A DNA stretch of 64,000 nucleotides. Source: Nitrospirota bacterium. GTDB lineage: Bacteria; Nitrospinota_A; UBA7883; JACRGQ01. Location: positions 4,500 through 68,499 of the forward strand of contig JAJRYD010000029.1 in the NCBI GenBank assembly GCA_024275955.1, read 5' to 3'. The notes beneath the pieces were generated by a model. The model searched no databases, was not told the origin of the DNA, and worked only from the letters and a program-made list of their open reading frames with translations. Within the stretch, counting starts at the first letter, position 1. Every line of letters begins with the position of its first letter. A program made the position numbers and the translations under genes. Below, one piece after another: positions 1 through 64,000 of this stretch.

Positions 1-1451
1 CTAAAATAAAGAGCGTAATTATTGCGACTCTTGGTGAGCTTGGCGACCCTGAGTCGGCTAGGAAGCTGGTACGGCTGATTAGCGACGATGATATTGTGGT
101 TCGGCAGATGGTTATCGAGGCGGTAGAGAAAACCGCCGATACATCTATCGTGGACGACGTGATTTATCTCGTAAAGGATTCTGGTGATGTTAATGTGCGC
201 AGAGCCGGAGTAGAGATATTGCAAAATATTAAGGACCCTAAAGCTACGGCGGTACTGATAAAGGGGATGCGTGATTCCGACTGGTGGGTGAGGGAAATCT
301 CTACAGATGCTCTTACCACGATGAAATCGGAAGACCTTACCTCCAAGATACAGGAGCTTTTTAAAAGTGACGACGAAAACGTGCGGCGGGCGGCTGTCGA
401 ATTTTTTAAGCGTATGCCGGATGAGTCTACGTTTGAGCCGCTTTTAACCCTGCTAAAAGATGACGACTGGTGGGTGAGGGAAAAAGCGGTAGAAGCTCTT
501 GGCGAACTTAAGGATGAGCGGGCCGTTGATGAAATAATTCTGCTCATTGATGACCCTGATGTCCGGTGGGTGGTTCCAAAGGCGTTGGCAAATATCGGAG
601 GCTTGAAGTCGATAACTTTTCTTACCGATTTTCTACAAGACCCGGACAGAGCGGTAAGGCTTGCCGCTCTTGAGGGGCTGGGGAGGATAAAGGATAAGAA
701 TACGCTTAAGACTATAAAAGCCTGCGTAAAAGATTCTGATTCGGATATACGAAATAAGGCTCTGGAGATAATAAAGGAGATGACCGGCCGCGCTGTGAAA
801 GCAAGCGATATTATAGCGGAACAGGAGCGTCAGGAATGGTCGGGCGGGAGTACCGTGATGTCGGCATACGTTCCAGATAAGCCGCAGATACTCGTTGAAG
901 CTATTTTAGTGCTGGATCTTTGTAATTCTACAGAGATAGGGGTGAATTTTGGTGATGACTTTGCGCTAAAGATTACCTCTCGTCTTGTTGAGCTGACAAA
1001 GCCGATAGCTACAAGGCATCGGGTAAGGTTTACAAAAAGCACGGGCGATGGATATCTTATGACGTTTGGCGAGTTAAAAGGCTCTCTGGAGTTTGCCAAA
1101 GCTATTTCTATAGCGATTACCCAAAGCAATTCCAAGGTTCCGGCAAATGAAATGATAGACATTAGAATTGCCATTAACTTTGGCGAAACAAGAGTCGATA
1201 CCAAGGGGGATAGGCTTGGTACGGCGGTGAACAAGACCTTCCGCGTTGAAGGGCTTAAAGGGGAGGATATTATCGAAGATGAAGGCGGTATGACCCCTGA
1301 TGAACTACCAGCGGTAAATCGAACGCTGATAACTGAGGCTGTACACGAGGCGCTGGACAAGTGCGACGGCTTCTTGTCTAAGTATGTGGGGCTTTTTGAC
1401 CTGAAAGGCATTTCCGGCAGGCACAGAATATATCAAATGGTATCTGATTAA
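1..1451 (+). CDS. HEAT-repeat (PBS-lyase type) protein with a C-terminal class III nucleotidyl (adenylyl/guanylyl) cyclase domain. The 5' end lies upstream of the window.
   Basis: The open frame runs from base 3 with no stop. It contains repeated HEAT-like units (DSDWWVRE..A..AL twice). The C-terminus carries cyclase catalytic motifs: LVLDLCNST (metal-binding Asp), KSTGDGYLMTF, IRIAINFGETRV and GTAVNKTFRVEG. The gene ends with TAA at 1449-1451. Confidence 0.75.
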   Translation, partial: KIKSVIIATLGELGDPESARKLVRLISDDDIVVRQMVIEAVEKTADTSIVDDVIYLVKDSGDVNVRRAGVEILQNIKDPKATAVLIKGMRDSDWWVREISTDALTTMKSEDLTSKIQELFKSDDENVRRAAVEFFKRMPDESTFEPLLTLLKDDDWWVREKAVEALGELKDERAVDEIILLIDDPDVRWVVPKALANIGGLKSITFLTDFLQDPDRAVRLAALEGLGRIKDKNTLKTIKACVKDSDSDIRNKALEIIKEMTGRAVKASDIIAEQERQEWSGGSTVMSAYVPDKPQILVEAILVLDLCNSTEIGVNFGDDFALKITSRLVELTKPIATRHRVRFTKSTGDGYLMTFGELKGSLEFAKAISIAITQSNSKVPANEMIDIRIAINFGETRVDTKGDRLGTAVNKTFRVEGLKGEDIIEDEGGMTPDELPAVNRTLITEAVHEALDKCDGFLSKYVGLFDLKGISGRHRIYQMVSD

Positions 1452-1463
1452 AGGGAGGCGGTC

Positions 1464-1925
1464 TTGGACAAGACAAGAAATATTTTGGTTGAGATGATAA
1501 AAGGTTTACCGTTTTTTGACGGGTTTGAAGATGATGATATAAGAAAGCTTACAACCTACATGAGTTTACGGCAGGTTCCAGAGGGGGATGTGCTGTTTGA
1601 AGAGGGCGACATTGGCGACTACCTCTTTTTCATAATTGAAGGGGTCGTCGAAATAATACTGGGCGGGGAAAGCCACGGCAATAAAGTTATCGCCTCGGTG
1701 TCGGCTGGTGCATCGGTGGGCGAGATGTCTCTTATCGACAGTTATGAAAGATCGGCAACCGTTCGGGCCGCTACTGACCTTGAAATACTAATTCTTACTA
1801 AAACAAGGTTTGACAGAGTAATTAAAGAAACTCCAGATATCGGCGTAAAGGTATTGATGGGATTGGCAAGTAATATCAGCGGCCGTCTTCGCACTTCTCA
1901 AGGACGCTATAGGGATCTTGTTTGA
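1464..1925 (+). CDS. Cyclic-nucleotide-binding (cNMP/CAP-effector) domain protein
   Basis: Motifs FEEGDIGDYLFFIIEGVVEI and GEMSLID..RSATVRA are typical of a cNMP-binding beta-roll. The start codon is TTG, preceded by a strong SD (AGGGAGG) 5 nt upstream. The gene sits directly downstream of the cyclase. Confidence 0.8.
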   Translation: MDKTRNILVEMIKGLPFFDGFEDDDIRKLTTYMSLRQVPEGDVLFEEGDIGDYLFFIIEGVVEIILGGESHGNKVIASVSAGASVGEMSLIDSYERSATVRAATDLEILILTKTRFDRVIKETPDIGVKVLMGLASNISGRLRTSQGRYRDLV

Positions 1926-1930
1926 GATAG

Positions 1931-3121
1931 ATGAAAGAAAAAAGAGCTAATCTAGGGGTGTTGCCGTTTTTATTGCTTTGCGGCATCGTTGCCTTTGTTG
2001 GGCGTGGCGATACACTCGCGGAAGATTCTGGCCTATCCGGGCAATGGATAAACTCCCACTGGTTCCACCCGCTTCCGCCCATGGGCAAAAAGCCTACGGG
2101 CTTTTCGGATCTCGAAGCTTCGCTGATACCAAAGGATTGCGGTGAATGCCATGAAAAGCAGTATAGCGACTGGTCTGCTTCACGGCACTCAAAATCTATG
2201 GGGAATGGCGTTGTCGGACAGTTTCATCCGCCGTGGATAGATGACAAAATGAGAGTGAGCTGTCAGGAATGCCACGCGCCTTTGTATGAGCAAAACCCTG
2301 TCGTGGTCGCTGGCGGGGAGATAGTTAAGAACAGGCTTTATAAAAAGGATGTCGCGTCATACGGTGTTTCGTGCGCCGTATGCCATGTCCGAAAGCATGT
2401 AAGGTATGGCCCGATACCAAGAAAATTACAGGATCCAGATACGCCGCATAACGGGTTTATCGAGAAAAATGATTTTAACAGCTCCGAATTTTGCAAACCT
2501 TGCCATCAGTTCAACCCTAACGGCAGGTCGCTAAACGGAAAGCTTATGCAAGATACCTATGAACAATGGAAGCGGTCGCCTGCCGCCAAAGAGGGGAAGG
2601 TTTGCGCTTCTTGTCATATGCCGGACAGGAAGCATATTTTTCAGGGAGTACACCACGAACAGATGGTTAACGAAGGGCTTTCGGTAGATTTGGAAAGAGG
2701 GGCCGAGTACGCGACTCTTTCGGTTAAAAATACTGGGGTTGGGCATAAATTTCCGACATATGTCACCCCAAAGGTTGTGGTTTCGGGAAAGGTCATAAAT
2801 CTCGACGGAAAGGCTGTAGATGGAACCCTAAAGGAGTATTACATTCAATGGAGTGTTTCGCTAGATTTAAGTGAGGAGTATTTTGATACAAGGCTCGACC
2901 CAGACGAAACGCTTAAGGCGTACTTCAAGTTTCCTATGGAGCATTCCGGTAATATATTCGAGATAGATATCAGAGTTTACCCAGATGAATTCTACAGGCG
3001 GTTTTATGAGGCTATGATAGCAAATCCTCCAAAGGGGGTAGATGTTCCCATGCTTAAAAAAGCGCTAAAAGAAGTAAAGAGTTCGGATTTCTCTGTCTAC
3101 AACCGGCGAGTCGCGTTTTAG
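1931..3121 (+). CDS. Multihaem c-type cytochrome, periplasmic, with five CxxCH motifs
   Basis: It has an N-terminal signal-peptide-like hydrophobic segment. The haem-binding motifs are CGECH, CQECH, CAVCH, CKPCH and CASCH. Confidence 0.8.
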   Translation: MKEKRANLGVLPFLLLCGIVAFVGRGDTLAEDSGLSGQWINSHWFHPLPPMGKKPTGFSDLEASLIPKDCGECHEKQYSDWSASRHSKSMGNGVVGQFHPPWIDDKMRVSCQECHAPLYEQNPVVVAGGEIVKNRLYKKDVASYGVSCAVCHVRKHVRYGPIPRKLQDPDTPHNGFIEKNDFNSSEFCKPCHQFNPNGRSLNGKLMQDTYEQWKRSPAAKEGKVCASCHMPDRKHIFQGVHHEQMVNEGLSVDLERGAEYATLSVKNTGVGHKFPTYVTPKVVVSGKVINLDGKAVDGTLKEYYIQWSVSLDLSEEYFDTRLDPDETLKAYFKFPMEHSGNIFEIDIRVYPDEFYRRFYEAMIANPPKGVDVPMLKKALKEVKSSDFSVYNRRVAF

Positions 3122-3254
3122 TATTAAGCTGTTGATTTTTTTCTGCTCATGGTGCCTGTTAGGTTGCCGCGAGGCGAACCGTCTGGCAACTGTCTTGTTA
3201 CATCATAATCATCGTCACTTGGTTATTTTTTTTGGTAAGTCGATACCGCAATAA

Positions 3255-3384
3255 GGGGACTGTTTTCAAAAGAGTTTTTTGAGCATTTTAAGGGGAAGTT
3301 TATTTTCTAACTTCTTAAAAATAGAATCGTTAGAGATTGGCAATTTGTAGCAAAACCAAGATTGTCTTATTTGCCAACAGCCCC
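3255..3384 (+). repeat. Copy A of a roughly 130-nt conserved intergenic element (candidate structured small RNA or MITE-like repeat)
   Basis: It is near-identical to 58403..58531 on the same strand. The core reads aaaagagttttttRagcattttaagggRaagtttattttctaacttcttaaaaatag...gattggYaatttgtagcaaaaccaagattgtcttatt. A closing helix pairs GGGGaCTGTT at the 5' end with AACAGCCCC at the 3' end. The element lies in a 739-nt intergenic gap. Confidence 0.5.
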
Positions 3385-3517
3385 GCAAGGTGTGGCTATC
3401 GTGCTTTTGATGAGGCTGTTAAACTTAAAATGCTAATAAGGTTAGATATTTTCAAGCTTGGCCTGCTTTTTTGTTTTTAAGCCCTACCTGCTAGTAAGTG
3501 CAAAGGATTCGTCTCAG

Positions 3518-3546
3518 CCTTCCGGCGGAAGGTCTGTTGTTTTTGG
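3518..3546 (+). terminator. Possible intrinsic terminator: hairpin CCTTCC-ggc-GGAAGG followed by a T-rich tract
   Basis: A 6-bp GC-rich stem with a 3-nt loop is followed by tctgttgtttttgg. It lies about 135 nt downstream of repeat copy A, inside a spurious 77-aa ORF. Confidence 0.3.
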
Positions 3547-3859
3547 CAAATAGTTCACCTTTCGCATATTGCTGTGGCTGTAATTTTCATTGCAATGAAC
3601 AAGCTTTCGTATCGCTGTTTTCTGGCGGTGCTGTGCGCCTATCCTTGGCACCGATAGCCGGTGATGGAGCTAACGCAATTACTCGGCTTAAAAAGAGCTG
3701 GAGCCTATGTTACAATGCCGGATTAAGCTAGCAATACGGCATGGGGGAATGCTGGGGAGCGCGCTTGTTTCTAGTTCGGTAGAGAATATTTTATATCTTT
3801 TAGATATTTCTGCCGGCGTCAAAAATAAAATAAGCCTTGAAGGGCGGGGGTAGGAGCTG

Positions 3860-4735
3860 ATGGAGCTGAAAAACGAAGACTTTCTTGAACTAAAAAACTA
3901 TATACACAAAACGTGCGGCATACATATCAATGAGAGCAAGAAATATCTTGTACAGCAAAGGTTATCGCCTGTGGCGCAATCGCTGGGGCTTGAATCGTTT
4001 AGAAAACTTATACAAAAACTGGAGAACGATTCTGCCTTGGGAGAGAGGATAGTAGAAAGCATAACCACGAATGAAACAAGTTTTTTTAGAGATGACCATC
4101 CTTTTGGCACTTTTGGGACGATGATTCTTCCAAAGCTTGGAGAGCTGATACGCAAGAGAAAAGAGCGTCAGAATAATATGGAAGGGCCGAAAGTGAACCT
4201 ATGGTGCGCCGCGTCGTCAACAGGTCAGGAGCCTTATAGCCTTTCTATGCTGATAAGCGAGTACGTCGATTCGAATAAATATAACGGCATCTCTATAGAC
4301 GATTTTTCAATACTCGCGACAGATATTTCGTCTGAGGTTTTGTCTCAGGCTATATCTGGAGAGTATTCGAACTTGGAGGTAAGACGCGGCCTTTCAGACG
4401 AGAGAAAAAAGAAATATTTTATCAAGAGAGAACCTGACGGATGGATTCTTAGCGGAGCAATTAGAGGCATGGTCGATTTTAGAAAAATAAACCTCGCTGA
4501 AAGTTTCACAACGCTTGGCCGGTTTGATGTCATTATTTGCAGAAATGTTTTGATCTATTTTGACGACCATACTAAAGGTAGAATTTTTAGTCAATTTAGG
4601 AAGATGCTGTCTGACGATGGTTTGCTTGTTCTTGGAGCGTGCGAAAATGTCCGCCTGCTTACTGACGAATTTGAATCTTTTACACATGGGCAGACAATAA
4701 TGTATAGGCCAAAAACATCTAAGGCTCCTCGGTGA
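3860..4735 (+). CDS. cheR: Chemotaxis protein methyltransferase CheR (solitary copy)
   Basis: It carries the CheR N-terminal all-alpha domain and the SAM methyltransferase domain, with SFFRDDHPF and VWCAASSTGQEPYSL motifs. Confidence 0.85.
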   Translation: MELKNEDFLELKNYIHKTCGIHINESKKYLVQQRLSPVAQSLGLESFRKLIQKLENDSALGERIVESITTNETSFFRDDHPFGTFGTMILPKLGELIRKRKERQNNMEGPKVNLWCAASSTGQEPYSLSMLISEYVDSNKYNGISIDDFSILATDISSEVLSQAISGEYSNLEVRRGLSDERKKKYFIKREPDGWILSGAIRGMVDFRKINLAESFTTLGRFDVIICRNVLIYFDDHTKGRIFSQFRKMLSDDGLLVLGACENVRLLTDEFESFTHGQTIMYRPKTSKAPR

Positions 4736-4973
4736 ACGCAGGGTGGAGCCGATATAACTGAGCTGGTAGACCTAGGGGAAAGTAAAACGAGTAACGTCAG
4801 TGGTGCTAAGTTTATAGACGCGAGAGCGGTTAATGCTTTAATCGAGTCGACTAAAAATGCCCTTACCACGGCCTGTTAGACGGCACCAGTGTGGTACGGA
4901 AGACGATAGTTGAGATATTTTCCCTGCTAGTGATGTTGCGTAAGCGGCGCGATGAGGAAGGCCGCCTTGTTCT

Positions 4974-5777
4974 TTACGGCTCAGGTTTATCTGTTTTCTC
5001 TATTTCCGAGGTTGCGGGTGGGGCGGTTTTATCGAACCGTGCCAATTTGCTTTTAACCCATGTAAACGGGCCCGACCCCGCGTAGATTAACGCGACAAGA
5101 AAAAGCATCAGTTCTGGCAGTACGGCGATAACATAAATAAAAAGTACGGTAAATACCAGAAAACTAAAAGTTTTTCTCTTCTCGAACTCGAATTTTTTAA
5201 ACGACGCGTATTTAAGATTGCTAATCATCAGAAAGGCAAGAGCGTAGACAGTAGCGACGATAATAACCGGATGCAGTTTTTCTATTACAAAAAACTCCTT
5301 CGTGAGAATAACCATAGACGCTATAAGCCCGGCGGCGGCCGGAATCGGCAGGCCTATAAACCTGTTGCCGGCAGTGATGGTGGAGCTGTGCGTATTGAAG
5401 CGGGCAAGCCTAAGCGCGCCGCAGATAACGTAGAGAAACGCCGCCATCCAGCCGACCCTTCCATAAGGCTGGAGTACCCACGAATAGACAAGAAAAGCGG
5501 GAGCGATGCCGAACGACATAAGGTCGGCAAGCGAGTCGTACTCCATTCCGAAATGCGATGTGGAGTTGGTAAGCCTTGCTACTTTGCCATCTAAAAAGTC
5601 GAAAAAACCGGCTAGTATTATCAGGTACGCCGCGTTCAGGTACTCGCCATTGAAGACCGATATAAGAGCATAGAACCCGCAGAAAAATCCAAAAGTAGTT
5701 ATTAGGGACGGCAGTAGGAACACCCCTTTCCTAAGCTTTTGCTTTACGGTAAGCATTGTTCCTTCATTGTCAGCCAT
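4974..5777 (-). CDS. pssA: CDP-diacylglycerol--serine O-phosphatidyltransferase (CDP-alcohol phosphatidyltransferase family)
   Basis: It has the motif FFDFLDGKVAR...G...D..AD and multiple transmembrane segments. It lies downstream of psd in the same orientation. Confidence 0.8.
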   Translation of the reverse strand: MADNEGTMLTVKQKLRKGVFLLPSLITTFGFFCGFYALISVFNGEYLNAAYLIILAGFFDFLDGKVARLTNSTSHFGMEYDSLADLMSFGIAPAFLVYSWVLQPYGRVGWMAAFLYVICGALRLARFNTHSSTITAGNRFIGLPIPAAAGLIASMVILTKEFFVIEKLHPVIIVATVYALAFLMISNLKYASFKKFEFEKRKTFSFLVFTVLFIYVIAVLPELMLFLVALIYAGSGPFTWVKSKLARFDKTAPPATSEIEKTDKPEP

Positions 5778-5814
5778 CGGTCGATATTAACACTAAATGC
5801 CTCTAAATTGGCAG

Positions 5815-6444
5815 TTAGTCCTTCATATGGGCGATTATGGATGAGCCGCCATGCACCTTGTCTTTTAGTTTAACATCGACCGTAGCTGTGGCGGGCAATG
5901 TTACATCCATCCGTGATCCAAAGCGTATTAGGCCGTATCGTTCGCCTTTTACCGCTTCGTCTCCCTCCAGCGTATTGCATACTATACGACGGGCGATTAG
6001 CCCTACAATCTGCTTTACGGTAACTTTTCCATAAGCAGAGTTTATCGTAATCACAGAGCGGGAATTTTCTTCCGATGCCATATGGTTGAACGCCGCAAGG
6101 AATTTACCGTCTATCATCTCTTTTTTAATCACTTTTCCCGATATAGGGTAGCGGTTTATATGCACGTTGAAGATGCTAAGAAAAATGGAAATTCTTATTC
6201 TTTTTTCATTGGTGGTGTCGTCGAACCAGTCACGGTCTATCTTTACCACCACCCCATCAGCGGGAGATACCACGGCGTTCGGCTCGTTGGTGATTTTGCG
6301 GTACGGGTCGCGAAAAAAGAACAGTACAAAAAGCGCGAGCGAGAAAACTATTCCAGCCGCTGGCTTTTGTTCTGCGAAGTATAGCCCACCTGCCAGCCCG
6401 AGTAGCGGCAGGAAGAACATCCACGCGTCTCTTGCGACACTCAT
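5815..6444 (-). CDS. psd: Phosphatidylserine decarboxylase proenzyme (short form)
   Basis: A GSRMD-like self-cleavage site (FGSRMDV) is present near the C-terminus. It forms an operon with pssA. Confidence 0.75.
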   Translation of the reverse strand: MSVARDAWMFFLPLLGLAGGLYFAEQKPAAGIVFSLALFVLFFFRDPYRKITNEPNAVVSPADGVVVKIDRDWFDDTTNEKRIRISIFLSIFNVHINRYPISGKVIKKEMIDGKFLAAFNHMASEENSRSVITINSAYGKVTVKQIVGLIARRIVCNTLEGDEAVKGERYGLIRFGSRMDVTLPATATVDVKLKDKVHGGSSIIAHMKD

Positions 6445-6448
6445 AAAG

Positions 6449-7459
6449 CTAGTCTTTAATCTTTTTGCCGATCCAAGGCATCATCGACCGGAGCTTTTCT
6501 CCAACTTTTTCGATTGAGTGTTCGGCATCTTCTTTGATGCGCGCGTCCATCACAGGCCTTCCATTCTTATTCTCCGCCATCCACTCGTCAGCGAACTGCC
6601 CACTCTGAATTTCAGCCAGAATTTTTTTCATCTCTTTTCTCGTCTCTTGGGTGATGATTCTTTTCCCTCGCGTAACATCGCCGTATTCGGCGGTGTCGGA
6701 TATCGAGTAGCGCATGTTGGCGATGCCGCCTTCGAAGATGAGGTCGACTATAAGTTTTGTTTCGTGCAGACATTCGAAGTATGCTATTTCCGGCTGGTAT
6801 CCGGCTTCGACCAGCGTGTCGTATCCAGCGCGGATAAGCTCCGACAGCCCGCCGCAGAGAACCGACTGCTCGCCAAAGAGGTCTGTTTCTGTCTCTTCTT
6901 TAAAAGTGGTTTCTATAACGCCGCCGCGGGTACAGCCTATAGCCTGTGCGTACGCGAGGCCTACCTGCTTGCCGCTACCGGTAGCATCTTGGTTTACCGC
7001 TATAAGGCCCGGCACGCCGCCGCCTTCGGTGAATTGTCTTCGTACAAGATGTCCCGGGCCTTTTGGCGCTACCATGAACACGTCGATATCTTTTGGCGGG
7101 ACGATTTTATTGAAGTGTATTGAAAACCCATGAGCGAATGCAAGAGCGTTTCCCTTTTCCAGGTTTGGAGCGATGTCGCTTTCGTACAGGCTCGGCTGTA
7201 TATGGTCGGGAACCAGCATCATTATAACTTCTGCCTTTTTTGCCGCATCGGCAAACGAGAACGTTTCTATCCCTGCGTCGTTCGCTATTTTATTGAACTT
7301 GCTCTCAGGCCTAAGCCCAACGATTACGTTGATGCCGCTGTCTTTCATGTTTAGCGAATGCGCGTGTCCCTGCGAGCCAAAGCCCATTACAGCGACAGTT
7401 TTCCCTTGTAAATATTTTATGTCGGCATCTTTTTCGTAGTACATGGTAGCCATTATCAT
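6449..7459 (-). CDS. ilvC: Ketol-acid reductoisomerase
   Basis: The N-terminus carries a Rossmann [17 protein letters not shown] motif and the protein has the IlvC C-terminal domain. It is the last gene of the ilvB-ilvN-ilvC operon. Confidence 0.95.
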
Positions 7460-7485
7460 TTCCCCTTTTCTAATGCAGGTAGATA

Positions 7486-8007
7486 CTACCTGCCGTTATT
7501 TTTATCTTTGTTGTTTTTTTCAGTAAGCATCTTCGAGCCTCGCGAGAGAGCGATCTTTCCGGTACGAGCGACCTCCTTTAGGCCAAGCGGTTTGATGATT
7601 TCCAGAAAAGCATCTATCTTCCCGTCGGAACCTGTCACCTCTATCGTATAGGCTTTTGGAGAGACATCTACAATCCTACCCCTAAATATGTCGGTTATAC
7701 GCAGTATCTCCGCGCGGTTTTTCTCCGTAGCGCTAACCTTTACCAGCATCAATTCACGGTCTACGAACTCCTCGGCGGTAACATCACGCACCTTTATAAC
7801 GTCTATCAGCTTATTAAGCTGTTTGTTTATCTGCTCGACGATTTTGTCGTCGCCTCTTGTTACGATGGTCATTCTAGAAACCGCAGGGTCTTCTGTTTCT
7901 CCAACGGTAAGCGATTCGATGTTGAACCCACGGCCGGAAAAAAGACCCGACACGCGGGAAAGGACGCCAAACCTGTTTTCAACCAGTATTGTTATTGTAT
8001 GTTTCAT
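7486..8007 (-). CDS. ilvN: Acetolactate synthase small (regulatory) subunit with an ACT domain
   Basis: It has an N-terminal ACT domain ([29 protein letters not shown]). It sits between ilvB and ilvC. Confidence 0.9.
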
Positions 8008-8010
8008 CTT

Positions 8011-9705
8011 TCAAGCCAACATCATATCTTTAACGGTTTTCCCCGCCGGTACCATAGGAAAAACATTTTCGCTCGGGTCGCAGACAAACTCCATAAATAC
8101 CGGCTTGTTAACGGAGAGCCCCTTTTTAATTACACTTTTTACTTCGGAGGTTTTGGTAGCTCTAAGGCCTACCGCGCCGTATGCCTCTGCCAGCTTTACG
8201 AAGTCTGGGTAATTAGGCATTATGCTGGAGGAATACCTCTTGCCGTGGAAGAACTCCTGCCACTGCCGAACCATGCCTAGTGTTCCATTATTAAGGATAG
8301 CTACCTTGACGTTAAGCCCATTCTCGATAGCGGTTGCCAGCTCCTGTATGTTCATCTGTATGCTTCCATCTCCGGCTATGCATATAACCAGTCTTTTTTG
8401 GTCGGCCGCCTGAGCGCCAAGCGCCGCTGGGAAACCAAACCCCATAGTCCCAAGCCCGCCGGAGGAGAGAAATGTCCTCGGCTCGGTGAAGCTGAGGAAC
8501 TGCGCCGCCCACATTTGCGCCTGTCCTACTTCTGTCGAGTAGATAGGGCTTTTGTCTTTCGCAAATTCATCTATAGCTTCGATAACCTGCTGAGGTTTTA
8601 TCTTTCCATCTTTTTTTGCCGGTTTGTATTTAAGCGGGTATCTTTTTTTCCATTCGGCTATCTGGGTAAGCCAGTCCTTATGTTTCTCTTTCCAGCCGGT
8701 TTTGTCTTTTTGAACATGCTGGTTTAGCTTTTTCATTATGTCCAAGAGGTCGCCGACCACAGGTATATCGGCGGAAACATTTTTGCCTATTGAGCCGGGG
8801 TCGATATCTACATGGACAACTTTACTGCTAGGCGAAAACTGATCCAGCTTTCCGGTAACTCTGTCGTCGAAACGGGAGCCGAGTGCTAAAAGCAGATCTG
8901 TCTCGTGGACAGCCATGTTTGCCGAATAGGTGCCGTGCATGCCGAGCATTCCAAGCGAGATTGCGTTATCGCTTGGGAAAGCGCCCATTCCCATAAGTGT
9001 GGTGGTGACAGGTATTTTGGTCTTCATCGCGAACTTATAAAGCTCTTTGCCGGCGTTGGCCGTTATCATTCCGCCGCCGATATAAAGCACAGGCTTCGAG
9101 GCCGATTTTATAGCCTGAAAAGCTTTTTTAATCTGTGCAGGGTGGCCTTCGTAAGTAGGGTGATAGCTTCTTATAGAAACGCTTTTGGGGTACGAGAAGT
9201 CGGCCGTAGCTAGAAGGACGTTTTTGGGCAAATCTATTAGCACAGGTCCTGGCTTTCCGGTGGTCGCTATGTATAGGCCTTCCTTAATCGTCTTCGCTAA
9301 GTCGCGGACATCCCTAACTAAAAATGAATGTTTTGTACATGGTCTGGTTATTCCTATTATATCGGCCTCTTGGAAAGCGTCGTTTCCTATCATCTCTACA
9401 TTTACCTGTCCGGTAAATACAAGGAGAGGTATTGAGTCCATATAGGCGTTGGCTATGCCTGTAACTGTGTTCGTAGCTCCCGGCCCGCTTGTTACAACGC
9501 AGATGCCGCACCTGCCTGTCGCCCGGGAATAACCATCCGCCATATGAACGGCACCTTGCTCGTGCCGTACGCGCAGATGCTTAAGCTTGGACTTGTACAG
9601 CGCGTCGTAAAGCGGAAGCACAGCTCCTCCGGGGTAGCCGAATATTAGGTCAACCCCTTCTTTTAGAAGGCTTTCCACGAAAATTTGCGCGCCAGAGAGC
9701 TTCAT
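8011..9705 (-). CDS. ilvB: Acetolactate synthase large (catalytic) subunit, thiamine-pyrophosphate dependent
   Basis: TPP-enzyme N-terminal, middle and C-terminal domains are present, with a GDG..QMN TPP-binding motif. Confidence 0.95.
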   Translation of the reverse strand: MKLSGAQIFVESLLKEGVDLIFGYPGGAVLPLYDALYKSKLKHLRVRHEQGAVHMADGYSRATGRCGICVVTSGPGATNTVTGIANAYMDSIPLLVFTGQVNVEMIGNDAFQEADIIGITRPCTKHSFLVRDVRDLAKTIKEGLYIATTGKPGPVLIDLPKNVLLATADFSYPKSVSIRSYHPTYEGHPAQIKKAFQAIKSASKPVLYIGGGMITANAGKELYKFAMKTKIPVTTTLMGMGAFPSDNAISLGMLGMHGTYSANMAVHETDLLLALGSRFDDRVTGKLDQFSPSSKVVHVDIDPGSIGKNVSADIPVVGDLLDIMKKLNQHVQKDKTGWKEKHKDWLTQIAEWKKRYPLKYKPAKKDGKIKPQQVIEAIDEFAKDKSPIYSTEVGQAQMWAAQFLSFTEPRTFLSSGGLGTMGFGFPAALGAQAADQKRLVICIAGDGSIQMNIQELATAIENGLNVKVAILNNGTLGMVRQWQEFFHGKRYSSSIMPNYPDFVKLAEAYGAVGLRATKTSEVKSVIKKGLSVNKPVFMEFVCDPSENVFPMVPAGKTVKDMMLA

Positions 9706-9728
9706 CTTTATCCTCGTTAAAAACGGAA

Positions 9729-9758
9729 GATTCTACCACATTTACGGCCGATTACCCA
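9729..9758 (-). promoter_or_regulatory. Putative sigma-70 promoter for the ilvBNC operon
   Basis: On the minus strand there is a TTGGGT -35 (9753-9758), an 18-nt spacer, and an extended -10 TGgTAGAAT (-10 at 9729-9734), about 25 nt upstream of the ilvB start. Confidence 0.35.
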
Positions 9759-9819
9759 AATCATGTTTTTACATGACAGGTTGGGAAAAAACTGTTTCAT
9801 TCTGCTATTATGATTTCCT

Positions 9820-10386
9820 ATGGGTCGGCTTAATTTATCTAACTTGCAGAAAGACGAGCGGATTTTGGCAAAGGTTCTTCTTAAAAACGACATTGTGGGC
9901 GAGGCGAGCCTTCAGCAGTATATGGACTTTAATAAGATACATGATGAGGTTGGCAAAGAATTTTTAGGCAAGATACTTATTCGGCTTGGCTACATCACCG
10001 AGGCCGACCTTGATCGGTACATACTTGAAAAGGAGAAGCCATACCTTGAGTTTTGCGAACTGCTTGTGAAGGATGGTTTTATAAAACCGGAGCAGTTTCA
10101 AGAGGTCAAAAGACGGCACGAAAGCGAAGGGCAGGATGTTTTGACGGCTGTCTCCGATATGAACATAATGACCAGAGATACGTTTGTGCGGAGCTTCAAT
10201 AATAAAATGTTCGGTTTAAGGCTTGGGGAATGGCTGAAGTTGAGCCAGAAAGTTACAGACGAGCAGATAGAAAAAGCCCGTGACGCACAAAAAGTTTACA
10301 CTCTTTCCGCTTACCTCATTCACAAGGGGCTTTGTTCCAAAGCGGTAATTGAGCAGGTAGAAGAAAAGATAGCGTTGGCTACATAA
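9820..10386 (+). CDS. Small protein built of tandem GspE-N/MshEN-like repeats (paralogue A); candidate c-di-GMP-binding adaptor
   Basis: It contains repeats such as LAKVLLKNDIVGEASLQQYM and FLGKILIRLGYITEADLDRYILEK, plus three further copies. These fit the MshEN/T2SSE_N pattern (R)LGxxLLxxGLLxxxxLxxxLxxQ. No ATPase domain is present. Confidence 0.5.
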   Translation: MGRLNLSNLQKDERILAKVLLKNDIVGEASLQQYMDFNKIHDEVGKEFLGKILIRLGYITEADLDRYILEKEKPYLEFCELLVKDGFIKPEQFQEVKRRHESEGQDVLTAVSDMNIMTRDTFVRSFNNKMFGLRLGEWLKLSQKVTDEQIEKARDAQKVYTLSAYLIHKGLCSKAVIEQVEEKIALAT

Positions 10387-10411
10387 ATTCTTATATAAGT
10401 GCGGAACGTTT

Positions 10412-11023
10412 GTGAACGAGTGCCGGGGGAATATTGAGATAAGTGGGGGAGTTATAAACGTGGCTGATCTGGATTTTGACGCGCTGGAAACAAAAGAAAA
10501 AAACCTAGCCAAAGTTCTATTAAAGAACAACCTGATGACCGAAGAGGTCTTTGGCAAATACCTTAAATTTAAAGAAGAGTGTGACGATATGGGCAAGCAG
10601 TCGCTTTGGAAAGTCCTTTTGCGTCTTGAGTATCTTACTCAAGGTGACCTAGATGAATATATTGAGGAGAGGAAAGAGCCGTACATACAGTTCTGCAAGA
10701 CGCTGGTTAACGACGGCTTTATGGAGCAGGAGCAGTGGGAGGCGGTTCAAGAGCAATGCAAGAACGGTAAAGAGATAGTGATGGCTTTGAGTGATGAGAA
10801 TGTAATGACGAGAGATAACTTTTTGCGTAGTTTTATACGTCATACAGGCGAGCCGAGATTGAGCGAATGGCTGGTTAGTAAAGCCAAGCTGACCGCTGAA
10901 CAGCTAAAGAACGCTAAAAAGCTTCAGCGCGAGTGCCGGTTATCCGATTTTTTAATTCAGCATGGTTTTTGCAAAGAGAATGTCGTGAGGAAGGTCGAGG
11001 AAAAGATAGCCGCCGTCAGCTAG
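10412..11023 (+). CDS. Paralogue B of the GspE-N/MshEN-like repeat protein
   Basis: It is colinear with paralogue A (LAKVLLKNNLMTEEVFGKYL.., LLRLEYLTQGDLDEYIEE.., ..KVEEKIAAVS). The two form a tandem duplication 26 nt apart. Confidence 0.5.
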   Translation: MNECRGNIEISGGVINVADLDFDALETKEKNLAKVLLKNNLMTEEVFGKYLKFKEECDDMGKQSLWKVLLRLEYLTQGDLDEYIEERKEPYIQFCKTLVNDGFMEQEQWEAVQEQCKNGKEIVMALSDENVMTRDNFLRSFIRHTGEPRLSEWLVSKAKLTAEQLKNAKKLQRECRLSDFLIQHGFCKENVVRKVEEKIAAVS

Positions 11024-11918
11024 TTTTTACCGCCTTCATAATAGCTTCTACTGCCGTTTCCGTCGCCCATATCCCAAGGCTGTTTATGTCGGCTTTCTTT
11101 CTTCCTGTCGAAACCGTAAAAAGAGTATCACCATCGTAGAGCGTGCGCGATGGGCTGGCGGTTTTTGCTATTGCGTCGCTTGCCATCATCGCCACACGCT
11201 TTGCCTGCGAACCAGTTAAAAGCGCGTCGGTAACGATTATACCAATGGTGGTGTTTCCCATCGGTTTTTTTGCCATTGTGCCGCTTGTAAAAGGTATTGT
11301 TTTGCCGTTTGCGTCGGTCGCGCCGGCGATTGTTGCTCCGTTTGACGGGTTGACGATATTTCCATAAGAGTTTACCGCTATGGCAACCGCCATGTTTATA
11401 TTTTTAAACTTACGGGTAACGACGGAAAAGCCTCCTTTAGCGCCTGCATATTTTTTCGACCACTTGCCGACGGTAGCTCCGGTGCCGGCTCCGATATTGC
11501 CGGAAGATGGGGAGCTATAAGCGGCTTTTTGGCACGCTCTGTAGCCTTGTTTCGATGTTGGGGCAGATCTTTTTCCAACGCTTCTGTCGTAAATTACTGC
11601 CGCGGGAACGATCGGGATTTTATCTTTTCCTACGGCGAATCCTACCTGCTTTTCATCAAGGAACCGCATCACTCCATCGGCCGCGGCAAGGCCGAACGAG
11701 CTTCCGCCGGTTAGGAGTATCGCGTTGATATGTTCTACGAGGCAGGTTGGTTCTAGTAGGTCGGTTTCTCTCGTGCCGGGTGCTCCGCCGGAGGTATGAA
11801 CGCCGCATATTGACGGCCTGTCGAACAGGAGTACTGTGCATCCGGTGAGGGTGGTTTTGTTGGTGTAATGTCCTACTTTCGCGCCAAGCTGTTCGAGAGA
11901 TACTTTGTCTATACTCAT
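11016..11918 (-). CDS. Peptidase S58 (DmpA / L-aminopeptidase-D-esterase) family protein
   Basis: The N-terminus reads KVGHYTNKTTLTGCTVLLF...GGAPGTRETDLL and the C-terminal half reads IGIIVTDA, both typical of DmpA/P1 peptidases. Confidence 0.7.
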   Translation of the reverse strand: MSIDKVSLEQLGAKVGHYTNKTTLTGCTVLLFDRPSICGVHTSGGAPGTRETDLLEPTCLVEHINAILLTGGSSFGLAAADGVMRFLDEKQVGFAVGKDKIPIVPAAVIYDRSVGKRSAPTSKQGYRACQKAAYSSPSSGNIGAGTGATVGKWSKKYAGAKGGFSVVTRKFKNINMAVAIAVNSYGNIVNPSNGATIAGATDANGKTIPFTSGTMAKKPMGNTTIGIIVTDALLTGSQAKRVAMMASDAIAKTASPSRTLYDGDTLFTVSTGRKKADINSLGIWATETAVEAIMKAVKTS

Positions 11919-11921
11919 CTT

Positions 11922-13091
11922 CTAAAGAAACTCTACGGTAACGATAGCGATATCGTCCTGTTCATCATTTTGATTCCAAAACGATTCCACATCGGCGACT
12001 ATTTCATCAGTCATTTCCTGCGCCGTTTTTTGCCGTTCTGCTTTTACAAGTTTCGCAAGACGCTCAATGCCGTATTGGTTTCCTTCACTGTTGGAGGCTT
12101 CGTAAACGCCGTCGCTAAAAAGCACCAGCTTATCGCCTTTTTGGAAATTTACGGTTTCTTCTTCAAAAAATGCGTTGCCGTTATCAAATATTCCGATAAG
12201 CGAACCGGTACTCTTTAGAACTCCGGGAGCGTTATCGCGTTTCCCGACAAGGTATGGCGGAGGGTGGCCGGCGGTTACATATGTAAGCTCGTTTTTAGAA
12301 AAGTCCGCAATGCCGAAAAAGCAGGTAACAAAATGTGTCTCCGGTGTCATCTTTGTAAGTTTTGCGTTAAGGCGTAAGGCAAGTTCCCGTGGTGTCGGGT
12401 AGTCTAAGCTTTCGCTCTGTATAAGCGCCTTGAGTAGCGCCATAATGAGCGCCGCCGCCGGGCCGTGGCCTGCTACATCGGCCAGCACGAAAGCGGTTCT
12501 ATCTTTTCCATATTCAAAGACATCATACATATCCCCGCCGATATTAGTAGCGGCTTTGTAATGGGCGGCGATACCGCAGTTTTTAAAATTGCTAAGATGT
12601 TCCTCGGAAGGAAGCATATCTCTTTGGACTATTTCGGCCACCCGCAGGTCCATCTGCATCTGATCCTGCTGTTTCTTTACTTTTTTCAGCAGTTTCATAT
12701 TGTCGTCATGCAGATGTTTTAACCGTAGCATTGATTTAACGCGGGCAATTAGTTCGTTTTCGTCAAACGGTTTTGTCAGGTATTCCAGCGCTCCTTCTTC
12801 CAGCCCGCGAATAACATCGCCTGATTCCCTTCTCTTTGCCGTTATAAGAATTATAGGAATATGGGCGGAACGCTCCATATTGCGGATACTGCGGCTCGCT
12901 TCAAACCCGTCCATTTTCGGCATCATTATATCCATCAATATAAGGTCTATATCGTTATTCTTGACAGCCTCTACAGCCTCTAGGCCGTTAGTGGCAGGAA
13001 CGGTTACGAAGCTGTGGTTTTTGAGGATTACCTCAAGGAGGAAAATATTATCTAAATCGTCGTCTACTATTAGAATGTTGGAATTTTTCAT
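11922..13091 (-). CDS. Response regulator with receiver domain fused to a PP2C/SpoIIE-type Ser/Thr phosphatase (RsbU-like)
   Basis: The REC domain shows ILIVDDD...LILMDIMMPKMDGFE...LTKPF. The PP2C domain shows GDMYDVF..LADVAGHGPAAALIMA. Confidence 0.8.
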   Translation of the reverse strand: MKNSNILIVDDDLDNIFLLEVILKNHSFVTVPATNGLEAVEAVKNNDIDLILMDIMMPKMDGFEASRSIRNMERSAHIPIILITAKRRESGDVIRGLEEGALEYLTKPFDENELIARVKSMLRLKHLHDDNMKLLKKVKKQQDQMQMDLRVAEIVQRDMLPSEEHLSNFKNCGIAAHYKAATNIGGDMYDVFEYGKDRTAFVLADVAGHGPAAALIMALLKALIQSESLDYPTPRELALRLNAKLTKMTPETHFVTCFFGIADFSKNELTYVTAGHPPPYLVGKRDNAPGVLKSTGSLIGIFDNGNAFFEEETVNFQKGDKLVLFSDGVYEASNSEGNQYGIERLAKLVKAERQKTAQEMTDEIVADVESFWNQNDEQDDIAIVTVEFL

Positions 13092-13152
13092 TTTTGCCTT
13101 AATTTTTGAGTCTTGTATCTTTTGGTTATTCTAAACTGCAATTACCTGAATT

Positions 13153-13662
13153 TTGCCGGAAAAATTGTCGGGACTACCAATTCATCATTTTTTTGGTAGA
13201 ATCGCTGTTATGAGCTGGCGTTTGGTTTTTAGAGAAAATATTGCCGTTCCATTGGAATGGCGTGTAAACGGCTTTGAGATGATCGACAGCATGGAAAAGT
13301 TTGTAGCACCGGTAAAGGACCTGCTTTATGATGAAGAGGCCGAAAAGATACGCTACGTTATAGCTACTATGGGAGGCGGTATAGGAATAAGGGGAAAAGA
13401 CCTTGTTATTCCCCTAGCTATGATTTCCGATGGCGGAAGCGGAACTCTGGTGGTAAATTCAACAGCCGAACATATGTCGGAAGCGCCGATGGTGGAAAAT
13501 ATAGAGAACCCAGACCGCGATTTTGAAGAAAAGATGTTTCGGCACTATGGTGTGAAACCGTACTGGGAGGAAGAGGCTGAACTGGAAGAACTTGGTGAAA
13601 AGGAAAAACTAAAAGCACCTCCTGATGTAGGCACTCCGACAATGGAAAAAGATGACAACTAG
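13153..13662 (+). CDS. PRC-barrel domain protein; start uncertain
   Basis: The core YVIATMGGGIGIRGKDLVIPLAMIS resembles the PRC beta-barrel. The C-terminus is acidic. Several internal Met residues could be the true start. Confidence 0.4.
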   Translation: MPEKLSGLPIHHFFGRIAVMSWRLVFRENIAVPLEWRVNGFEMIDSMEKFVAPVKDLLYDEEAEKIRYVIATMGGGIGIRGKDLVIPLAMISDGGSGTLVVNSTAEHMSEAPMVENIENPDRDFEEKMFRHYGVKPYWEEEAELEELGEKEKLKAPPDVGTPTMEKDDN

Positions 13663-14689
13663 CCAAGAAGAATCAATTTCGGTAAAAGACAGAGCTTTTT
13701 ACCTTTTAATCGCCGTCGGGGTGGCAGTTAGCGTTCTTACCGAGCTGGAAAAGGTTTCACCTTTCGTAAAACAGCTTTGCGGGGGCGATACCGGCGGATG
13801 TGCCAAGGTGGGAGCTTCTGAATATTCAAGCCTGCTCGGGGTTCCGCTAGGGTATTGGGGGGTTCTTTCCTACATAGTTCTTCTACTGCTATACAGGTAC
13901 CGGCGCAATTTTTCCGTAATTTTCGTTTCCGTAATGATGGGTGCCGAAATTTACTTCGTTTACCTTCAATACGCCGTAATAAAGTCTTTTTGCATGCTTT
14001 GCATGGCGAATTTTGCTGTTGTCGCCATTCTCACTTTGCTACTTTTTGTTACCGCGTTAACCAAAGAGAAGCAGGATAGCTTTAGGGTGGTAGGGGCTGT
14101 CGTTCTCCTCGTTACATTTTTTGCTTTCTTTATTCCGCTAGAGTTAAAGCTACAGGACAGGCAGTCCGGCGAAACGGCTAAGAGGGTAGAGTCTATTACA
14201 AGCTTTGGCGATTCATCGTCGCCTTACAGGCTGGAGATATTTACCGACTATATGTGTTCGCACTGCGCGCACTACGAGGAGACGGTAAAAAGAATTATAG
14301 AGCAGTACCCTGAGATATATATAGTCTTTAGGGATGTTATCTTCGATCCGAAATCGCTTACGCCTATGGCGGTTGCCTACACAGGGTCGGTAGCTTATTA
14401 CGAAGGGCAGAAAGAGTACGTCAAAAGACGGTTCGAAACTTTTGAAAACCAGAAAGATATTTACAACTACCTTGCCCCGCGTTTCAAGCTTATCCCTAAA
14501 GACGACGAGATGCGCGCGGCTATAAAAAAGAAACTGGATGAAGACGCAGAACAGGCCGAAAAGCTTGGGATACATGCCACCCCGACGACGGTAATCATCT
14601 CTAACGGGAAACGGCAAGATATGATAAGCGGCTATATTGATTTTCATAAGCTAAAGCCAAAGCTGGAAAAGCTTTTGGGCCGTCAGTAG
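13652..14689 (+). CDS. Vitamin K epoxide reductase (VKOR) membrane domain fused to a DsbA-like thioredoxin domain
   Basis: The N-terminal half has multiple transmembrane helices and a CGGDTGGC plus CMLC cysteine pair. The C-terminal half has a thioredoxin-fold CSHC active site (FTDYMCSHCAHYEE). Confidence 0.75.
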   Translation: MTTSQEESISVKDRAFYLLIAVGVAVSVLTELEKVSPFVKQLCGGDTGGCAKVGASEYSSLLGVPLGYWGVLSYIVLLLLYRYRRNFSVIFVSVMMGAEIYFVYLQYAVIKSFCMLCMANFAVVAILTLLLFVTALTKEKQDSFRVVGAVVLLVTFFAFFIPLELKLQDRQSGETAKRVESITSFGDSSSPYRLEIFTDYMCSHCAHYEETVKRIIEQYPEIYIVFRDVIFDPKSLTPMAVAYTGSVAYYEGQKEYVKRRFETFENQKDIYNYLAPRFKLIPKDDEMRAAIKKKLDEDAEQAEKLGIHATPTTVIISNGKRQDMISGYIDFHKLKPKLEKLLGRQ

Positions 14690-14699
14690 AGCATTAGGA

Positions 14700-16874
14700 A
14701 TGACCGGCACCCCGCTTAACGAAAAGCAGGCCGAAGCTGTCGCTCATGGCGATGGTCCGGCGCTTATCCTTTCTGGAGCCGGTTCCGGCAAGACAAGAGT
14801 TATAACCAGCAGGGCGGTAAGGCTTATCTCCGATGGTGTCGCGCCGTGGTCGGTATTTTGCGTTACCTTCACAAACAAAGCGGCGGGCGAGATGCGCCAT
14901 CGTATATCTTCCATGCTCGATATAGACGCCACAAATCTATGGATATCGACCTTTCACTCATCCTGTCTGCGGATACTAAAAGATGAATACCGAAATGCCG
15001 GCTACCAGTCGATGCCGACTGTCTTTGACGCCGTTGACCAAAAGTCGCTGGTGAAAGGGATAATAAGGGGCATGGGAAGGACAGACGCGGAACTGCCGCA
15101 CCGCAAATGTTTGTCGGTAATAAGCCGCTACAAAAACGATATGAAAGGGCCGGAACATCTAGCGTCGGAAGATAGCTACCCGCAAGCGAAAGAGACAGCG
15201 GAAGTTTTTCAGCAGTATCAGGAAGCGTTGATAAAGAATAATGCCGTAGATTTTGACGACCTTATGCTTGTTGTTATAAGGCTTTTTAAATCGCGCGAAG
15301 ATGTTTTGGGAAAGTACCGTGAACGGTTCAGATATATCATGGTAGATGAGTTTCAGGATACCAACATGGTGCAGTACAGCCTTATACGACTGCTTGTTGG
15401 GGAAAAGAAGAACATCTTCGTGGTGGGTGATGACGACCAGTCGATATACCGATGGCGCGGGGCGCGGATAGGCAACATATTAGGCTTTGAAAAAGATTTT
15501 CCAAACTGCAAGGTAGTGAAACTTGAGGAGAATTACAGGTCTACCAAAAATATTCTCAAAAGCGCGTACGAGGTCGTGAAAAATATTCATGGCCGTAAAG
15601 AAAAAGAGCTATGGACCAAGTCGGGAGATGGGAGCTTGGTAACTATCTTTACAGGCGAGACGGAAATTGACGAGGTGGAGTTCGTGGTGGGAGAAATTAT
15701 CCGTAGAGTGAAAGATGGCGGGGCAAATTACGGAGAGTTTGCCGTTTTTTACAGGACGAACGCCCAGTCGCGCGTATTCGAGGAATCGCTCAACAGAAAC
15801 AGGGTGCCGTACCGGATGTACGGAGGCTTAAAGTTCTACAGCCGAAAAGAGATAAAGGACGCTCTTTCTTACTTTCGGCTTGGGGTTAATGAGATGGACG
15901 AGGTAGCCTTTTTGCGGGCTATCTCATCTCCTCCAAGAGGTATCGGCCCCGCGGCGCTTTCGAAGCTAAAAGGGTACTGCGTAGAGAAGAATGTTTCTCT
16001 GCTTGCGGCATGCGGCGCCGAAGATAACGGCATAGCAGGTACGGCTGGGAAAAAACTTCTGGATTTTTTTGAGATTATTAAAAAGATAAAAATGAACGCC
16101 CCCGTAAAGCCTGCCGGAGAGCTTATCGAAATGGTTCTAGAGGGGAGCAGGTTTATAGACTATCTTTTAGATAAGCGGACAGCTCAGGATAACGCGAGAG
16201 TGGAAAACCTTAAAGAGCTGGTCTCGGCCCCACACAAGGAGGAACTGCTAACGGAATTTATAGAGAGGGTCGCGCTTCAGGCAGAGGCCGACCTTGTGGA
16301 AGATAGCGGTGAAAATGTTTCGCTTATGACTCTTCATGTTTCGAAAGGTTTGGAATTTAATTCTGTTTTTATGGTCGGCATGGAGGAGAATCTCTTTCCC
16401 CACTTTAATTCTATGGATAGCATTGAAGAGCTGGAGGAGGAGAGGCGGCTTTGCTATGTGGGGATGACCCGCGCGCGGAATAGACTGTATATGACCAACG
16501 CCTCCACAAGAAAGATGTACGGGCAGTTTTCGATGAACGAGCCTTCGCCGTTCTTGACTGATATTCCAGAAGAAATTATCGAAAGAAAACGCTCCCCCAA
16601 AAAACAGTTTGCCGGTAGCTCCAGCCAAAGCTCTGGGTACCGTTCTAGCTACAGCTCTGGGCAGGGCTTTAAAAAGCGTGAACAGCGTTCGGCTTCCGGG
16701 TTTGGTGCTTCTGTCGGCGTTTTCTCGCCGGGAAAAGAGGTGAAGCACCGTATATTTGGCAAAGGCGTTATAAAAAAATGCGAAGGGGCTGGAGACGAAA
16801 CGAAGCTTACGATACTTTTTCGGCATGCCGGAATGAAAAAGCTTAAAAGCAGGTTCGTGGAGCTAGTAGCATAA
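14700..16874 (+). CDS. UvrD/PcrA/Rep-family ATP-dependent DNA helicase (SF1)
   Basis: It has a Walker A (ILSGAGSGKTRVIT), a DExx motif (MVDEFQDTN) and a VGDDDQSIYRWRGA motif. The C-terminal tail is low-complexity and S/G-rich. Confidence 0.9.
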   Translation: MTGTPLNEKQAEAVAHGDGPALILSGAGSGKTRVITSRAVRLISDGVAPWSVFCVTFTNKAAGEMRHRISSMLDIDATNLWISTFHSSCLRILKDEYRNAGYQSMPTVFDAVDQKSLVKGIIRGMGRTDAELPHRKCLSVISRYKNDMKGPEHLASEDSYPQAKETAEVFQQYQEALIKNNAVDFDDLMLVVIRLFKSREDVLGKYRERFRYIMVDEFQDTNMVQYSLIRLLVGEKKNIFVVGDDDQSIYRWRGARIGNILGFEKDFPNCKVVKLEENYRSTKNILKSAYEVVKNIHGRKEKELWTKSGDGSLVTIFTGETEIDEVEFVVGEIIRRVKDGGANYGEFAVFYRTNAQSRVFEESLNRNRVPYRMYGGLKFYSRKEIKDALSYFRLGVNEMDEVAFLRAISSPPRGIGPAALSKLKGYCVEKNVSLLAACGAEDNGIAGTAGKKLLDFFEIIKKIKMNAPVKPAGELIEMVLEGSRFIDYLLDKRTAQDNARVENLKELVSAPHKEELLTEFIERVALQAEADLVEDSGENVSLMTLHVSKGLEFNSVFMVGMEENLFPHFNSMDSIEELEEERRLCYVGMTRARNRLYMTNASTRKMYGQFSMNEPSPFLTDIPEEIIERKRSPKKQFAGSSSQSSGYRSSYSSGQGFKKREQRSASGFGASVGVFSPGKEVKHRIFGKGVIKKCEGAGDETKLTILFRHAGMKKLKSRFVELVA

Positions 16875-16884
16875 GCGGGGTCTG

Positions 16885-17736
16885 ATGCGTTTATTGTCGC
16901 TGATACTAAAGGATATTCGGATAGAGCATACGCTCTTTGCTATGCCGTTTGCCGTTATGAGTGCCTTTATAGCGTCTGGCGGGCTTCCGGCCGGCAGGGA
17001 AATTATGCTTCTTTTGCTTGCGCTTGTTTTCGCAAGGAGCGCGGCGATGGCGTTTAACAGGCTTGTCGATGCCAAATTCGACATGACCAACCCGAGGACA
17101 GAGGGCAGGCCGCTTGCTTCCGGCAAAGCAGGGGTTAAAAGCTATCTTATATTCGTTGTCGTAATGTCGGTTTGCTTTATCGTTACGGCAAAGTCTTTAA
17201 ACGAGCTGGCATATTTCCTTTCTCCTCTCGCGCTACTTATAGTTTTTTTCTACTCGCTTACCAAAAGGTTCACCGCCTACTCGCATTTCTTTTTGGGCTT
17301 CGCGTTGGCGCTCTCCCCTGTGGGGGCATGGGTCGCCATAACGGGAGAGATAGGAACCGAGTCTCTTTTGCTTGGTCTTGCGGTAATCTTCTGGCTTGCA
17401 GGGCTCGATATTATCTACTCGTGCCAAGATGTCGCGCACGATAAGGAATTAGGGCTGTACTCGATACCGTCACGGTTTGGCGTAAAGAAAGCTCTTTTCT
17501 ACTCGTCGCTCTCTCATCTGGTGATGGTTGCTTTTTTGATATTTCTCTTTGGCATCACTCCGCGTCTCGGGCCGATTTTTCTTTTAGGCCTCGCTTTTAC
17601 CTCTGCCTTTCTCTGGTACGAGCATAGCCTTGTAAAGCCTAACGACCTGCGGAAAGTAAACAGCGCCTTTTTTAACGTGAACGGAATAATATCGGTGGGG
17701 CTTATGGTCTTTGTGATAGCGGACATGCTTTTATGA
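16885..17736 (+). CDS. UbiA-family aromatic prenyltransferase (4-hydroxybenzoate polyprenyltransferase/MqnP-like)
   Basis: It carries the motif ARSAAMAFNRLVDAKFD, a second Asp-rich motif (CQDVAHDKELG), and about eight transmembrane segments. Confidence 0.75.
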   Translation: MRLLSLILKDIRIEHTLFAMPFAVMSAFIASGGLPAGREIMLLLLALVFARSAAMAFNRLVDAKFDMTNPRTEGRPLASGKAGVKSYLIFVVVMSVCFIVTAKSLNELAYFLSPLALLIVFFYSLTKRFTAYSHFFLGFALALSPVGAWVAITGEIGTESLLLGLAVIFWLAGLDIIYSCQDVAHDKELGLYSIPSRFGVKKALFYSSLSHLVMVAFLIFLFGITPRLGPIFLLGLAFTSAFLWYEHSLVKPNDLRKVNSAFFNVNGIISVGLMVFVIADMLL

Positions 17737-18464
17737 CGGAAACTAACGGGAAAGATAAAAGAGAAGGACACCGCAAAAGGCTTAGAGAAAAGTTTTTAGA
17801 GCATGGCCTTGAAAAGTTTACCGACGAGGAGATAGTCGAGCTGTTGCTGACTCTTGCTACGCCGAGGAAAGACTGCAAGCAGGCGGCAAGGGAGGCATTA
17901 AAAACTTTTGGAACGCTCCGCAACGTGCTGGAGGCCGACCTCGATTCGTTGACGGAGATAAAAGATATAGGCCCTTCCAACGCTTTTGGCATTAAGTTTA
18001 TCCATCAGGTTACGAAAAAGTTTCTGCGCGACAGAATGATAGAGAAAAGGGCGTTTCATTCTTCCGATGACCTTCTTGACTATCTTAACCACTCTATGAG
18101 GTCGCTTAAGAGAGAGGTTTTTCAGATTATATATCTTGACGCGGTTGACAGGATAATTGACGAAGAAATCATAGCAGTAGGCACGGCGACGGAGGTGCCG
18201 GTCAGCCCCCAGCAGATAGTCGAGCGGGCGGTAAAGCGCGGCGCGGCGAATATTATGATAGCGCACAACCATCCGGGCGGCGAGGCGGAACCTTCGGAGG
18301 ACGATAAGGCTATGACGCGCGAAACGGTTTTTGTCTGCGGCATGATGAAGCTAAAGCTAAGGGAGCATGCGATTGTCGCTCCGCGCGGCCACTTTAGTTT
18401 TTCAAAGGAAGGTCTTATCGCCGAGTATGAGCATCAGCTCCGCAAGGTGCAAAAGAAGATTTAA
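17733..18464 (+). CDS. radC: RadC-like JAB/MPN domain protein (UPF0758)
   Basis: It has a helix-hairpin-helix N-terminus and a JAMM motif (HNHPGGEAEPSEDD). It overlaps the upstream gene by 4 nt. Confidence 0.8.
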   Translation: MTETNGKDKREGHRKRLREKFLEHGLEKFTDEEIVELLLTLATPRKDCKQAAREALKTFGTLRNVLEADLDSLTEIKDIGPSNAFGIKFIHQVTKKFLRDRMIEKRAFHSSDDLLDYLNHSMRSLKREVFQIIYLDAVDRIIDEEIIAVGTATEVPVSPQQIVERAVKRGAANIMIAHNHPGGEAEPSEDDKAMTRETVFVCGMMKLKLREHAIVAPRGHFSFSKEGLIAEYEHQLRKVQKKI

Positions 18465-19351
18465 CAAGTAGAGCTATCAGTTGTCTGCCTGATTTTTTCA
18501 GGTAGGGCAGGTAGGTCTTTTTCAGTCAGCAGGGCTAATCTAGCTTTTGGGGCGAAGGCATATCTTCCGACCCTTCTGATTGATAGTTTTATAAAGTCTT
18601 CCATCCATTTTTCTTCTCCAACCCCGAAGTCTCTTTTTGGATTTGCTTTTCTGGAGGTTTCTTCGTTTCCGACGACTGATGTGAGATACCCAAAGTCATT
18701 TAAAATGGTGAGGCTTATTTTAAATTTTCTGCTTGCTTTGCATCGGTTCTGTCGGTGGTGATCTTCCGCAATATCTTTGTTCTCGCAACTTTTTTTGTCG
18801 CATTTGCAGATATCACTGGCTTCTTTTTCCAAAATGGTTAGGCAGGTATAGCCGATATCGGTTAGGCGGGCACTCCCTTTTTTATAAGTTTCGAGTAGTT
18901 TAAGCATTATTCTTACTGTCGAAGAGAATTGGAATTTTTCAGGTGGTGAAGGGTAAGCTCCTGCTTGAATATTCCGCGACATTGGGCATTCTGCTGAGAC
19001 CGGCCGCCTCGTATACTGATGGGCTAAACTGCCATCGGCTCTCTCTTTTAGAATGCCGGCATTTTTATATTTAAATCTTGTCCCATAAAGATTATGTTTC
19101 AAAATGATTTCAGCTTCCCACGCTAGTACAAAATCTTTAACATGCGACTTGGCTTCCTCGATATCTTTAAAATATTTTTTGTCTTTGAATTGTATTGTCA
19201 ATTTTCCGTCGGTATGAGCTTCGTCTGTTTGTTCTAGGATGGCTGTAAAGTCTTCGTATTCCTTTATGATAGGTTCTGGATTGTCGAAAAGCATTGGGGA
19301 TGGTGTTAGCAGGCTGTACGTAAGCTTCTCGACATAAATAGTTTCAGCCAT
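18461..19351 (-). CDS. Hypothetical protein with a Cys cluster, encoded immediately downstream of hicB-hicA
   Basis: The 296-aa ORF has no recognisable domain. A Cys cluster (CKCDKKSCENK...C) is present. Its start codon abuts the hicA stop with no gap. It looks AT-richer than the flanks. Confidence 0.45.
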   Translation of the reverse strand: MAETIYVEKLTYSLLTPSPMLFDNPEPIIKEYEDFTAILEQTDEAHTDGKLTIQFKDKKYFKDIEEAKSHVKDFVLAWEAEIILKHNLYGTRFKYKNAGILKERADGSLAHQYTRRPVSAECPMSRNIQAGAYPSPPEKFQFSSTVRIMLKLLETYKKGSARLTDIGYTCLTILEKEASDICKCDKKSCENKDIAEDHHRQNRCKASRKFKISLTILNDFGYLTSVVGNEETSRKANPKRDFGVGEEKWMEDFIKLSIRRVGRYAFAPKARLALLTEKDLPALPEKIRQTTDSSTC

Positions 19352-19576
19352 TTATTTACAGTTTTCCAAAAACTGTTCCGTTGTTAGGCCTGCTCTGGAA
19401 ATCAATGCCCTTAAGGTACCCCTTGCGACTGTTTGATGGTTTGGTACCGAAAGTGTGGCTATATGGCCATCTTTGGTGAGGATAATATGCGAACCTCTTT
19501 GGCGTACTACCTGCCATCCGAGCCTTTCGAATGCTTTTACTATTTTCTTGGGTCGTAAAAGCGGAAGGGGCGGCAA
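19352..19576 (-). CDS. hicA: HicA-family mRNA interferase toxin (YcfA-like)
   Basis: The 74-aa protein carries RGSHIILTKDGHIATLSVPNH, which fits the HicA signature (GSH....G....vP.H). Confidence 0.8.
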   Translation of the reverse strand: MPPLPLLRPKKIVKAFERLGWQVVRQRGSHIILTKDGHIATLSVPNHQTVARGTLRALISRAGLTTEQFLENCK

Positions 19577-19783
19577 CTAAGCGGGGATCTCTATGTCGCG
19601 TGTAGTTACTGTTGGCGACATTCCCTGCTCTTCGCGTGCGGCAATACATTCTTTTGCCGCTTCCATAATGTTTTTCATTGCTTCATCCATTGTTTTGCCC
19701 TGTGATATGCAACCGGGAATAGACGGACATTCGGCGATGAATATTCCATCCTCGTCTGTAACAATAGTAACCTGCAGTTTCAT
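19577..19783 (-). CDS. hicB: HicB-family antitoxin (UPF0150 N-domain only); the start is taken at the internal Met of the 96-aa ORF
   Basis: MKLQVTIVTDEDGIFIAECPSIPGCISQGKTMDEAMKNIMEAAKECI matches the HicB/UPF0150 fold signature. The stop abuts the hicA start. Confidence 0.7.
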   Translation of the reverse strand: MKLQVTIVTDEDGIFIAECPSIPGCISQGKTMDEAMKNIMEAAKECIAAREEQGMSPTVTTRDIEIPA

Positions 19784-19823
19784 AAAAGCTCCAATATCGT
19801 ACAGTTTATGAACCTCTTGTAGC

Positions 19824-21134
19824 CTACCTCTTGTCCATAGGTATGTAGCTTCTTGTTGCCGCTCCATCGTACAGCTGTCTCGGCCTGCCGATTACCCGTT
19901 TGGGGTCTTGTATCATTTCCGCCCATTGCGCCATCCAGCCGACCATCCTGCCCATAGTAAAGACTACGGTAAACATGTTGACCGGAATTCTTATCGCCTT
20001 GTAGGTTATGCCGGAGTAGAAGTCTACATTAGGGAAAAGCTTTCTCTCAACGAAGTAATCGTCTTTCATCGCTATCTCTTCCAGCCGTAGGGCTATCTCT
20101 AACAGCGGGTCGTTGCCGTCGGTTTTTTCTATTATGTCTCTCGACATTTTTTTGATAAGTTTCGCGCGTGGGTCGTAGTTTTTGTAAACCCTATGTCCAA
20201 AACCCATCAGGCGGAAGGAATCGTCTTTGTTTTTTGCTTTGTCTATAAATTTAGGGATGTTTTTCACGTCGCCTATCTCTTCCAGCATAGTGAGTACAGC
20301 CTCGTTTGCTCCGCCGTGCGCCGGCCCCCAAAGCGCGCCGACACCTGCCGAAGCGGCCGCGAACGGGTTTGCTTCCGAAGAGCCGGCAAGCCGTACCGTC
20401 GATGTCGATGCGTTTTGCTCGTGGTCGGCATGGAGAATAAGTATAAGGTCTAGCGCTTTTGCATGTAGCGGGTCTACCTCGTACTTTTCGGCAGGTACAG
20501 AGAACATCATATGGAGGAAGTTCTCCGCGTAGCCTAGTTTGTTATCGGGGTAGTTGATAGGCTGTCCTATAGAGTATTTGTAGGCCGCCGCCGCTATCGT
20601 TGTTATTTTTGCTATCAGCCTGTGCGCCGAAATTTCCTGATGTTTCGGGTTATGTATCTCTAGCGAGTCGTGGTAAAAGGCGCTAAGCGCGCCGACCATG
20701 CCGACCATGATAGCCATAGGGTGGGCATCGCGCCTGAATCCGGCTAGGAATGATTTGAAGCCTTCGTGTACCATCGAGTGGCGGGTGATGATGCCGGCGA
20801 ATTTGTCGTACTCCTCTTTTGCGGGCAACTCTCCGTGGAGAAGAAGGTAGCAGACCTCTAGATAGTTGCTTTTTTCTGCCAGCTCTTCGATGCCGTATCC
20901 ACGATAGAGGAGTATTCCTTTTTCGCCGTCTATGAAAGTTATCTTGCTTTTGCAACTGGCGGTTGACTTAAAGCCGGGGTCGTATGTGAATATCCCCATT
21001 TTTGAGTAGAGCGTGCGTATATCAGCCACGGATGGGCCGTGAGTGGGGTGCAAGAGAGGAAATTCCTCGCTGGCGCCTGTGGCATTGTTGGTGATTGTTA
21101 TACTCTCTTTTCCCATTATCGCCTCCTTAAACAA
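19824..21134 (-). CDS. gltA: Citrate synthase
   Basis: It has the citrate synthase fold signature ([14 protein letters not shown]) and catalytic His/Asp residues. Confidence 0.95.
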
Positions 21135-21237
21135 ATTAAGACCACTACGACGGGCTGATTTCGCGTTTCTCGACTGACTTCATTCTAGTACGTTTTTGCG
21201 ATATCGCCTAGTATACCGTCGGCCTATTTTGCATAGG

Positions 21238-21266
21238 TTGACGGTTTGGGCTATTTGCAGTATCTT
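21238..21266 (+). promoter_or_regulatory. Putative sigma-70 promoter upstream of the DAHP synthase gene
   Basis: A TTGACG -35 (21238-21243) is followed by a 17-nt spacer and a TATCTT -10 (21261-21266), about 45 nt upstream of the start. Confidence 0.35.
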
Positions 21267-21311
21267 CGTAAATTAGCTTAATATTTTCCTCTTATTGGAG
21301 AGATGTAGAGA

Positions 21312-22328
21312 ATGATTGTTGTTATGAAGCCGGAAGCCCCGCAAGAGGCTGTAGATGAAGTAGTTAAAATTATTAAGGATATCGGTTATACCCCGCATCT
21401 CCTTGCTGGAGAGATACAGACGGTGATTGCTGCTGTTGGAGATGGAAGGGAAAAATCAAGGATCGAATCAATGGAATCGCTAAAGCATGTGGAAAAGGTA
21501 GTTCCTATCTTGAAGCCTTACAAGCTTACCTCGCGCGAGACGACACCTGCCGACAGTATAATCAAGGTAAGGGATGTGGAGATAGGCGGAAAGCATATCG
21601 CCGTGATGGCTGGCCCTTGTTCTGTTGAAGGAGAGGATCAGATTATCGGGGTAGCGAAGTCTGTCAAGGAGGCTGGAGCGAACATCCTTCGTGGCGGAGC
21701 TTTTAAGCCAAGAACCTCTCCATATTCCTTTCAAGGGATGGCTGAGGATGGTTTAAAGCTTCTTGAGAAGGCAAGAAACGAGACAGGCTTGCCTATAGTA
21801 ACCGAGGTACTCAACCCACGAGATCTGGAGTTGATATGCAAATATACCGATATCGTCCAGATAGGCGCGCGGAATATGCAGAACTTTTCGCTTCTAAAGG
21901 AAGTTGGGCTTATAGATAAGCCGATTCTTCTCAAAAGAGGCTTGGCAAACACTATAGACGAGTGGCTTATGTCTGCCGAATATATACTTGCTGGCGGAAA
22001 CCGGCAGGTAATCTTGTGCGAGAGAGGCATAAGGACATTTGAGACAGCAACAAGGAACACCCTAGATTTAAGCGCGGTGCCTGTTGTTAAGAGCAAAACT
22101 CATCTGCCGGTCATTATAGATCCTTCGCATGGTACCGGCTATTGGCAGTATGTGGGAGACCTTGCCAAGGCGGCTGTTGCTGTTGGCGCGGACGGCCTTA
22201 TGATAGAGGTTCATAACCAGCCGGAGATTGCGTTTTCGGATGGCGCGCAGTCGTTAAAGCCTAAAAAGTTTGCCACTCTTATGGACGAGCTGAGACCTAT
22301 TGCCAAGGCGGTAGGCAGGACTATTTAG
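21312..22328 (+). CDS. 3-deoxy-7-phosphoheptulonate (DAHP) synthase, class I-beta, with an N-terminal ferredoxin-like regulatory domain
   Basis: The N-terminal domain of about 70 aa (MIVVMKPEAP..IGYTPHLL..IAAVGD) is followed by a KDO8P/DAHP synthase TIM barrel (GGAFKPRTSPYSFQG, KRGLANT, IIDPSH). Confidence 0.85.
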   Translation: MIVVMKPEAPQEAVDEVVKIIKDIGYTPHLLAGEIQTVIAAVGDGREKSRIESMESLKHVEKVVPILKPYKLTSRETTPADSIIKVRDVEIGGKHIAVMAGPCSVEGEDQIIGVAKSVKEAGANILRGGAFKPRTSPYSFQGMAEDGLKLLEKARNETGLPIVTEVLNPRDLELICKYTDIVQIGARNMQNFSLLKEVGLIDKPILLKRGLANTIDEWLMSAEYILAGGNRQVILCERGIRTFETATRNTLDLSAVPVVKSKTHLPVIIDPSHGTGYWQYVGDLAKAAVAVGADGLMIEVHNQPEIAFSDGAQSLKPKKFATLMDELRPIAKAVGRTI

Positions 22329-22359
22329 TATGGGTAACCTTGCCTAGCCTAAAAAGCTT

Positions 22360-24243
22360 TTGATGGAAGTCTCCCGGGTATTTGAGCCGGGGGGGCTACT
22401 CTCCCAGTCTCTTGAAGATTACGAGCCTCGGTCAGAACAGATAAAAATGGCAGAGGCTGTGAGCATCGCTATTGATTCCTGCCGAATGCTTGTTGTTGAA
22501 GCTGGAACCGGAACAGGTAAAACGCTTGCCTATCTTGTTCCGGCAATTCTAAGCGACCGGCAGGTTGTCATCTCTACAGCTACGAAGAACCTTCAAGAGC
22601 AGGTTTTTTTTAAAGATATTCCATACCTCAAAAAGCATCTTGGGGTAGATTTTTCCGCTATGATGATGAAGGGTCGTTCCAACTATCTTTGCCCCCATAG
22701 GCTCGATAAGTTTTTACAAGGGAGCATGTTTACCAACGCTTCCGAGAAGAGACTGCTTGATAAAATTTTCAAGTGGTCCCAAAAAACAAAGACAGGCGAT
22801 AAGGCGGAACTTTTAGACCTTCCTGAGGGTAGCAGGCTATGGAGCCAGATATGTTCCACGCCAGATTTTTGCGACGGTTTAAAGTGTCCCCGCCAGACCG
22901 ACTGCTTTATCTCCAAGTTAAGAAAACAGTCGGAGGAATCGCAAATTATTGTTGTAAACCACCACCTCTTTTTTGCAGATTTGGCAATCAGGGATAAAGG
23001 ATTTACCGGAGTTTTGCCCGATTACGATGTGGCGATCTTTGACGAAGCGCATCAAGTGGAAGAGACGGCATCGCAGTACTTCGGTTTTTCAGTTACAAGC
23101 CATCGGATGGATGACCTTGTGCGGGATACGGTAAAGGAAGTTGACAAGCTTAAAAGCAAGGGCGAATTGATAAAGGATATAGACAACCTTGACACAAGGA
23201 TCAAAAATTTCTTTTACGGTTTTCATAAGGAAAGCGACAACAGGTTCAGCCTTTCCGAATTTCCTTTCGATATGGAGTCGGCCGAAATAGTTCTTACCTC
23301 TTTACTTGCCGTTGAGTCTAAGCTTTCTTCTTTAAAAAAGAGCGATGATACGCTCAAAGCTCTTGCATCCAGATATCTGATCATACATGACGAACTTGCG
23401 CGGCTTATAGCGTGTGAGGGGAGCGATTATATTTTCTGGGGCGAGACCAGAGGTAAATCGGTTTTCCTTTATGCTTCTAGTATTGATGTTTCTCCGATGC
23501 TAAAGAAGAGCCTTTACAGCAGATGCACCACGCTGTTTACCTCTGCCACACTCGCTTCTGCGGGCGAATTTGACTACTTTCGGTCGCGGCTCGGGCTAGA
23601 GGAGACAGACACGCTTCTTTTACCTTCACCTTTCGATTTTGAAAAACAGGTGAGCATTTATATCCCGAAACTGCCGGAGCCTAGCAGTGCCGCTTTTCTC
23701 GACGGTCTTTTAGATGAATCGCTAAAAGTGATTAATCTTGTAAAGGGTAAGACGCTTTTTCTTTTTACATCTTTTAGGAATATGCATGAGGTGAGAAGAA
23801 GGCTGGAGGGCAGACTGAAGTTTTCGATATTAACTCAAGGGGAGGCGCCGAGGCATATTTTGCTAGAGCAGTTTAGGAACGATATAGATTCGGTTTTACT
23901 CGCTACATCGAGCTTTTGGCAAGGCGTCGATGTGAGAGGGGAGGCACTCAGCTGTCTGATTATAGATAGGCTTCCTTTTGCTTCGCCGGGTGATCCTGTC
24001 ATGTCGGCCAGAATTGAAAGAATAGAGAAAAACGGCGGCAACCCGTTTCGCGACTATCAGCTTCCTTTTGCAGTGCTACTGCTCAAACAGGGACTCGGGA
24101 GGCTTATTAGGCACCGTAATGACAAAGGGATAATAATGATTGCTGACAATAGAATTACGACCAAGCGGTACGGCAAGAGCTTTCTCAAGTCGTTGCCGCC
24201 GGCACCTATAGTCAGCAGGTTTGAAGAGCTTGCTTGGGGCTAG
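22360..24243 (+). CDS. dinG: DinG/Rad3(XPD)-family ATP-dependent DNA helicase with an Fe-S cluster
   Basis: It has a Walker A (EAGTGTGKTLAYLVP), a DEAH motif (FDEAHQVEE), four Cys in the Fe-S region (CPHR...CSTPDFC..CP), and helicase C-terminal motifs. Confidence 0.85.
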   Translation: MMEVSRVFEPGGLLSQSLEDYEPRSEQIKMAEAVSIAIDSCRMLVVEAGTGTGKTLAYLVPAILSDRQVVISTATKNLQEQVFFKDIPYLKKHLGVDFSAMMMKGRSNYLCPHRLDKFLQGSMFTNASEKRLLDKIFKWSQKTKTGDKAELLDLPEGSRLWSQICSTPDFCDGLKCPRQTDCFISKLRKQSEESQIIVVNHHLFFADLAIRDKGFTGVLPDYDVAIFDEAHQVEETASQYFGFSVTSHRMDDLVRDTVKEVDKLKSKGELIKDIDNLDTRIKNFFYGFHKESDNRFSLSEFPFDMESAEIVLTSLLAVESKLSSLKKSDDTLKALASRYLIIHDELARLIACEGSDYIFWGETRGKSVFLYASSIDVSPMLKKSLYSRCTTLFTSATLASAGEFDYFRSRLGLEETDTLLLPSPFDFEKQVSIYIPKLPEPSSAAFLDGLLDESLKVINLVKGKTLFLFTSFRNMHEVRRRLEGRLKFSILTQGEAPRHILLEQFRNDIDSVLLATSSFWQGVDVRGEALSCLIIDRLPFASPGDPVMSARIERIEKNGGNPFRDYQLPFAVLLLKQGLGRLIRHRNDKGIIMIADNRITTKRYGKSFLKSLPPAPIVSRFEELAWG

Positions 24244-24384
24244 TTTTGCTCCATCCCTGTAAATTAAAGTAATATATATAAATTTTTCAACTATTCCGGC
24301 CTGATATAAGGTAAACTCGTGGGCTGACGGGGATTTCCACTTTGGAGTTTAACTTACTGAAAATATAGCGTATTTGGGGTCTGA

Positions 24385-25242
24385 ATGAGCATTGAAAGAG
24401 CGGATGTAGTTAGTCAAATAGACAAGCTTCCGGCCTTTAACGCTACTGTGGCAAAGGTGATACAACTTTCAAACGATCCAAAATCCCAGCCGAAAGACCT
24501 TGTTCACGCAATCAGTATCGACCCTATATTGACGGCCGAGATTTTAAAGCTAATTAACTCCGCCTATTTCGGCGTTGCGACTCAGGTTGTTTCCCTTCAG
24601 CGGGCTGTGGTTATGCTTGGGTTGAACACTGTAAAAAATCTTGCTCTCAGCTCGTCTCTTATCTCCAATATAAAGATGCGCAACAACTTTCAATGGTTCA
24701 CCAGTGACGAGTTTTGGGAACATTCTCTTGGAACTGCTGTAGGTGCCAAGTTGGTGGCGGCTAGCAGGTCTGTGCCTATTGCGGAAAGGGAGGAATATTT
24801 TATCGCCGGACTGCTTCACGATATGGGTAAAATCGTATTTGTGCAGTATCATCACGAGGAGTATGCGAGAATTATGGATCCTGATTTCAGGCCTGGAGAA
24901 AGAAAGTCTAACCTAGAGGTGGAATCGTTTGGCGTGAATCATGCCGAGCTTGGCGGCCTTATGACCGAAAGCTGGAAGCTTCCCCAATCGCTTTGCGACT
25001 CAATAAAGGAGCATCACAGGCCGAGTTTTAACGGCGATTCGTCTGATATTGTAAAGGCGGCGGTGAGTCTTTCGGATTTTGTTTGCAATAAAAGACAGCT
25101 TGGGATAAAAAGCTATGTAGGGATGGAAGAGCCCGACCCGATGGTATGGGAGGTTCTTTCGCTTGATGAAGGCGACGTGGATGGCCTGTTTGCTAACCTT
25201 GACAAGGAAGTCGAGAAAGCAAAGGTCTTTTTAAGGCAGTAG
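24385..25242 (+). CDS. HDOD domain protein (HD-related output domain)
   Basis: It shows the HDOD core: LP..P.V..KVIQL..DP......LV..I..DP.LTAEILKL(I)NSAYFG...V.SLQRAV..LG. A degenerate HD motif (LLHDMGK) is also present. Confidence 0.8.
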   Translation: MSIERADVVSQIDKLPAFNATVAKVIQLSNDPKSQPKDLVHAISIDPILTAEILKLINSAYFGVATQVVSLQRAVVMLGLNTVKNLALSSSLISNIKMRNNFQWFTSDEFWEHSLGTAVGAKLVAASRSVPIAEREEYFIAGLLHDMGKIVFVQYHHEEYARIMDPDFRPGERKSNLEVESFGVNHAELGGLMTESWKLPQSLCDSIKEHHRPSFNGDSSDIVKAAVSLSDFVCNKRQLGIKSYVGMEEPDPMVWEVLSLDEGDVDGLFANLDKEVEKAKVFLRQ

Positions 25243-25248
25243 GTTTGT

Positions 25249-26130
25249 ATGAAGCTTAGGTTTTGGGGAGTAAGAGGTTCTGTACCTACTCCGGGTCCTG
25301 ATACGGTTTATTTTGGCGGCAATACCTCTTGCCTACAGCTTACGGATAGCGATGAGCCTGTGGTAGTACTCGACGCGGGGACTGGAATAAGAGGTATCGG
25401 CCTAGACCTTGTAAGCAAGCATCCAGATAAAAAGGAAATACATCTCCTCTTTTCGCATACTCACTGGGATCATATTCAAGGGCTTCCGTTTTTCGCTCCG
25501 CTTTACATTCCGGGCTACAGTATTGACATTTATGGGCCGGTTCATTATGAAAAATCTCTCGAAGAGATACTCGACCGGCAGATGGAGTATACCTACTTTC
25601 CTGTTCGTGTGGCGGAGCTTCAGGCCAAAATCACATATCACGAATTGAAAGAGGAAGATTTTTCAATCGGAGGCTACAACTGCGCCTCAAAATATCTCAA
25701 TCATCCGGTGCTTTGTCTCGGATACAGGTTCAAAAAAGAGGGCAAATCGGTAATCTACTGCACCGACCACGAGCCTTATTACAACTACCTCGGCGAAGAT
25801 GATACAGGTGAGGAAATGGGGGCGATAATAGAAGAGCAAAACGGCCGTCTTGAAGATTTTGTTCGCGGTGCGGACCTCCTTGTGATGGATTCGCAATACA
25901 CAGAGGGAGAATACCGATCGCACCTCGGGTGGGGGCATAGCACCACAAAGCATACCATCGACCTTGTGCTGAAAACCGGCGTGAAGCGTTGTTCGCTTTT
26001 TCATCACGACCCCGACAGGAAAGACGATGACGAAAAGAAAATTATAGAGGGACTCCAAAAGCACCTTGATGAATCTCCAGACCTGATTGATATCTTCGGA
26101 GCTAGGGAAGGCATGGAAATTGACATTTAA
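25249..26130 (+). CDS. Metallo-beta-lactamase-fold hydrolase
   Basis: The HxHxDH motif (FSHTHWDHIQG) is present with downstream His/Asp ligands. Confidence 0.75.
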   Translation: MKLRFWGVRGSVPTPGPDTVYFGGNTSCLQLTDSDEPVVVLDAGTGIRGIGLDLVSKHPDKKEIHLLFSHTHWDHIQGLPFFAPLYIPGYSIDIYGPVHYEKSLEEILDRQMEYTYFPVRVAELQAKITYHELKEEDFSIGGYNCASKYLNHPVLCLGYRFKKEGKSVIYCTDHEPYYNYLGEDDTGEEMGAIIEEQNGRLEDFVRGADLLVMDSQYTEGEYRSHLGWGHSTTKHTIDLVLKTGVKRCSLFHHDPDRKDDDEKKIIEGLQKHLDESPDLIDIFGAREGMEIDI

Positions 26131-26149
26131 TTTTTTCGACTAGATTTTT

Positions 26150-26815
26150 ATGGCGTCGAATTTTAAAAGCGACCTGAGGAATCTTTTTTTCGCAGGCCTT
26201 CTCGTAACTCTGCCTCTGGTATTTACGGTATTTCTTCTTCATTTTCTTTTTGTCAGCCTTGACAACCTGCTTGGCCCCGGTGTCGCTATTCTTTTGAATA
26301 AGGTTGGCTACAATATAGACCCAGCTTTTAGGCTTCCAGGGTTAGGCATAGTCGCGCTTGTATTGCTGGTGCTTCTTGTGGGGATATTTGCCAGAAATAT
26401 ACTTGGCGAAAAGATAGTAAGCCTTTACGAGTCGATTCTTGTGCGAATACCATTCGCGAAAAGTATCTATGTAGGTGCCAAGCAGATTGTGGAGACTTTT
26501 GGTAAATCTATGGGCGATAAGTTTAACAAAGTGGTAATGATAGAATACCCGCGAAAAGGGATTTACGCGCTTGCTTTTACCACAAGCAAATCTTCCGGCG
26601 AGGTGGTGCGCAAAACAGGCAAGGAGATGACTAATGTTTTTCTTCCAACCACTCCTAATCCTACCTCCGGTTTTTTTCTGCTCATCCCGAATGAAGAGAT
26701 AATCGATCTTGATATGTCCGTGGAGGCCGGCATAAAGATGATTATTTCAGGCGGGCTGGTTACACCGCCCAACGGCGCAAAAGGGGAGCCGGAGAAGATT
26801 AAAAATGGCCAATGA
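26150..26815 (+). CDS. DUF502-family membrane protein
   Basis: It has two N-terminal transmembrane helices and a conserved C-terminal FLPTTPNPTSGF motif. Confidence 0.7.
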   Translation: MASNFKSDLRNLFFAGLLVTLPLVFTVFLLHFLFVSLDNLLGPGVAILLNKVGYNIDPAFRLPGLGIVALVLLVLLVGIFARNILGEKIVSLYESILVRIPFAKSIYVGAKQIVETFGKSMGDKFNKVVMIEYPRKGIYALAFTTSKSSGEVVRKTGKEMTNVFLPTTPNPTSGFFLLIPNEEIIDLDMSVEAGIKMIISGGLVTPPNGAKGEPEKIKNGQ

Positions 26816-27155
26816 ACCGGAATTCGATAACAGAATTATTGAAAAACCTCTCACAAAAGACGAGCTTGAGAAGATGGCTAAAGGCCACAACGGAACAATA
26901 AAGCTAGTGGCAGATATTCAAAGGGAAAGAGTTGCCGCCGGCGCCAAGTGGCATAGCGGTTTGCGTAATCTTTTGGTCGCTGAAGGCTCAAATCCTGACG
27001 ATTGCTGGGGCGCCAAAATTGATATCAATTCAGGCGGGATAGTCTACGAATCGCAGATAAATAAAGAAAAACCGCAGCACAATGCGGTGGAGATAAAAGA
27101 CGACGCGGTTAGAAAAAAAATGAAGCTGTTTATAGAAAGGTTTTTCGTGCCTTAA
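26805..27155 (+). CDS. Hypothetical small protein
   Basis: It overlaps the DUF502 gene by 11 nt. I recognise no motifs. Confidence 0.35.
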   Translation: MANEPEFDNRIIEKPLTKDELEKMAKGHNGTIKLVADIQRERVAAGAKWHSGLRNLLVAEGSNPDDCWGAKIDINSGGIVYESQINKEKPQHNAVEIKDDAVRKKMKLFIERFFVP

Positions 27156-27368
27156 GAGACTGTTTTCCAAGCTTGACAGATGTAACCGAGCGGAAAAGGC
27201 AGGCGACAGAAAATACCGCCGCGGAAAAAATGATATGCAGTTTGGCGATACTTGCGATCCTACCGAGCGGTAGTGCAGAAAGGATGCTTATCACTTTGCG
27301 GCGGGGTAGTCTTACTGCCTGCTTTCTTAGAGGAATTGCAAGTTTGTCTGGCATCTCTTTCAAATACC

Positions 27369-27530
27369 TCAAAGTTTTAAATCAATCCTGCCTGAGCTTG
27401 ATTTGGTACTGAAAATTTCCTTGGCCATCTTGGATGCTATCTCTCTCGACTTGACCTTGTATTTTTTGTCGGCTATCTCTTTGCGGAACTTCTCGACCAG
27501 CTCCTTGCGTATTCCGCTTACCGGCGGCAC
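27369..27530 (-). CDS. flgM: FlgM-like anti-sigma-28 factor, 53 aa. This small gene is absent from the six-frame ORF track.
   Basis: The minus-strand ORF has a GTG start. It translates to VPPVSGIRKELVEKFRKEIADKKYKVKSREIASKMAKEIFSTKSSSGRIDLKL, which closely follows the FlgM C-terminal domain (for example B. subtilis ..[32 protein letters not shown]). A GGAGGG SD lies 7 nt upstream of the GTG. A sigma-28 -10-like CCGATAA lies about 70 nt upstream. Confidence 0.6.
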   Translation of the reverse strand: MPPVSGIRKELVEKFRKEIADKKYKVKSREIASKMAKEIFSTKSSSGRIDLKL

Positions 27531-27770
27531 TTAATTTCCCTCCAAAAAGAGATATCCCGGCAGGTTTTTACCTAATTCATCCAATACTTGCATAGATTTC
27601 TTATCGGGATTGCAGATATTTTTCATAAGGGTATAGTGATATAGGCTTTTAAAACAGCAAGTTAAGGCATTCTTCTGTGCTGGTTTTTCTGTTTTTCTTT
27701 TTTTGGAACGAGGTTTGCTCCTATCTTTGTTAAGTATAAAATATATAAGAACTTAAAACTGGATAGTGAT

Positions 27771-30700
27771 TTGACAAGAGAAAACAGTATCGACCCAGAT
27801 AGATATACAACCGGGCCGCCATCTTTAAACTCTGGCGGGCCTAGCGTTGTATCGGTCACAGGTACGGCTGGAGGAGCCGGGAAAACTACGTTGGCACTTT
27901 GCTCGGGGATAGCTGTAGCTTCGGCCGGGCATAGGGTGCTGGTGGTCGATTTAGGTTATTCCGGCGGCCGAATGCTTTCCCTGCTTGGGATGAGCCAGCC
28001 AGACCGAAACCTTCACAACTATTTTAAGAGATCCAAAACGCTTGAAGAGGTAATTATTTCGACCACTGTTCCGCACCTCTCTTTAATTCACGGTGGGGCA
28101 ATCTTGACCGATAGCTTTCAGGGAAAGCTTACCCGCATAAACCTTTTGAGGAACCTGAGGAAACTTCCGTTCGAGTTTATTTTTCTAGATCTCGGCATGT
28201 TGTGGAACAGCCAGAGGTCGGGGCTGTTTGCCTCATCGGATTACCGTATCGTAGTCGGCACGGAGGAAGAATCTACCTCCAGCGCGGTAGTACAGCTGGT
28301 TTCTTCTAACCTATTTTCAGAACTGGGTGACTATCCAAAGCTTACGAGAGAAGATAGGGAAAGCCTCGACGCTATTGAAAACAGATTTGCCTATAACCCA
28401 GATTTTTCCGTTTTGGGTGGTCAGTTGAAGGAGCAGGTACCACCACTAAAGGAAGAGTGGGAAAAGCTGTTTTCCGGCTATGAGGTAAATATTTTTTTAA
28501 ATAAGGTTTCCTCTCTTGATTACTTTAGGTTCTTAAAAATAGGCTACGAAGAATGTTTTAGAAATGCCTCGCTTAGCGGCTACCGCTTGCTACCGATTCC
28601 GAACTGTCTTTCATTTCCAGAAGATCTTTCCGCAATTTTGAACAGCTCGTTTTTTGCCGCTTGCCGCGGGTGGATTGTAGACCTTTTGGGGCTTGGTGGC
28701 AGGGAAAACGAAGATATTGAAGTGATTTTTTCTTCGGCGCAAGAGCTTTTAAAGGGCGGCCGCGTTTCGGCCGAAATTGCCGGTAAGCCTGTTGTAAAAA
28801 ACTTTGGGAACGAAGTGGAAAAAATTGACCGTGAGATGGAGCTGGTTCGCGCGGAGAAATTTGAAGCGGTCAACCGTGCTGTTGAAAAGAGTATGTTCGA
28901 TCGTAAAAAAGAGGCATCGCATAAACTTGAACTGGAAGCGGAAGAAAAGCGGTATGCCCTTAATGACGAAGTCGAAAACCAGAGGCGCAGATTTCAGCTT
29001 GAGATGGAGAGGGAAGCCGACATCCTAAGAGCCGAAAGAGACGCAAAACTCTCTATGGAGTTCAACGAGAAATCGGCACAATTTACCGAAGAGCTTTCCT
29101 TGATACGCGCGAGCAGGATAAAGGATATGGAAAGCCAGCTGGAGAAATATTATCCAAGCGCTAGAGCCGCCTTTGAAAACGAGATGAAGATGAAAAGAAA
29201 AAGGCGGGAGATGGAGATTGAAGACGAACTTCGCCTGCTGAAGAAAAAACGGTTAAGCAAAATCGAAAATGAGCTGGCGGTAGAAGTAGATAAGGTTCGT
29301 GAAATGATATGGCAGGAACTTGAAACAAAACGCGAAACGAGAATGTCTCAGATTGACGACAGAATCCACCAGTACAGAGAGGAAAAACGCAAAGAGGTGG
29401 ATAATGAGTTTAAGAAAAAGAAAAGTTTTCAGATCTCTAAACTTGACAAAGAGATAAGCGTTCGAAGGGAGAACCTTCTTATGGATATCTTTAAGGAAGT
29501 GATGGAGACTACGTCACTTTTAGATGAAGAAGAATATCAAAGAAAGGCGAAGCTACAAAGCCGCCTAAACGCGGAACTTTCAGAAGAGAGAGAGGCGGCG
29601 AAAGCGCGAATGCGCAAGGAAGTAGATAACTACCGCGACGAAAAGACGGCTGAAATTCTAAATCAGATAAGCGCGTTTAAAAAAGAAAAGATGGAAATGT
29701 TCAAAGGAGAGGTAGACGAACTTCGCGAAAGGCTTAAGGAAGAGGCGACCGAAGAGGCAGAAGATGTACGAAAAAAGATAATAAGTAAAACTTCCGCGAT
29801 TCTGAATAGAGAACGTATTGAACGGATGGAGAAAGTAGATAGAGAAATTCGTGCAATAAGAACATCTAGAGAGTTGTCGCTCGACAAGGAGATGACAAAG
29901 CTTGAAGACAAAATGAGAGGGGAAGTACACCACAGGATTATCGAAGAGGAAAAAAGGCTTGTCTCTATGCTTGAAAAAACCTTTTCAGACAGAAAGAAGG
30001 AAAAGGAAAATATACTGCGCGGCTTTCTAAAAACCGAACGGACAAAGAAAATTACCGAGCTCAATGATGATGTTAAAAAATTAAAACAGACAATGCTGGA
30101 AAATATTTCCAGTGAGATGGAGGTTGTTAAGGCTCTTCAGGTTGAGAATGTCGAAACAGAGGTTACCAGTATAAGGGAGGCGCGGCACAAAGAACTTGAA
30201 AAGGGCCTGCAGGATGAAATAAGAGAGAGGACAAGAGCTATCTCTTACGCGATTCGCGGCAAGGAATCTAAGCTTCGCACTGAAATGGCGGAGGGGGTAT
30301 CTAATGAGGAGGTGCGGTTGCGGGCGTTGATACATGAAAACCTGAAAGTAGAATCGAACGAACTGCGCAGAAAGATGCTAAGCAAACTGGCTAGTCAGGA
30401 AGACGAGCTGAGAACGCAAAGCAGGGTTGAAGTTGATAATGAAAAAAGCCGGAGGATGGACGAGCTGGAAAGAGAAATTGATTTGAAGAAAAGAGATGGC
30501 GCCGAACTGCTTGAAGGCTGGAACAGTAGGAAGAAAGCGGAGATGCTTCGCGATGTTATAGCTGGTATTAGTGAGGAGGAAAAGCTAAGGCGCGAGCTTA
30601 TGTCCTCGGAATTAGAGTACGAGATGAAAAACGAAAGGCGCAAACGGATGATTCGATTACAGCGGCTGGAGGAAGAAGAAAGAAAAAAGCTAAAGTTGCT

Positions 30701-31151
30701 TATCGAGCGAAGCAGGCTGTCCGCGACCAGCAAAATCAAGAAAATAGCACGCGAAGAATATCTCCGGCGGCTCGACTCGATGCAAGAGGAATTTAAGATG
30801 GAGAGGGAGAGCCGGCTTGAACTATTGATAAGGGATATTGACTCTGAAAAGAAAATTCAAATGAGCCGTATAGGTGAGACGATTTTAAGGAAAAAGGAAG
30901 ATGCTCTTTTAGAGCTTGAAAACGAGCTAATCGGGGTTAGGGCTAAAAAGCTGTCTGAGGTAGAAAGATATGTGGAAACTCAAGAAAGGAAAGTAGATGA
31001 AAGGCTCGACAAAAGATATTCCGAGCTTTTAAGGAAAAAAGATGAGTGGGTAGATTTTGAGGCGAGAAAGACAGCTATTAAAGCCAAGGAAAGATTGCAC
31101 GAGGAGCTTGAATCTGAAAAAGAGCGCTGGCTTCAGGGATACCTTGCGTAA
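27771..31151 (+). CDS. Giant protein (1126 aa): N-terminal ParA/MinD-superfamily P-loop ATPase-like domain fused to about 850 aa of continuous E/K/R-rich coiled coil
   Basis: The start codon is TTG. The P-loop reads VVSVTGTAGGAGKTTLAL followed by VLVVDLG, which is the ParA/MinD architecture but without the deviant-Walker-A signature lysine. Residues from about 330 to 1126 are heptad-like ERxxKE repeats. The gene ends at TAA 31149-31151, and the frame continues into 31185..31676. Confidence 0.7.
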   Translation: MTRENSIDPDRYTTGPPSLNSGGPSVVSVTGTAGGAGKTTLALCSGIAVASAGHRVLVVDLGYSGGRMLSLLGMSQPDRNLHNYFKRSKTLEEVIISTTVPHLSLIHGGAILTDSFQGKLTRINLLRNLRKLPFEFIFLDLGMLWNSQRSGLFASSDYRIVVGTEEESTSSAVVQLVSSNLFSELGDYPKLTREDRESLDAIENRFAYNPDFSVLGGQLKEQVPPLKEEWEKLFSGYEVNIFLNKVSSLDYFRFLKIGYEECFRNASLSGYRLLPIPNCLSFPEDLSAILNSSFFAACRGWIVDLLGLGGRENEDIEVIFSSAQELLKGGRVSAEIAGKPVVKNFGNEVEKIDREMELVRAEKFEAVNRAVEKSMFDRKKEASHKLELEAEEKRYALNDEVENQRRRFQLEMEREADILRAERDAKLSMEFNEKSAQFTEELSLIRASRIKDMESQLEKYYPSARAAFENEMKMKRKRREMEIEDELRLLKKKRLSKIENELAVEVDKVREMIWQELETKRETRMSQIDDRIHQYREEKRKEVDNEFKKKKSFQISKLDKEISVRRENLLMDIFKEVMETTSLLDEEEYQRKAKLQSRLNAELSEEREAAKARMRKEVDNYRDEKTAEILNQISAFKKEKMEMFKGEVDELRERLKEEATEEAEDVRKKIISKTSAILNRERIERMEKVDREIRAIRTSRELSLDKEMTKLEDKMRGEVHHRIIEEEKRLVSMLEKTFSDRKKEKENILRGFLKTERTKKITELNDDVKKLKQTMLENISSEMEVVKALQVENVETEVTSIREARHKELEKGLQDEIRERTRAISYAIRGKESKLRTEMAEGVSNEEVRLRALIHENLKVESNELRRKMLSKLASQEDELRTQSRVEVDNEKSRRMDELEREIDLKKRDGAELLEGWNSRKKAEMLRDVIAGISEEEKLRRELMSSELEYEMKNERRKRMIRLQRLEEEERKKLKLLIERSRLSATSKIKKIAREEYLRRLDSMQEEFKMERESRLELLIRDIDSEKKIQMSRIGETILRKKEDALLELENELIGVRAKKLSEVERYVETQERKVDERLDKRYSELLRKKDEWVDFEARKTAIKAKERLHEELESEKERWLQGYLA

Positions 31152-31184
31152 AGTAATTTAGAGAAAGAGCATCTTCGCTCCAAG

Positions 31185-31676
31185 ATGCTGGAAGAGATTA
31201 AAGACGAAAAGAAGAAAATGCTCGCGGAGGCTATGGAGTCGGTCGACATTGAGAGAGAAAAACGCTTTCTGGAGATAACGGAAAGCCTGCATGGTGAAAG
31301 CAGAAAGGAGCGAGAGTCTCTCTATAAGAAGCTGGAGCTTTGGGAGCTGGAGCGCAAAGGCGAGATAGAGAGTGAGCTTGACGAGGAAAAAGAAAAACGG
31401 CTTGAAGCTTTTGAAAGAGAAATGCAGATAGAGCGCAACAGAAAAATGGAGCAGATGCGTGTCGAGATTAAGACCGAGGAGTATTCCAAACGGCAGGAGA
31501 TACTTTCTGAAATAATGCAGAGAAAGTCGGAGCTTGATAACTTTTATCAGAATGAGAAAAAGAAATATCTTGAAAGACTGCAAGATGAAATTTTAAAGGA
31601 AGGACAAAAGGGTAGAGCGCCGGAAATTCTTCAAGACGAGATCGAAAGGCTTCAACGCAAATGGCGGATGAACTGA
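31185..31676 (+). CDS. Coiled-coil protein (163 aa), in the same frame as the giant upstream gene and separated from it only by one TAA plus 33 nt with no stop
   Basis: It has the same E/K/R-rich heptad composition (ERKGEIESELDEEKEKRLEAFEREMQIERNRKMEQ). It may be the C-terminal continuation of 27771..31151, disrupted by a nonsense codon. Confidence 0.5.
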   Translation: MLEEIKDEKKKMLAEAMESVDIEREKRFLEITESLHGESRKERESLYKKLELWELERKGEIESELDEEKEKRLEAFEREMQIERNRKMEQMRVEIKTEEYSKRQEILSEIMQRKSELDNFYQNEKKKYLERLQDEILKEGQKGRAPEILQDEIERLQRKWRMN

Positions 31677-32162
31677 CCGGCAATAGGCCACGGATAGGCA
31701 AGGTATTCGGCTCTTAATCTTTAGACGGCAATATCTTAGAGAACCTGCGCTCAGCTCGCTTATGATCGAGTTTGCCAAGAAGGATGCCGGAAATAATGTA
31801 AACGGGCAGTTACACAGAATTATTTACAGGGTCTTTTTTTGTCGTACATTTTTAGTTTTTATAAACTTCTGTTTTTGCCTTTAGGCGCGCGTACGCAGGC
31901 AGTTCGTTAATTTTTCGCAAAACTACCCCTCCAGTTCCCCGCCTGCGGTCTCTACCGTTTTGACAGCCACTAGGAGTTTTCTTAAATTTTTTTTGCGTCT
32001 CTCTTGAGTTGATAGAGAAGTGAACCTCTTGCTCCTTATTTTTAAACCGTACGACAATGCAGACGGTAATGAGTTTACAAGCGTATTTTCAGTTATTTAT
32101 TCTTTAAAGCGACTTTAAGTGATTGCCTGTAAATAGTCGTCGTGGTAATGTAACTCCCTTAT

Positions 32163-33032
32163 TTGGAACTGATTTTCAACCTAAACGGTGGAGTTTTTGT
32201 GAACTTTACGAACGACATTGACGAACTAAAAGAGATATCCCGCAGGATGCGGATTGACATACTTAAGATGCTCCATAAATCTGGTTCTGGGCATCCTGGC
32301 GGGTCGCTTTCCTGCGTAGACTTTCTGGTCGCTCTTTATTTTTCCAAGCTGGACCACTCTCCTGCTAGAGGTAAAAGAGATAAGCGCGACAAATTTGTCC
32401 TCTCCAAGGGGCATGCGGCACCTGCCCTTTATTCCGTTTTAGCCGAGGCCGGGTATTTTGACAAGGACGAACTCTGGACACTCCGGCAACTCAAAAGTTC
32501 GCTCAGCGGCCACCCACACGCTCTTTCTACCCCCGGTGTCGAGATAACAACCGGCTCGCTTGGTCAGGGGCTTTCGCAGGCAAACGGCATAGCGCTGGCC
32601 GATAGGCTAAACGGCCACGATTCCAATGTTTACTGCGTTATTGGCGATGGCGAAAACCAAGAAGGGCAGATATGGGAAGCGGCGATGACAGCGGCTCATT
32701 ACAAGCTTGGGGGGATGATTGTGTTTCTCGATAATAACGACCTGCAGATTGATGGTCATCTGCGTGATGTTATGAGCATATACCCGATAAAGGAGAAGTG
32801 GGAAGCTTTTGGCTGGCACCTAGAGGAGATAGACGGCCACGACTTTGGGCAGATATTCGAGGCTATTGAGAACGCAAAGAAGGAGAAGGAAAAGCCTTCG
32901 CTGATATGGGGACATACAGTGAAAGGTAAAGGCGTTTCCTTTATGGAAGGCTTGGCGAAATGGCATGGCGTGGTGCCAAGCGATGAAGAACTAAAAACAG
33001 CTCTTAAAGAGCTTGCGCCGGCGGGGAAATAG
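32163..33032 (+). CDS. Transketolase, N-terminal (TPP-binding PP domain) subunit of a split transketolase
   Basis: Motifs GHPGGSLS, VIGDGENQEGQIWEA and LDNNDLQIDG are present. It is followed 2 nt later by the C-terminal subunit in a different frame, which is the canonical split-tkt arrangement. Confidence 0.9.
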   Translation: MELIFNLNGGVFVNFTNDIDELKEISRRMRIDILKMLHKSGSGHPGGSLSCVDFLVALYFSKLDHSPARGKRDKRDKFVLSKGHAAPALYSVLAEAGYFDKDELWTLRQLKSSLSGHPHALSTPGVEITTGSLGQGLSQANGIALADRLNGHDSNVYCVIGDGENQEGQIWEAAMTAAHYKLGGMIVFLDNNDLQIDGHLRDVMSIYPIKEKWEAFGWHLEEIDGHDFGQIFEAIENAKKEKEKPSLIWGHTVKGKGVSFMEGLAKWHGVVPSDEELKTALKELAPAGK

Positions 33033-33034
33033 AG

Positions 33035-33985
33035 ATGGCAGAACAGTTGGCTCTTCGTGAATATTACGGCAAAACGATTGTCGAGCTTGGGGAAACCAAT
33101 AAAGATATTGTGGTGCTGGATGCCGATCTTTCCGGCTCTACCAAAACATCGATGTTCGCGAAAAAATTCCCTGACCGTTTTTTTAATATGGGGGTGGCCG
33201 AGCAGAATCTTATAGGCACAGCGTCTGGGCTGGCGGCTGGCGGCAAAATACCTTTTGCCTCTACCTTTTCCATTTTCGCGAGCGGCAGGGCGTGGGAGCA
33301 GGTAAGGCAGGCGGTATGTTATCCGAGACAGAATGTAAAGATAGTCGCCACTCATGGCGGTATTACCGTCGGGCCGGACGGCCCTTCGCATCAGGCGACG
33401 GAAGATGTTTCGCTCATGCGCTCGATACCTAATATGAACGTAGTAGTGCCGGCCGACGCATACGAGACAGCGGCGGCTGTAAGGAGAGCGGCTGAATATA
33501 ATGGGCCTGTTTTTATACGCCTCGCGCGCGGAAAATTTCCGGTAATTTATGACGAGTCTAAAACCTATTCGTTTGGGAAAGCCGATTTTCTAAAGAAAGG
33601 GAGCGGCCTTTCGATCATCGCGTGCGGGCTTATGGTAAGCATAGCGATGGAAGCGGCCGAGATCTTAGAAAATGACGGCGAGTCTGTCTCGGTTATTAAT
33701 ATGTCGAGCATTAAACCGCTGGACAAAGAGGCGGTTTTGACAGCGGCTCGGGAAACTGGAGCTATAGTAACAGCTGAAGAGCATTCCATAATAGGCGGGC
33801 TTGGCAGTGCGGTTGCGGAGACGGTTTGCGAGGATGAGCCTGTGCCTGTTGTAAGAGTCGGCGTTCGGGATATGTTCTGCTCTTCCGGTTCAGCAGAGGA
33901 ACTGCTTGAGTGCTATCATCTTGACAGCAAGTCGATAGTGGAAGCTGGGAGGAAGGCGCTTTCTCTTAAAAGGCCGACCGGCTAA
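33035..33985 (+). CDS. Transketolase, C-terminal (Pyr and C-terminal domain) subunit
   Basis: It has the transketolase pyrimidine-binding domain (FFNMGVAEQNLIGTASGLA) and the C-terminal domain. Confidence 0.9.
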   Translation: MAEQLALREYYGKTIVELGETNKDIVVLDADLSGSTKTSMFAKKFPDRFFNMGVAEQNLIGTASGLAAGGKIPFASTFSIFASGRAWEQVRQAVCYPRQNVKIVATHGGITVGPDGPSHQATEDVSLMRSIPNMNVVVPADAYETAAAVRRAAEYNGPVFIRLARGKFPVIYDESKTYSFGKADFLKKGSGLSIIACGLMVSIAMEAAEILENDGESVSVINMSSIKPLDKEAVLTAARETGAIVTAEEHSIIGGLGSAVAETVCEDEPVPVVRVGVRDMFCSSGSAEELLECYHLDSKSIVEAGRKALSLKRPTG

Positions 33986-34006
33986 ACCCTAAAATTGGAA
34001 TTGTAA

Positions 34007-34486
34007 ATGGGAGTAGCAGTCTATCCGGGAACTTTTGACCCTGTTACCAACGGGCATCTTGATTTGATTAACAGGAGTTTATCAGTTTTTGGAAAGGTAA
34101 TCGTCGCTGTTGCCGATAACAGCGGGAAAGGCCCGTTATTTACTGTTGATGAGAGGGTGGAGCTTGTGAGAGAATCTACAAAAGGTATTGCGGGTGTGGA
34201 GATTTTTTCCTTTAATAACCTCCTGACGGAGTTTTGTACTATGCATGGTGCTACGGTTGTAGTGCGTGGCCTGAGAGCTGTTTCCGACTTTGAGTACGAA
34301 TTACAGCTTAGCCAGATGAACCGAAAATTAAACGATAAAATAGAATCAGTTTTTTTGATGCCTAGCGAGGAGTACACTTTTCTAAGCTCCAAAATAATTA
34401 AAGAGGTAGCAAGCTTCGGCGGTGATGTTTCGAGCCTTGTGCCGTTGCCTGTAGAAGATGCGTTAAAGAGAAAGTTTGGCAGGTAA
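34007..34486 (+). CDS. coaD: Phosphopantetheine adenylyltransferase
   Basis: The N-terminus carries YPGTFDPVTNGHLDLI (the H/TxGH nucleotidyltransferase motif). Length is 159 aa. It ends with TAA. Confidence 0.95.
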   Translation: MGVAVYPGTFDPVTNGHLDLINRSLSVFGKVIVAVADNSGKGPLFTVDERVELVRESTKGIAGVEIFSFNNLLTEFCTMHGATVVVRGLRAVSDFEYELQLSQMNRKLNDKIESVFLMPSEEYTFLSSKIIKEVASFGGDVSSLVPLPVEDALKRKFGR

Positions 34487-34494
34487 AGAATAAG

Positions 34495-35685
34495 ATGAAA
34501 CTAGCAAAAAGAATGTCGTCTTTCGCCCCTTCGGCGACAATGGCAATAGGCGCTCTGGTTAATGAAAAGCGGAACGAAGGCAAAGATATTATCGGGTTTT
34601 CTGCTGGTGAGCCTGATTTCGACGTGCCTGACTTCGCAAAAGAGGCGGCGATAAAAGCGATAAGAGAGGGAAAGAACAAGTACACTCCTGTCGGCGGGCA
34701 TGACGTTCTCAAGGACGCGATAATTAACCATATAAAAAAAGAGACAGGTATTTCGTATACCAAAAAAGAGGTTATGGTCTCGCTTGGTGGCAAACATTCG
34801 CTTTATAACATTTCGCAGGTGCTTTTCGAAGAAGGCGACGAGGTTATTATTTTTGCTCCTTACTGGGTGAGCTACCCGGACCAGATAAAACTTGCCGGAG
34901 GCAAGCCGGTAATAATCAACTGTGCCGGAGAGAACGGATTTAATCCCGACCCTGATGAAATTACGGCAAAAATCACAGAAAAAACTAAAGGGATAATTCT
35001 AAATTCTCCAAGCAACCCGTCTGGCGGAGTTTTTACCGACGCAGTTGTAAGGAAGATAGCCGACCTTGTGGTTAAGCATAACCTTGTGCTTATATCCGAT
35101 GAAATATACGACAAAATAGTTTATGACGGGGTAAAACCGCTCGCGCCTATAACGATAAGCGAGGAGGTTAGAAAACGGACTCTGCTTGTGAACGGGTTTT
35201 CAAAAACATTTTCGATGACCGGCTGGAGGCTTGGGTATACTCTTGGGCCGCAGGATATAATTTCCGCGATGGTAAAGATACAGGGGCAGTCGACTTCTAA
35301 TCCTGTAACGCCTATGCAGTTTGGAGCGGCCGAAGCTCTTTGCGATTTTTCATTTTTAAGTGAGAGGGTGGAAACGTTTCGTGAAAGACGGGATATAATG
35401 GTGAAGGCTATGAATTTGCTGGACGGCGTTGAGTCTGTTTCTCCAAAGGGAGCGTTTTATCTTTTTCCAGATTTTTCAAAATGGATAGGTAAGACAGTTG
35501 ATGGTGAGAGAATAGATAACTCGCTTAAACTTACGGAGCTTTTAATAGAGAAGGCGCTTATAGCTCCGGTGCCAGGCTCTGCTTTCGGGATGGAAAACCA
35601 CCTTCGTTTTTCCTATGCCATGGATACAGAGCGGCTTAAAGAAGGGCTTGTCCGTCTTGCCGATTTTGCCAAACGTATGAGCTGA
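34495..35685 (+). CDS. Aspartate/aromatic aminotransferase, class I, PLP-dependent
   Basis: It has the fold-type I aminotransferase pattern, with LNSPSNPSGGVF and the PLP lysine in NGFSKTFSMTGWRLGY. Confidence 0.9.
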   Translation: MKLAKRMSSFAPSATMAIGALVNEKRNEGKDIIGFSAGEPDFDVPDFAKEAAIKAIREGKNKYTPVGGHDVLKDAIINHIKKETGISYTKKEVMVSLGGKHSLYNISQVLFEEGDEVIIFAPYWVSYPDQIKLAGGKPVIINCAGENGFNPDPDEITAKITEKTKGIILNSPSNPSGGVFTDAVVRKIADLVVKHNLVLISDEIYDKIVYDGVKPLAPITISEEVRKRTLLVNGFSKTFSMTGWRLGYTLGPQDIISAMVKIQGQSTSNPVTPMQFGAAEALCDFSFLSERVETFRERRDIMVKAMNLLDGVESVSPKGAFYLFPDFSKWIGKTVDGERIDNSLKLTELLIEKALIAPVPGSAFGMENHLRFSYAMDTERLKEGLVRLADFAKRMS

Positions 35686-35974
35686 TTTCCACTTTTCTCC
35701 GCAGAACTTTAACTCTCGCCTGAGTTTGGACTTTTATAGTTTAATATGTTGCTGAAATTTTGGCACCGGCAGGCTAGTGTATGTAATGAATAATTGCGTT
35801 TTAAGTATATCTAATACGCTTTTTCTTCTCATAGCTTATGCTGTTTTATAAAGCCTGTTTAGGCGGTTGGCTAGTTCTTGGCACAAGGGTATAATAATTT
35901 GCTAAATTAAGGTTGCTTTGCACTCCATCGCATGGCTTGAGGCGGTGATATGGCTGGCTGATTAAAGGGGATAT

Positions 35975-38101
35975 ATGGGGAAAGCTGAAGCAGGGAAGAT
36001 GCCGATAAAGGATATTCTTACCTCCAAGGTTGTATTTTGCGACCCAGATAGTCATCTTTCTGTTGCGGCCAACACCATGATAGAAAAGAAGATAAGTTCT
36101 CTTTTGGTAGTGGATGGCGATACGCCTATCGGCATAGTTACCGAGAGCAATCTGGTAAGAATGGCAAATGACGGCAGACCATTTGAGACGACCAAAGTGA
36201 AAGATGTAATGAGCAGTCCGCTTGTTACCGCTCATGGTGATCTCGATGTTTTTGACGCTTACCGTGTTATCTGTTCCAACGGTATTCGCCACATAGCGAT
36301 TGTCGATGACGACGGCAAGGCTGTTGGTATCGTGAGTTATACAAACATAATATCCGGCATGGGGCTGGCGCAGGGGATGGTGCGTAAAGTTTCCAAAATA
36401 ATGACAAAAAAGCCTTTGACCTGCTCCCCATCTGACAGCCTTAAAGAGGTAATATCCAAAATGGTTGAGGAAAATTTCAGCTATACCATTGCTATGAAAG
36501 AGCGGAAGCCTTTGGGGATTGTAAGCGAACGGGATGTAGCAAGGCTTCTAACCGAGAGGGCCGCTCTCGATAGGCTGACTGTGGCTGAGGTGATGAGCCA
36601 CCCTCTTTTATCTATCGACCCGAACATGCCTATTCAAGAGGCGGCGCGCTTAATGCGGGAGAGAAAACATAGACGGCTTGTGGTGACAAGCGGAAACGGG
36701 AACCTGTCTGGAGTGGTTTCTCAGGGCGATATTATCAAAGGAATGATGGAAGGCAGGTATATCCAATCGCTAAAAGATATCGTAATGAAAGAGGAGCAGG
36801 TTCTAAGCGCTTTTGAAGAGACTTTAATAAAGAAAACTATTTTTCTCGACAGCATGCTTAATTCGGCCAAAGACCTCGCGGTAATAGCTACCGATACTGA
36901 GATGCGGATCGTTTATTTTAATTCTGCGGCTGAAGATGTTTTTGGGTACAAGCTAAATCAGGTGATTGGTAAAACCGTCATGCAGATACATAGCAAAGAG
37001 AAAGACGGCAATTTTATGAATTTTGAGATGGCTATGAATCAGGTGAGGGAAGAAGGCGAATATAGCGTAATCATCGAGTTAAAAAGAGGCTGTGAAAAAA
37101 GAGTTGTCGGCTTGAGAATATCGCCGATTATTGATTACCGCGACAGGAAAAAGACTACTCAAGGGTTTATGCTGATGGGCAAGAATATAGAAGGGCGGAT
37201 GCGTAATGAGGACATACTAAGACAGCAGGAAGCAAAATGGCGTTCTCTTTTTGAGAGTTCCAAAGATGTTGTCTACATATCCGACCTTGACGGGAACCTG
37301 ATTGAAATGAACCAGACAGGCGCCGACCTTTTTGGCTATAAACAAGAAGAAATACTAAGCAAAAATATGAAAGAGTTTTACAAAAACCCTGAAGATAGAG
37401 ACGCATTCGTGGAAAAGATAAGAACTCACAAGTATGTGAAAGACCACGAGGCAGAACTTGTAAATAGAAAGGGAGAACTGATTTTTGCCCGCATTACCGC
37501 CGCTATCCAAAAAGACAAGGCGGGGAAAATCTCCGGCTATCAGGGGATAATAAGGGACGCTACGGAGCATAAGAAAAAAGAAGAAGCGATAAGCTTCCTT
37601 GCTTTCCACGACGCGCTTACATCACTGCCTAATAGACGCACGTTTGAAGATAGGCTCTCGAATACTCTTGAGCATGCCAAACGAACCAAAGAGACGGGGG
37701 CGGTGATGTTTATGGACCTAGACGGCTTCAAGGCGGTAAACGATAACCTTGGACACGATGTGGGAGACGCACTGCTTAAAAAGGTCGCGGAGATACTTAA
37801 CAGCTGTGTACGAGCGGAAGATACCGTGGCAAGATTCGGCGGAGACGAGTTTGTAATTCTGCTTCCGGTTGTAAGAAGTGTGAAAGATGCCGCTATGGTC
37901 GCCAACAAGGTGGTCGGTGCTATCAACCAGACCCAGAAGATAATGTGTAACGATCTGCTGGTAGGAATGAGTATTGGTATAGCACTCTTCCCTGATGACG
38001 GCCTTCAGCCCGACATACTTATCAAAAAGGCGGATAACGCGATGTATCTTGCCAAGCAGTCCGGCAAGAACTGCTATAAGGTTTATTCAGAAAACTTTTA
38101 A
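35975..38101 (+). CDS. Sensor diguanylate cyclase: four CBS domains, two PAS domains and a GGDEF domain
   Basis: Four CBS repeats (for example VTAHGDLDVFDAYRVICSNGIRHIAIVDDDGK) lie at the N-terminus. Two PAS domains follow. The C-terminal GGDEF domain has the intact active-site motif RFGGDEF and an RxxD-like I-site region. Confidence 0.85.
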   Translation: MGKAEAGKMPIKDILTSKVVFCDPDSHLSVAANTMIEKKISSLLVVDGDTPIGIVTESNLVRMANDGRPFETTKVKDVMSSPLVTAHGDLDVFDAYRVICSNGIRHIAIVDDDGKAVGIVSYTNIISGMGLAQGMVRKVSKIMTKKPLTCSPSDSLKEVISKMVEENFSYTIAMKERKPLGIVSERDVARLLTERAALDRLTVAEVMSHPLLSIDPNMPIQEAARLMRERKHRRLVVTSGNGNLSGVVSQGDIIKGMMEGRYIQSLKDIVMKEEQVLSAFEETLIKKTIFLDSMLNSAKDLAVIATDTEMRIVYFNSAAEDVFGYKLNQVIGKTVMQIHSKEKDGNFMNFEMAMNQVREEGEYSVIIELKRGCEKRVVGLRISPIIDYRDRKKTTQGFMLMGKNIEGRMRNEDILRQQEAKWRSLFESSKDVVYISDLDGNLIEMNQTGADLFGYKQEEILSKNMKEFYKNPEDRDAFVEKIRTHKYVKDHEAELVNRKGELIFARITAAIQKDKAGKISGYQGIIRDATEHKKKEEAISFLAFHDALTSLPNRRTFEDRLSNTLEHAKRTKETGAVMFMDLDGFKAVNDNLGHDVGDALLKKVAEILNSCVRAEDTVARFGGDEFVILLPVVRSVKDAAMVANKVVGAINQTQKIMCNDLLVGMSIGIALFPDDGLQPDILIKKADNAMYLAKQSGKNCYKVYSENF

Positions 38102-38133
38102 CAAGCCGGATTGCCCTTTCGCGGCAGACAGGC

Positions 38134-39057
38134 TCACGGTTTTTCCATGTTTCTTAGCCGTATAAGGAGCTTTGCGAAATCTTCCGGCTGTTCGGCCGTA
38201 AATGTCATCTCTTTTTTTGTTTTGGGATGTATGAGCCTTAGTTCCGCCGCATGGAGGGCGGGGCGGGATATAAGTTTTGTTCTGCGTTTTCCATATACCA
38301 TGTCGCCTAGTATCGGGTGGTTTATCGACGCGAGATGCACCCTTATCTGGTGCGTTCTGCCTGTCCGCAGTTTTACCTTTAGGAACGTAGCTTCTTCGTA
38401 GGTTTCAACCGTCTCAAAGTCCGTTACCGCCTCTTTAGGGGCATTGGTATTTACCGACATTTTTTTTCTATGCTGTGGGTGCCTGCCTATCGGCTTTTCT
38501 ATTCTGCCTTTTTCTTCCCGCATAACTCCGCGTACGACAGCTAGGTAGGCGCGTCCCATAGTATGTTTTGCAAGCTGTTCGCTAAGCGAGAGATGCGCCG
38601 TATCGTTTTTTGCTATCGCTATAAGGCCGGATGTCTCTTTGTCGAGACGATGCACGATGCCGGGGCGCAGTTCGCCGCCTATCCCGGAAAGGTTTTTACA
38701 ATGGTGCAAAAGAGCGTTTACCAGAGTGCCGGTCAAGTTTCCTTTGGCAGGATGAACCACCATCCCGACAGCCTTGTTGACGATTACGATGTCGCCATCT
38801 TCGTAAACGATATCAAGCGGTATATCTTCAGCTATCGTATCTACTGTCTGTGGAATTTCTGGAGCTATTTCGAATTTATCGCCGGCTTTGGTATGGCGGC
38901 TCGGCAGTACCGCCTTGCCGTTCATTAATATCTTTTTTTCCTTTATAAGGCGAGTAACTTTTACGCGTGTAAATTCCGAAAGCTCTCCCGCTAGGTAGCG
39001 GTCTACCCGTATATCTTCGTCCCCCTCCCGCACTACCACAGTTATCGTTTCTGCCAT
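38134..39057 (-). CDS. rluD: 23S rRNA pseudouridine synthase, RluA family (RluD-like) with an S4 domain
   Basis: I trimmed the start from the 367-aa ORF to the internal ATG at 39055-39057 (MAETITVV...). The protein has an S4 RNA-binding N-terminus and the catalytic motif HRLDKETSGLI. Confidence 0.85.
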   Translation of the reverse strand: MAETITVVVREGDEDIRVDRYLAGELSEFTRVKVTRLIKEKKILMNGKAVLPSRHTKAGDKFEIAPEIPQTVDTIAEDIPLDIVYEDGDIVIVNKAVGMVVHPAKGNLTGTLVNALLHHCKNLSGIGGELRPGIVHRLDKETSGLIAIAKNDTAHLSLSEQLAKHTMGRAYLAVVRGVMREEKGRIEKPIGRHPQHRKKMSVNTNAPKEAVTDFETVETYEEATFLKVKLRTGRTHQIRVHLASINHPILGDMVYGKRRTKLISRPALHAAELRLIHPKTKKEMTFTAEQPEDFAKLLIRLRNMEKP

Positions 39058-39538
39058 GGCGCTATAATACCGCTTATCGGAGGTTTGCTGATAAAGATTG
39101 TTTGCGGGGAGAGCCGAAAGCTCAATATATGATTTGAATTTGAAGGGTGGTGGCGATACCCAAAAGGTGATGATAGAGAGCATAAAAACAGGTATCACCA
39201 AAACAGTTGGGGCGATTAAACGAGAAAGAAGCATCAACAGTAACTAAGAACAGTCTTTGGCGGTAACGGTATGGAAAACCTGTTGGTGAATTTTCAAGGC
39301 TGTTGTTGTGAATTATTATTTGCAAGACGGGTGACGCTTTGGGGGGGAATAAAATTTTCTAATAAATAATGGTTTTAGGTTTTACGGTTTGTTTTTGCAG
39401 GTGCCGGTTTCTCTGCTTCTAAAGCTGTTATAAGGTGACGGTTTGAGCGTAAAAAACAGCTCTATAAATCTTTTTGATATCGGCTGAGCGGTTCTTTATT
39501 TTTAACAAAGTATTATTTTAGGTTTGGTTCTGGTATAG

Positions 39539-39564
39539 TTGCCCCTTAATTGCAGGGGGGGCAA
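39539..39564 (+). promoter_or_regulatory. Hairpin (TTGCCCC / 12-nt loop / GGGGCAA) that engulfs the SD and the first base of the start codon of the DUF59 gene
   Basis: The perfect 7-bp stem spans 39539-39545 and 39558-39564. The G-rich SD-like GGGGGGG lies in the loop and stem. The ATG is at 39564-39566. Confidence 0.3.
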
Positions 39565-39860
39565 TGCATAAGGAAGATATTTTAGATAGCCTTAAATCGG
39601 TTATCGACCCAGAACTCGGCATAAACATAGTCGATTTGGGTTTGATCTATAATGTTAATGTCAGCGGTAACGACGTTTTTGTTACGATGATGATGACTTC
39701 ACAGGCTTGCCCGATGGGAGACCTCCTTAAAATCGAAGTGGTTGATGCCATCAGGAAGATTTTTCCGTCCGCGGGAAAGGTAGAAGCAGTTCTTACGGTA
39801 GATCCGCCGTGGACAAACGAAATGATGTCGGGCGACGCAAGGAAACAGCTTGGACTCTAA
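39564..39860 (+). CDS. DUF59 / MIP18-family Fe-S cluster assembly protein (SufT/PaaD-like)
   Basis: It carries the motif LKSVIDPELGINIVDLGLIY...MTSQACPMG. Confidence 0.8.
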   Translation: MHKEDILDSLKSVIDPELGINIVDLGLIYNVNVSGNDVFVTMMMTSQACPMGDLLKIEVVDAIRKIFPSAGKVEAVLTVDPPWTNEMMSGDARKQLGL

Positions 39861-39868
39861 AGGTTTCG

Positions 39869-40954
39869 ATGTTCCTTTATAAAGTAAGGTTTCCTCTGCT
39901 TGCTGTCGGTCTGCTCTCGCTTATCGGCGCGCTCTACTCCGGCCTTATAAGGCTCGGTTTCGATCTGCCGTTTATACATTTCGATTTACCGGAGGCGCAT
40001 GGGCCTCTTATGATTGCCGCCTTTCTCGGTACCGTGATAGGGCTGGAAAGGGCTGTAGCGCTAGAGACACCGTGGGGTTATCTATCTCCGCTTCTTGCCG
40101 GTGTTGGCGGTCTGCTGGCATTGCTTGGTGTTTCTAACGGTGCGCCGCAGTTACTTATCTTTCTTTCGAGCATAGTTCTTATCTTGATGTATGCCGTAGT
40201 TCTAAAGCGGCAGTTAGAGTTTTTTAATGTCATCATGGCGCTTGGCGCTGTCTCTCTTTTTATCGGAAACCTTCTCTGGCTATCCGGCGAGCCTATATAC
40301 AACTTTGTGCTTTGGTGGGTAGCGTTTCTTGTGCTGACGATAGCGGGAGAGAGGCTGGAATTAAGCCGTGTGCTTAGCCATAGCAAAAATATTCTCTCTT
40401 TATTTTCTGTTGCTGTTGCTGTTTTTCTTTTAGGTATTGCGTTAGAGCGGTTCTTGCCCGGCATCGGTGTGCGGATAGCAGGCGTTGGTATGATTTTCAT
40501 TTCGCTCTGGCTACTCACCTTCGGTGTTGCAAGAGTTACGGTAAGGCAGAAAGGCCTTACACGGTATGTGGCTGTCTGTCTTTTGGCCGGCTACTTTTGG
40601 CTGATAATCGGCGGAGCTATAGCGGTAGTTGCCGGCGAGCTGGAGCCGGGCTTTGTGTACGACGCATTCTTGCACGCACTCTTTTTAGGCTTTACATTTA
40701 CCATGATTTTCGGGCATGCGCCGATAATCTTTCCGGCGGTATTGCGGATTCCTGTTCCGTATAGAGCCGGCTTTTATTCGCACCTTCTGCTTTTGCATGT
40801 TTCGCTTTCGCTTAGAGTAGGCGGCGATATCTTTGACCTTGACGAACTGCATGTATGGGGAGGGGTCGGCAACGTGGCGGCTCTTATACTATTTCTCGTC
40901 AACACAGTTTCATCGGTTGTAAGAGGTCTTCTGGCAAAACCTGCTAAGGGGTAA
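39869..40954 (+). CDS. Polytopic integral membrane protein of unknown function
   Basis: About ten hydrophobic helices are present. I placed the start at the ATG 8 nt after the DUF59 stop, because the longer ORF overlaps DUF59. Confidence 0.5.
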   Translation: MFLYKVRFPLLAVGLLSLIGALYSGLIRLGFDLPFIHFDLPEAHGPLMIAAFLGTVIGLERAVALETPWGYLSPLLAGVGGLLALLGVSNGAPQLLIFLSSIVLILMYAVVLKRQLEFFNVIMALGAVSLFIGNLLWLSGEPIYNFVLWWVAFLVLTIAGERLELSRVLSHSKNILSLFSVAVAVFLLGIALERFLPGIGVRIAGVGMIFISLWLLTFGVARVTVRQKGLTRYVAVCLLAGYFWLIIGGAIAVVAGELEPGFVYDAFLHALFLGFTFTMIFGHAPIIFPAVLRIPVPYRAGFYSHLLLLHVSLSLRVGGDIFDLDELHVWGGVGNVAALILFLVNTVSSVVRGLLAKPAKG

Positions 40955-41077
40955 AGGGGGGGCTGGTCTGCTTTGTTCGTTCATCCAGCTTCAAGCGGTA
41001 AGCTGGATTTTCTCTCATATTTGCTGATAAACTTACCGCGTGGCTGTTAAGGAAATAGTATAAGGGAATAAAGAAGT

Positions 41078-42331
41078 ATGAGCCAGAATTTACGACCGAT
41101 AATCGAGCGCTATAAAAAGGATGGGGAGGCTGTTTATAACACTTGGTTTGTAAATAACGACGAGCGTCTCAAAGCGTTTCGTTCTATTAGGAGAGGCGTG
41201 CAGGATGTTATACGGGATATAAAAGAGAAAAATTTTGGGAATGACTTTAAAGGCTCTTCACTGGAGTTTGTCTTAAACTGTATTACAGAGCAAAAACAGG
41301 TTTTCATCGGCGCTTCGCATCCGTTTTACTGGAAACCGAAATTACGCATTCCTGATATTTATGAAAATGAGGATAACAAAGCCGCATTTGGACAATTTCT
41401 GGAAAACTGCCATAATTCCATCAGTGAAGAACAAATCTTAAAGGAAATAATTTTACTTAATCAGCGTAAGATTAAAGGTCTTGGTCCGGCCGTGGCCAAC
41501 ATCTTGTATTTTCTGCACCCAACGATAATTCCGCCTTTCAACACAGCTATAGTGAACGGCTTCAATCGCCTTTTTAAAGAAAAAATAAGACTGGGGTCAT
41601 GGGATGAATATCGGAAAATGCGCGCTGTTATTATGCATACAAATGCCGCCTTCAAGAATGATTTATCGAGCGATCTGGGCGCAATTTCCGGGTTTTTGTT
41701 TGATATCGGTGTTGGAAAAATTCATATCGGTGATGAACATACGCTTTCAGAAAAAGAAAAAACCAAAATTGAAAAGATGGTTAAAAACCGTCACCGCAAG
41801 GTAGTGGCGGAAAATGAAGAGGAAGATATCCATACAGAGATGCAGTACCATCTCTTAAAGATTGGCAATTCACTTGGCTATGATGTTATTAGCGCCTCAA
41901 ACGATAGGGCAAAATGCCATAAGGGTAAAAGTTTTTCTTTTATAAGCCTACCAAGCTTTCCTAAATTAGATGTTGGTGTTGATAAAGATACATTCAAAAC
42001 TATAGCTTTGATTGACGCTGTCTGGTTTAAAAAAGGCTCGAACAACATTGTATGTGCGTTTGAAGTGGAAAAGAGTACTTCCATCTATTCAGGAATTTTA
42101 AGATTAAAAGATTTATTCTATACATTTCCTAATAACCGACCGACGCTTTACTTGGTTATTCCCGACAATAGGGAAAAAGAGGTGATGCTACAATTAAACC
42201 GGCCGGCAATCAAAAATGGCGAAGTTGAAGTACGCTATATATTATTTTCCGATTTGAAACTGCATTGTGATTCAATATGCAAACTTGGGGAAAATAAAGA
42301 GATTATGAAAAAAATAGCCAAGGGTCTGTAG
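41078..42331 (+). CDS. Hypothetical protein with a C-terminal PD-(D/E)xK nuclease-like motif; candidate stand-alone defence or restriction-type nuclease
   Basis: A D...ExK core is present (TIALIDAVWF...12 aa...CAFEVEKSTSI). The N-terminal part has an HhH-like IKGLGPAVANILYFLHP. The gene is monocistronic, between a membrane-protein gene and lgt. Its composition is visibly AT-richer than the neighbours. Confidence 0.4.
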   Translation: MSQNLRPIIERYKKDGEAVYNTWFVNNDERLKAFRSIRRGVQDVIRDIKEKNFGNDFKGSSLEFVLNCITEQKQVFIGASHPFYWKPKLRIPDIYENEDNKAAFGQFLENCHNSISEEQILKEIILLNQRKIKGLGPAVANILYFLHPTIIPPFNTAIVNGFNRLFKEKIRLGSWDEYRKMRAVIMHTNAAFKNDLSSDLGAISGFLFDIGVGKIHIGDEHTLSEKEKTKIEKMVKNRHRKVVAENEEEDIHTEMQYHLLKIGNSLGYDVISASNDRAKCHKGKSFSFISLPSFPKLDVGVDKDTFKTIALIDAVWFKKGSNNIVCAFEVEKSTSIYSGILRLKDLFYTFPNNRPTLYLVIPDNREKEVMLQLNRPAIKNGEVEVRYILFSDLKLHCDSICKLGENKEIMKKIAKGL

Positions 42332-42387
42332 GGAAGACAACATAAGGAAGGAGTATCCCTCGACATCGGTCTCCGTTTTTATAAAAC

Positions 42388-43164
42388 CTACCCCTCTGCT
42401 TCCTCATCATGCTTGCTCTTTGCCAAAAGTTTGGCATAAAGGGCGGAGGCTACGGCGAGGGCAACTATGGCAACAGCTTGCGAAGTGCTAAATGGGCCGA
42501 TAAAACCGCGAGGGTCTCCCCGATATATTTCTATAGTAAACCTGCCGATTGCGTAGAGAATCATCCATAGCAAAAATATCTGCCCTTTAAATTGTCTGAA
42601 CCGTCTTACAGATATCAAAATAAGAAAGATTACCAATTCGTTTAGCGCCATGTAGAGCTGGGTTGGGTGTAGCGGTACGTTTAGCGGCGCGAGCGACGCG
42701 GGGTGCGTAAAGATTACGCTCCATGCCACATCGCTGACATCGCCGTAACAGCATCCGGCGCCGAAACAGCCGAGCCTCCCAAACATATGCCCAAGTGCTA
42801 GGGCAGGGGCTATAATGTCTGCCATCTTCCATGCTTCTATATTATGTTTTCTTACAAACCAGATGCTTGTGACTACCGAGCCGATGAACCCGCCGTAAAA
42901 GACAAGCCCGCCCTCCCATACCATAAAAACTTTTAGCGGGTTATGGATGTAGCTTGGCCATTCTATAAGCACATACATAATGCGCGCGCCTACAAGCGCC
43001 GAGAGTACTATATAGAAAGCTAGGTCTAGTGCTTTTTCTGGGTCTTCGCCTTCGGTTTTTGCTCTGCTGGCCATAAGGAAAGAGGCGACGAGAAAGCCTG
43101 TGGCGGCCATAAGGCCGTATGAATAAAGTTTTAGCGGGCCAATCTCGAATATTACAGGTAACAT
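42388..43164 (-). CDS. lgt: Prolipoprotein diacylglyceryl transferase
   Basis: The N-terminus reads LPVIFEIGPLKLYSYGLM and the Lgt signature G..GN..N.E..G is present (GRLGCFGAGCCYG). Confidence 0.9.
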   Translation of the reverse strand: MLPVIFEIGPLKLYSYGLMAATGFLVASFLMASRAKTEGEDPEKALDLAFYIVLSALVGARIMYVLIEWPSYIHNPLKVFMVWEGGLVFYGGFIGSVVTSIWFVRKHNIEAWKMADIIAPALALGHMFGRLGCFGAGCCYGDVSDVAWSVIFTHPASLAPLNVPLHPTQLYMALNELVIFLILISVRRFRQFKGQIFLLWMILYAIGRFTIEIYRGDPRGFIGPFSTSQAVAIVALAVASALYAKLLAKSKHDEEAEG

Positions 43165-44111
43165 CAGGCTAATAGTATCTTGAGCGCGCCTGTTTTTCCA
43201 GCTTCTTCAAACGCCTTCAAACCTTTCTCCAGCCGATATGTTTTTTGTATAAGCTCTTTTACTTTTACCCCTTTTTGTTCCAGAAGGGCGATGCCTTGCT
43301 CGAACGAACCGCAACGGGAGCCGATTATCGAGATTTCGTCTACGATTATCTGGTTAAGGTCTACATACGGCTGTTCGGCAAGGGTAGACTTTATAACCAG
43401 CTTGCCTCTTGGCTTTATCCGCTCCATAGCGGTAAGGAACCCTTCCTTACTGCCTGTAGCTTCTATCACTACAGAATACTTTTTGTTTGGCAAAAGTTCG
43501 TCCGCTGTTTTGGTGGTGAGGTTGGCCATCTGTATCAGCTCCATCTTTTCCGGGTGTCTGCCGCAAAGCACTACGTCGGCTCTAAGGAACGCAAGAGACT
43601 GCGCTATAAGAAGCCCCAGCTTTCCGTCGCCCAGCACCAGCACATCGTTGTTGATTACCTTTACCTGCTCCGCCACGCGGAAAGCGGCCGATAGAGGTTC
43701 TATAAATACCGCCTCTTCGTCGCTTATGAAATCCGGCACTGTGTGTAGATTTTTTTCCGGCAGTGTCAGCTTTTCGGCGAATGCTCCGTCGCGCCCCAAG
43801 ATGCCGAGTACTGTTCTGTTCTGGCAGTGGTGCTCGTCGTCTATCCGGCATTCGGGGCATTCACCGCATCCGCAGTTTATATCGCCTACCACTCTGCCGC
43901 CGATGAGGGTTTTGTCGTCTGCGTCTTCCACTATGCCGACGAACTCGTGGCCGGGGACTCCTCTAAAGTTCATGTAACCTTTGGTAAGCTCCAGATCTGT
44001 TCTGCAGATGCCCCGCAGAGTGACTTTTATAAGCGCTTCGCCTTTTGCTCTTTGCGGTTCGGGCAGGTCTGTGCGGTATGTCAGTTTGCCGTCGTAGTAG
44101 ATTGCGTTCAT
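43164..44111 (-). CDS. Zinc-dependent alcohol/threonine-type dehydrogenase (MDR family)
   Basis: It has the catalytic Zn site GHEFVGIV, the structural Zn site CGCGECPECR, and a Rossmann VLVLGDGKLG motif. Confidence 0.85.
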   Translation of the reverse strand: MNAIYYDGKLTYRTDLPEPQRAKGEALIKVTLRGICRTDLELTKGYMNFRGVPGHEFVGIVEDADDKTLIGGRVVGDINCGCGECPECRIDDEHHCQNRTVLGILGRDGAFAEKLTLPEKNLHTVPDFISDEEAVFIEPLSAAFRVAEQVKVINNDVLVLGDGKLGLLIAQSLAFLRADVVLCGRHPEKMELIQMANLTTKTADELLPNKKYSVVIEATGSKEGFLTAMERIKPRGKLVIKSTLAEQPYVDLNQIIVDEISIIGSRCGSFEQGIALLEQKGVKVKELIQKTYRLEKGLKAFEEAGKTGALKILLA

Positions 44112-44120
44112 TATGTTTTC

Positions 44121-44867
44121 CTATTTGATGGAGTATGTTTTGAACCTGCTAAGGGCGACATCCATACGCACATCGGAATAGGTTTTCGGTGTGCCGATAT
44201 CTGCCCAGTAGCCTGTATGGTTGTAAGTATATATAGGTTTGCCGGTTTCTACCAGCTTGGGGTAAACTTCTGTAGAGATATCTACCCTCCTGCCTGCCGG
44301 TATGTAGTCAAAAATTTCTGCTGAGAAGATAGCTACTCCGGTAAACATTTTCTGCTTTGGCTCTACGTTACCGGCTTTGTAGCCCGGCATGGTGGTATCT
44401 AAAAAGCGCGCCAGCCTGCCGTTTGTATCTGCCGCCAAAGTTCCTATCTTGCCGGGGTTTGGGTTGTCCCGCAGTGCCAGTGTCGCTACCGCGCTGTTTG
44501 ATTCGTGGATTTTTAGCATTTCGTCGAGGTTTATGTCGTGCAGTATGTCGCTGTTTATAACGGCAAAAGTGGAGCCTGCAAGAAAGCTCTCGGCGCCTTT
44601 TATGCCGCCCGCGGTACCCATAATCTCCTCTTCCTCTACTATATGGAGTGTAACCTTATCCCTCACCCCCCAAGAAAGTTCCTTTAGTATCAAGTGGCGG
44701 AGGTGGTGGATATTTATCGCGATATCTTTTATGCCGTAGTGCGTAAGGTAGCCTATGCTGTTTCTTATCATGTTGGTTGTGCCTATGGAGAAGAGCGGTT
44801 TTGGCAATCTGTCGGTTTCTGGTCTTAGACGTATGCCGTAACCGGCGGCGAGAATCATTCCTTTCAT
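44121..44867 (-). CDS. Sugar-phosphate nucleotidyltransferase (NTP-transferase domain)
   Basis: The N-terminus reads MILAAGYGIRLRPETDRLPKPL, a G-x-G-x-R-L motif. Confidence 0.8.
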   Translation of the reverse strand: MKGMILAAGYGIRLRPETDRLPKPLFSIGTTNMIRNSIGYLTHYGIKDIAINIHHLRHLILKELSWGVRDKVTLHIVEEEEIMGTAGGIKGAESFLAGSTFAVINSDILHDINLDEMLKIHESNSAVATLALRDNPNPGKIGTLAADTNGRLARFLDTTMPGYKAGNVEPKQKMFTGVAIFSAEIFDYIPAGRRVDISTEVYPKLVETGKPIYTYNHTGYWADIGTPKTYSDVRMDVALSRFKTYSIK

Positions 44868-44879
44868 CTAACCTTCTTA

Positions 44880-45563
44880 TTGAATACTGTTTTAAGAAGC
44901 GGTAGCATACCGCATGCTTCATTTAGATGGAAGGGGGATAGGGTGGACTTGATATCTTCCGGCAAGGCGGGGCAGGCCGAGGTGGAGCTGATAGCGATAA
45001 CGCCCAATGCCGATAGGGTTATCGAAAATGCCGGTCGTACCTGCTACCTTTCTCACGATAAAATAAACGAAGAGTCGTCCCGCAAGTTCATAAGAATGCT
45101 TATAAAAAGCGGTCATACTTCGGTTCTGGAGCATGCGTCGGCCACGTTTCGGATAAAAGGCGGCTCAAGGGCTTTTACGCATCAGATAGTAAGACACCGG
45201 ATTGCCTCTTTTTCCCAACAGTCGCAGAGGTATGTAGACGAAAGTGGTTTTGCGTTTATGATACCGCCCTCAATTGCCGAGAATGACGAGGCGAAAACAC
45301 TTTATGACAGGCATCTAAAGCAAAGCCAAGAAGTTTACCAAAAGCTCAAAGCGATGAAGATACGAAAAGAAGATGCCCGCTATGTACTCCCAAACGCTGT
45401 TACCTCCGAAATTGTGGTTTCTGCCAATTTTCGTGAATGGCGGCACCTTATTGGCCTTAGGGTCGATAAATCAGCACAATGGGAGATTAGAGAGATATGC
45501 TCCGAAATATTGCGTCAGCTTTTTGCCCAAGTTCCGCCTATTTTTGAAGATATGCTTGAATGA
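44880..45563 (+). CDS. thyX: Flavin-dependent thymidylate synthase
   Basis: The ThyX signature RHRIASFSQQSQRY (RHRxxSxxxxSxR) is present. The annotated start is only 12 nt from the divergent neighbour's start, so the true start may be an internal GTG or TTG. Confidence 0.85.
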   Translation: MNTVLRSGSIPHASFRWKGDRVDLISSGKAGQAEVELIAITPNADRVIENAGRTCYLSHDKINEESSRKFIRMLIKSGHTSVLEHASATFRIKGGSRAFTHQIVRHRIASFSQQSQRYVDESGFAFMIPPSIAENDEAKTLYDRHLKQSQEVYQKLKAMKIRKEDARYVLPNAVTSEIVVSANFREWRHLIGLRVDKSAQWEIREICSEILRQLFAQVPPIFEDMLE

Positions 45564-45704
45564 GCATCTTCAAATCAATAGTATAAAGGGTAGGTTCATT
45601 TGTTGGCTTTACCGTAGGCTTGCCTTGCCTCTGGTTTTGGCCTGTGCAAATGGTCTGTCCTATTCTCGCGCGCTAGGCCGGTTTTTTGTGGGGTAAGAAT
45701 TGTA

Positions 45705-47975
45705 GTGTCCGCCCAAATAATTGAAAAACTCGATAAGCTCGCTATGCACCTTATGATGATAGACGAGTATCTTGGCGATCTTTTGCAGACCTCTGAAGCT
45801 AGTAGCATGGCTGACGAAGTTAAGGTACTGCTCGCCTCTACAGAACCACTCCAGCTTGTCGGTATTTTTGATGGAGTTTCTCAGCTGTTCGAAAAATTTC
45901 TGCTCGATTCCAGCTCCGGTAAAGGCCCTGACGCAATAAGACTTACTAATGAAGGGATAAATATTGTCAAAGATGTGCTTGGCGGAACCTCCGCTTTTGA
46001 GGACGTAAAAGATAAGTTCAATGCTCTTATCGGAGAGTTTAAGTCGGTTTTCGAAATTGAAGTTGAGGTTTTCCCTGTAGGGTCTGGCAGTGTGCCGCCT
46101 GCGCCGAAAAAGCCGGTAGAAACAGTGCCTCCTAAAGAGGAAGCCAAAGCAGATGGTGAAGGTAAGCGTACAGAGCTGGTTCTTCTGGACGAAAACGATG
46201 TCGAAATTTTCGATGGTTTTCTTGAGGAATCTTCTGAAAGTTTAGGAAAGGTGGAGGATTACCTTATCGAGCTTGAAGAAGACGCGAAGAATATGGAGAT
46301 AGTAAACTCTCTGTTTCGGATTTTTCACAGCCTTAAAGGCGCGGCCGGTTTTCTTGGTATGACCGAGGTAAACTTTCTTTGCCACCAGACCGAAAACATG
46401 CTGGATCAGGCCCGCAAGTCTATGCTCGATATTGATGCCGAGGTAATAGACATACTTCTTGCTTCAAAGGATTTGCTTGAAAAGGGGCTTCATTTTCTTC
46501 ACGACTTACTTAGCGAAGGAAGGGAAAAGCTTCCTAACTTTAGGGGAGAGTGCGACCCACTTGATGTTAAGCCGATAGTGGAGCTTATCGACAGGAAGCT
46601 TTACCTCGCTTCTATGGAAGATGATGACGATACGGGGCCTCCGAAGCTTGGACAGATTTTAGTAGAGCAAAAAGCGGTTTCCCCCGCGAAGCTGGAAGCG
46701 GCGCTGACCCAAAAATCGAAGCCTGTTGGTGAAGTTCTTGTCGAGATGGGGGTTCCAAGAAAAGATGTAGATAAAGCTGTTGCCACACAAGGCGCGAAAA
46801 AGAAAGAGTTCAAATCCTCCTCTGTCAAAGTAGACACTTCTAAGCTGAACATTTTGCTGGACCTTGTGGGTGAGCTTGTTATTTCGCAGTCGATTATTTC
46901 GCAGAATAAGGCTCTTGCCTCAGACACGAACGCGCGGCTTTCTAAGGATATTTCGGAGATGGCCAAAATTACCGACGGGATACAGGATCATATAATGAGC
47001 CTTAGAATGGTGCCGTTAAAGCAGACTTTCGGCAAAATGAATAGGCTGGTAAGAGACCTTTCTAGGAAAACCAATAAGCGTGTAACTCTTGAAGTAGATG
47101 GGGAAGATACCGAAATAGATAAAACCATAGTAGACCAGCTAAACGACCCGCTTGTGCATATCCTTCGGAATTCGGTTGATCACGGCATAGACACTGTGGA
47201 GGAGAGAATCGCCGCCGGCAAAAGCCCCGAAGGTACCGTTACCTTAAGCGCTTACCACAAAGGCGGTAACGTCGTAATAGAAATCAAGGACGACGGGAGA
47301 GGCTTGAACCTTGCGAAGCTGAAGGCAAAAGGTGTTGAAAAAGGCTTTTTTACCTAAGACGGAGAATACAGTGATGAGGAGCTTATAGAGGTAATCTTCA
47401 GGCCGGGGCTTTCTACCCACGCGGTAGCGACAGACCTTTCTGGCCGAGGTGTCGGTATGGATGTGGTGAGGAGAAATGTCGATAGCCTTGGCGGGCGTGT
47501 GGAAGTTCAGACGGTTTTGGGGGAAGGTAGCACCTTTCTTATCAGGCTTCCTCTTACGATGGCTATCGTCGATGGTATGTTAGTGCAGGTTGGAAGCGAG
47601 AGATATATAATCCCTACCATATCAATCAGCGAGTCTATAAGGCCAAAAGCGGAGCAGTTTACGAGGGTTATTGGAAAGGGCGAGATGCTCAATGTAAGGG
47701 GAGAGATGATACAGCTGGTACGCCTGCACGATCTTTTTGGAATACAAAACGGAGATAAGGATATTTCCGAAAGTCTTGTTATAATTGTCAACACTGATAA
47801 CGACAAAAGAGGTCTTTTGGTAGATGATCTGTTGGGCCAGCAACAGGTGGTGATTAAAAACCTCGACAAACGGTTGCAGGGGATAAAAGGTTTTTCAGGC
47901 AGTTCCATACTGGGTGACGGGCTTGTTGGCCTTATCCTTGATATCGGCGGTATTTTTAAGTTGGCTTCTTCGTGA
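45705..47975 (+). pseudogene. cheA: Chemotaxis histidine kinase CheA (copy 1) interrupted by a single in-frame TAA at 47355-47357
   Basis: ORFs 45705..47357 and 47457..47975 are in the same frame, with no other stop between them. The join (..EKGFFT*DGEYSDEELIEVIFRPGLST..GRGVGMDVV) aligns with the intact paralogue (..EKGVLNQAQGSAMSDEEVFNLIFHPGFST..GRGVGMDVV). Domains present are a roughly 170-aa N-terminal extension, P1 Hpt (FHSLKGAAG), P3, P4 HATPase (HILRNSVDHGID) and P5 CheW-like. Confidence 0.7.
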
Positions 47976-48043
47976 ACTGCTTTGGTGTATAATGGAGCGG
48001 ATTCGGGTTTCTCTAGGATTGATAGTTTTGTTAGGAGGTAGAG

Positions 48044-48577
48044 ATGGAAGAATTAGCTGACACTAATAAGTCGTCGGTAGAAACGGCAAATGCCAAAATA
48101 CAGTCCTCCGATGCTAATAGTCAGGAGGGGAAGTATCTTACCTTTGTTCTGTCTGACGAGGAATATGGGCTGGAAATTTTAAAAGTCCGTGAAATTATTA
48201 GTGTTATGGAAATCACTGAGGTGCCTCAGGTACCAGACTATATAAAAGGTGTCATCAATCTTAGGGGCAGGGTTATCCCTGTTATAGACCTCAGGCTGAA
48301 GTTTGGGATGCCGGCGATAGAGTATACCCGTGAGACCTGCATAATCGTGGTAAATGTACTTGATATTCTTCTTGGAATTGTTGTTGATACCGTTGCGGAG
48401 GTGTTGGATATCTCGTCGGCAGATATCGACCCATCTCCGGCTTTTGGAGGTTCTGTCGATACCGACTTTATTCTTGGTATGGGGAAGGTGAAGGGAAAAG
48501 TTAAGATACTTCTCGATATTGACAGAGTACTGTCTGTAGCCGAATTGGAAACGGTAAGGCAGGCCGATTCTACTTAG
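48044..48577 (+). CDS. cheW: Chemotaxis coupling protein CheW
   Basis: It is a single CheW-like domain (YLTFVLSDEEYGLEILKVREI...VINLRGRVIPVIDLR). Confidence 0.9.
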   Translation: MEELADTNKSSVETANAKIQSSDANSQEGKYLTFVLSDEEYGLEILKVREIISVMEITEVPQVPDYIKGVINLRGRVIPVIDLRLKFGMPAIEYTRETCIIVVNVLDILLGIVVDTVAEVLDISSADIDPSPAFGGSVDTDFILGMGKVKGKVKILLDIDRVLSVAELETVRQADST

Positions 48578-48705
48578 GCATAGAATACTGTTTTTAGGTG
48601 ACGGCAAGGCTCTTTTGTCGAGAAGGTCGGGTTTGTCGTTGTTTTCATGCTGTAAAGCCGGGTTCGTTGAGCTTTGCTTTAAGCGAGTAGAAATTAAATT
48701 ATAAA

Positions 48706-49581
48706 ATGAGTCTTTTTTCGTCAGCAACAGGTGGTCATCTGAAAGCAGAATTAAAAGATCTTACTGATGAAGACTTTGATCTTTTCCGCCGTCTCATTTA
48801 CGAACAGTCCGGTATTTCACTAAATGATACCAAGAAGGAACTGCTACGCACAAGGCTCCGCTCCAGGCTGATAAGGGAGGGGTATAGGTCGTACAGGGAG
48901 TACTACAGCTTTATAAAAAAAGACCAGACAGGCAATGCGATAGTGCCTCTGCTTGATGACATTTCGACGAACCTCACTTCGTTTTTTCGGGAAATAAACC
49001 ATTTCAGTTTTCTTGATACCGTTATCCCCAAGATGATAGCCGAAAAGGAAAAGAAGCGCGACAGCACTTTTCGTATATGGAGTGCCGGCTGTTCGTCGGG
49101 GGAGGAGGTCTACTCACTTCTTTTTACGATGCAGGCTCATTTAAAGAACAAAAAACCGGAGTGGAACCTTAAGATGCTCGCTACCGATATTTCGACAGAT
49201 ATACTCCAAAAAGCTAGCAACGGACTCTACGATGTAAAACGAGTGGACGCAGTGCCGCCGTATATGGTTAAGAAATATTTTGTAAAAGAGCTTGGCCCTA
49301 AAGGCAGAGAGATGATGCGTATCAAGCCGGAATATAGGCAGATTGTTACTTTCCGAAGATTTAACCTAATGACAGAAAACTTTCCATTTAAGCATCAGTT
49401 CGACTATATTTTCTGCCGCAATGTTATGATCTACTTCGATAAGCCGACACAGGAGGTTCTGGTGTCCAAATATCACAAACTTTTAAAGCCCAACGGATAC
49501 CTTTTTATCGGGCATTCTGAGAGCCTGACAGGGCTTAATCATAGTTTTAGGTACGCCCAGCCTACGATTTACCAAAAATAG
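48706..49581 (+). CDS. cheR: Chemotaxis methyltransferase CheR (second copy)
   Basis: It has the CheR N-terminal domain and the SAM-binding domain (IWSAGCSSGEEVYSL). Confidence 0.9.
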   Translation: MSLFSSATGGHLKAELKDLTDEDFDLFRRLIYEQSGISLNDTKKELLRTRLRSRLIREGYRSYREYYSFIKKDQTGNAIVPLLDDISTNLTSFFREINHFSFLDTVIPKMIAEKEKKRDSTFRIWSAGCSSGEEVYSLLFTMQAHLKNKKPEWNLKMLATDISTDILQKASNGLYDVKRVDAVPPYMVKKYFVKELGPKGREMMRIKPEYRQIVTFRRFNLMTENFPFKHQFDYIFCRNVMIYFDKPTQEVLVSKYHKLLKPNGYLFIGHSESLTGLNHSFRYAQPTIYQK

Positions 49582-49862
49582 AAGCATGGGATACAAGTTG
49601 CGCGAAATACGGAATTTTCATCTGGAAGCTATCGCTTCTCTATTTTTAAAGTGTAAAGATTTTTTCCAATATTATATAAATAATCATAGTTCAATAGTGG
49701 TTATGATTGCTAGAATGACTGACCGATAGGTTTACTTAAGATATAATTTTAGAAGTATGGGTGCCTTTGACAGTTAGCTGGAAAGGACGGATTGTAGCTA
49801 AGTATAAATGTTTAAAAACTCTTTGTTAAATTTGTTGCAAAGTATCGCTGGGGAGTCTTGGT

Positions 49863-51908
49863 ATGACTGATATGGATCCTGAAATATTTCGGGAATATAT
49901 GTCGGAAGTGTTCGAGTCGCTTGAAGGGCTTGACGAAAAGTTTGTCGCCCTCGAAACGAATCCAGATGACCTGAATATAGTAGATTCCATTTTTAGACCT
50001 GTTCACAGCATTAAAGGCAGTTCCGCCTTTTTTAAGCTCGATCATATTACCGGCTTTTCTCATAAACTGGAGAACCTCCTTGATGATATCAGGAAGGAAA
50101 AACGGTCTATCAACCCAACGATTATAGATGCCCTTCTCAAGGGTACCGATTTTCTTATGGAGATGTTCAAAAGGCTTGCCTCTGGCGACATGAAGGTTGA
50201 GCTTCTTCCAGATGAAAAGGACTTTATAGAGAATCTGGATGATAACCTTTCTAAAGGCGATGATAAAGCGCCAAAGACCTTTAACAGCCACCTCGACAAT
50301 ATAGACGACGCTGTCAACAGTCTTCGTGAAAGCGGTAGAGATGCCGAACTTTTAGACAAAATCTCCAAAAGCCTGTCGGTTGTCCGAAGGCTGGCGAGCG
50401 ATAAGGGGCAGGTAATAATGATAGGAGAGATTGACAGCATGCTTGGAGATGGGGCTATGCCTCAAATTGGAGTATTGGGCGACCTTCTTGTTGAACCGGA
50501 TGAGCTTCCCAAGGTAGAAAAGCTTGGCGACATTCTTGTAGGCAGTGGAGAGGTAGACAAAGAGGCTCTGGAAATGGCTCTTGCCAATAAAGAACCGGAT
50601 CAAATGGTTGGTGACGCTCTGGTAGAGCAAGGCGTAGCGACGGAGGAACAGGTAGGCAAAGCTATTGACAAGCAGAAGAAGGAGAAGGAGGAGCAGAGGA
50701 TCGCCAAACTGAGCATGACGATGCAAAAGACGATGCGCATAGACGAAGAGAAAGTCGATGAGTTTATGGAGCAGATTGGCGAGCTGGTAATCATTTCGGA
50801 AGTGTTCAACTATCTTGATAAAAGACTTAGCTCTATGGATGGAGCCGAGGTTATTTCTAAAGAATTTAAGAACGCGAACATGAATTTTTCGGAATTGACG
50901 CTAAGGCTACAGCATGGGCTGTCGGAAGTGCGGAAGGTAGCTATCAAAGGGATATTCCAGAAAATTCCACGAATAGTGCGCGATATCGCCACCGCAATCG
51001 GGAAAGATGTAGAAGTTATTACCGAGGGAGACGGTATTATGCTCGATAAAAGCCTTGCCGAGAAACTTGAAAGCCCTGTTATCCATATGGTCCGTAACTC
51101 TGTGGATCATGGCGTAGAAACACCGGATATACGAAAGGCGGCCGGCAAACCGGAAAGAGGCACGGTTCGGATTAAGGGCGAAATAATAGGTGAGACACTG
51201 CATATAACCCTTCACGACGACGGGGCTGGGCTTAATCGGGAAAAGCTTATCGCAAAGGCTATAGAAAAAGGGGTTCTAAATCAGGCTCAGGGTAGCGCGA
51301 TGTCGGACGAAGAGGTGTTTAACCTTATTTTCCATCCCGGCTTTTCCACTGCGGCAAAGGTAACGGATATCTCCGGTCGTGGTGTTGGGATGGATGTGGT
51401 TAGACGGGCTATCGACGATACCAAAGGGAAAATATCTATCCAATCCAAGCTGGGTGAGGGGTCGACCTTTACCATATCGGTTCCGATTTCCACTACGCTG
51501 GTGACTATAAACGGCCTGATTGTCGCCATAGGAGAGAGTAAGTTTATATTCCCTGTCGAGGATGTAAAGGAATCGCTAAGGCCGACCGGCGAAGAGGTCT
51601 TCTCGATTAAAGACAGTATAGAGATGGTCAATATAAGAGGAGATATATATCCCCTTATCAGGCTTCACCAAAAGTTTTCAATCGAAACCGATGTCACCAA
51701 ACCACAGGATGGCGTTTGCCTGATAATTGAAAAAAATGGAAACCGATGCTGTGTCTTGACCGACGCTATAGTGGAGCAACAGAATGTGGTGTTGAAGGAT
51801 CTTGGAGTTATTTTTCAGCGGGTAAAGTCTATTATGGGCGGAGCTATTCTGGGCGACGGTTCCATAGGACTTGTTATGAATGTAGAAGGGTTAATGGGGG
51901 AGGGGTAG
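49863..51908 (+). CDS. cheA: Chemotaxis histidine kinase CheA (copy 2, intact)
   Basis: Domains present are P1 Hpt (VHSIKGSSAF), P3 dimerisation, P4 HATPase (HMVRNSVDHGVE...GRGVGMDVV) and P5 CheW-like. Confidence 0.9.
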   Translation: MTDMDPEIFREYMSEVFESLEGLDEKFVALETNPDDLNIVDSIFRPVHSIKGSSAFFKLDHITGFSHKLENLLDDIRKEKRSINPTIIDALLKGTDFLMEMFKRLASGDMKVELLPDEKDFIENLDDNLSKGDDKAPKTFNSHLDNIDDAVNSLRESGRDAELLDKISKSLSVVRRLASDKGQVIMIGEIDSMLGDGAMPQIGVLGDLLVEPDELPKVEKLGDILVGSGEVDKEALEMALANKEPDQMVGDALVEQGVATEEQVGKAIDKQKKEKEEQRIAKLSMTMQKTMRIDEEKVDEFMEQIGELVIISEVFNYLDKRLSSMDGAEVISKEFKNANMNFSELTLRLQHGLSEVRKVAIKGIFQKIPRIVRDIATAIGKDVEVITEGDGIMLDKSLAEKLESPVIHMVRNSVDHGVETPDIRKAAGKPERGTVRIKGEIIGETLHITLHDDGAGLNREKLIAKAIEKGVLNQAQGSAMSDEEVFNLIFHPGFSTAAKVTDISGRGVGMDVVRRAIDDTKGKISIQSKLGEGSTFTISVPISTTLVTINGLIVAIGESKFIFPVEDVKESLRPTGEEVFSIKDSIEMVNIRGDIYPLIRLHQKFSIETDVTKPQDGVCLIIEKNGNRCCVLTDAIVEQQNVVLKDLGVIFQRVKSIMGGAILGDGSIGLVMNVEGLMGEG

Positions 51909-52871
51909 ATGGCATCTTCCGCGGCGATGGACGCTTTTTTTGAGGAAAGCGATTCTCATATAGAGATAGCAGAAGCGGCACTGCTTGAACTAGAGAAAAA
52001 TAAAGCCGACGCAGATACGATTAATGAGCTGTTTAGGGCGATTCATAGCATCAAAGGGAATGCCGGTCTTGTAGGGCTTACCGAAATACATGCGGCGGCT
52101 ACGGAAATGGAGACTATCCTCGACAGAATAAGAAGCGGCAAGGAAACTGTGTCGGATGAAGATAGGGATAGGCTTTTCGATGATATCGACTTGATTAAAA
52201 GCATGGTGAATAGCGCGAAAAATGATTTGGGGGTAGAAACTGAATCTGCGGTAACAGCGGGAGAGACCTCTACCCCTGATGCCGCAAAACCTGCTGATGA
52301 AACAGTAGCGCGTGCTGGTTCAGCTCCTACTTCCGCCCCTGTGGGAAAGCCTGACAAGGCGGTCAAAGTAACAGCTAAGAGCAAAGCTCTAGCTAGTGAA
52401 GGCGGAGGAACTGACGATATCCAAAAAAAGACGGTATCGTACCTCACCTTCTTTCTCGGCAAGGAGCAATATGGATTTATTATTGGTGATGTGCGTGAGA
52501 TTATTATAAAGAAAGATATAACTATAGTGCCGAACTCCAAGGAGTTTGTCGCCGGGGTAATGAACCTGCGGGGGGTGGTTATTCCTGTCGTAGACGCAAG
52601 GAAGAGGCTCGGGTTTTCCGAGCGTGGCGACCGGCCAAAAGAGGAGAATATAGTTGTCGTGGAGAATGACGGGTTGTCTACCGGAGTTCTTGTTGATATG
52701 GTAGATGATATACTAAAGCTTGAGCCGGATATGATTGTTTCCGCGGATAAGGCTCTGGGCGGTCTTAGAGACAGCAGTAAATTTATAGGTGGTCTTGGTA
52801 AAGCTGGGAAAAGTACAATTATGCTTATAGAGACATCTTCTTTTTGTGACTCCAACGAAGAGTTTTTTTAA
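51909..52871 (+). CDS. Hpt-CheW hybrid protein (CheA-like P1 domain, Ala/Thr/Pro-rich linker, CheW domain; no kinase domain)
   Basis: The N-terminal Hpt reads FRAIHSIKGNAGLVGL with a phosphorylatable His. A low-complexity linker follows. The C-terminal CheW domain reads YLTFFLGKEQYGFIIGDVREI...VMNLRGVVIPVVDAR. The start codon directly abuts the cheA2 stop. Confidence 0.8.
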   Translation: MASSAAMDAFFEESDSHIEIAEAALLELEKNKADADTINELFRAIHSIKGNAGLVGLTEIHAAATEMETILDRIRSGKETVSDEDRDRLFDDIDLIKSMVNSAKNDLGVETESAVTAGETSTPDAAKPADETVARAGSAPTSAPVGKPDKAVKVTAKSKALASEGGGTDDIQKKTVSYLTFFLGKEQYGFIIGDVREIIIKKDITIVPNSKEFVAGVMNLRGVVIPVVDARKRLGFSERGDRPKEENIVVVENDGLSTGVLVDMVDDILKLEPDMIVSADKALGGLRDSSKFIGGLGKAGKSTIMLIETSSFCDSNEEFF

Positions 52872-52876
52872 CTTAA

Positions 52877-53920
52877 ATGTCAAAAATCAAAGTTCTTATA
52901 GTCGATGATTCTGCCGTAGTGCGGAATATACTTGCCGAGGCGCTTTCCAAAGATTCTGAGATAGAGGTGGTTGGCACCGCTACTGACCCGTATGCCGCCC
53001 GCGACAAAATTGTAAAACTTAATCCCGATGTTTTGACACTCGATGTCGAAATGCCGCGCATGGACGGCATTACATTTTTAAAAAAACTTATGCATTCCAA
53101 GCCTATGCCGGTGGTTATGGTAAGCTCCCTTACGCAGTCGGGTGCCGACACCACAATGGCGGCGATGGAAGCAGGTGCCGTGGAGATTGTCGCCAAACCG
53201 GCGATAGATCTTCATAGAGGGCTCAACGACATGGTTGTTGAGATTGTCGATAAGGTTAAGGCCGCCTCCAAGGTGAAAATGGATGTGTATACGCAAAGGT
53301 TATCTGCCGTAAAAAAAGCGGCGCCGAAGGTGCTTAGCTCCGCAATGATAAAAACTACCGACAAGATTATTTCTATTGGAGCTTCTACCGGCGGAACAGA
53401 AGCTTTAAGAGAGGTTTTGATGCAGATGCCTTCCAACTCTCCTGGAATCTGCATAGTACAGCATATGCCAGCGGGCTTTACCAAAGCTTTTTCAGATAGG
53501 CTAAACGGGTTGTGCCAGCTTGTAATAAAGGAAGCAGAGAATAACGACACCGTTATACCGGGGAGGGTTCTTATCGCTCCCGGGCATAGCCATATGCTCC
53601 TTAAAAGAAGCGGTGCCAGATATTATGTGGAAGTGAAAGACGGCCCATTAGTGATGAGACACAAACCGTCCGTGGAGGTACTTTTCAATTCCACCGCGAA
53701 ATATGCCGGCGCCAACTCTATAGGTGTGATACTTACAGGTATGGGGGGGGATGGTTCATCCGGCATGCTGGAGATGAAAAAGTCTGGAGCGCATACGATA
53801 GCGCAGGACGAAAAGTCGTGCGTTGTGTTTGGGATGCCAAAGGAAGCTATCAAACTCGGTGGAGTAAACGACATCATTTCGCTGGATAAAATTCCATCAG
53901 CAATACTTAAATCTCTCTAG
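52877..53920 (+). CDS. cheB: Chemotaxis response regulator protein-glutamate methylesterase CheB
   Basis: A REC domain (VLIVDDSAVVR...LTLDVEMPRMDG) precedes a CheB methylesterase domain (GASTGGTEAL, HMPAGFTKAF, GMGGDGSSG). Confidence 0.9.
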   Translation: MSKIKVLIVDDSAVVRNILAEALSKDSEIEVVGTATDPYAARDKIVKLNPDVLTLDVEMPRMDGITFLKKLMHSKPMPVVMVSSLTQSGADTTMAAMEAGAVEIVAKPAIDLHRGLNDMVVEIVDKVKAASKVKMDVYTQRLSAVKKAAPKVLSSAMIKTTDKIISIGASTGGTEALREVLMQMPSNSPGICIVQHMPAGFTKAFSDRLNGLCQLVIKEAENNDTVIPGRVLIAPGHSHMLLKRSGARYYVEVKDGPLVMRHKPSVEVLFNSTAKYAGANSIGVILTGMGGDGSSGMLEMKKSGAHTIAQDEKSCVVFGMPKEAIKLGGVNDIISLDKIPSAILKSL

Positions 53921-54041
53921 CGGCAGAACTTCTTCTCAAACGCCTGTTTTTAGGCTTATAGATTTATCTGGTTTTAAAATTGGGATATAATCCGGTGATG
54001 GTAAACCATCTATTGATAAGGGACAACAAAAAGGGGGCGAT

Positions 54042-55397
54042 TTGGGAATAAAACTTCTTTTTGCCGATGACTCTGAAACGATGCGGAAAGTTATAAAGCT
54101 TACCCTAGAAAACGAAGGGATAGACCTTAGTGTCGTTAGCGATGGGCAGGAAGCGATTAAGGCGGTTTATGAGGCAAAGCCCGATATTGTTGTCGCGGAT
54201 ATATCTATGCCGGAAATAAACGGATTTGAGCTTTGCGCGCGGATAAAAGGTTCTCCTGAGACAAAAGATATTTCGGTTGTTCTTATTTCTGGAGAGCTTG
54301 AGAATTATGATGACGTGAGGGGTGGCTCAGTTGGAGCCGATGGACACCTGACTAAGCCGTTTAAATCTAAAGAGTTTGTTGCCGCTATTAAGAGCTTTGT
54401 GGAAAAAAAGGGGACGGCAGAGGCTTTGCCCGCCGAACAGGTGGACGAAAGCAAAGCTACCACAGCTCCTTTTGATTCCAGAAAAATTCTCACACTTACA
54501 GCTTCGCAGGGCGTTTCGCCTATGGCTGGTCAAATTATGCAGACCGACGATGAACTAGAGATTATCGAAGACGACATAGGCTTGGACGATGACCTTTACG
54601 AGGAGCTGGACGATGACGAGATGCTTATCACTCCCAACGATGTTAAAGACGAACCGCCGGGGGGTTTCTCTAGTTCTGTCTTGAGTTCCGGCAGTATGGA
54701 GAACGAGCCTCTTGATAATGACGAAATAGTTAAGGACGGTTCGTCTGCTTTGGAGGATATGCTGGTCGATGAAATTTCTGCCGAGACGGGCTTTGCCCCT
54801 TCGAACGCTCACTCTTTGGCATATAGCTTTGAGAGTGAAATAAAAGAGACGCTTCTTGATGATGACGAAATTGATTCTATCGTGAAGGAGCCTTTAGGAT
54901 CCAATCCGCTTCTTGGCAGGTCGAGTATTGAATCTTCCGGGAGTGCGGATGAGTACGATGTAGAGTCTCTCTGGGACTCGTTAAAGGACAAACATAATGC
55001 CGAGGAAGTTACAAAAGCTGTCGATGAGGCGGCGCACCGCAAGATAAGTACCGCACTTGACATCAGCGGTTCTGTGCCTGTTTCGGAGGCAGACGCGGAG
55101 CCGGACTCTTTACGGGAATCTGTAGAGGAGAGCGTGAAAGAGTTTATCGAAAAGCAGGGGAAAGAAGTTTTAGAGGAGATTATCGCGAAGTCTGTAGAGG
55201 ATAACGTAAAGCTTGTTATCGAGAGAGAGCTTGAAAGGTCGATTCGCGAAGAGGTAGCAAAGCTTGTAGGAGATAGTTTTGAGGCGGCTATGCCGGAGCT
55301 TATCGAATCTGTAAAAGGTATGATATCCGGGCTTGCACCTGGGATGGCGGCTGAAATCGCAAAAAAAACGGCAGGGCGAATAAAAAAAGAGGATTAA
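54042..55397 (+). CDS. CheY-like receiver domain with a roughly 330-aa acidic, low-complexity C-terminal extension
   Basis: The REC domain spans residues 1-120 (LLFADDSETMRK...VVADISMPEINGFE...LTKPF). The rest is D/E/S-rich and predicted disordered. Confidence 0.75.
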   Translation: MGIKLLFADDSETMRKVIKLTLENEGIDLSVVSDGQEAIKAVYEAKPDIVVADISMPEINGFELCARIKGSPETKDISVVLISGELENYDDVRGGSVGADGHLTKPFKSKEFVAAIKSFVEKKGTAEALPAEQVDESKATTAPFDSRKILTLTASQGVSPMAGQIMQTDDELEIIEDDIGLDDDLYEELDDDEMLITPNDVKDEPPGGFSSSVLSSGSMENEPLDNDEIVKDGSSALEDMLVDEISAETGFAPSNAHSLAYSFESEIKETLLDDDEIDSIVKEPLGSNPLLGRSSIESSGSADEYDVESLWDSLKDKHNAEEVTKAVDEAAHRKISTALDISGSVPVSEADAEPDSLRESVEESVKEFIEKQGKEVLEEIIAKSVEDNVKLVIERELERSIREEVAKLVGDSFEAAMPELIESVKGMISGLAPGMAAEIAKKTAGRIKKED

Positions 55398-55464
55398 GAG
55401 CTCTTCGACTGTTGTAGAATCGTGGTTTCTTATTTATCCAACATTTTAATTATTCAGGAAAGTT

Positions 55465-58098
55465 TTGAGTAAGCACGAGTTAAGCAAAAGATACGACCCA
55501 AAAGAGGTAGGCAGACGCTGGTATAAGTACTGGCTTGAAAAAGGATACTTCAAAGCGGATGATAACTCAGAGCGTCCTCCGTTTACCATAGTAATCCCCC
55601 CGCCTAACGTAACAGGCTCTTTGCATCTTGGTCACGCGCTCGATAACACATTGCAGGATATTCTCATCCGCTATAAAAGGATGAGCGGCTTTAATACCCT
55701 CTGGATGCCGGGGACAGACCATGCAGGTATAGCTACCCAGAACGTCGTTGAAAAACAGCTCGCCTTAGAAGGTACCGACCGCCACGCGCTGGGACGGGAA
55801 AAATTCGTGGAGCGTGTGTGGGAATGGAAGGAGCAGTACGGCGGAAAAATTATTGAACAGCTAAAAGAGCTTGGCGCGTCGTGCGACTGGGATAGGCAAA
55901 GGTTTACTCTGGATGAACAGCTTTCCAAAGCTGTTCGTGAGGTGTTCGTCAAGCTTTACGAAGAAGGGCTTATATACAGGGCTAAGTATATAACCAATTG
56001 GTGTCCGCGGTGTCATACAGCTCTTTCCGATCTTGAAGTTGAGTATCAAGACAGACACGGGCATCTATATGAGATTGAATACCATCTGTCAGATGGAAGC
56101 GGCTCGCTTATAGTCGCCACTACAAGGCCAGAGACTATGCTTGGCGACAGTGCCGTTGCGGTAAACCCCGAAGACGAAAGATATAAACCGTTCGTAGGCA
56201 AAAAAGTAAAACTGCCGCTTACCGATAGAGAAATTCCTGTAATAGAAGATTCTTATGTAGCGGTCGATTTTGGTACCGGTGCGCTGAAGATAACACCGGC
56301 ACACGACCCTAACGATTTCGAGATAGGCAAACGCCACGGCCTAGAGCAGATTAAGGTAATAGGCGACGATGGGCGGATGGTAAATGTTTCCGATAACTAT
56401 CTTGGGCTTAGCCGTGAAGAGTGCCGAAAAAGAATAGTGGAAGAGCTCAAAGAGCAGGGCTTTCTTAAAAGTATGAAAAAACATATTCATGCCGTTGGCG
56501 ACTGTTATAGGTGCAAGACGGTAATAGAGCCTAACCTTAGCATGCAGTGGTTTGTTAAAGCAAAACCGCTTGCGAAGAGAGCGGCGAAAGCGGTTAGGGA
56601 CGGCGAGATGGAGTTTGTCCCGAAAACATGGGAGAACACCTACTTCGAGTGGATGGACAACATCCGCGACTGGTGCATAAGCCGTCAGATTTGGTGGGGG
56701 CATAGGATACCGGCATGGTACTGCGATGACTGCGGCGAGGTGACGGTATCGCTTGATGAGGTTGTTCAATGTTATAAATGCAAAAGCAGAAAGATAACGC
56801 AGGAAAGCGACGTGCTTGATACATGGTTCTCTTCCGGTCTCTGGCCTTTTTCGACCCTCGGCTGGCCGGAAAAAACCAAAGCACTAGAGACCTTCTATCC
56901 GACATCGGTGCTGGTAACAGGGTTCGATATCATCTTCTTCTGGGTGGCGAGGATGATGATGATGGGCCTGAAGTTTATGGATAAGGCTCCTTTCTCAAAA
57001 GTTTACATCCACGCGCTTGTGAGAGACGCTAAAGGGAAAAAGATGAGCAAGTCTAAGGGAAACGTAATAGACCCGCTCGAGCTTATGTACAAATACGGTG
57101 CCGACTCTCTGCGGTTTACCATGTGCGCGCTTGAGTCGCAGGGGCGTGACATACGGATGTCGGAAAAGAGAATAGAAGGGTACCGCAACTTTGTAAACAA
57201 GCTTTGGAACGCGTCTCGCTTTGTGCTTATGAACCTCGGTGAGAACGAGAAGGTAAAAGATATTTCGGAAATAAAGCTGGATGTAACCGATAGGTGGATA
57301 CTCAGTCGACTGCAAAAGACCGCCTTTCAGGCTAACAATGCTTTGGATAAATTTAGATTTAACGATCTTGCCAACATACTCTACTCGTTTACATGGAACG
57401 AGTTTTGCGATTGGTATATAGAATTTCAAAAGACACGGCTTCAGTCCAGCGAAAAGGAAGATTCGCTTGCTGTATTGGTTTACGTTCTCGACAAGCTATT
57501 GAAGCTGTTACACCCGATAATGCCTTTTGTAACGGAAGAGATTTACCAAAAGCTTCCCGGCCACGGCGAGTCGATAATGGTTGAGGAGTACCCAACGCGT
57601 GACGAAAAATTTCTGGATGAAACGGCCGAAGCCGAGATGAAACTGGTGATGGAGGTTTTGACTTCGGCGAGGACTATAAGGTCGGAATTAAAAATTCCGC
57701 CTGATAACAAACTGGTAGCAAAGCTTAAATGTGAGACAGAGGAAATAGCAGGCAAGGTAAGCGCGCATGCCGATTCGATACGCTTTCTAGCAAAACTTTC
57801 TTCGCTCGATATCTCTGTCGAAATGGAGCGTCCGCCGACATCGGCGACAGCGGTAATGGACGATCTTGAGGTCTATATCCCGCTTGGTGGAATAATAGAT
57901 ATAGACGAAGAGAAGGCGAGGCTTGAAAAGGAGATTGCCAAAGCGGAAAAAGATATAAAGTTTTTTGAAAAGAAATTCTCAAATGAGAATTTTGTGAAAA
58001 ACGCTCCAAAAGAGGTTCTCGAAAAGGATATGTCCCGCAACGAAGAGCTTAAACGCCTTTTAGTAGGGCTTCGCGACTCGGTATCATGGCTTTCATAA
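55465..58098 (+). CDS. valS: Valine--tRNA ligase
   Basis: The class I HIGH motif (PNVTGSLHLGHA) and KMSKS motif (KMSKSKGN) are present, with a C-terminal coiled coil. Length is 877 aa. Confidence 0.97.
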   Translation: MSKHELSKRYDPKEVGRRWYKYWLEKGYFKADDNSERPPFTIVIPPPNVTGSLHLGHALDNTLQDILIRYKRMSGFNTLWMPGTDHAGIATQNVVEKQLALEGTDRHALGREKFVERVWEWKEQYGGKIIEQLKELGASCDWDRQRFTLDEQLSKAVREVFVKLYEEGLIYRAKYITNWCPRCHTALSDLEVEYQDRHGHLYEIEYHLSDGSGSLIVATTRPETMLGDSAVAVNPEDERYKPFVGKKVKLPLTDREIPVIEDSYVAVDFGTGALKITPAHDPNDFEIGKRHGLEQIKVIGDDGRMVNVSDNYLGLSREECRKRIVEELKEQGFLKSMKKHIHAVGDCYRCKTVIEPNLSMQWFVKAKPLAKRAAKAVRDGEMEFVPKTWENTYFEWMDNIRDWCISRQIWWGHRIPAWYCDDCGEVTVSLDEVVQCYKCKSRKITQESDVLDTWFSSGLWPFSTLGWPEKTKALETFYPTSVLVTGFDIIFFWVARMMMMGLKFMDKAPFSKVYIHALVRDAKGKKMSKSKGNVIDPLELMYKYGADSLRFTMCALESQGRDIRMSEKRIEGYRNFVNKLWNASRFVLMNLGENEKVKDISEIKLDVTDRWILSRLQKTAFQANNALDKFRFNDLANILYSFTWNEFCDWYIEFQKTRLQSSEKEDSLAVLVYVLDKLLKLLHPIMPFVTEEIYQKLPGHGESIMVEEYPTRDEKFLDETAEAEMKLVMEVLTSARTIRSELKIPPDNKLVAKLKCETEEIAGKVSAHADSIRFLAKLSSLDISVEMERPPTSATAVMDDLEVYIPLGGIIDIDEEKARLEKEIAKAEKDIKFFEKKFSNENFVKNAPKEVLEKDMSRNEELKRLLVGLRDSVSWLS

Positions 58099-58402
58099 AA
58101 CCTTCCTAGCCTTTATGTATCTTTAAGAGCTGGTATCTGGCGGTGTCAGCAGGCTAAACGATAATGTTCACACGGGAGCCGATTTCCGACATCTCCGCAG
58201 ACTTTCGTATATCCTGCGTTTCCTGCACTCTGTCGCGCTCCGCCTGTGTGACAGCGTAATTGTCCTTAAGGGCTATCTCTTTGGTTGGCGTGGTTACAGG
58301 CTGGGGAAATTCTGTATGTCCCGATATAGCTTCTGGCATCCTTACCTCATCTTTACCTTAGCTCGATTTTATACTTTTTGCAGGGATATTCAAAGCATTA
58401 TA

Positions 58403-58531
58403 GGGGCTGTTGGCAAAAGAGTTTTTTAAGCATTTTAAGGGAAAGTTTATTTTCTAACTTCTTAAAAATAGAGCCTTTGGAGATTGGTAATTTGTAGCAA
58501 AACCAAGATTGTCTTATTCGGCAACAGCCCC
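58403..58531 (+). repeat. Copy B of the roughly 130-nt conserved intergenic element (candidate structured small RNA or MITE-like repeat)
   Basis: It is near-identical to 3255..3384. Its closing helix is a perfect 10 bp (5' GGGGCTGTTG pairing with 3' CAACAGCCCC). It lies in the 676-nt gap between valS and bamD. Confidence 0.5.
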
Positions 58532-58762
58532 ATTATAGGGTGCCGGCATCTAAGATAGAATCTGAACGCAAGAGTGCAGGCCTCTTTTTATCTGGTTGTG
58601 GCTGGTGACAGCTTGATGCCGGAGATTCCTTTTTAACAGCTCTGCCGGATACGATAGTGGAGAGATAATTTTTTTTGTTAAATGCAAAAAGTCGTGTTTG
58701 CCGTTTGGGGAAAACTGCCTTTTGCTTTTGCTGGAGGCCAGTGCTACCGCTGGCGGGGCGAG

Positions 58763-58786
58763 ACAGCTTTGGCTTAGCTGTTTTTT
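58763..58786 (+). terminator. Rho-independent terminator on the plus strand (ACAGCT-ttggctt-AGCTGT followed by TTTTTT), overlapping the bamD stop codon
   Basis: A perfect 6-bp palindromic stem with a 7-nt loop is followed by a T6 run on the plus strand. The bamD stop at 58774-58776 lies inside the hairpin. Confidence 0.4.
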
Positions 58787-59541
58787 AGTTTTTTTAGCTC
58801 TTCAAGTGCCGCTTTTGCCTGTAATGCCTCTTTTGTTTCGGCAAAGTTTTCTACGATTCTCTGAAAAGTGTTTCTCGCTTTGCTGAACGCTTCTTCTTTC
58901 ATGTACGATTTGCCTTTTAAAAGAAGCGCTTTTGGTGCGTAACGGCTTTTTGGATGTTTTGCTACAAACTCCTCTGCTCTCGATATGCAGGAGACAAAGC
59001 TGTCTATCTGATAATAAAACTCGATTATGTAGATATCCTTTCGGGATATCATGTCGGTCAGCTCTGCTATCTTACTTTTAGCAAAAGGGATTGCTGAATG
59101 ATCAGGGTATTTTATTATAAATTGTTCGAACAGATCTTTCGCTTTTTGAGCCGGTGTTTGATCTCTAGGTATTTTTCCCAGCGACTGATAATGGCTCATC
59201 GCTTTGTAGAAAAGGGCATGGTCAGTGGTGGATGTCATCGGGTAGAGTTCGACAAAGCTCTCGTAGGACGTTTCGGACATTTCATACTCTTTGTTCATGT
59301 AGTATGAATCGGCTACTCCAAGCAGAGCGTGAACCTGAAAAGGGCTGTCTGGAAATTCGTCCAAAATCTGCTTGTAATACTTCCTGGATAGATCGTACTT
59401 ACCGTTGGTGAAGCGGTAGTTGGCATCGTTAAAAAGCTCCAGTTCTTTTTTTACGATGTCATCAGTTTTGCACCCGGAAAGGAAAAGTACCGCGGTGCAG
59501 GCTACGGCGGCGATTTGGATTTTGGGCAAAATCTTTTTCAT
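58774..59541 (-). CDS. bamD: Outer-membrane protein assembly factor BamD-like TPR lipoprotein
   Basis: A lipoprotein signal with a lipobox (LFLSGC) is followed by TPR repeats. The size and architecture match BamD/YfiO. Confidence 0.65.
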   Translation of the reverse strand: MKKILPKIQIAAVACTAVLFLSGCKTDDIVKKELELFNDANYRFTNGKYDLSRKYYKQILDEFPDSPFQVHALLGVADSYYMNKEYEMSETSYESFVELYPMTSTTDHALFYKAMSHYQSLGKIPRDQTPAQKAKDLFEQFIIKYPDHSAIPFAKSKIAELTDMISRKDIYIIEFYYQIDSFVSCISRAEEFVAKHPKSRYAPKALLLKGKSYMKEEAFSKARNTFQRIVENFAETKEALQAKAALEELKKLKNS

Positions 59542-59643
59542 AGCGGTACAGTCTAACCTGTAATCGGTTTTTGGTGTAGAAGAGAAATATGTTTTTTGTT
59601 TTTATGCAGATAATAGGCTTTTTAGAGGTAAAATTGACCGCTT

Positions 59644-61017
59644 ATGCGTATAAGACAGGGTATAGCTTGGGCTAGGCTTCAGGTATCCGAAGCGATGGTA
59701 TTGCTGTTCGTTGGGGTAATATCAGCTGGGACATTGCTTTTGCTTTTGCCTGTTTCCCGCCTAAAGCCTATCTCCTTTGTCGATGCTGTTTTTACGGCGA
59801 CATCCGCGACTTGCGTTACAGGACTTCTTACCATTAACGTCGCTGAAAATTTTACACTTTTCGGGCAGGCGGTAATACTGGTGCTTATACAGTTTGGGGG
59901 GCTTGGCATAATATTCGTCTCAACTATCTTTATGCTTGTGCTTGGAAGGGCTGTTTCGTACCGCGACTCGGCAATGGTTTACAGTAGCTTTAGCACATCG
60001 CACAGTATAAATTTTGAAAAGCTCATTTACTCTATTCTGGTACTCGTATTCGGTTTTGAACTGCTTGGAACCATCCTTCTTACATCGGCATGGTACGGAG
60101 AGTACGGTTTTAAGATAGCTTTTTTTACAGCACTTTTTCATTCGATATCGGCATTTTGCAACGCCGGTATTTCTATTCTTCCAGAAGGGCTTAAAGGTTT
60201 TGACAGCCGTCCATTCGTCGACACCATAGTTATGATGCAAATAGCTTTCGGGGCAACAGGTTTTTTTGTCTTTAGAGAACTTTACGAACGGTTCAAGTAC
60301 CAATCAGTCAAAAGGCGGGTATGGTCGCTTCAGTCTAGGCTTATGATGCTATATACCGCAATCTTTGTTATTGCCGGAACCATCGGTTTTTTGTTTTTTG
60401 AATACCACAACACTCTTTCCCAGATGCCTTTTGGGCAGAAAATAATGAATTCCCTTTTTCATTCTATATCCGGGCGCACTGCCGGTTTTTCCAATCTTGA
60501 TGTCGGCGAGTTTAACCCGACTACTCTTTATATGTTTATCATATTCATGTTCATAGGCGGCGCTCCCGGGTCGGTCGCCGGCGGAATAAAAATAACTACG
60601 TTCGCTGTGTTAATCGGTCTTGCGGTTTCCCGCTATAAGGGCAACGAGCATGTTAATATTTTTAACCACACTATACCGGAGACGATAGTTTCAAGGTCTA
60701 TCTCCATTGTGTTCATATCATTCGCGGTTGTGACGGTGTTCCTGTTTCTTCTGCTTATAACGGAAGGGAGTAACCCTGCCTTTAGTAGCGGCAGGCATGG
60801 AGCGTTTCTTGATATTCTTTTTGAAACGGTGTCGGCCAACGGAACGGTAGGATTAAGCACCGGCATAACTTCGTCGCTTTCCGTTACCGGGAAATGGCTT
60901 GTAATACTTCTTATGCTTATAGGCAGGCTGGGGCCGCTTACAGTAGCTATGGCAGTTGGAAGCAGAAGGAGAACAGCAAGGTATAAGTTGTCGGAAGAAA
61001 GCGTTATGGTAGGATAA
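59644..61017 (+). CDS. trkH: TrkH/KtrB-family potassium transporter membrane subunit
   Basis: Several selectivity-filter-like glycine motifs are present (TGLLT, GGLGI, NAGIS, GGAPGS, TVGLST) within repeated M1-P-M2 units. Confidence 0.85.
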   Translation: MRIRQGIAWARLQVSEAMVLLFVGVISAGTLLLLLPVSRLKPISFVDAVFTATSATCVTGLLTINVAENFTLFGQAVILVLIQFGGLGIIFVSTIFMLVLGRAVSYRDSAMVYSSFSTSHSINFEKLIYSILVLVFGFELLGTILLTSAWYGEYGFKIAFFTALFHSISAFCNAGISILPEGLKGFDSRPFVDTIVMMQIAFGATGFFVFRELYERFKYQSVKRRVWSLQSRLMMLYTAIFVIAGTIGFLFFEYHNTLSQMPFGQKIMNSLFHSISGRTAGFSNLDVGEFNPTTLYMFIIFMFIGGAPGSVAGGIKITTFAVLIGLAVSRYKGNEHVNIFNHTIPETIVSRSISIVFISFAVVTVFLFLLLITEGSNPAFSSGRHGAFLDILFETVSANGTVGLSTGITSSLSVTGKWLVILLMLIGRLGPLTVAMAVGSRRRTARYKLSEESVMVG

Positions 61018-61118
61018 CGTCTTTCGGTTGATGGTTCCTATCTATTTGAAAATAGTATAGTTAAAATTTCGTATTTTCGTCAATTTTCGGTTTGCCACAC
61101 ACGCAATTTTTTCTATGG

Positions 61119-62372
61119 TTATTTCGCCCGTTTTTGGCGCATATTCAATATCGTGGTTTTCCGGGCCACGTCTATTTCTGGGGCATATACACTATCGATC
61201 ATTCCCTTCGTGTTCCCCAATATGGAGGCGGTATCGGATGAGCTCACCCCTGCATTTTTTAGCTGCTGTGCCATTGAGTGACGGACAAAAACATTAAGCG
61301 TTACTGTTGGATAACCGGCTTTAGTTGCCGCATCTTTGTATATTGCCCCTAGGATTGGGTGGGTGTATGGAGTCCGTTCCCCTTTTTTACAGTGCTTGGT
61401 AGTTCTTTTGGCCTTGTACTGGAAGATGTAGCTAGAAGGGCCAGCATTGGGGATGAGTGTCATTGAATCTCGTACTGCCTTCATCACCTTTGCAGATAAA
61501 GGGAACTCTAACCCCGCTTTGTCCTGGTCTTTCGGGAAATCTTTATAGCTCTCAATGCCGCTGGTGTTGAAGGCTCCGCTCAATATGTGTACCTGCTGTT
61601 TAAAATTAACGTCCTTAATCTTCACCGCTCTAGCTTCGTTCATTCGTCGACTTGTACCTTCTAGGAAGATAAAAATATGTATATCTTCTTCGGGGATGTG
61701 ATGCAATATCTCTGCTTGCTGATCCCCGTTTAAACCTTTTTTTCTTTTCTTCTGGACTCTCACTGAAGGCTTGGGTACAGGGGCCACGATATCGCCTCTT
61801 TTGTATGCCCAGTTAAGCACCTGCATAAGGTTGTCAATAATCTTCTTTTTAAAAGAATCTTTAAAATACTCCTGCTTACTGTGCTTTTTTCGCAACGTGC
61901 CTAGATGTTCTTTGAAATCTTCAAGAAGGGGGTAGCTTATATCCGCAACATCATATTTATCTAAAAACGAAAGATATGTATTTATCGTAGCTTCCTTATG
62001 CTGGTAACTGCCGATAGACAGCCAGCCATCAGAACCGGGCTTCAATTCCGTTCTGGCCTTCATCTTTTCTAAATAGAAAATCTTGTAGTTTACAAACTTG
62101 TACTTATTTCGCTGGCCACTTTCCCATTTCTTGGGATTAAAGGAGCCATCACTGATTTGAGACACAAGCAATTGTTTCTCGGACACCGCTTTTAAAAGAG
62201 ATAGCGTATCTCCATCACGGTCGTGGTATCTCTCTATAGACACCTTTTCGCGTCTCCACCGCCCCCGAATACGAATATAGACCTTGTTGGGGATTGTAAA
62301 GATGGTCGAGACGAATTTTAAAAAGAAGACTCTGATTATCACGCTCTTTTGCCTGCATAAAATCACTCGCAT
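61119..62372 (-). CDS. Tyrosine-type site-specific recombinase/integrase (phage integrase family); start uncertain
   Basis: The C-terminal catalytic region includes ..R..., H.LRHS.A..L and a terminal Tyr (VRHSMAQQLKNAGVS...SVYAPE). The N-terminus has a SAM-like domain. No adjacent tRNA is visible. Confidence 0.75.
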   Translation of the reverse strand: MRVILCRQKSVIIRVFFLKFVSTIFTIPNKVYIRIRGRWRREKVSIERYHDRDGDTLSLLKAVSEKQLLVSQISDGSFNPKKWESGQRNKYKFVNYKIFYLEKMKARTELKPGSDGWLSIGSYQHKEATINTYLSFLDKYDVADISYPLLEDFKEHLGTLRKKHSKQEYFKDSFKKKIIDNLMQVLNWAYKRGDIVAPVPKPSVRVQKKRKKGLNGDQQAEILHHIPEEDIHIFIFLEGTSRRMNEARAVKIKDVNFKQQVHILSGAFNTSGIESYKDFPKDQDKAGLEFPLSAKVMKAVRDSMTLIPNAGPSSYIFQYKAKRTTKHCKKGERTPYTHPILGAIYKDAATKAGYPTVTLNVFVRHSMAQQLKNAGVSSSDTASILGNTKGMIDSVYAPEIDVARKTTILNMRQKRAK

Positions 62373-62653
62373 TTTTTGGGAAGTTCTGTGGAGGCAAGTA
62401 CAAGCCCCAGCTTTTTAAGGTGAATCGCTCATTCCTTGCAATTATAACAGGCTGAATTCACACTTTAAATCAATACCTATAGGGGTAATAGAGCTTTTCA
62501 GGGACGACTAGTTAAGCTACCAGATTTCTAGGCTGTCCAAAAGCTGTGGGCATTTCTCGGCATTAGATATTTCGCGACACTTGGGCTTACCGCAGGCGGC
62601 AACTGCGCGTCGGCTAGAAGCATATTTTCTGCCAGTGAGGGCTGTTGTGGTTG

Positions 62654-63997
62654 TTAAGCGTGGGTGAGGCGGAGCAGTTCTTCCAGTGTGGTCTCTCCCT
62701 TTATCAGCAGTTTGGCGGCGTTTTGCTGAAGGGTTGTCATTCCCGCCTTTATAGCTTTTGCTCTTATCGTTTCTTCTTCTGTTTTGCCGTCTATAAGCGC
62801 TCGGATGTTGTCAGTCATCTCTAGCAGTTCGTGTATGCCTGTTCTGCCGTAGTAGCCGGTTTTCCGGCATTTTTCACAGCCTGTTCCCTTAAAGAATTTT
62901 AGACCGCTGTCGCTTTTAATGCCGACAGCTGTTAACGCCTCTTCCGGGTAGTTCGCTGGTTTTTTGCAATCATTGCAGACAACCCGTATAAGCCGTTGCG
63001 ACAAGATGCCGTTTAACGCTGTTTTCATAAGAAACGGGTCTATGCCTAAATCGTACAGCCTAGTGAGTGACGAGACGGTGTCGTTCGTATGCAGGGTTGA
63101 TATTACCATATGTCCGGTTAGCGCCGCCTGCACCGCGTTCTCTGCTGTTTCGGGGTCGCGTATTTCGCCTATCATTATTATGTCTGGGTCTTGTCTTAGT
63201 ATAGCCCTTAGGGCATGAGCGAATGTAAGCTCTATCGACGGCTGTACGCCGAGCTGATTAAACTCCGGCACTACCATCTCTATAGGGTCTTCTATCGTTA
63301 CGATATTTTTTTCTGCTGAGCTTAGGAACTTGAGCGAGGAGTATAGCGTGCTGGTTTTGCCGGAACCTGTAGGGCCTGTTACCAGCACTACCCCGTACGG
63401 TTTTTTAAGAAGCGTTTTATAACGGCTAAGCTCACGCGCGGGGAAGCCGAGCGAATCGAGGTCGCGGTATGCCATTTCGTAATCGAAGATACGCACCACC
63501 ACCTTTTCGCCGAACGCGACAGGGAGAACCGATACGCGCATCTCCACCTCTTTTTCGTTGTGGCTTATTTTAATTCTTCCATCCTGCGGGCGGCGCTTTT
63601 CGGAGATGTCCATTCTGGCGAGCAGTTTAATTCTCGATACGATAGCGGAGTGTACAGCTTTTGGGAACCTGTATGTGTCGATAAGCATTCCATCTATACG
63701 GTTGCGCACTATTGTTTCGCCTCTTTTTGGTTCTATATGTATATCGCTGGAGCGGATGTTAAGCGCGTCGCGGAAAAGCGAGTCGACCGCGTTTTGAATA
63801 TGCTTGTCGGTGGAAGATACTTCCGCCTCGGATCTTATGTGGGCCAGCTGTTCAAGGTTGCCGAGGTCTACCGAAAGGCCGGTTACGTCGTCTTCCGCCT
63901 GTTGCATCGTTTTGCTGAACGAGAAGAACTGGTTTATTATTTTCTCTATGTCGGTTCTAGTGGAGATGACGAGGTCTATCTTCATTCCTGAAACCAT
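62654..63997 (-). CDS. GspE/PilB-family secretion/pilus assembly ATPase (type II secretion or type IV pilus)
   Basis: It has a Walker A (LVTGPTGSGKTST), Asp-box and His-box motifs, and a tetracysteine Zn motif (CNDCKK...CEKCRKTGY). The N-terminus lies at the window edge and may be truncated. Confidence 0.8.
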   Translation of the reverse strand: MVSGMKIDLVISTRTDIEKIINQFFSFSKTMQQAEDDVTGLSVDLGNLEQLAHIRSEAEVSSTDKHIQNAVDSLFRDALNIRSSDIHIEPKRGETIVRNRIDGMLIDTYRFPKAVHSAIVSRIKLLARMDISEKRRPQDGRIKISHNEKEVEMRVSVLPVAFGEKVVVRIFDYEMAYRDLDSLGFPARELSRYKTLLKKPYGVVLVTGPTGSGKTSTLYSSLKFLSSAEKNIVTIEDPIEMVVPEFNQLGVQPSIELTFAHALRAILRQDPDIIMIGEIRDPETAENAVQAALTGHMVISTLHTNDTVSSLTRLYDLGIDPFLMKTALNGILSQRLIRVVCNDCKKPANYPEEALTAVGIKSDSGLKFFKGTGCEKCRKTGYYGRTGIHELLEMTDNIRALIDGKTEEETIRAKAIKAGMTTLQQNAAKLLIKGETTLEELLRLTHA

Positions 63998-64000
63998 TTT

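What the first reader, a model, noticed from the sequence alone, without database searches (positions are those of the whole stretch)
41078..42331. Monocistronic, AT-richer gene encoding a candidate PD-(D/E)xK nuclease of unknown family
The C-terminal region has a textbook restriction-endonuclease-like core: a beta strand ending in D (LIDAVWF), followed about 12 residues later by CAFEVEKS (E-x-K). The N-terminal roughly 250 aa contain an HhH-like motif but no known domain. The gene is inserted between housekeeping genes (a membrane protein and lgt). Its composition looks different from the neighbours, consistent with horizontal acquisition. It could be a single-gene anti-phage or defence nuclease (Shedu/DUF4263-like or an orphan restriction enzyme), or a remnant of a restriction-modification system.
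Basis: partly seen in the sequence, partly recalled or inferred. Interest (0 to 1): 0.6.

Follow-up and report, generated by a model that had tools for sequence, protein, structure and literature searches.

The report
Solitary CopL-family restriction-like nuclease gene
The gene is a real, horizontally acquired, stand-alone copy of a very widespread and strongly conserved restriction-enzyme-like nuclease family, known in Cupriavidus as the uncharacterised copper-resistance gene copL, which never has a methyltransferase partner and usually sits in heavy-metal resistance islands.

Summary
The ORF 41078-42331 (+, 417 aa) is real, intact and the most AT-rich gene in the window. Its C-terminal third is a restriction-endonuclease-type domain (PADLOC REase_II E=2.4e-8; close homologues carry Pfam PF27126 NmeDI_C). 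The N-terminal 215 aa form an all-helical domain with no significant match to any known fold.

It is not of "unknown family". More than 6,800 homologues exist, 65-87% identical across many phyla (dN/dS about 0.04-0.08). The protein is 44% identical over its full length to C. metallidurans pMOL30 Rmet_6120 (CopL), whose function is unknown.

The family never has an adjacent DNA methyltransferase. It is absent from 50,697 phage records and present on 184 plasmids. It lies in copper or heavy-metal resistance clusters in 9 of 9 plasmids inspected and 46 of 83 chromosomal loci.

In this window the copy is solitary, in a variable slot between lgt and rluD that is empty in relatives. No metal-resistance genes were detected in the window by motif search.

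The observation and the HGT inference are confirmed. The Shedu and R-M-remnant readings are rejected. Single-gene defence is possible but fits less well than a metal-stress-linked DNA nuclease. It is a new member of a known but uncharacterised family.

The parts
41078..42331 (+). Complete CopL-family gene (417 aa plus stop)
   Evidence: ORF. More than 6,800 homologues, the top 120 full-length at 69-87% identity. 44% identity over 100% of its length to pMOL30 Rmet_6120/CopL, E=7e-110. dN/dS is 0.083 against the closest homologue, L001.
41078..41722 (+). N-terminal all-helical domain (aa 1-215); fold unassigned
   Evidence: AF2 models have pLDDT 81-82, and the domain alone has pTM 0.82. No significant PDB fold hit: best is MutY at E=0.58, and OGG1 TM is about 0.34. 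No Pfam, NCBIfam or PDB sequence hit.
41303..41365 (+). Most conserved N-domain motif, FxGAxHxFxWKPKLRIPDIYE (aa 76-96); a basic loop predicted with low confidence
   Evidence: Nearly invariant even at 28-45% identity. pLDDT is below 50 for aa 74-89. That it is a DNA- or partner-binding loop ordered on binding is my inference.
41468..41521 (+). HhH-like motif IKGLGPAVANILYFLHP (aa 131-148), followed by invariant N155-T156
   Evidence: G134, Y144, F145, P148 and N155 are invariant family-wide. hhalign places it on the HhH of E. coli Nth, but with probability only 0.15%. This is a motif-level resemblance only.
41750..41872 (+). Long connecting helix (aa 225-265) between the two domains
   Evidence: AF2 secondary structure shows helix 225-265. 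Sequence here is the most variable part of the family.
41873..42328 (+). C-terminal NmeDI_C / PD-(D/E)xK-type nuclease domain (aa 266-417)
   Evidence: PADLOC REase_II E=2.4e-8 on aa 252-393. PF27126 NmeDI_C on close homologues. Alpha/beta pattern in the AF2 model. The weak Foldseek hits are all REases or PD-(D/E)xK proteins: EcoT38I E=0.017, YaeQ, BsaWI, FokI, BspD6I.
42014..42016 (+). Codon of D313 (LIDAVWF), predicted metal-binding catalytic Asp
   Evidence: Invariant in all alignments, including 28%-identical members.
42062..42073 (+). Codons of E329-V-E331-K332 (AFEVEKS), predicted catalytic strand
   Evidence: E331 is invariant and E329 nearly invariant. K332 is His in the pMOL30, Deinococcus and Sphingobium clade.
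41063..41077 (+). Upstream 15 nt (AGGGAATAAAGAAGT) with an RBS-like purine run; the 5' limit of DNA homology to other family members
   Evidence: blastn homology with L001 and all other loci spans only window 41063-42333.
40983..41008 (+). Terminator-like hairpin ending the upstream membrane-protein gene; it isolates the nuclease gene transcriptionally
   Evidence: 9-bp stem followed by a T-run; sequence.
39238..42387 (.). Variable slot between rluD (38134-39237, -) and lgt (42388-43164, -). It holds a DUF59 gene, a 381-aa membrane-protein gene and the nuclease gene.
   Evidence: In relatives the slot is empty (L085, L086), or holds PolyA_pol (L089), or a methyltransferase plus 2 PQQ proteins (L087/88).

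Best explanation
The gene encodes an intact, horizontally acquired, stand-alone member of the CopL family. The prototype is Rmet_6120 in the cop cluster of C. metallidurans pMOL30, annotated in databases as "type II restriction endonuclease/NmeDIP".

Shown:
- It is a two-domain protein. An unassigned all-helical N-terminal domain carries an HhH-like motif and a basic WKPKLRIPD loop.
- A long helix joins this to an NmeDI_C-type PD-(D/E)xK nuclease domain with conserved D313, E329 and E331.
- The family has no methyltransferase partner and is under very strong purifying selection.
- It spreads between phyla as a bare ORF.
- It is predominantly embedded in copper and heavy-metal resistance clusters.

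Inferred mechanism:
- It acts as a divalent-cation-dependent DNA endonuclease.
- The cleavage module resembles that of R.NmeDI, which cuts at a distance on both sides of its site and is active as a tetramer (PMC2095814). That module is non-specific and is targeted by the N-terminal domain.
- The target would be a DNA feature that does not need self-protection by methylation, such as a lesion, a structure or a foreign modification.
- I judge its physiological role most likely to be linked to metal (copper) stress, for example processing metal-induced DNA damage or another DNA transaction that benefits cells in metal-rich habitats.
- It works as a self-contained single gene, which is why solitary copies like this one persist.
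For: Family membership:
- tblastn gives 44% identity, 100% coverage, E=7e-110 to pMOL30 180704-181969.
- That locus is copL/Rmet_6120, by the TSS coordinates in PMC9045368 and PMC7563307.

Nuclease domain:
- PADLOC REase_II E=2.4e-8.
- PF27126 NmeDI_C on close homologues.
- Conserved D313/E329/E331.
- Foldseek hits are exclusively REase or PD-(D/E)xK folds for that part.

No methyltransferase:
- None in the window by motif search.
- No DNA methyltransferase family recurs among 121 neighbours in 35 loci.
- None in the 9 annotated plasmid loci.

Metal association:
- 9 of 9 plasmid contexts, in Beta- and Alphaproteobacteria, Bacillota, Deinococcota, Bacteroidota and Cyanobacteriota.
- 46 of 83 chromosomal loci (37 of 41 Bacteroidota-like, 9 of 42 others).
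- Neighbours include a P1B-ATPase, CusBA/CzcA, CopCD, multicopper oxidase, DUF305, a PpoB2 copper chaperone and tyrosinase.
- pMOL30 copL is divergent from copOFGJ and was up-regulated under a metal mix (PMC11647585).

Selection:
- Synonymous sites are saturated while dN is about 0.2.
- dN/dS is 0.04-0.08 where measurable.

Horizontal acquisition:
- Lowest G+C in the window.
- Gene G+C is below flank G+C in 91% of 79 loci, by up to 0.26. The pMOL30-type clade matches its island, so AT-richness is not intrinsic to the family.
- The slot is empty in relatives.
- Homology ends at the ORF edges.

Other:
- Absent from 50,697 phage records.
Against: - No biochemical or genetic function is known for any CopL. 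It was not induced by acute Cu exposure in one study, it has a Cu-induced antisense RNA, and it was not detected in proteomes (PMC7563307, PMC11647595).
- No universally conserved metal-binding Cys/His motif exists. The CxCC patch of pMOL30 CopL is clade-specific.
- This window has no metal-resistance genes by motif search. 33 of 42 non-Bacteroidota chromosomal copies also lack recognisable metal neighbours.
- The N-terminal domain's resemblance to HhH lesion readers is not statistically supported.
- Co-location with metal genes could reflect shared carriage on mobile islands rather than shared function.
- The nuclease module's characterised relative, R.NmeDI, is a restriction enzyme.
Confidence: 0.45

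Rival explanations
1. It is a single-gene, methyltransferase-independent defence nuclease (type IV-like, or otherwise triggered by foreign DNA). The N-terminal domain would read a modification or feature of invading DNA, and the NmeDI_C module would cleave it. The gene would ride as cargo on the same mobile islands and plasmids that carry metal-resistance genes.
For: - The nuclease module is shared with the bona fide REase R.NmeDI (PADLOC REase_II; PMC2095814).
- It is also shared with a distant relative that fuses it to an EVE modified-base reader (P0267).
- The gene is solitary, patchily distributed, AT-rich and located in a variable slot.
- 85 of the 184 plasmids carrying it are conjugative.
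- A few neighbours match defence models: PDC-S01, HEC-01, DpdF, AriA, IetA.
- An Mrr_cat nuclease lies directly downstream on a Hymenobacter plasmid.
- A methyltransferase-less NmeDIP-like gene was noted in Caulobacter CB2 (PMC11945714).
Against: - There is no hit to any named single-gene defence system in PADLOC beyond the generic REase_II model.
- Conservation is 65-87% identity across phyla with dN/dS of 0.04-0.08 in both domains. That is atypical for defence genes, which usually diversify; this generalisation is from my own knowledge.
- It is absent from all 50,697 phage and prophage-type records.
- Neighbours are specifically metal-resistance genes, in islands of quite different composition across six or more phyla. 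They are not defence islands, integrases or antibiotic-resistance cargo.
Confidence: 0.3
2. It is an orphan type II restriction enzyme, or a decaying remnant of an R-M system whose methyltransferase was lost.
For: - Database names call it "type II restriction endonuclease/NmeDIP".
- It shares its C-terminal domain with R.NmeDI.
Against: - R.NmeDI's gene overlaps its C5-methyltransferase gene (PMC2095814). Here no methyltransferase motif is found in 64 kb, and none recurs next to any homologue.
- Only the catalytic module matches the NmeDI-type profile (positions 178-320 of 351). The recognition part differs.
- An unprotected sequence-specific REase would be lethal (established knowledge).
- The gene is intact and under strong purifying selection, with no sign of decay.
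Confidence: 0.05
3. The nuclease fold is repurposed. The protein would be a DNA-binding regulator, or another non-catalytic factor, for neighbouring metal genes. It is often transcribed divergently from them, as metal regulators are.
For: - It is divergent from copOFGJ in pMOL30 (PMC11647585).
- It is divergent from a P-type ATPase in Komagataeibacter, from a four-helix-bundle copper-binding protein in Deinococcus, from DUF305 in Azospirillum, and from a PpoB2 copper chaperone in Leptolyngbya.
Against: - The catalytic-type acidic residues D313, E329 and E331 are invariant or nearly invariant across the whole family. A pure DNA binder would not need them.
- Solitary copies such as this one have no cognate target operon nearby.
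- Immediate neighbours vary widely, even within Chitinophagaceae islands.
Confidence: 0.1

Closest known systems
CopL (Rmet_6120) of the Cupriavidus metallidurans CH34 pMOL30 cop cluster
   Same: - Full-length homologue: 44% identity, 100% coverage, E=7e-110.
- Same two-domain layout and same length (417 against 421 aa).
- Same conserved N-domain motifs and the same D313/E329/E331 core.
- Both are of unknown function.
   Different: - pMOL30 CopL sits inside the cop cluster, between copO and copQ. The window copy is solitary among housekeeping genes, and no metal genes were detected in the window by motif search.
- pMOL30 CopL has His instead of K332, and a CxCC patch where the window protein has NCHNS.
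- Its G+C matches its island (0.60). The window copy is compositionally foreign.
R.NmeDI (Neisseria meningitidis type II REase; RCCGGY, cuts 12/7 on both sides; PMC2095814) and Pfam PF27126 NmeDI_C
   Same: The C-terminal catalytic module is homologous. The PADLOC REase_II profile matches at positions 178-320 of 351, E=2.4e-8. PF27126 is annotated on close homologues.
   Different: - R.NmeDI is 351 aa, and its gene overlaps that of a C5 methyltransferase.
- Here the N-terminal 250 aa do not match the NmeDI-type profile.
- There is no methyltransferase in the window, nor recurrently in the family.
Type IV (modification-dependent) restriction enzymes built as reader domain plus nuclease, such as EVE/SRA-nuclease fusions
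   Same: - The architecture is a putative N-terminal targeting domain plus a C-terminal PD-(D/E)xK cleavage domain.
- The gene is solitary and has no methyltransferase.
- A distant relative carries EVE plus the same nuclease module.
   Different: - The N-terminal domain is not a recognised modified-base reader.
- Conservation is far higher, and the genomic context (metal islands) is different.
HhH-GPD DNA glycosylases (EndoIII, MutY, OGG1)
   Same: - There is a local HhH-like motif, IKGLGPAVANILYF.
- Weak Foldseek hits to MutY and OGG appear for the helical domain.
   Different: - No statistical support: hhalign probability 0.15%, Foldseek E of 0.58 or worse, TM of 0.34 or less.
- In the tentative alignment, the catalytic Asp position is occupied by the invariant Asn155. 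If the domain is related at all, it would be a non-catalytic reader (inference).

Membership tests
NmeDI_C / PD-(D/E)xK restriction-endonuclease-like nuclease domain | Significant profile match of the C-terminal domain to an NmeDI-type REase model | tested here: met
   PADLOC PDLC03534 REase_II matches at E=2.4e-8, aa 252-393 against profile positions 178-320 of 351. PF27126 NmeDI_C is precomputed for all 120 closest homologues. The local Pfam copy lacks that model.
NmeDI_C / PD-(D/E)xK restriction-endonuclease-like nuclease domain | Conserved acidic/basic catalytic motif D...(D/E)xK on adjacent beta strands | tested here: met
   D313 and E331 are invariant and E329 nearly invariant across the family. 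The register is E-V-E-K (BamHI-like ExE followed by K or H), not a strict ExK. The catalytic geometry was not inspected.
NmeDI_C / PD-(D/E)xK restriction-endonuclease-like nuclease domain | Alpha/beta restriction-endonuclease-like core fold | tested here: inconclusive
CopL family (pMOL30 Rmet_6120) | Full-length sequence homology to Rmet_6120 | tested here: met
   tblastn gives 44.2% identity over query 1-417, E=7e-110. The hit is identified as copL by coordinates in PMC9045368 and PMC7563307. The alignment is A5.
CopL family (pMOL30 Rmet_6120) | Location within a copper or heavy-metal resistance cluster | tested here: not met
   No P1B-ATPase, HMA or DUF2933 signatures were found in the 64-kb window by motif search and tblastn. 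Pfam was run on the immediate neighbours, which are a DUF59 protein, an unassigned membrane protein and Lgt. Context is a family tendency (46 of 83 chromosomal loci and 9 of 9 plasmids), not a sequence criterion.
CopL family (pMOL30 Rmet_6120) | "Cys-rich" patch (CxCC near aa 110), as described for pMOL30 CopL | tested here: not met
   The window protein has NCHNS. The CxCC patch is confined to the Cupriavidus/Deinococcus-type clade.
Type II restriction-modification system (R.NmeDI-like) | Cognate DNA methyltransferase gene adjacent to or overlapping the REase gene | tested here: not met
   No C5 (PCQ) or N6/N4 (DPPY) motif occurs in ORFs of 150 aa or more in the window. No DNA methyltransferase family recurs among 121 neighbours. 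None is present in the annotated plasmid loci.
Type II restriction-modification system (R.NmeDI-like) | Recognition (N-terminal) part homologous to R.NmeDI | tested here: not met
   The REase_II profile aligns only through its positions 178-320. The N-terminal 230 aa give no Pfam, PADLOC or PDB hit.
Shedu (DUF4263) | Match to DUF4263 or a PADLOC Shedu model | tested here: not met
   No such hit appears at E up to 10 in Pfam or PADLOC.
Type IV modification-dependent restriction enzyme | Stand-alone nuclease without a methyltransferase | tested here: met
Type IV modification-dependent restriction enzyme | Recognised modified-base reader domain (SRA, EVE, YTH, ASCH, etc.) | tested here: not met
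   The N-terminal domain matches no such family. Only a distant relative, P0267, carries EVE.
Type IV modification-dependent restriction enzyme | Cleavage dependent on modified DNA; protection against phage | not testable with these tools
   This requires biochemistry and phage assays.
HhH-GPD DNA glycosylase superfamily | Profile or fold similarity to HhH-GPD domains, with a catalytic Asp after the HhH | tested here: not met
Foldseek's best hit is MutY at E=0.58. The putative Asp position is the invariant Asn155.

The most novel reading that the evidence does not exclude
CopL-family proteins may be an unrecognised, DNA-directed arm of copper and heavy-metal resistance. They would be a self-sufficient endonuclease, built from an HhH-like reader plus an NmeDI/FokI-type cleavage module. 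It would recognise and process metal-induced DNA damage, or metal-bound DNA structures. That would explain three things: why it is conserved at 65-87% identity across phyla, why it is embedded in otherwise unrelated metal-resistance islands, and why it is retained as a solitary gene by bacteria from metal-rich habitats such as this one.
Probability: 0.2. Interest if true: 0.75.

Novelty: new member of a known kind. Interest (0 to 1): 0.5.

Why it matters
The gene itself is one more member of a very large family, so it is not new in kind. The family, however, is a real puzzle. It is a restriction-enzyme-like nuclease that:
- never has a methyltransferase;
- evolves as slowly as a housekeeping gene;
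- moves between phyla as a bare ORF;
- is built into copper and heavy-metal resistance islands, from Cupriavidus pMOL30 (copL) to Listeria and Enterococcus plasmids and Chitinophagaceae chromosomes.

The papers found in the searches run here call CopL only a "cys-rich cytosolic protein" of unknown function, and none mentions its nuclease fold, whereas sequence databases call it a "type II restriction endonuclease". Connecting the two makes a concrete, testable question: what does a DNA nuclease do for metal resistance, or is it a defence gene hitch-hiking on metal islands? This matters for understanding clinically and food-relevant copper-resistance plasmids, and for annotation, since these proteins are not R-M enzymes.

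Tried and rejected
Searches that gave nothing useful:
- Pfam, NCBIfam, PHROGs and PDB-sequence searches with the whole protein, with each half, and with a family profile gave only sub-threshold noise: DUF6926, DUF5741, ribosomal protein L1, a designed scaffold.
- The HhH-glycosylase hypothesis for the N-domain was tested three ways. Foldseek on the full model and on a separate N-domain model, and hhalign against E. coli Nth, were all non-significant. I keep it only as a motif resemblance.
- Motif search for methyltransferases in the window found none.

Ideas tested and dropped:
- Insertion scars. No flanking direct or inverted repeats of note and no tRNA, and no conserved flanks shared with homologues. 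I could not define a mobile element.
- A conserved CopO/DUF2933 partner. Seen in pMOL30 and in Listeria and Enterococcus, but a regex/tblastn scan found none near the 83 chromosomal copies or in the window. The regex may be too strict.
- Functional meaning of adjacency to lgt. A plasmid lgt paralogue lies near the Listeria and Enterococcus copies, but only 1 of 83 chromosomal loci has lgt nearby. I treat it as coincidence.
- The upstream 381-aa membrane protein as a partner. It never recurs beside homologues.
- A homing-endonuclease or selfish-ORF reading. Insertion sites are unrelated intergenic contexts, and the gene is under strong purifying selection.
- AT-richness as an intrinsic family property. 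The pMOL30-type clade matches its hosts at G+C 0.56-0.70.

Look-ups that failed:
- The source record of the window could not be retrieved. Exact look-ups of the nuclease and of Lgt found no placed gene.
Full report
**1. The observation**

The ORF 41078-42331 (+) exists as described, with an ATG start and 417 codons. A terminator-like hairpin at 40983-41008 follows the upstream gene, and the downstream gene lgt is convergent. A monocistronic unit is therefore plausible.

The gene's G+C is 0.380 and its GC3 is 0.388. That is the lowest G+C of about 58 ORFs in a window averaging 0.46, and the flanking genes are at 0.49.

**2. What the protein is**

The local Pfam, NCBIfam and PDB-sequence searches gave nothing significant. 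PADLOC's type II REase model PDLC03534 matched aa 252-393 at E=2.4e-8, aligned to profile positions 178-320 of 351.

The homologue search returned more than 6,800 hits. The top 120 are all full-length proteins of about 415 aa, 69-87% identical, from Nitrospinota, Nitrospirota, several proteobacterial classes and other groups. All carry the precomputed Pfam PF27126, which look-up of encoding contigs names NmeDI_C. Some sources label them "type II restriction enzyme/NmeDIP".

The exhaustive search of 50%-identity representatives found 1,614 hits at E of 1e-3 or better, but only 117 at E of 1e-30 or better. The core family is therefore tight.

AlphaFold2 gave a mean pLDDT of 81.5. The model has three parts:
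- an all-helical N-terminal domain, aa 1-215;
- a long helix, aa 225-265;
- an alpha/beta C-terminal domain, aa 266-417.

Foldseek against the PDB gave no significant hit. The best matches for the C-terminal part are all restriction-type nucleases: EcoT38I at E=0.017, then YaeQ, BsaWI, FokI and BspD6I. HhH glycosylases (MutY, OGG) appear weakly for the helical part.

A separate model of the N-domain alone (pLDDT 82, pTM 0.82) again found nothing significant. The best hit was MutY at E=0.58, and the best TM was about 0.34, to OGG1.

The probability was only 0.15%. The HhH-like motif is therefore real as a pattern and very conserved, but homology to glycosylases is not established. If the tentative alignment were right, the catalytic Asp would be replaced by the invariant Asn155, making the domain a non-catalytic reader. 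That is inference only.

**3. The catalytic motif**

I aligned the window protein with members as divergent as 28-45% identity: pMOL30, Enterococcus, Listeria, Deinococcus and 50%-cluster representatives. D313 and E331 are invariant and E329 is nearly invariant. K332 is His in the Cupriavidus/Deinococcus/Sphingobium clade, which reads AFEVEH.

The motif is therefore D...E-V-E-(K/H), not a strict E-x-K. From my own knowledge this resembles the D...ExE variant of BamHI. Conservation of the acidic residues argues for retained catalysis.

The most conserved N-domain element is FxGAxHxFxWKPKLRIPDIYE (aa 76-96). It is a basic loop that AlphaFold predicts with low confidence.

**4. Horizontal acquisition**

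The window's Lgt has relatives at 64% identity or lower, and the named ones are Nitrospinota. In their contigs the backbone ThyX - NTP_transferase - ADH - Lgt - [slot] - RluD - CBS/PAS/GGDEF is conserved. The slot content varies:
- empty in L085 and L086, where lgt and rluD are adjacent;
- PolyA_pol in L089;
- a methyltransferase and two PQQ proteins in L087/88.

In the window the slot holds a DUF59 gene, a 381-aa membrane-protein gene and the nuclease gene.

The closest homologue, L001 (87% aa identity), sits in an unrelated context between BipA and pirin. DNA homology between the window and every homologous locus is confined to 41063-42333, which is the ORF plus 15 nt upstream. There are no flanking repeats and no tRNA.

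Across 79 loci the gene stays at roughly 0.32-0.44 G+C while host flanks range from 0.34 to 0.62. It is lower than its flanks in 91% of loci, by up to 0.26. The divergent pMOL30-type clade matches its islands at 0.56-0.70, so AT-richness is a transfer signature and not a family property.

Synonymous sites are saturated between phyla while dN is about 0.2. dN/dS is 0.083 against L001, and the median is 0.043 for the ten unsaturated pairs. The gene is intact and strongly constrained.

**5. No methyltransferase and no defence island**

No C5 or N6/N4 methyltransferase motif occurs in any ORF of 150 aa or more in the 64-kb window.

I scanned 121 genes lying within two positions of the homologue in 35 non-Bacteroidota loci. 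They matched 139 Pfam families, and none occurred in more than four proteins. No DNA methyltransferase, integrase or transposase family recurred.

The same set matched PADLOC only sporadically: PDC-S01 in two proteins, and HEC-01, DpdF, AriA and IetA in one each.

R.NmeDI, by contrast, is 351 aa and its gene overlaps that of its C5 methyltransferase (PMC2095814). Only its catalytic module is shared with this protein.

A distant relative, P0267, fuses an EVE domain to the same module. NmeDI_C therefore behaves as a portable cleavage domain.

**6. The unexpected context: heavy-metal resistance**

Clustering the neighbours of 83 chromosomal homologues showed that the commonest neighbours are:
- CusB-type and HMBD proteins;
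- P1B-ATPases;
- CzcA/CusA RND pumps;
- HMA proteins;
- DUF305 proteins;
- AraC and ECF regulators.

Recognisable metal genes lie within 8 kb in 37 of 41 Bacteroidota-like loci and 9 of 42 others. The others include Pseudomonas, Colwellia, Leptolyngbya and Nitrospirae. The gene's position within the islands varies.

tblastn against 72,556 plasmids found 184 carriers, 85 of them conjugative. By organism the largest groups were Enterococcus 65, Sphingobium 15, Sphingomonas 10, Listeria 10, Hymenobacter 9 and Cupriavidus 9. None of 50,697 phage records had a match.

All nine plasmid loci I inspected place the gene in copper or metal clusters:

| Plasmid | Context |
|---|---|
| C. metallidurans pMOL30 | copSR-copABCD-I-J-G-F-O-X-Q-H-E |
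| E. faecium | DUF2933, HMA, merR |
| L. monocytogenes | DUF2933 x2, lgt, CopY, multicopper oxidase, DUF1541 |
| Deinococcus | P-type ATPase, HMA, CsoR-type regulator, copper-binding four-helix bundle |
| Sphingobium | MerR, ATPase, CopCD, multicopper oxidase, CopB |
| Komagataeibacter | divergent P-type ATPase |
| Hymenobacter | ATPase, cupredoxin, DUF305, DUF4396 |
| Leptolyngbya | MerR, PpoB2 copper chaperone |
| Azospirillum | DUF305, RcnR/CsoR-type regulator, DmeF |

**7. Identity with CopL**

The pMOL30 homologue is at 180704-181969 on the minus strand. It is RMET_RS30570, also ABF12979.1, 421 aa. It is 44% identical over the full length, E=7e-110.

It is copL/Rmet_6120. PMC9045368 lists the copL TSS at 181,983, 14 bp upstream of Rmet_6120. 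PMC7563307 places an antisense TSS "in copL" at 181,548.

The literature says the following about copL:
- It is a "cys-rich cytosolic protein" and was one of only two cop1 genes (with copE) not induced by acute Cu exposure. It has a Cu-induced antisense transcript (PMC7563307).
- It is divergent from copOFGJ and was up-regulated under a metal mix (PMC11647585).
- It was not detected in the proteome (PMC11647595).

No function is assigned, and the papers found do not mention the nuclease fold. Databases name the same protein "type II restriction endonuclease". The "Cys-rich" CxCC patch is clade-specific and absent from the window protein.

**8. Interpretation**

These points are robust, with confidence around 0.9:
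- The gene is an intact, horizontally acquired, solitary member of the CopL/NmeDI_C nuclease family.
- It is not an orphan of unknown family.
- It is not Shedu.
- It is not an R-M remnant.

Function is inferred. Four observations favour a role connected to metal stress over generic anti-phage defence:
- The gene is repeatedly included in compositionally unrelated metal-resistance islands across six or more phyla.
- pMOL30 copL lies in a metal-responsive cluster.
- The family is absent from phages.
- Its sequence constraint is housekeeping-like.

Three observations favour, or at least permit, a methyltransferase-independent defence nuclease:
- The fold is restriction-enzyme-like.
- An EVE-fused relative exists.
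- Many copies, including this one, are solitary and sit in variable regions.

I commit to this model. The protein is a divalent-cation-dependent DNA endonuclease. Its non-specific NmeDI-type cleavage domain is directed by the N-terminal helical domain to a DNA feature that needs no self-protection. Its most likely benefit is under metal stress. My confidence in this is about 0.45. Type IV-like defence is the main rival at about 0.3.

In this window there is no local evidence for either role beyond the gene itself. No metal-resistance genes were detected by motif search, and defence genes were not looked for in the window.

**9. Verdict**

The gene is a new member of a known but functionally uncharacterised family. 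Interest is moderate. The individual gene is ordinary for its family, but the family poses a sharp and testable question.

Noticed in passing
L048 and L062 (Lacibacter sp. Ana54, CP051137.1); L050 and L064 (OZ245715.1): Some Chitinophagaceae chromosomes carry two CopL-family copies about 40 kb apart. Each copy sits in its own heavy-metal efflux cluster with different immediate neighbours.
   Followed up: partly
L096:7297-8493 (Hymenobacter sp. 5317J-9 plasmid NZ_CP095051.1): A 398-aa Mrr_cat-domain restriction endonuclease (Pfam E=3e-9) lies directly downstream of the CopL homologue. That makes two methyltransferase-less nucleases in tandem at the edge of a copper cluster.
   Followed up: partly
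L092:10242-11045 and L091 around 12137-12785 (Listeria and Enterococcus plasmids): The Gram-positive copper-resistance cluster that carries the CopL homologue also carries a plasmid-borne lgt paralogue, about 35% identical to the window's Lgt. In the window the CopL gene happens to abut the chromosomal lgt. Only 1 of 83 chromosomal loci (L060) shows this adjacency, so it is probably coincidence.
   Followed up: yes
L086:1177-2736: A relative of the window's host has two tandem lgt genes (256 and 257 aa) where the window has one.
   Followed up: no
window 39809-40954 (+): The 381-aa polytopic membrane protein upstream of the nuclease has no Pfam hit and never recurs beside CopL homologues. Its GTG-start ORF overlaps the end of the DUF59 (FeS_assembly_P) gene at 39564-39860, so the true start may lie further downstream.
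   Followed up: partly
window 18461-19351 (-): A second compositionally deviant ORF (296 aa, G+C 0.409, GC3 0.380, the lowest GC3 in the window) has no Pfam hit. It is a possible further foreign gene.
   Followed up: partly
L083:8001-8690 (Alphaproteobacteria MAG JAADIJ010000003.1): This CopL homologue contains an in-frame stop codon in its N-terminal region. It may be a pseudogene or an assembly error.
   Followed up: no
L039:6014-6934 and related loci; L097:5017-5661: Copper-enzyme and chaperone genes lie immediately upstream of CopL homologues: a tyrosinase (E=8.6e-33) in Chitinophagales, and a PpoB2 copper chaperone (E=1.5e-36) in Leptolyngbya.
   Followed up: partly
pMOL30 (NC_007971.2), nt 181,548, within copL (from the literature): PMC7563307 reports a copper-induced antisense transcript of roughly 500-700 nt inside copL, while copL mRNA itself was not induced by acute Cu. 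This suggests CopL levels are actively held down under copper shock.
   Followed up: no
H20: Shewanella sp. ANA-3 plasmid NC_008573.1, 1-885: This 70%-identical homologue is split across the origin of the circular plasmid record, with two places reported. It appears only partly in the search and has no annotated feature.
   Followed up: no

Follow-up and report, generated by a model that had tools for sequence, protein, structure and literature searches.

The window analysed here, a stretch of 64,000 nucleotides taken as a whole, carries a chemotaxis kinase gene, cheA1, that is split by one in-frame TAA, and the question is what this stop represents. A first-pass annotation of the sequence had offered three alternatives, namely a nonsense mutation that made the gene a recent pseudogene, an assembly error, or a site of read-through or recoding. 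Its description of two co-framed halves around a single TAA is borne out by the window sequence: the TAA at 47355-47357 lies in the same frame as the GTG at 45705, 550 codons upstream, and is followed by 205 open codons that are closed by a TGA at 47973-47975. The interrupted gene is arranged as follows.

45705..47354, + strand: cheA1 5' part, 550 codons, with the N-terminal extension, Hpt/P1, P3 and the first half of P4/HATPase_c
47355..47357, + strand: in-frame TAA within P4, between the G1 and F boxes
47358..47975, + strand: cheA1 3' part, 205 codons plus TGA, with the second half of P4 (F and G2 boxes) and P5/CheW-like

Joined, the two halves give a complete CheA with a read-through translation of 756 aa, and a single TAA cuts this one cheA gene. 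Pfam searches placed Hpt at residues 168-253 (E = 1.5e-12), H-kinase_dim at residues 371-432 and the first half of HATPase_c in the 5' part, and the second half of HATPase_c followed by a CheW-like P5 domain in the 3' part. The P1/Hpt domain contains the phospho-accepting His in the motif FHSLKGAAG, whose H, S, L and K are invariant among orthologues. The read-through translation also contains P3, P5 and a P4 with all four boxes; the N box (HILRNSVDHG) and the G1 box (DDGRG) are carried by the 5' part and the F box (FRPGLST) and the G2 box (GRGVGMDVV) by the 3' part. The stop had been assigned to the linker between the kinase domain and P5. This placement proved incorrect, as the TAA falls within the HATPase_c domain of P4, with the G1 box 17 residues upstream and the F and G2 boxes 13 and 28 residues downstream, and cuts the Pfam profile at about position 46-55 of 111. 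P4 and P5 are therefore not encoded in one unbroken frame. The P3-P5 region matches solved CheA structures (E = 4e-95 for 8c5v), and in this comparison the TAA aligns to the E. coli CheA loop TVSENMSDDEV. When read through, CheA1 resembles the canonical CheA of E. coli and Thermotoga maritima (PDB 8c5v, 1b3q) in its P1/Hpt, P3, P4 boxes and P5; it differs from them in the broken frame between the G1 and F boxes and in the presence of ~160 extra N-terminal residues. This ~160-aa region ahead of Hpt (window 45705-46200) is common to Nitrospinota orthologues, with the consensus ILEKLDKLAL..., and has no Pfam match.

The 5' part has a public gene call, P0001, which was found in a search of 5.8 billion proteins; it is 537 aa long, 100% identical and starts at the ATG of codon 14. 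The 3' part corresponds to a second public gene call, P0273, of 172 aa. Both calls, although separate, lie on a single 108,116-bp NCBI contig, and the TAA at 47355-47357 therefore exists in the deposited public assembly. No ATG, GTG or TTG is found in the 33 codons 3' of the TAA. The earliest possible start is the ATG at 47457, within the G2 box, which is also where the public gene caller began the downstream ORF of 172 aa. Within the GRGVGM codons (GGC CGA GGT GTC GGT ATG; 47436-47459), a Shine-Dalgarno-like GAGG happens to occur 7 nt 5' of this ATG. Re-initiation at ATG 47457 could produce at most a P5-only, CheW-like fragment.

The alignment to orthologous cheA genes proposed in the first-pass annotation was carried out, and a sense residue was found at the TAA column in 59 of 59 homologues (P in 21, K in 16, A in 8, E in 7, S in 2, D in 2, and L, Q and G in one each), without a gap around the site. 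The split of cheA1 is not a chance pattern, as it interrupts a conserved domain and the 59 homologues align to it without gaps. Judged from the residues in this column, the TAA sits at a variable loop position. We also considered whether two compensating frameshifts had occurred at the T6 tract immediately 5' of the TAA, and ruled this out, the alignment being gapless on both sides. At the orthologous site, the loci that we fetched have the codons AAA, TCG, CCC, CCA and GAG; the closest orthologue (62% identity) has AAA, one transversion from TAA. After P0001, the next best matches to CheA1 are full-length CheA proteins of 750-910 aa with 62-53% identity, and those of them with a source name come from Nitrospinota/Nitrospinae MAGs. 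One of these proteins, P0003 from a Nitrospinota MAG, is the product of an intact cheA1 (769 aa, 61% identity to the window CheA1), and the genes around it follow one another as they do in the window: NTP-transferase, ADH, lgt, thyX, cheA1, cheW, cheR, cheA2, Hpt-CheW, cheB, response regulator and valS. This synteny identifies the window gene as the orthologue of an intact cheA1. As in a nonsense pseudogene, the stop thus stands where syntenic intact orthologues have a sense codon.

We searched protein, genome and metagenome collections for this site and found no sequence from the same species. In a targeted protein search with the 277 residues around the TAA, the top non-self match had 69% identity, and an exact 32-base DNA pattern across the stop gave 0 matches in metagenome contigs. 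A scan of genome contigs with the CheA1 alignment, in which the motifs are very general, returned mostly distant CheAs, the best being from a Nitrospinales MAG with 57% identity.

The sequence downstream of the stop is as well preserved as that upstream. Compared with 26 orthologues, CheA1 has a mean identity of 0.707 over P3 plus the half of P4 that precedes the stop, and of 0.701 over the 204 residues that follow it, giving a downstream/upstream ratio of 0.99 for CheA1 compared with 0.93-1.05 for intact orthologues. Of the columns that are invariant among the 59 homologues, CheA1 keeps 62/62 upstream and 42/43 downstream (104/105 in total), the lone departure being a conservative change of L to M. 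The relaxed constraint or decay 3' of the stop that would mark a nonsense pseudogene is not seen. Since the downstream codons are conserved like the upstream ones, either the stop arose very recently, or it is not real, or it is tolerated.

An intact paralogue, CheA2, is encoded in the same chemotaxis operon, the remainder of which spans 48044..55397 on the + strand with the following genes.

48044-48577, + strand: cheW
48706-49581, + strand: cheR
49863-51908, + strand: cheA2, intact, 681 aa
51909-52871, + strand: Hpt-CheW protein, P1+P5 only
52877-53920, + strand: cheB
54042-55397, + strand: response regulator, end of the che operon

The residues around the cheA1 stop read KGFFT-x-DGEYSDEELIEVIFR (also given as ...KGFFT-x-DGEYSDEEL...), where x is the TAA position 47355-47357. 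It had been stated that the residues after the TAA match CheA2 one by one. This holds from SDEEL through GRGVGMDVV to the end of P5, over which BLASTP aligned the two proteins with 40% identity; it does not hold between the stop and SDEEL, where CheA1 and CheA2 differ by 2 residues in length.

We also examined how TAA is used elsewhere in the window. The 51 gene models end in 20 TAA, 19 TAG and 12 TGA, so that TAA is the commonest stop, and the TAA-ended genes show full-length Pfam domain matches. The two genes named earlier as examples of genuine TAA termination, coaD (34007-34486) and the DUF59/FeS_assembly_P gene (39564-39860), do both end with TAA. Reassignment of TAA to a sense codon was rejected, because TAA normally terminates 20 of the 51 gene models with complete Pfam domains. 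The median distance to the next in-frame stop is 11 codons after a terminal TAA and 10.5 after a TGA; these distances match and there is therefore no sign of back-up stops. Folding of 47340-47460 revealed no stimulatory RNA structure (z = +0.67, with 148 of 200 shuffles folding at least as well), and neither a tRNA gene nor an Rfam match was found in the 64-kb window. A stop conserved at the orthologous position, as would be expected of a read-through or recoding site, was observed in 0 of 59 homologues. On present evidence, a recoding site is not indicated at the cheA1 TAA. A further TAA at 1449-1451, between a HEAT-repeat gene and a cNMP-binding gene in the same frame, was tried as a third interruption and rejected as an ordinary gene boundary, since a strong Shine-Dalgarno sequence (AGGGAGG) and then a TTG start come after it and both flanking proteins have complete domains.

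A second gene with an in-frame TAA, which the first-pass annotation had also reported, was confirmed in the same window.

27771..31676, + strand: gene for a ParA/MinD-like ATPase with a long charged coiled coil; second in-frame TAA at 31149-31151

In its product, a charged coiled coil of ~900 residues comes after a ParA/MinD-like P-loop domain. When the N-terminal 400 residues were searched exhaustively against 1.84 billion representative proteins, the family proved to be very rare, with only three full-length-type relatives of 25-27% identity (P0121, 1298 aa; P0122, 1320 aa; P0123, 1158 aa); a metagenome scan for relatives of the gene yielded none that was confirmed. The read-through length of 1301 aa compares with 1298 and 1320 aa in two of these homologues. 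The alignment is gapless across the TAA, where the homologues have D, E and A, and the C-terminal motif RLQ.xWRxN, common to all relatives, falls 3' of the stop (RLQRKWRMN in the window, RLQKTWRLN in homologues). On this alignment, the TAA at 31149-31151 is a genuine interruption. Among about 50 further genes in the window, we saw no frameshifts and no other split or truncated domains, and the assembly of the window is therefore not generally noisy.

The occurrence of two events of the same type in 64 kb had been put forward as significant, and it carries little weight. TAA accounts for 40% of the possible single-base nonsense changes in the window genes (39% in cheA1 and 43% in the coiled-coil gene), so that two TAA events have a p of about 0.17 and are unremarkable. 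Both rank among the longest genes of the window, and together they account for 12% of all nonsense opportunities. A random substitution in the window genes would create a stop in about 3.8% of cases (6,578 of about 172,800).

Our favoured explanation, to which we give about an even chance, is that the cheA1 TAA is a real and very recent single-base nonsense substitution. In its favour are the presence of the stop in the deposited assembly, the AAA codon of the closest orthologue, the intact 769-aa syntenic cheA1 and the intact CheA2. Against it, the downstream 205 codons show no decay and an error in base calling or consensus would look identical; moreover, two internal stops in about 51 gene models are on the high side for a free-living bacterium. 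We nevertheless infer that the base at 47355-47357 is real rather than an error, and both interrupted genes are plausibly dispensable. In such an event, a presumed ancestral sense codon such as AAA, GAA or CAA would have changed to TAA within P4. Ribosomes would terminate at this codon, as UAA is read by both release factors, RF1 and RF2, to give a truncated CheA1 of 550 residues comprising P1, P3 and half of P4. Missing from this product would be the F and G2 boxes needed for ATP binding and also P5, through which the kinase is coupled to receptors and CheW. Given the established functions of the CheA modules, we infer that truncated CheA1 would be kinase-dead and uncoupled. Its loss would presumably be tolerated, the same operon encoding an intact CheA2 and the Hpt-CheW protein.

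A sequencing, consensus or assembly error would explain the same alignment, and we consider this a real possibility, held at rather less than even confidence. The true codon would then be a sense codon (e.g. AAA, GAA or CAA), cheA1 would encode an intact 756-aa CheA, and the TAA in the coiled-coil gene would be explained likewise. Such an error is consistent with the perfectly preserved downstream sequence of cheA1 and its gapless alignment, with a second event of the same type 16 kb away in which the downstream sequence is again intact and conserved, and with the nature of the assembly, which is fragmented (108-kb contig) and comes from an uncultured Nitrospinota lineage of which public collections contain a single sequence. 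However, at ~3.8% stop-creating substitutions, two stops imply roughly 50 substitution errors in 64 kb, and this is difficult to reconcile with the lack of frameshifts, the full-length domain matches in every other gene and the 104 of 105 invariant columns that CheA1 keeps. Of the three alternatives offered in the first-pass annotation, a nonsense pseudogene and an assembly error thus both fit and are not separated by these data, and the third, read-through or recoding, is without support.

Functional read-through would require low-level suppression of TAA, either by an ochre-suppressor tRNA encoded elsewhere or by a leaky context, yielding some full-length CheA1 and coiled-coil protein. Two in-frame TAAs within 64 kb, both followed by fully conserved coding sequence, are compatible with this, and the 64 kb of genome examined leave room for a suppressor tRNA elsewhere. 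We nevertheless regard it as unlikely: the stop is absent from 59 of 59 cheA homologues and from 3 of 3 coiled-coil homologues, TAA terminates 20 of 51 genes with complete domains, and back-up stops, a 3' RNA structure, tRNA genes and Rfam matches were all missing from the window. UAA is, in addition, the least leaky stop codon in bacteria. A broader version, in which this Nitrospinota lineage tolerates in-frame TAA through a weak ochre suppressor tRNA or leaky termination and still makes full-length CheA1 and coiled-coil protein, would account for the perfect preservation of the two downstream halves; we consider it very unlikely. A naturally split CheA, in which P1-P3-half P4 and half P4-P5 are translated separately and reassemble into an active kinase, is the least credible, and we judge it extremely improbable. 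Split arrangements do exist in other bacteria, as in Rhodobacter sphaeroides, where CheA3 consists of P1+P5 and CheA4 of P3-P4-P5, and a P1+P5-only gene is present in the same operon as cheA1. However, the break in cheA1 is inside the P4 fold and not at a domain boundary, the second piece does not have a start codon and ribosome-binding site of its own at the break, and no homologue is split at this site. As the first start is ATG 47457 in the G2 box, the F box and part of the G2 box would be untranslatable, and a functional two-piece CheA1 kinase is therefore implausible.

Set against known systems, a recent nonsense allele of cheA1 most closely resembles the internal-stop pseudogenes flagged by NCBI PGAP, with one in-frame stop in a conserved domain of an otherwise full-length gene that has intact orthologues and an intact paralogue, and with a gene caller that splits the locus into two ORFs (P0001 and P0273). 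It is unlike them in that the downstream part is undecayed, making the event very young or an error. The R. sphaeroides CheA3/CheA4 system is similar in that the window operon also has several CheA-type genes, including the P1+P5-only protein at 51909-52871, but the R. sphaeroides proteins are split between domains and have their own starts, whereas cheA1 is broken inside P4 and its second piece is startless. In programmed read-through or reassignment, such as the UGA or UAG recoding of some bacteria and phages, coding likewise continues in frame past the stop; unlike such sites, the cheA1 stop is a TAA, is unconserved, lacks a stimulatory structure and lies in a window where TAA is the commonest terminator and no suppressor tRNA was found. 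Literature searching on cheA nonsense pseudogenes found nothing specific to a case of this kind.

The locus is a real feature of the deposited sequence but not an unusual one, being either a cheA pseudogene with an internal stop or a base error. If the stop is real, one of two CheA kinases has just been lost; such a loss-of-function allele is routine, the chemotaxis operon being redundant, and cheA1 should be annotated as a pseudogene. If the TAA is instead an error, there is nothing out of the ordinary about cheA1. For annotation, 45705-47975 is best treated as one interrupted cheA and not as two ORFs, and the same applies to 27771-31676. Wider interest would arise only under the unlikely read-through scenario.

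Several further observations were made in the window. The TAG of cheA2 directly abuts the same-frame ATG of the Hpt-CheW gene (window 49863-52871), and the end of cheA2 itself contains a Shine-Dalgarno-like GGGGGAGGGG, before the Hpt-CheW gene. An abutting junction (TAA ATG) is also kept in a Nitrospinota MAG (locus L001, 14194-17193), and the arrangement looks like translational coupling. The operon ends with a response regulator whose receiver domain and C-terminal ~150 aa, the latter without a Pfam match, are both conserved and are joined by a linker that differs greatly in length. As seen from comparison of the following loci, the protein has 451 aa in the window, and 819 and 856 aa in a related MAG represented by two near-identical assemblies.

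Window, 54042-55397: response regulator
L001, 18360-20819: response regulator
L002, 18360-20930: response regulator

Between the convergent valS and BamD/YfiO-like genes, 58099-58773 (675 bp) has no ORF of at least 70 aa, no tRNA and no Rfam match. A phage-integrase-family gene is located on the minus strand at 61119-62372, between trkH and a type II/IV secretion ATPase gene, with no tRNA gene near it within the window. A cluster at 96-4735 encodes a HEAT-repeat protein, a small cNMP-binding protein with a TTG start, a multihaem cytochrome (MtrC/c554-like) and a second cheR, and may represent a separate sensory module.

Follow-up and report, generated by a model that had tools for sequence, protein, structure and literature searches.

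A repeated intergenic element downstream of valS

We wanted to find out what kind of sequence occupies the spacer between valS and bamD. The preliminary description presented it as copy B of a conserved intergenic element with paired ends, and proposed a transcript of about 380 nt running from the element to a terminator further downstream. The question was whether such a sequence is a structured RNA gene or a piece of mobile DNA. Our analysis points to the latter, as the element is probably a non-autonomous DNA transposon (MITE) of 129 bp that carries no gene. This removes a candidate novel structured RNA, and one ordinary mechanism would explain both copies.

The description of the locus as the second copy of a discrete repeated intergenic element proved correct. 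Copies A and B (Table 1) form a gap-free collinear alignment, in which 117 of 129 positions are identical (90.7%). All 12 differences are substitutions and there are no indels. The similarity collapses exactly at both inverted-repeat ends, and the flanks of the two copies resemble each other at background level (19 of 52 positions identical on the left, 11 of 60 on the right). The copies lie 55 kb apart in the window (the whole stretch of DNA analysed here, 64,000 nt). A low-stringency search of the window detected copies A and B only, with no third copy or fragment. The G+C content of copy B is 36% overall and 28% in the interior, compared with 46% for the window.

The source organism is a divergent member of Nitrospinota. 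Its best ValS relatives are 73% identical, the named matches belong to Nitrospinae, and all window proteins tested were singletons at 90% clustering.

Reading along the plus strand, the valS stop is at 58098, and the minus-strand gene bamD (Pfam YfiO) has its end at 58774. The earlier placement of the element between these two genes was right as to the flanking genes, but it passed over a 61-aa minus-strand ORF that intervenes after valS. This ORF lies outside the element. A sigma-70-like promoter for it (58393 to 58366) starts 10 nt away from the element, on the left side. A protein collection contains the identical sequence from the NCBI record, and the protein had no Pfam or NCBIfam match. 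Among 1.84 billion representatives it matched only one repetitive protein of 1023 aa, with 37% identity over 35 residues. We also confirmed that no convincing plus-strand gene follows copy B; the sole candidate was a 62-aa TTG ORF that overlaps bamD.

The element itself has no coding capacity. It contains no conserved ORF with a start codon, the starts of short TTG/ATG ORFs differing between the copies, and translations of its three open reading frames gave no match among 5.8 billion proteins. A peptide gene was considered for the 31-codon plus-strand frame that is open in both copies and was rejected, as the TTG of copy A is TTA in copy B and the frame has no ribosome-binding site.

Table 1. 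Coordinates of the element, of its neighbours and of the related pair of elements in viral contigs.
Feature	Coordinates	Strand	Remarks
Multiheme cytochrome gene	1931-3121	+	copy A begins 135 nt after it
Element copy A	3256-3384	same orientation as copy B	between multiheme cytochrome gene and cheR
Terminator-like hairpin	3517-3533	+	133 nt downstream of copy A; -11.1 kcal/mol
cheR	3860-4735		downstream of copy A
61-aa orphan ORF	58154-58339	-	outside the element; ATG start, GAGG ribosome-binding site
Left flanking direct repeat	58397-58402		ATTATA, putative target-site duplication; abuts the repeat end directly
Element copy B	58403-58531	no strand	129 nt; 90.7% identical to 3256-3384; sharp boundaries
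Left terminal inverted repeat, copy B	58403-58417	+	GGGGCTGTTGGCAAA, putative ancestral form
Right terminal inverted repeat, copy B	58517-58531	-	TTCGGCAACAGCCCC, 2 substitutions relative to consensus
Right flanking direct repeat	58532-58537		ATTATA, putative target-site duplication; abuts the repeat end directly
Terminator-like hairpin	58760-58784	+	downstream of copy B; T-run; overlaps bamD stop codon; -10.1 kcal/mol
Tandem pair of 140-nt MITEs	L031 1852-2141; L033 178-467		units identical at 132 of 140 positions

Terminal inverted repeats and their decay

The perfect 10-bp closing stem reported for copy B is present, with GGGGCTGTTG (58403-58412) pairing with CAACAGCCCC (58522-58531). It is perfect in this copy, but the true inverted repeat is longer, at 15 bp. 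The closing stem corresponds to two terminal inverted repeats of 15 bp. Their consensus, GGGGCTGTTGGCAAA, which we take as the ancestral form, can be reconstructed by combining the two copies; the 10-bp stem of copy B is what survives of this longer repeat. When the right end of copy A is reverse-complemented, it matches the left end of copy B at 15 of 15 nt. Read from the sequence, the inverted extent of the ends is 15 bp, or 17 of the first 19 positions, and further in the two sides are unrelated. We searched the window for the 15-mer with at most 3 mismatches and found 8 matches where 1.7 were expected. Four of the 8 are the four element ends.

Each copy has lost pairs in one of its inverted repeats. 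Substitutions at element positions 117 and 119, in the right arm of copy B, break pairs 13 and 11. The left inverted repeat of copy A (GGGACTGTTTTCAAA) carries three substitutions, and pairs 4, 10 and 11 are lost there. Mismatches thus affect 3 of 15 pairs in copy A and 2 of 15 in copy B. The 30 nt of inverted repeat hold 5 of the 12 substitutions that separate the copies; every one of the five destroys a pair, and the comparison of copy A with copy B gave no compensatory change in the stem. The inverted repeats are 83% identical between the copies, while the interior is 93% identical. This argues against a functional closing helix, for which the opposite would be expected.

Flanking direct repeat and probable insertion site

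Copy B is found in a perfect ATTATA-GGGG...CCCC-ATTATA context. The chance rate of a 6-mer flank match is 8.6e-4 per position in the window, and the extended 10-mer CATTATAGGG at a spacing of 135 is the sole such repeat in the window. On the sequence, the ATTATA pair looks like a target-site duplication. With GGGG and CCCC taken as symmetric ends, the repeat in register measures 6 bp; the 5-mers TTATA and ATTAT mismatch. Copy A is flanked by AATAAG and GCAAGG, in which no clean duplication was recognisable.

Over the 8 nt on their left sides, the two copies agree at 5 positions (GCAATAAG and GCATTATA), and at copy B the direct repeat reaches 10 nt by overlapping the element ends. Together these two features could reflect a target preference or a different insertion chemistry.

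We compared the spacer with that of related genomes. The valS and bamD genes are convergent both here and in a related contig (L029), and they are separated by 675 nt here (58099-58773) and by 31 nt in that contig (10754-10784), so the spacer that holds the element is lineage-specific. The contig comes from a distant relative (BamD 52% and ValS 72% identical) and for that reason does not provide a true empty site. Other relatives carry different genes after valS (TerC, a hydrolase, a hypothetical protein), which indicates that this clade has a rearrangement hotspot downstream of valS.

Comparison with known miniature elements

Prokaryotic MITEs have a published size of 50-800 bp, inverted repeats of at least 10-15 bp and duplications of 2-10 bp (PMC11602168). 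The size, the inverted-repeat length and the duplication length at copy B all fall within these ranges. The element is small and non-coding (129 nt, no conserved coding capacity), and terminal inverted repeats mark its ends (a perfect 10 bp in copy B, 15 bp in the consensus).

In its general build it resembles ERIC/IRU, Correia (NEMIS) and RUP elements, which are likewise non-coding, about 100-155 bp long, with an AT-rich interior and terminal inverted repeats. Elements of this type are dispersed in intergenic regions and often co-transcribed, and their RNA is able to form a long hairpin (PMC10969869, PMC11602168). MITEs are not mentioned for Nitrospinota in the large survey PMC11602168. The element shares no sequence similarity with ERIC/IRU, Correia (NEMIS) or RUP, and unlike these it belongs to an uncultured Nitrospinota lineage. 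Further differences were noted. The duplication of Correia elements is typically TA, whereas that of copy B is the 6-bp ATTATA; no internal promoter was detected, and no IHF-binding site was seen by eye. Two copies are known here, compared with tens to hundreds for the ERIC/Correia/RUP type.

Ends that start with GGGG are a feature of the Tn3 family. The element shares such ends with the Tn3-derived miniature elements (TIMEs), and, like these, it appears to be non-autonomous and to lie in AT-rich targets. Insertion of TIMEs into AT-rich targets has been described, as have their inverted repeats of about 38-40 bp and duplications of 5 bp (PMC4133298). We rejected identity with TIMEs on two defining features, as the inverted extent is 15-19 bp here compared with about 40 bp, and the duplication is 6 bp compared with 5 bp.

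Searches for further copies and for a transposase

The sequence family of the element was absent from every collection scanned. The interior 18-mer GTAGCAAAACCAAGATTG gave 28 matches in species-representative genomes, all confined to the seed and attributable to chance. The end pattern GGGGCTGTTGGCAAAWRAG gave 18 matches in metagenomes, all of them in unrelated sequence. Viral contigs were scanned with several queries. The end 17-mer gave 4 chance matches, and the strict double-end pattern gave none, within a gap range that left out contig L031. Other gap ranges returned 3 elements, none of which was MITE-like. A blastn comparison with plasmids and phages returned only matches of 33-37 nt with E values of at least 0.1.

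In the loci of the relatives (L029, L030 and L076-L079, about 95 kb), neither a copy nor matching ends were found. Searching proteins with the element frames revealed no miscalled proteins at other copies, and in the literature the end sequence was matched by primers only. No transposase domain was detected in 59 window ORFs compared with Pfam (53 of them of at least 150 aa), and the 64-kb window contained neither a longer element with matching ends nor any other pair of such ends.

A 140-nt element with a similar terminus in viral contigs

We scanned viral contigs for two 10-mers in inverted orientation and found a 140-nt element in two of them, IMGVR_UViG_3300029494_000298 (L031) and 3300029493_000159 (L033). 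Both contigs carry it as a tandem pair (Table 1). The end sequence of this viral element, GGGGCTGTTGACAAAGTC, is identical to the terminus GGGGCTGTTGGCAAA at 14 of 15 positions; ten of these positions were fixed by the search pattern, and four of the five beyond them also agree (GGGGCTGTTGACAAA compared with GGGGCTGTTGGCAAA). The 5-mer ACTCT is found before, between and after the two units. When the pair was removed in silico, two ORF fragments fused into a phage ORF of 503 codons, which indicates that elements with almost such a terminus do transpose.

The viral element is of similar size (140 nt compared with 129 nt) and also has an AT-rich interior. The interiors, compared by eye, were not evidently similar. 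The inverted repeats of the viral element are longer (18 bp perfect, about 30 bp with mismatches), its duplication is 5 bp (ACTCT) compared with 6 bp at copy B, and its tandem pair lies inside a phage gene. The terminus 18-mer of L031 was found at 22 loci, of which 20 were attributed to chance and do not represent transposon ends; 18 of them lie in one conserved phage coding sequence.

Since a MITE carried by a phage ends in almost the same terminus, the two may have a transposase in common. We regard the element, with fair but not firm confidence, as a new and apparently lineage-restricted member of the MITE class and not as a novel RNA. A more far-reaching reading would combine several claims, namely an undescribed MITE family restricted to a deep uncultured Nitrospinota lineage, a terminus in common with a phage MITE, a transposase that moves between phages and hosts, and possible retention of the copies in 3' untranslated regions through an effect of the hairpin RNA on mRNA processing. 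That this combination holds as a whole is doubtful.

Proposed origin of the two copies

If the element is a MITE, both of its ends would have been bound by a transposase acting in trans, whose gene lies at another place in the genome or was once present. The element would have been inserted into an AT-rich intergenic site, and repair of a staggered cut would have duplicated 6 bp of the target (ATTATA) at copy B. The empty site before this insertion would have read ...GCATTATAGGGTGCC.... The only working parts of the element would be the two terminal inverted repeats of about 15 bp. Each copy has since changed by about 5% and has lost pairs in one inverted repeat, and both appear to be drifting neutrally. 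Since the ends of both copies are damaged, they are probably immobile, and we consider both copies probably inactive today. Against the MITE reading stand the small number of visible copies, only two, and the flanking duplication at only one of them, as do the lack of a transposase or of a longer element with matching ends in the window and of further copies in the collections scanned.

Each copy follows a plus-strand gene and precedes the first terminator-like hairpin of that strand, so both probably lie in 3' untranslated regions. The one of valS would then passively carry copy B, and the one of the cytochrome gene would carry copy A. The hairpin downstream of copy B had been called a perfect palindromic terminator (58763-58786). 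A terminator-like hairpin does exist at this place, but its perfect stem is just 6 bp (ACAGCT/AGCTGT); counting G-U it has 9 pairs, with a 7-nt loop. It is likely the terminator of valS read-through, and the hairpin at 3517-3533 is likely the end of the cytochrome-gene transcript that carries copy A.

If transcribed, the ends of the element would form a stem of 10 bp, which could incidentally affect mRNA processing. Processing by RNase III has been reported for Correia elements, and by RNase E for ERIC elements (PMC10969869). By analogy with these, the stem is a possible substrate of double-strand-specific RNases. The uncompensated decay of the stem argues against selection for such a role.

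Alternative explanations

The element could be a MITE by origin that was later co-opted as an RNA hairpin of 3' untranslated regions, with its paired ends acting as a processing or stability signal. The two copies have the same orientation and position relative to the upstream gene and the first hairpin, and they would be co-transcribed with that gene if no earlier stop occurs. Copy B keeps a perfect stem of 10 bp, and Correia and ERIC elements provide precedents (PMC10969869). We nevertheless consider co-option unlikely. A shared orientation of two copies has a 50% chance of occurring, the mismatches in both stems (3 of 15 pairs in copy A, 2 of 15 in copy B) are uncompensated, and the ends are less conserved than the interior.

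An independent small-RNA gene in two paralogous copies would give a transcript of about 380 nt with its 3' end at 58786. It would account for the two conserved intergenic copies, for the closing stem and for the terminator-like hairpin about 230-240 nt downstream. Apart from the existence of this hairpin, the proposed transcript found no support. The promoter scan detected no plus-strand promoter-like site in or before copy A or copy B, and the upstream flanks of the copies are unrelated. The stretch of about 230-240 nt between element and hairpin has no counterpart beside copy A, and the closing stem shows neither compensated changes nor a T-run after it.

We also analysed the predicted folding of the element. 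The whole element had a modest folding advantage over shuffled sequences, with z = -1.6 on the plus strand and z = -3.0 on the minus strand. After removal of the 15-nt ends, the z-scores of the interior for both copies and strands were +2.0, +0.25, -0.9 and -0.45. The whole-element scores arise from the ends, and the interior folds no better than shuffled sequence. At gathering thresholds Rfam gave no match anywhere in the window, and 58000-58900 yielded nothing but noise at E values up to 10; the collections searched contained no homologue. These results make a small-RNA gene very improbable, and the element is most likely not a structured RNA gene.

Other RNA classes were considered as well. 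On the plus strand the closing stem is followed by ATTATAGG in copy B and GCAAGGTG in copy A, and on the minus strand by TATAATGC or CTTATTGC. An intrinsic terminator was ruled out, as no T-run follows the stem directly on either strand; the terminator scan did not call a terminator of the element's own in either copy. Retron RNA, riboswitch and leader were rejected on anatomy, and the earlier judgement that the element is not a 5' leader or riboswitch was right.

A chance or segmental duplication with neither mobility nor function would agree with the fact that just two copies are known and that copy A has no flanking duplication. Neither precise ends at 15-bp inverted repeats on both sides nor a 6-bp direct repeat in the flanks would be expected of such a duplication, and we find this explanation highly improbable.

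Integron attC sites begin with RYYYAAC on the 5' side and finish with GTTRRRY on the 3' side, and they are found in a cassette array next to intI. That the element is a repeated protein site, either attC-like or a recombination site (for instance for the ORF at 61119-62372), is hardly credible: it is an imperfect palindrome of about attC size, and a weak tyrosine-recombinase match lies 2.6 kb from copy B (PF00589, 29.4 bits compared with a cut-off of 27.1), but the triplet order is wrong for attC (on either strand, GTT comes on the 5' side and AAC on the 3' side), there is no cassette array and no recombinase near copy A, and the flanking duplication of copy B fits transposition, not conservative recombination.

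Other features of the window

We made several further observations in the window. A 16-nt stretch in copy A (3277-3292, TTTTGAGCATTTTAAG) is 88% complementary to 3424-3439, which lies 40 nt past the element. This could be due to chance (blastn E about 3), or the second stretch could be a small fragment of an inverted third copy.

The 417-aa ORF at 61119-62372 (minus strand), with its weak tyrosine-recombinase signature (Pfam Phage_integrase, 29.4 bits), lies next to trkH. Its NCBIfam XerA-like score was far below the cut-off. The window contains no tRNA gene, so there is no obvious integration site.

Between ORFs of 150 aa or more, the window has its widest gap at 26816-27770 (955 nt). The ORF downstream of this gap encodes 1126 aa and has a ParA/MinD-like ATPase domain at its N terminus.

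Two small adjacent ORFs on the plus strand (9820-10386 and 10412-11023) have no Pfam match, and both match the NCBIfam domain for an MshE-related cyclic-di-GMP-binding motif. The window also encodes a PAS-GGDEF protein, an HDOD protein, two cheR genes and a full che cluster (45705-53920).
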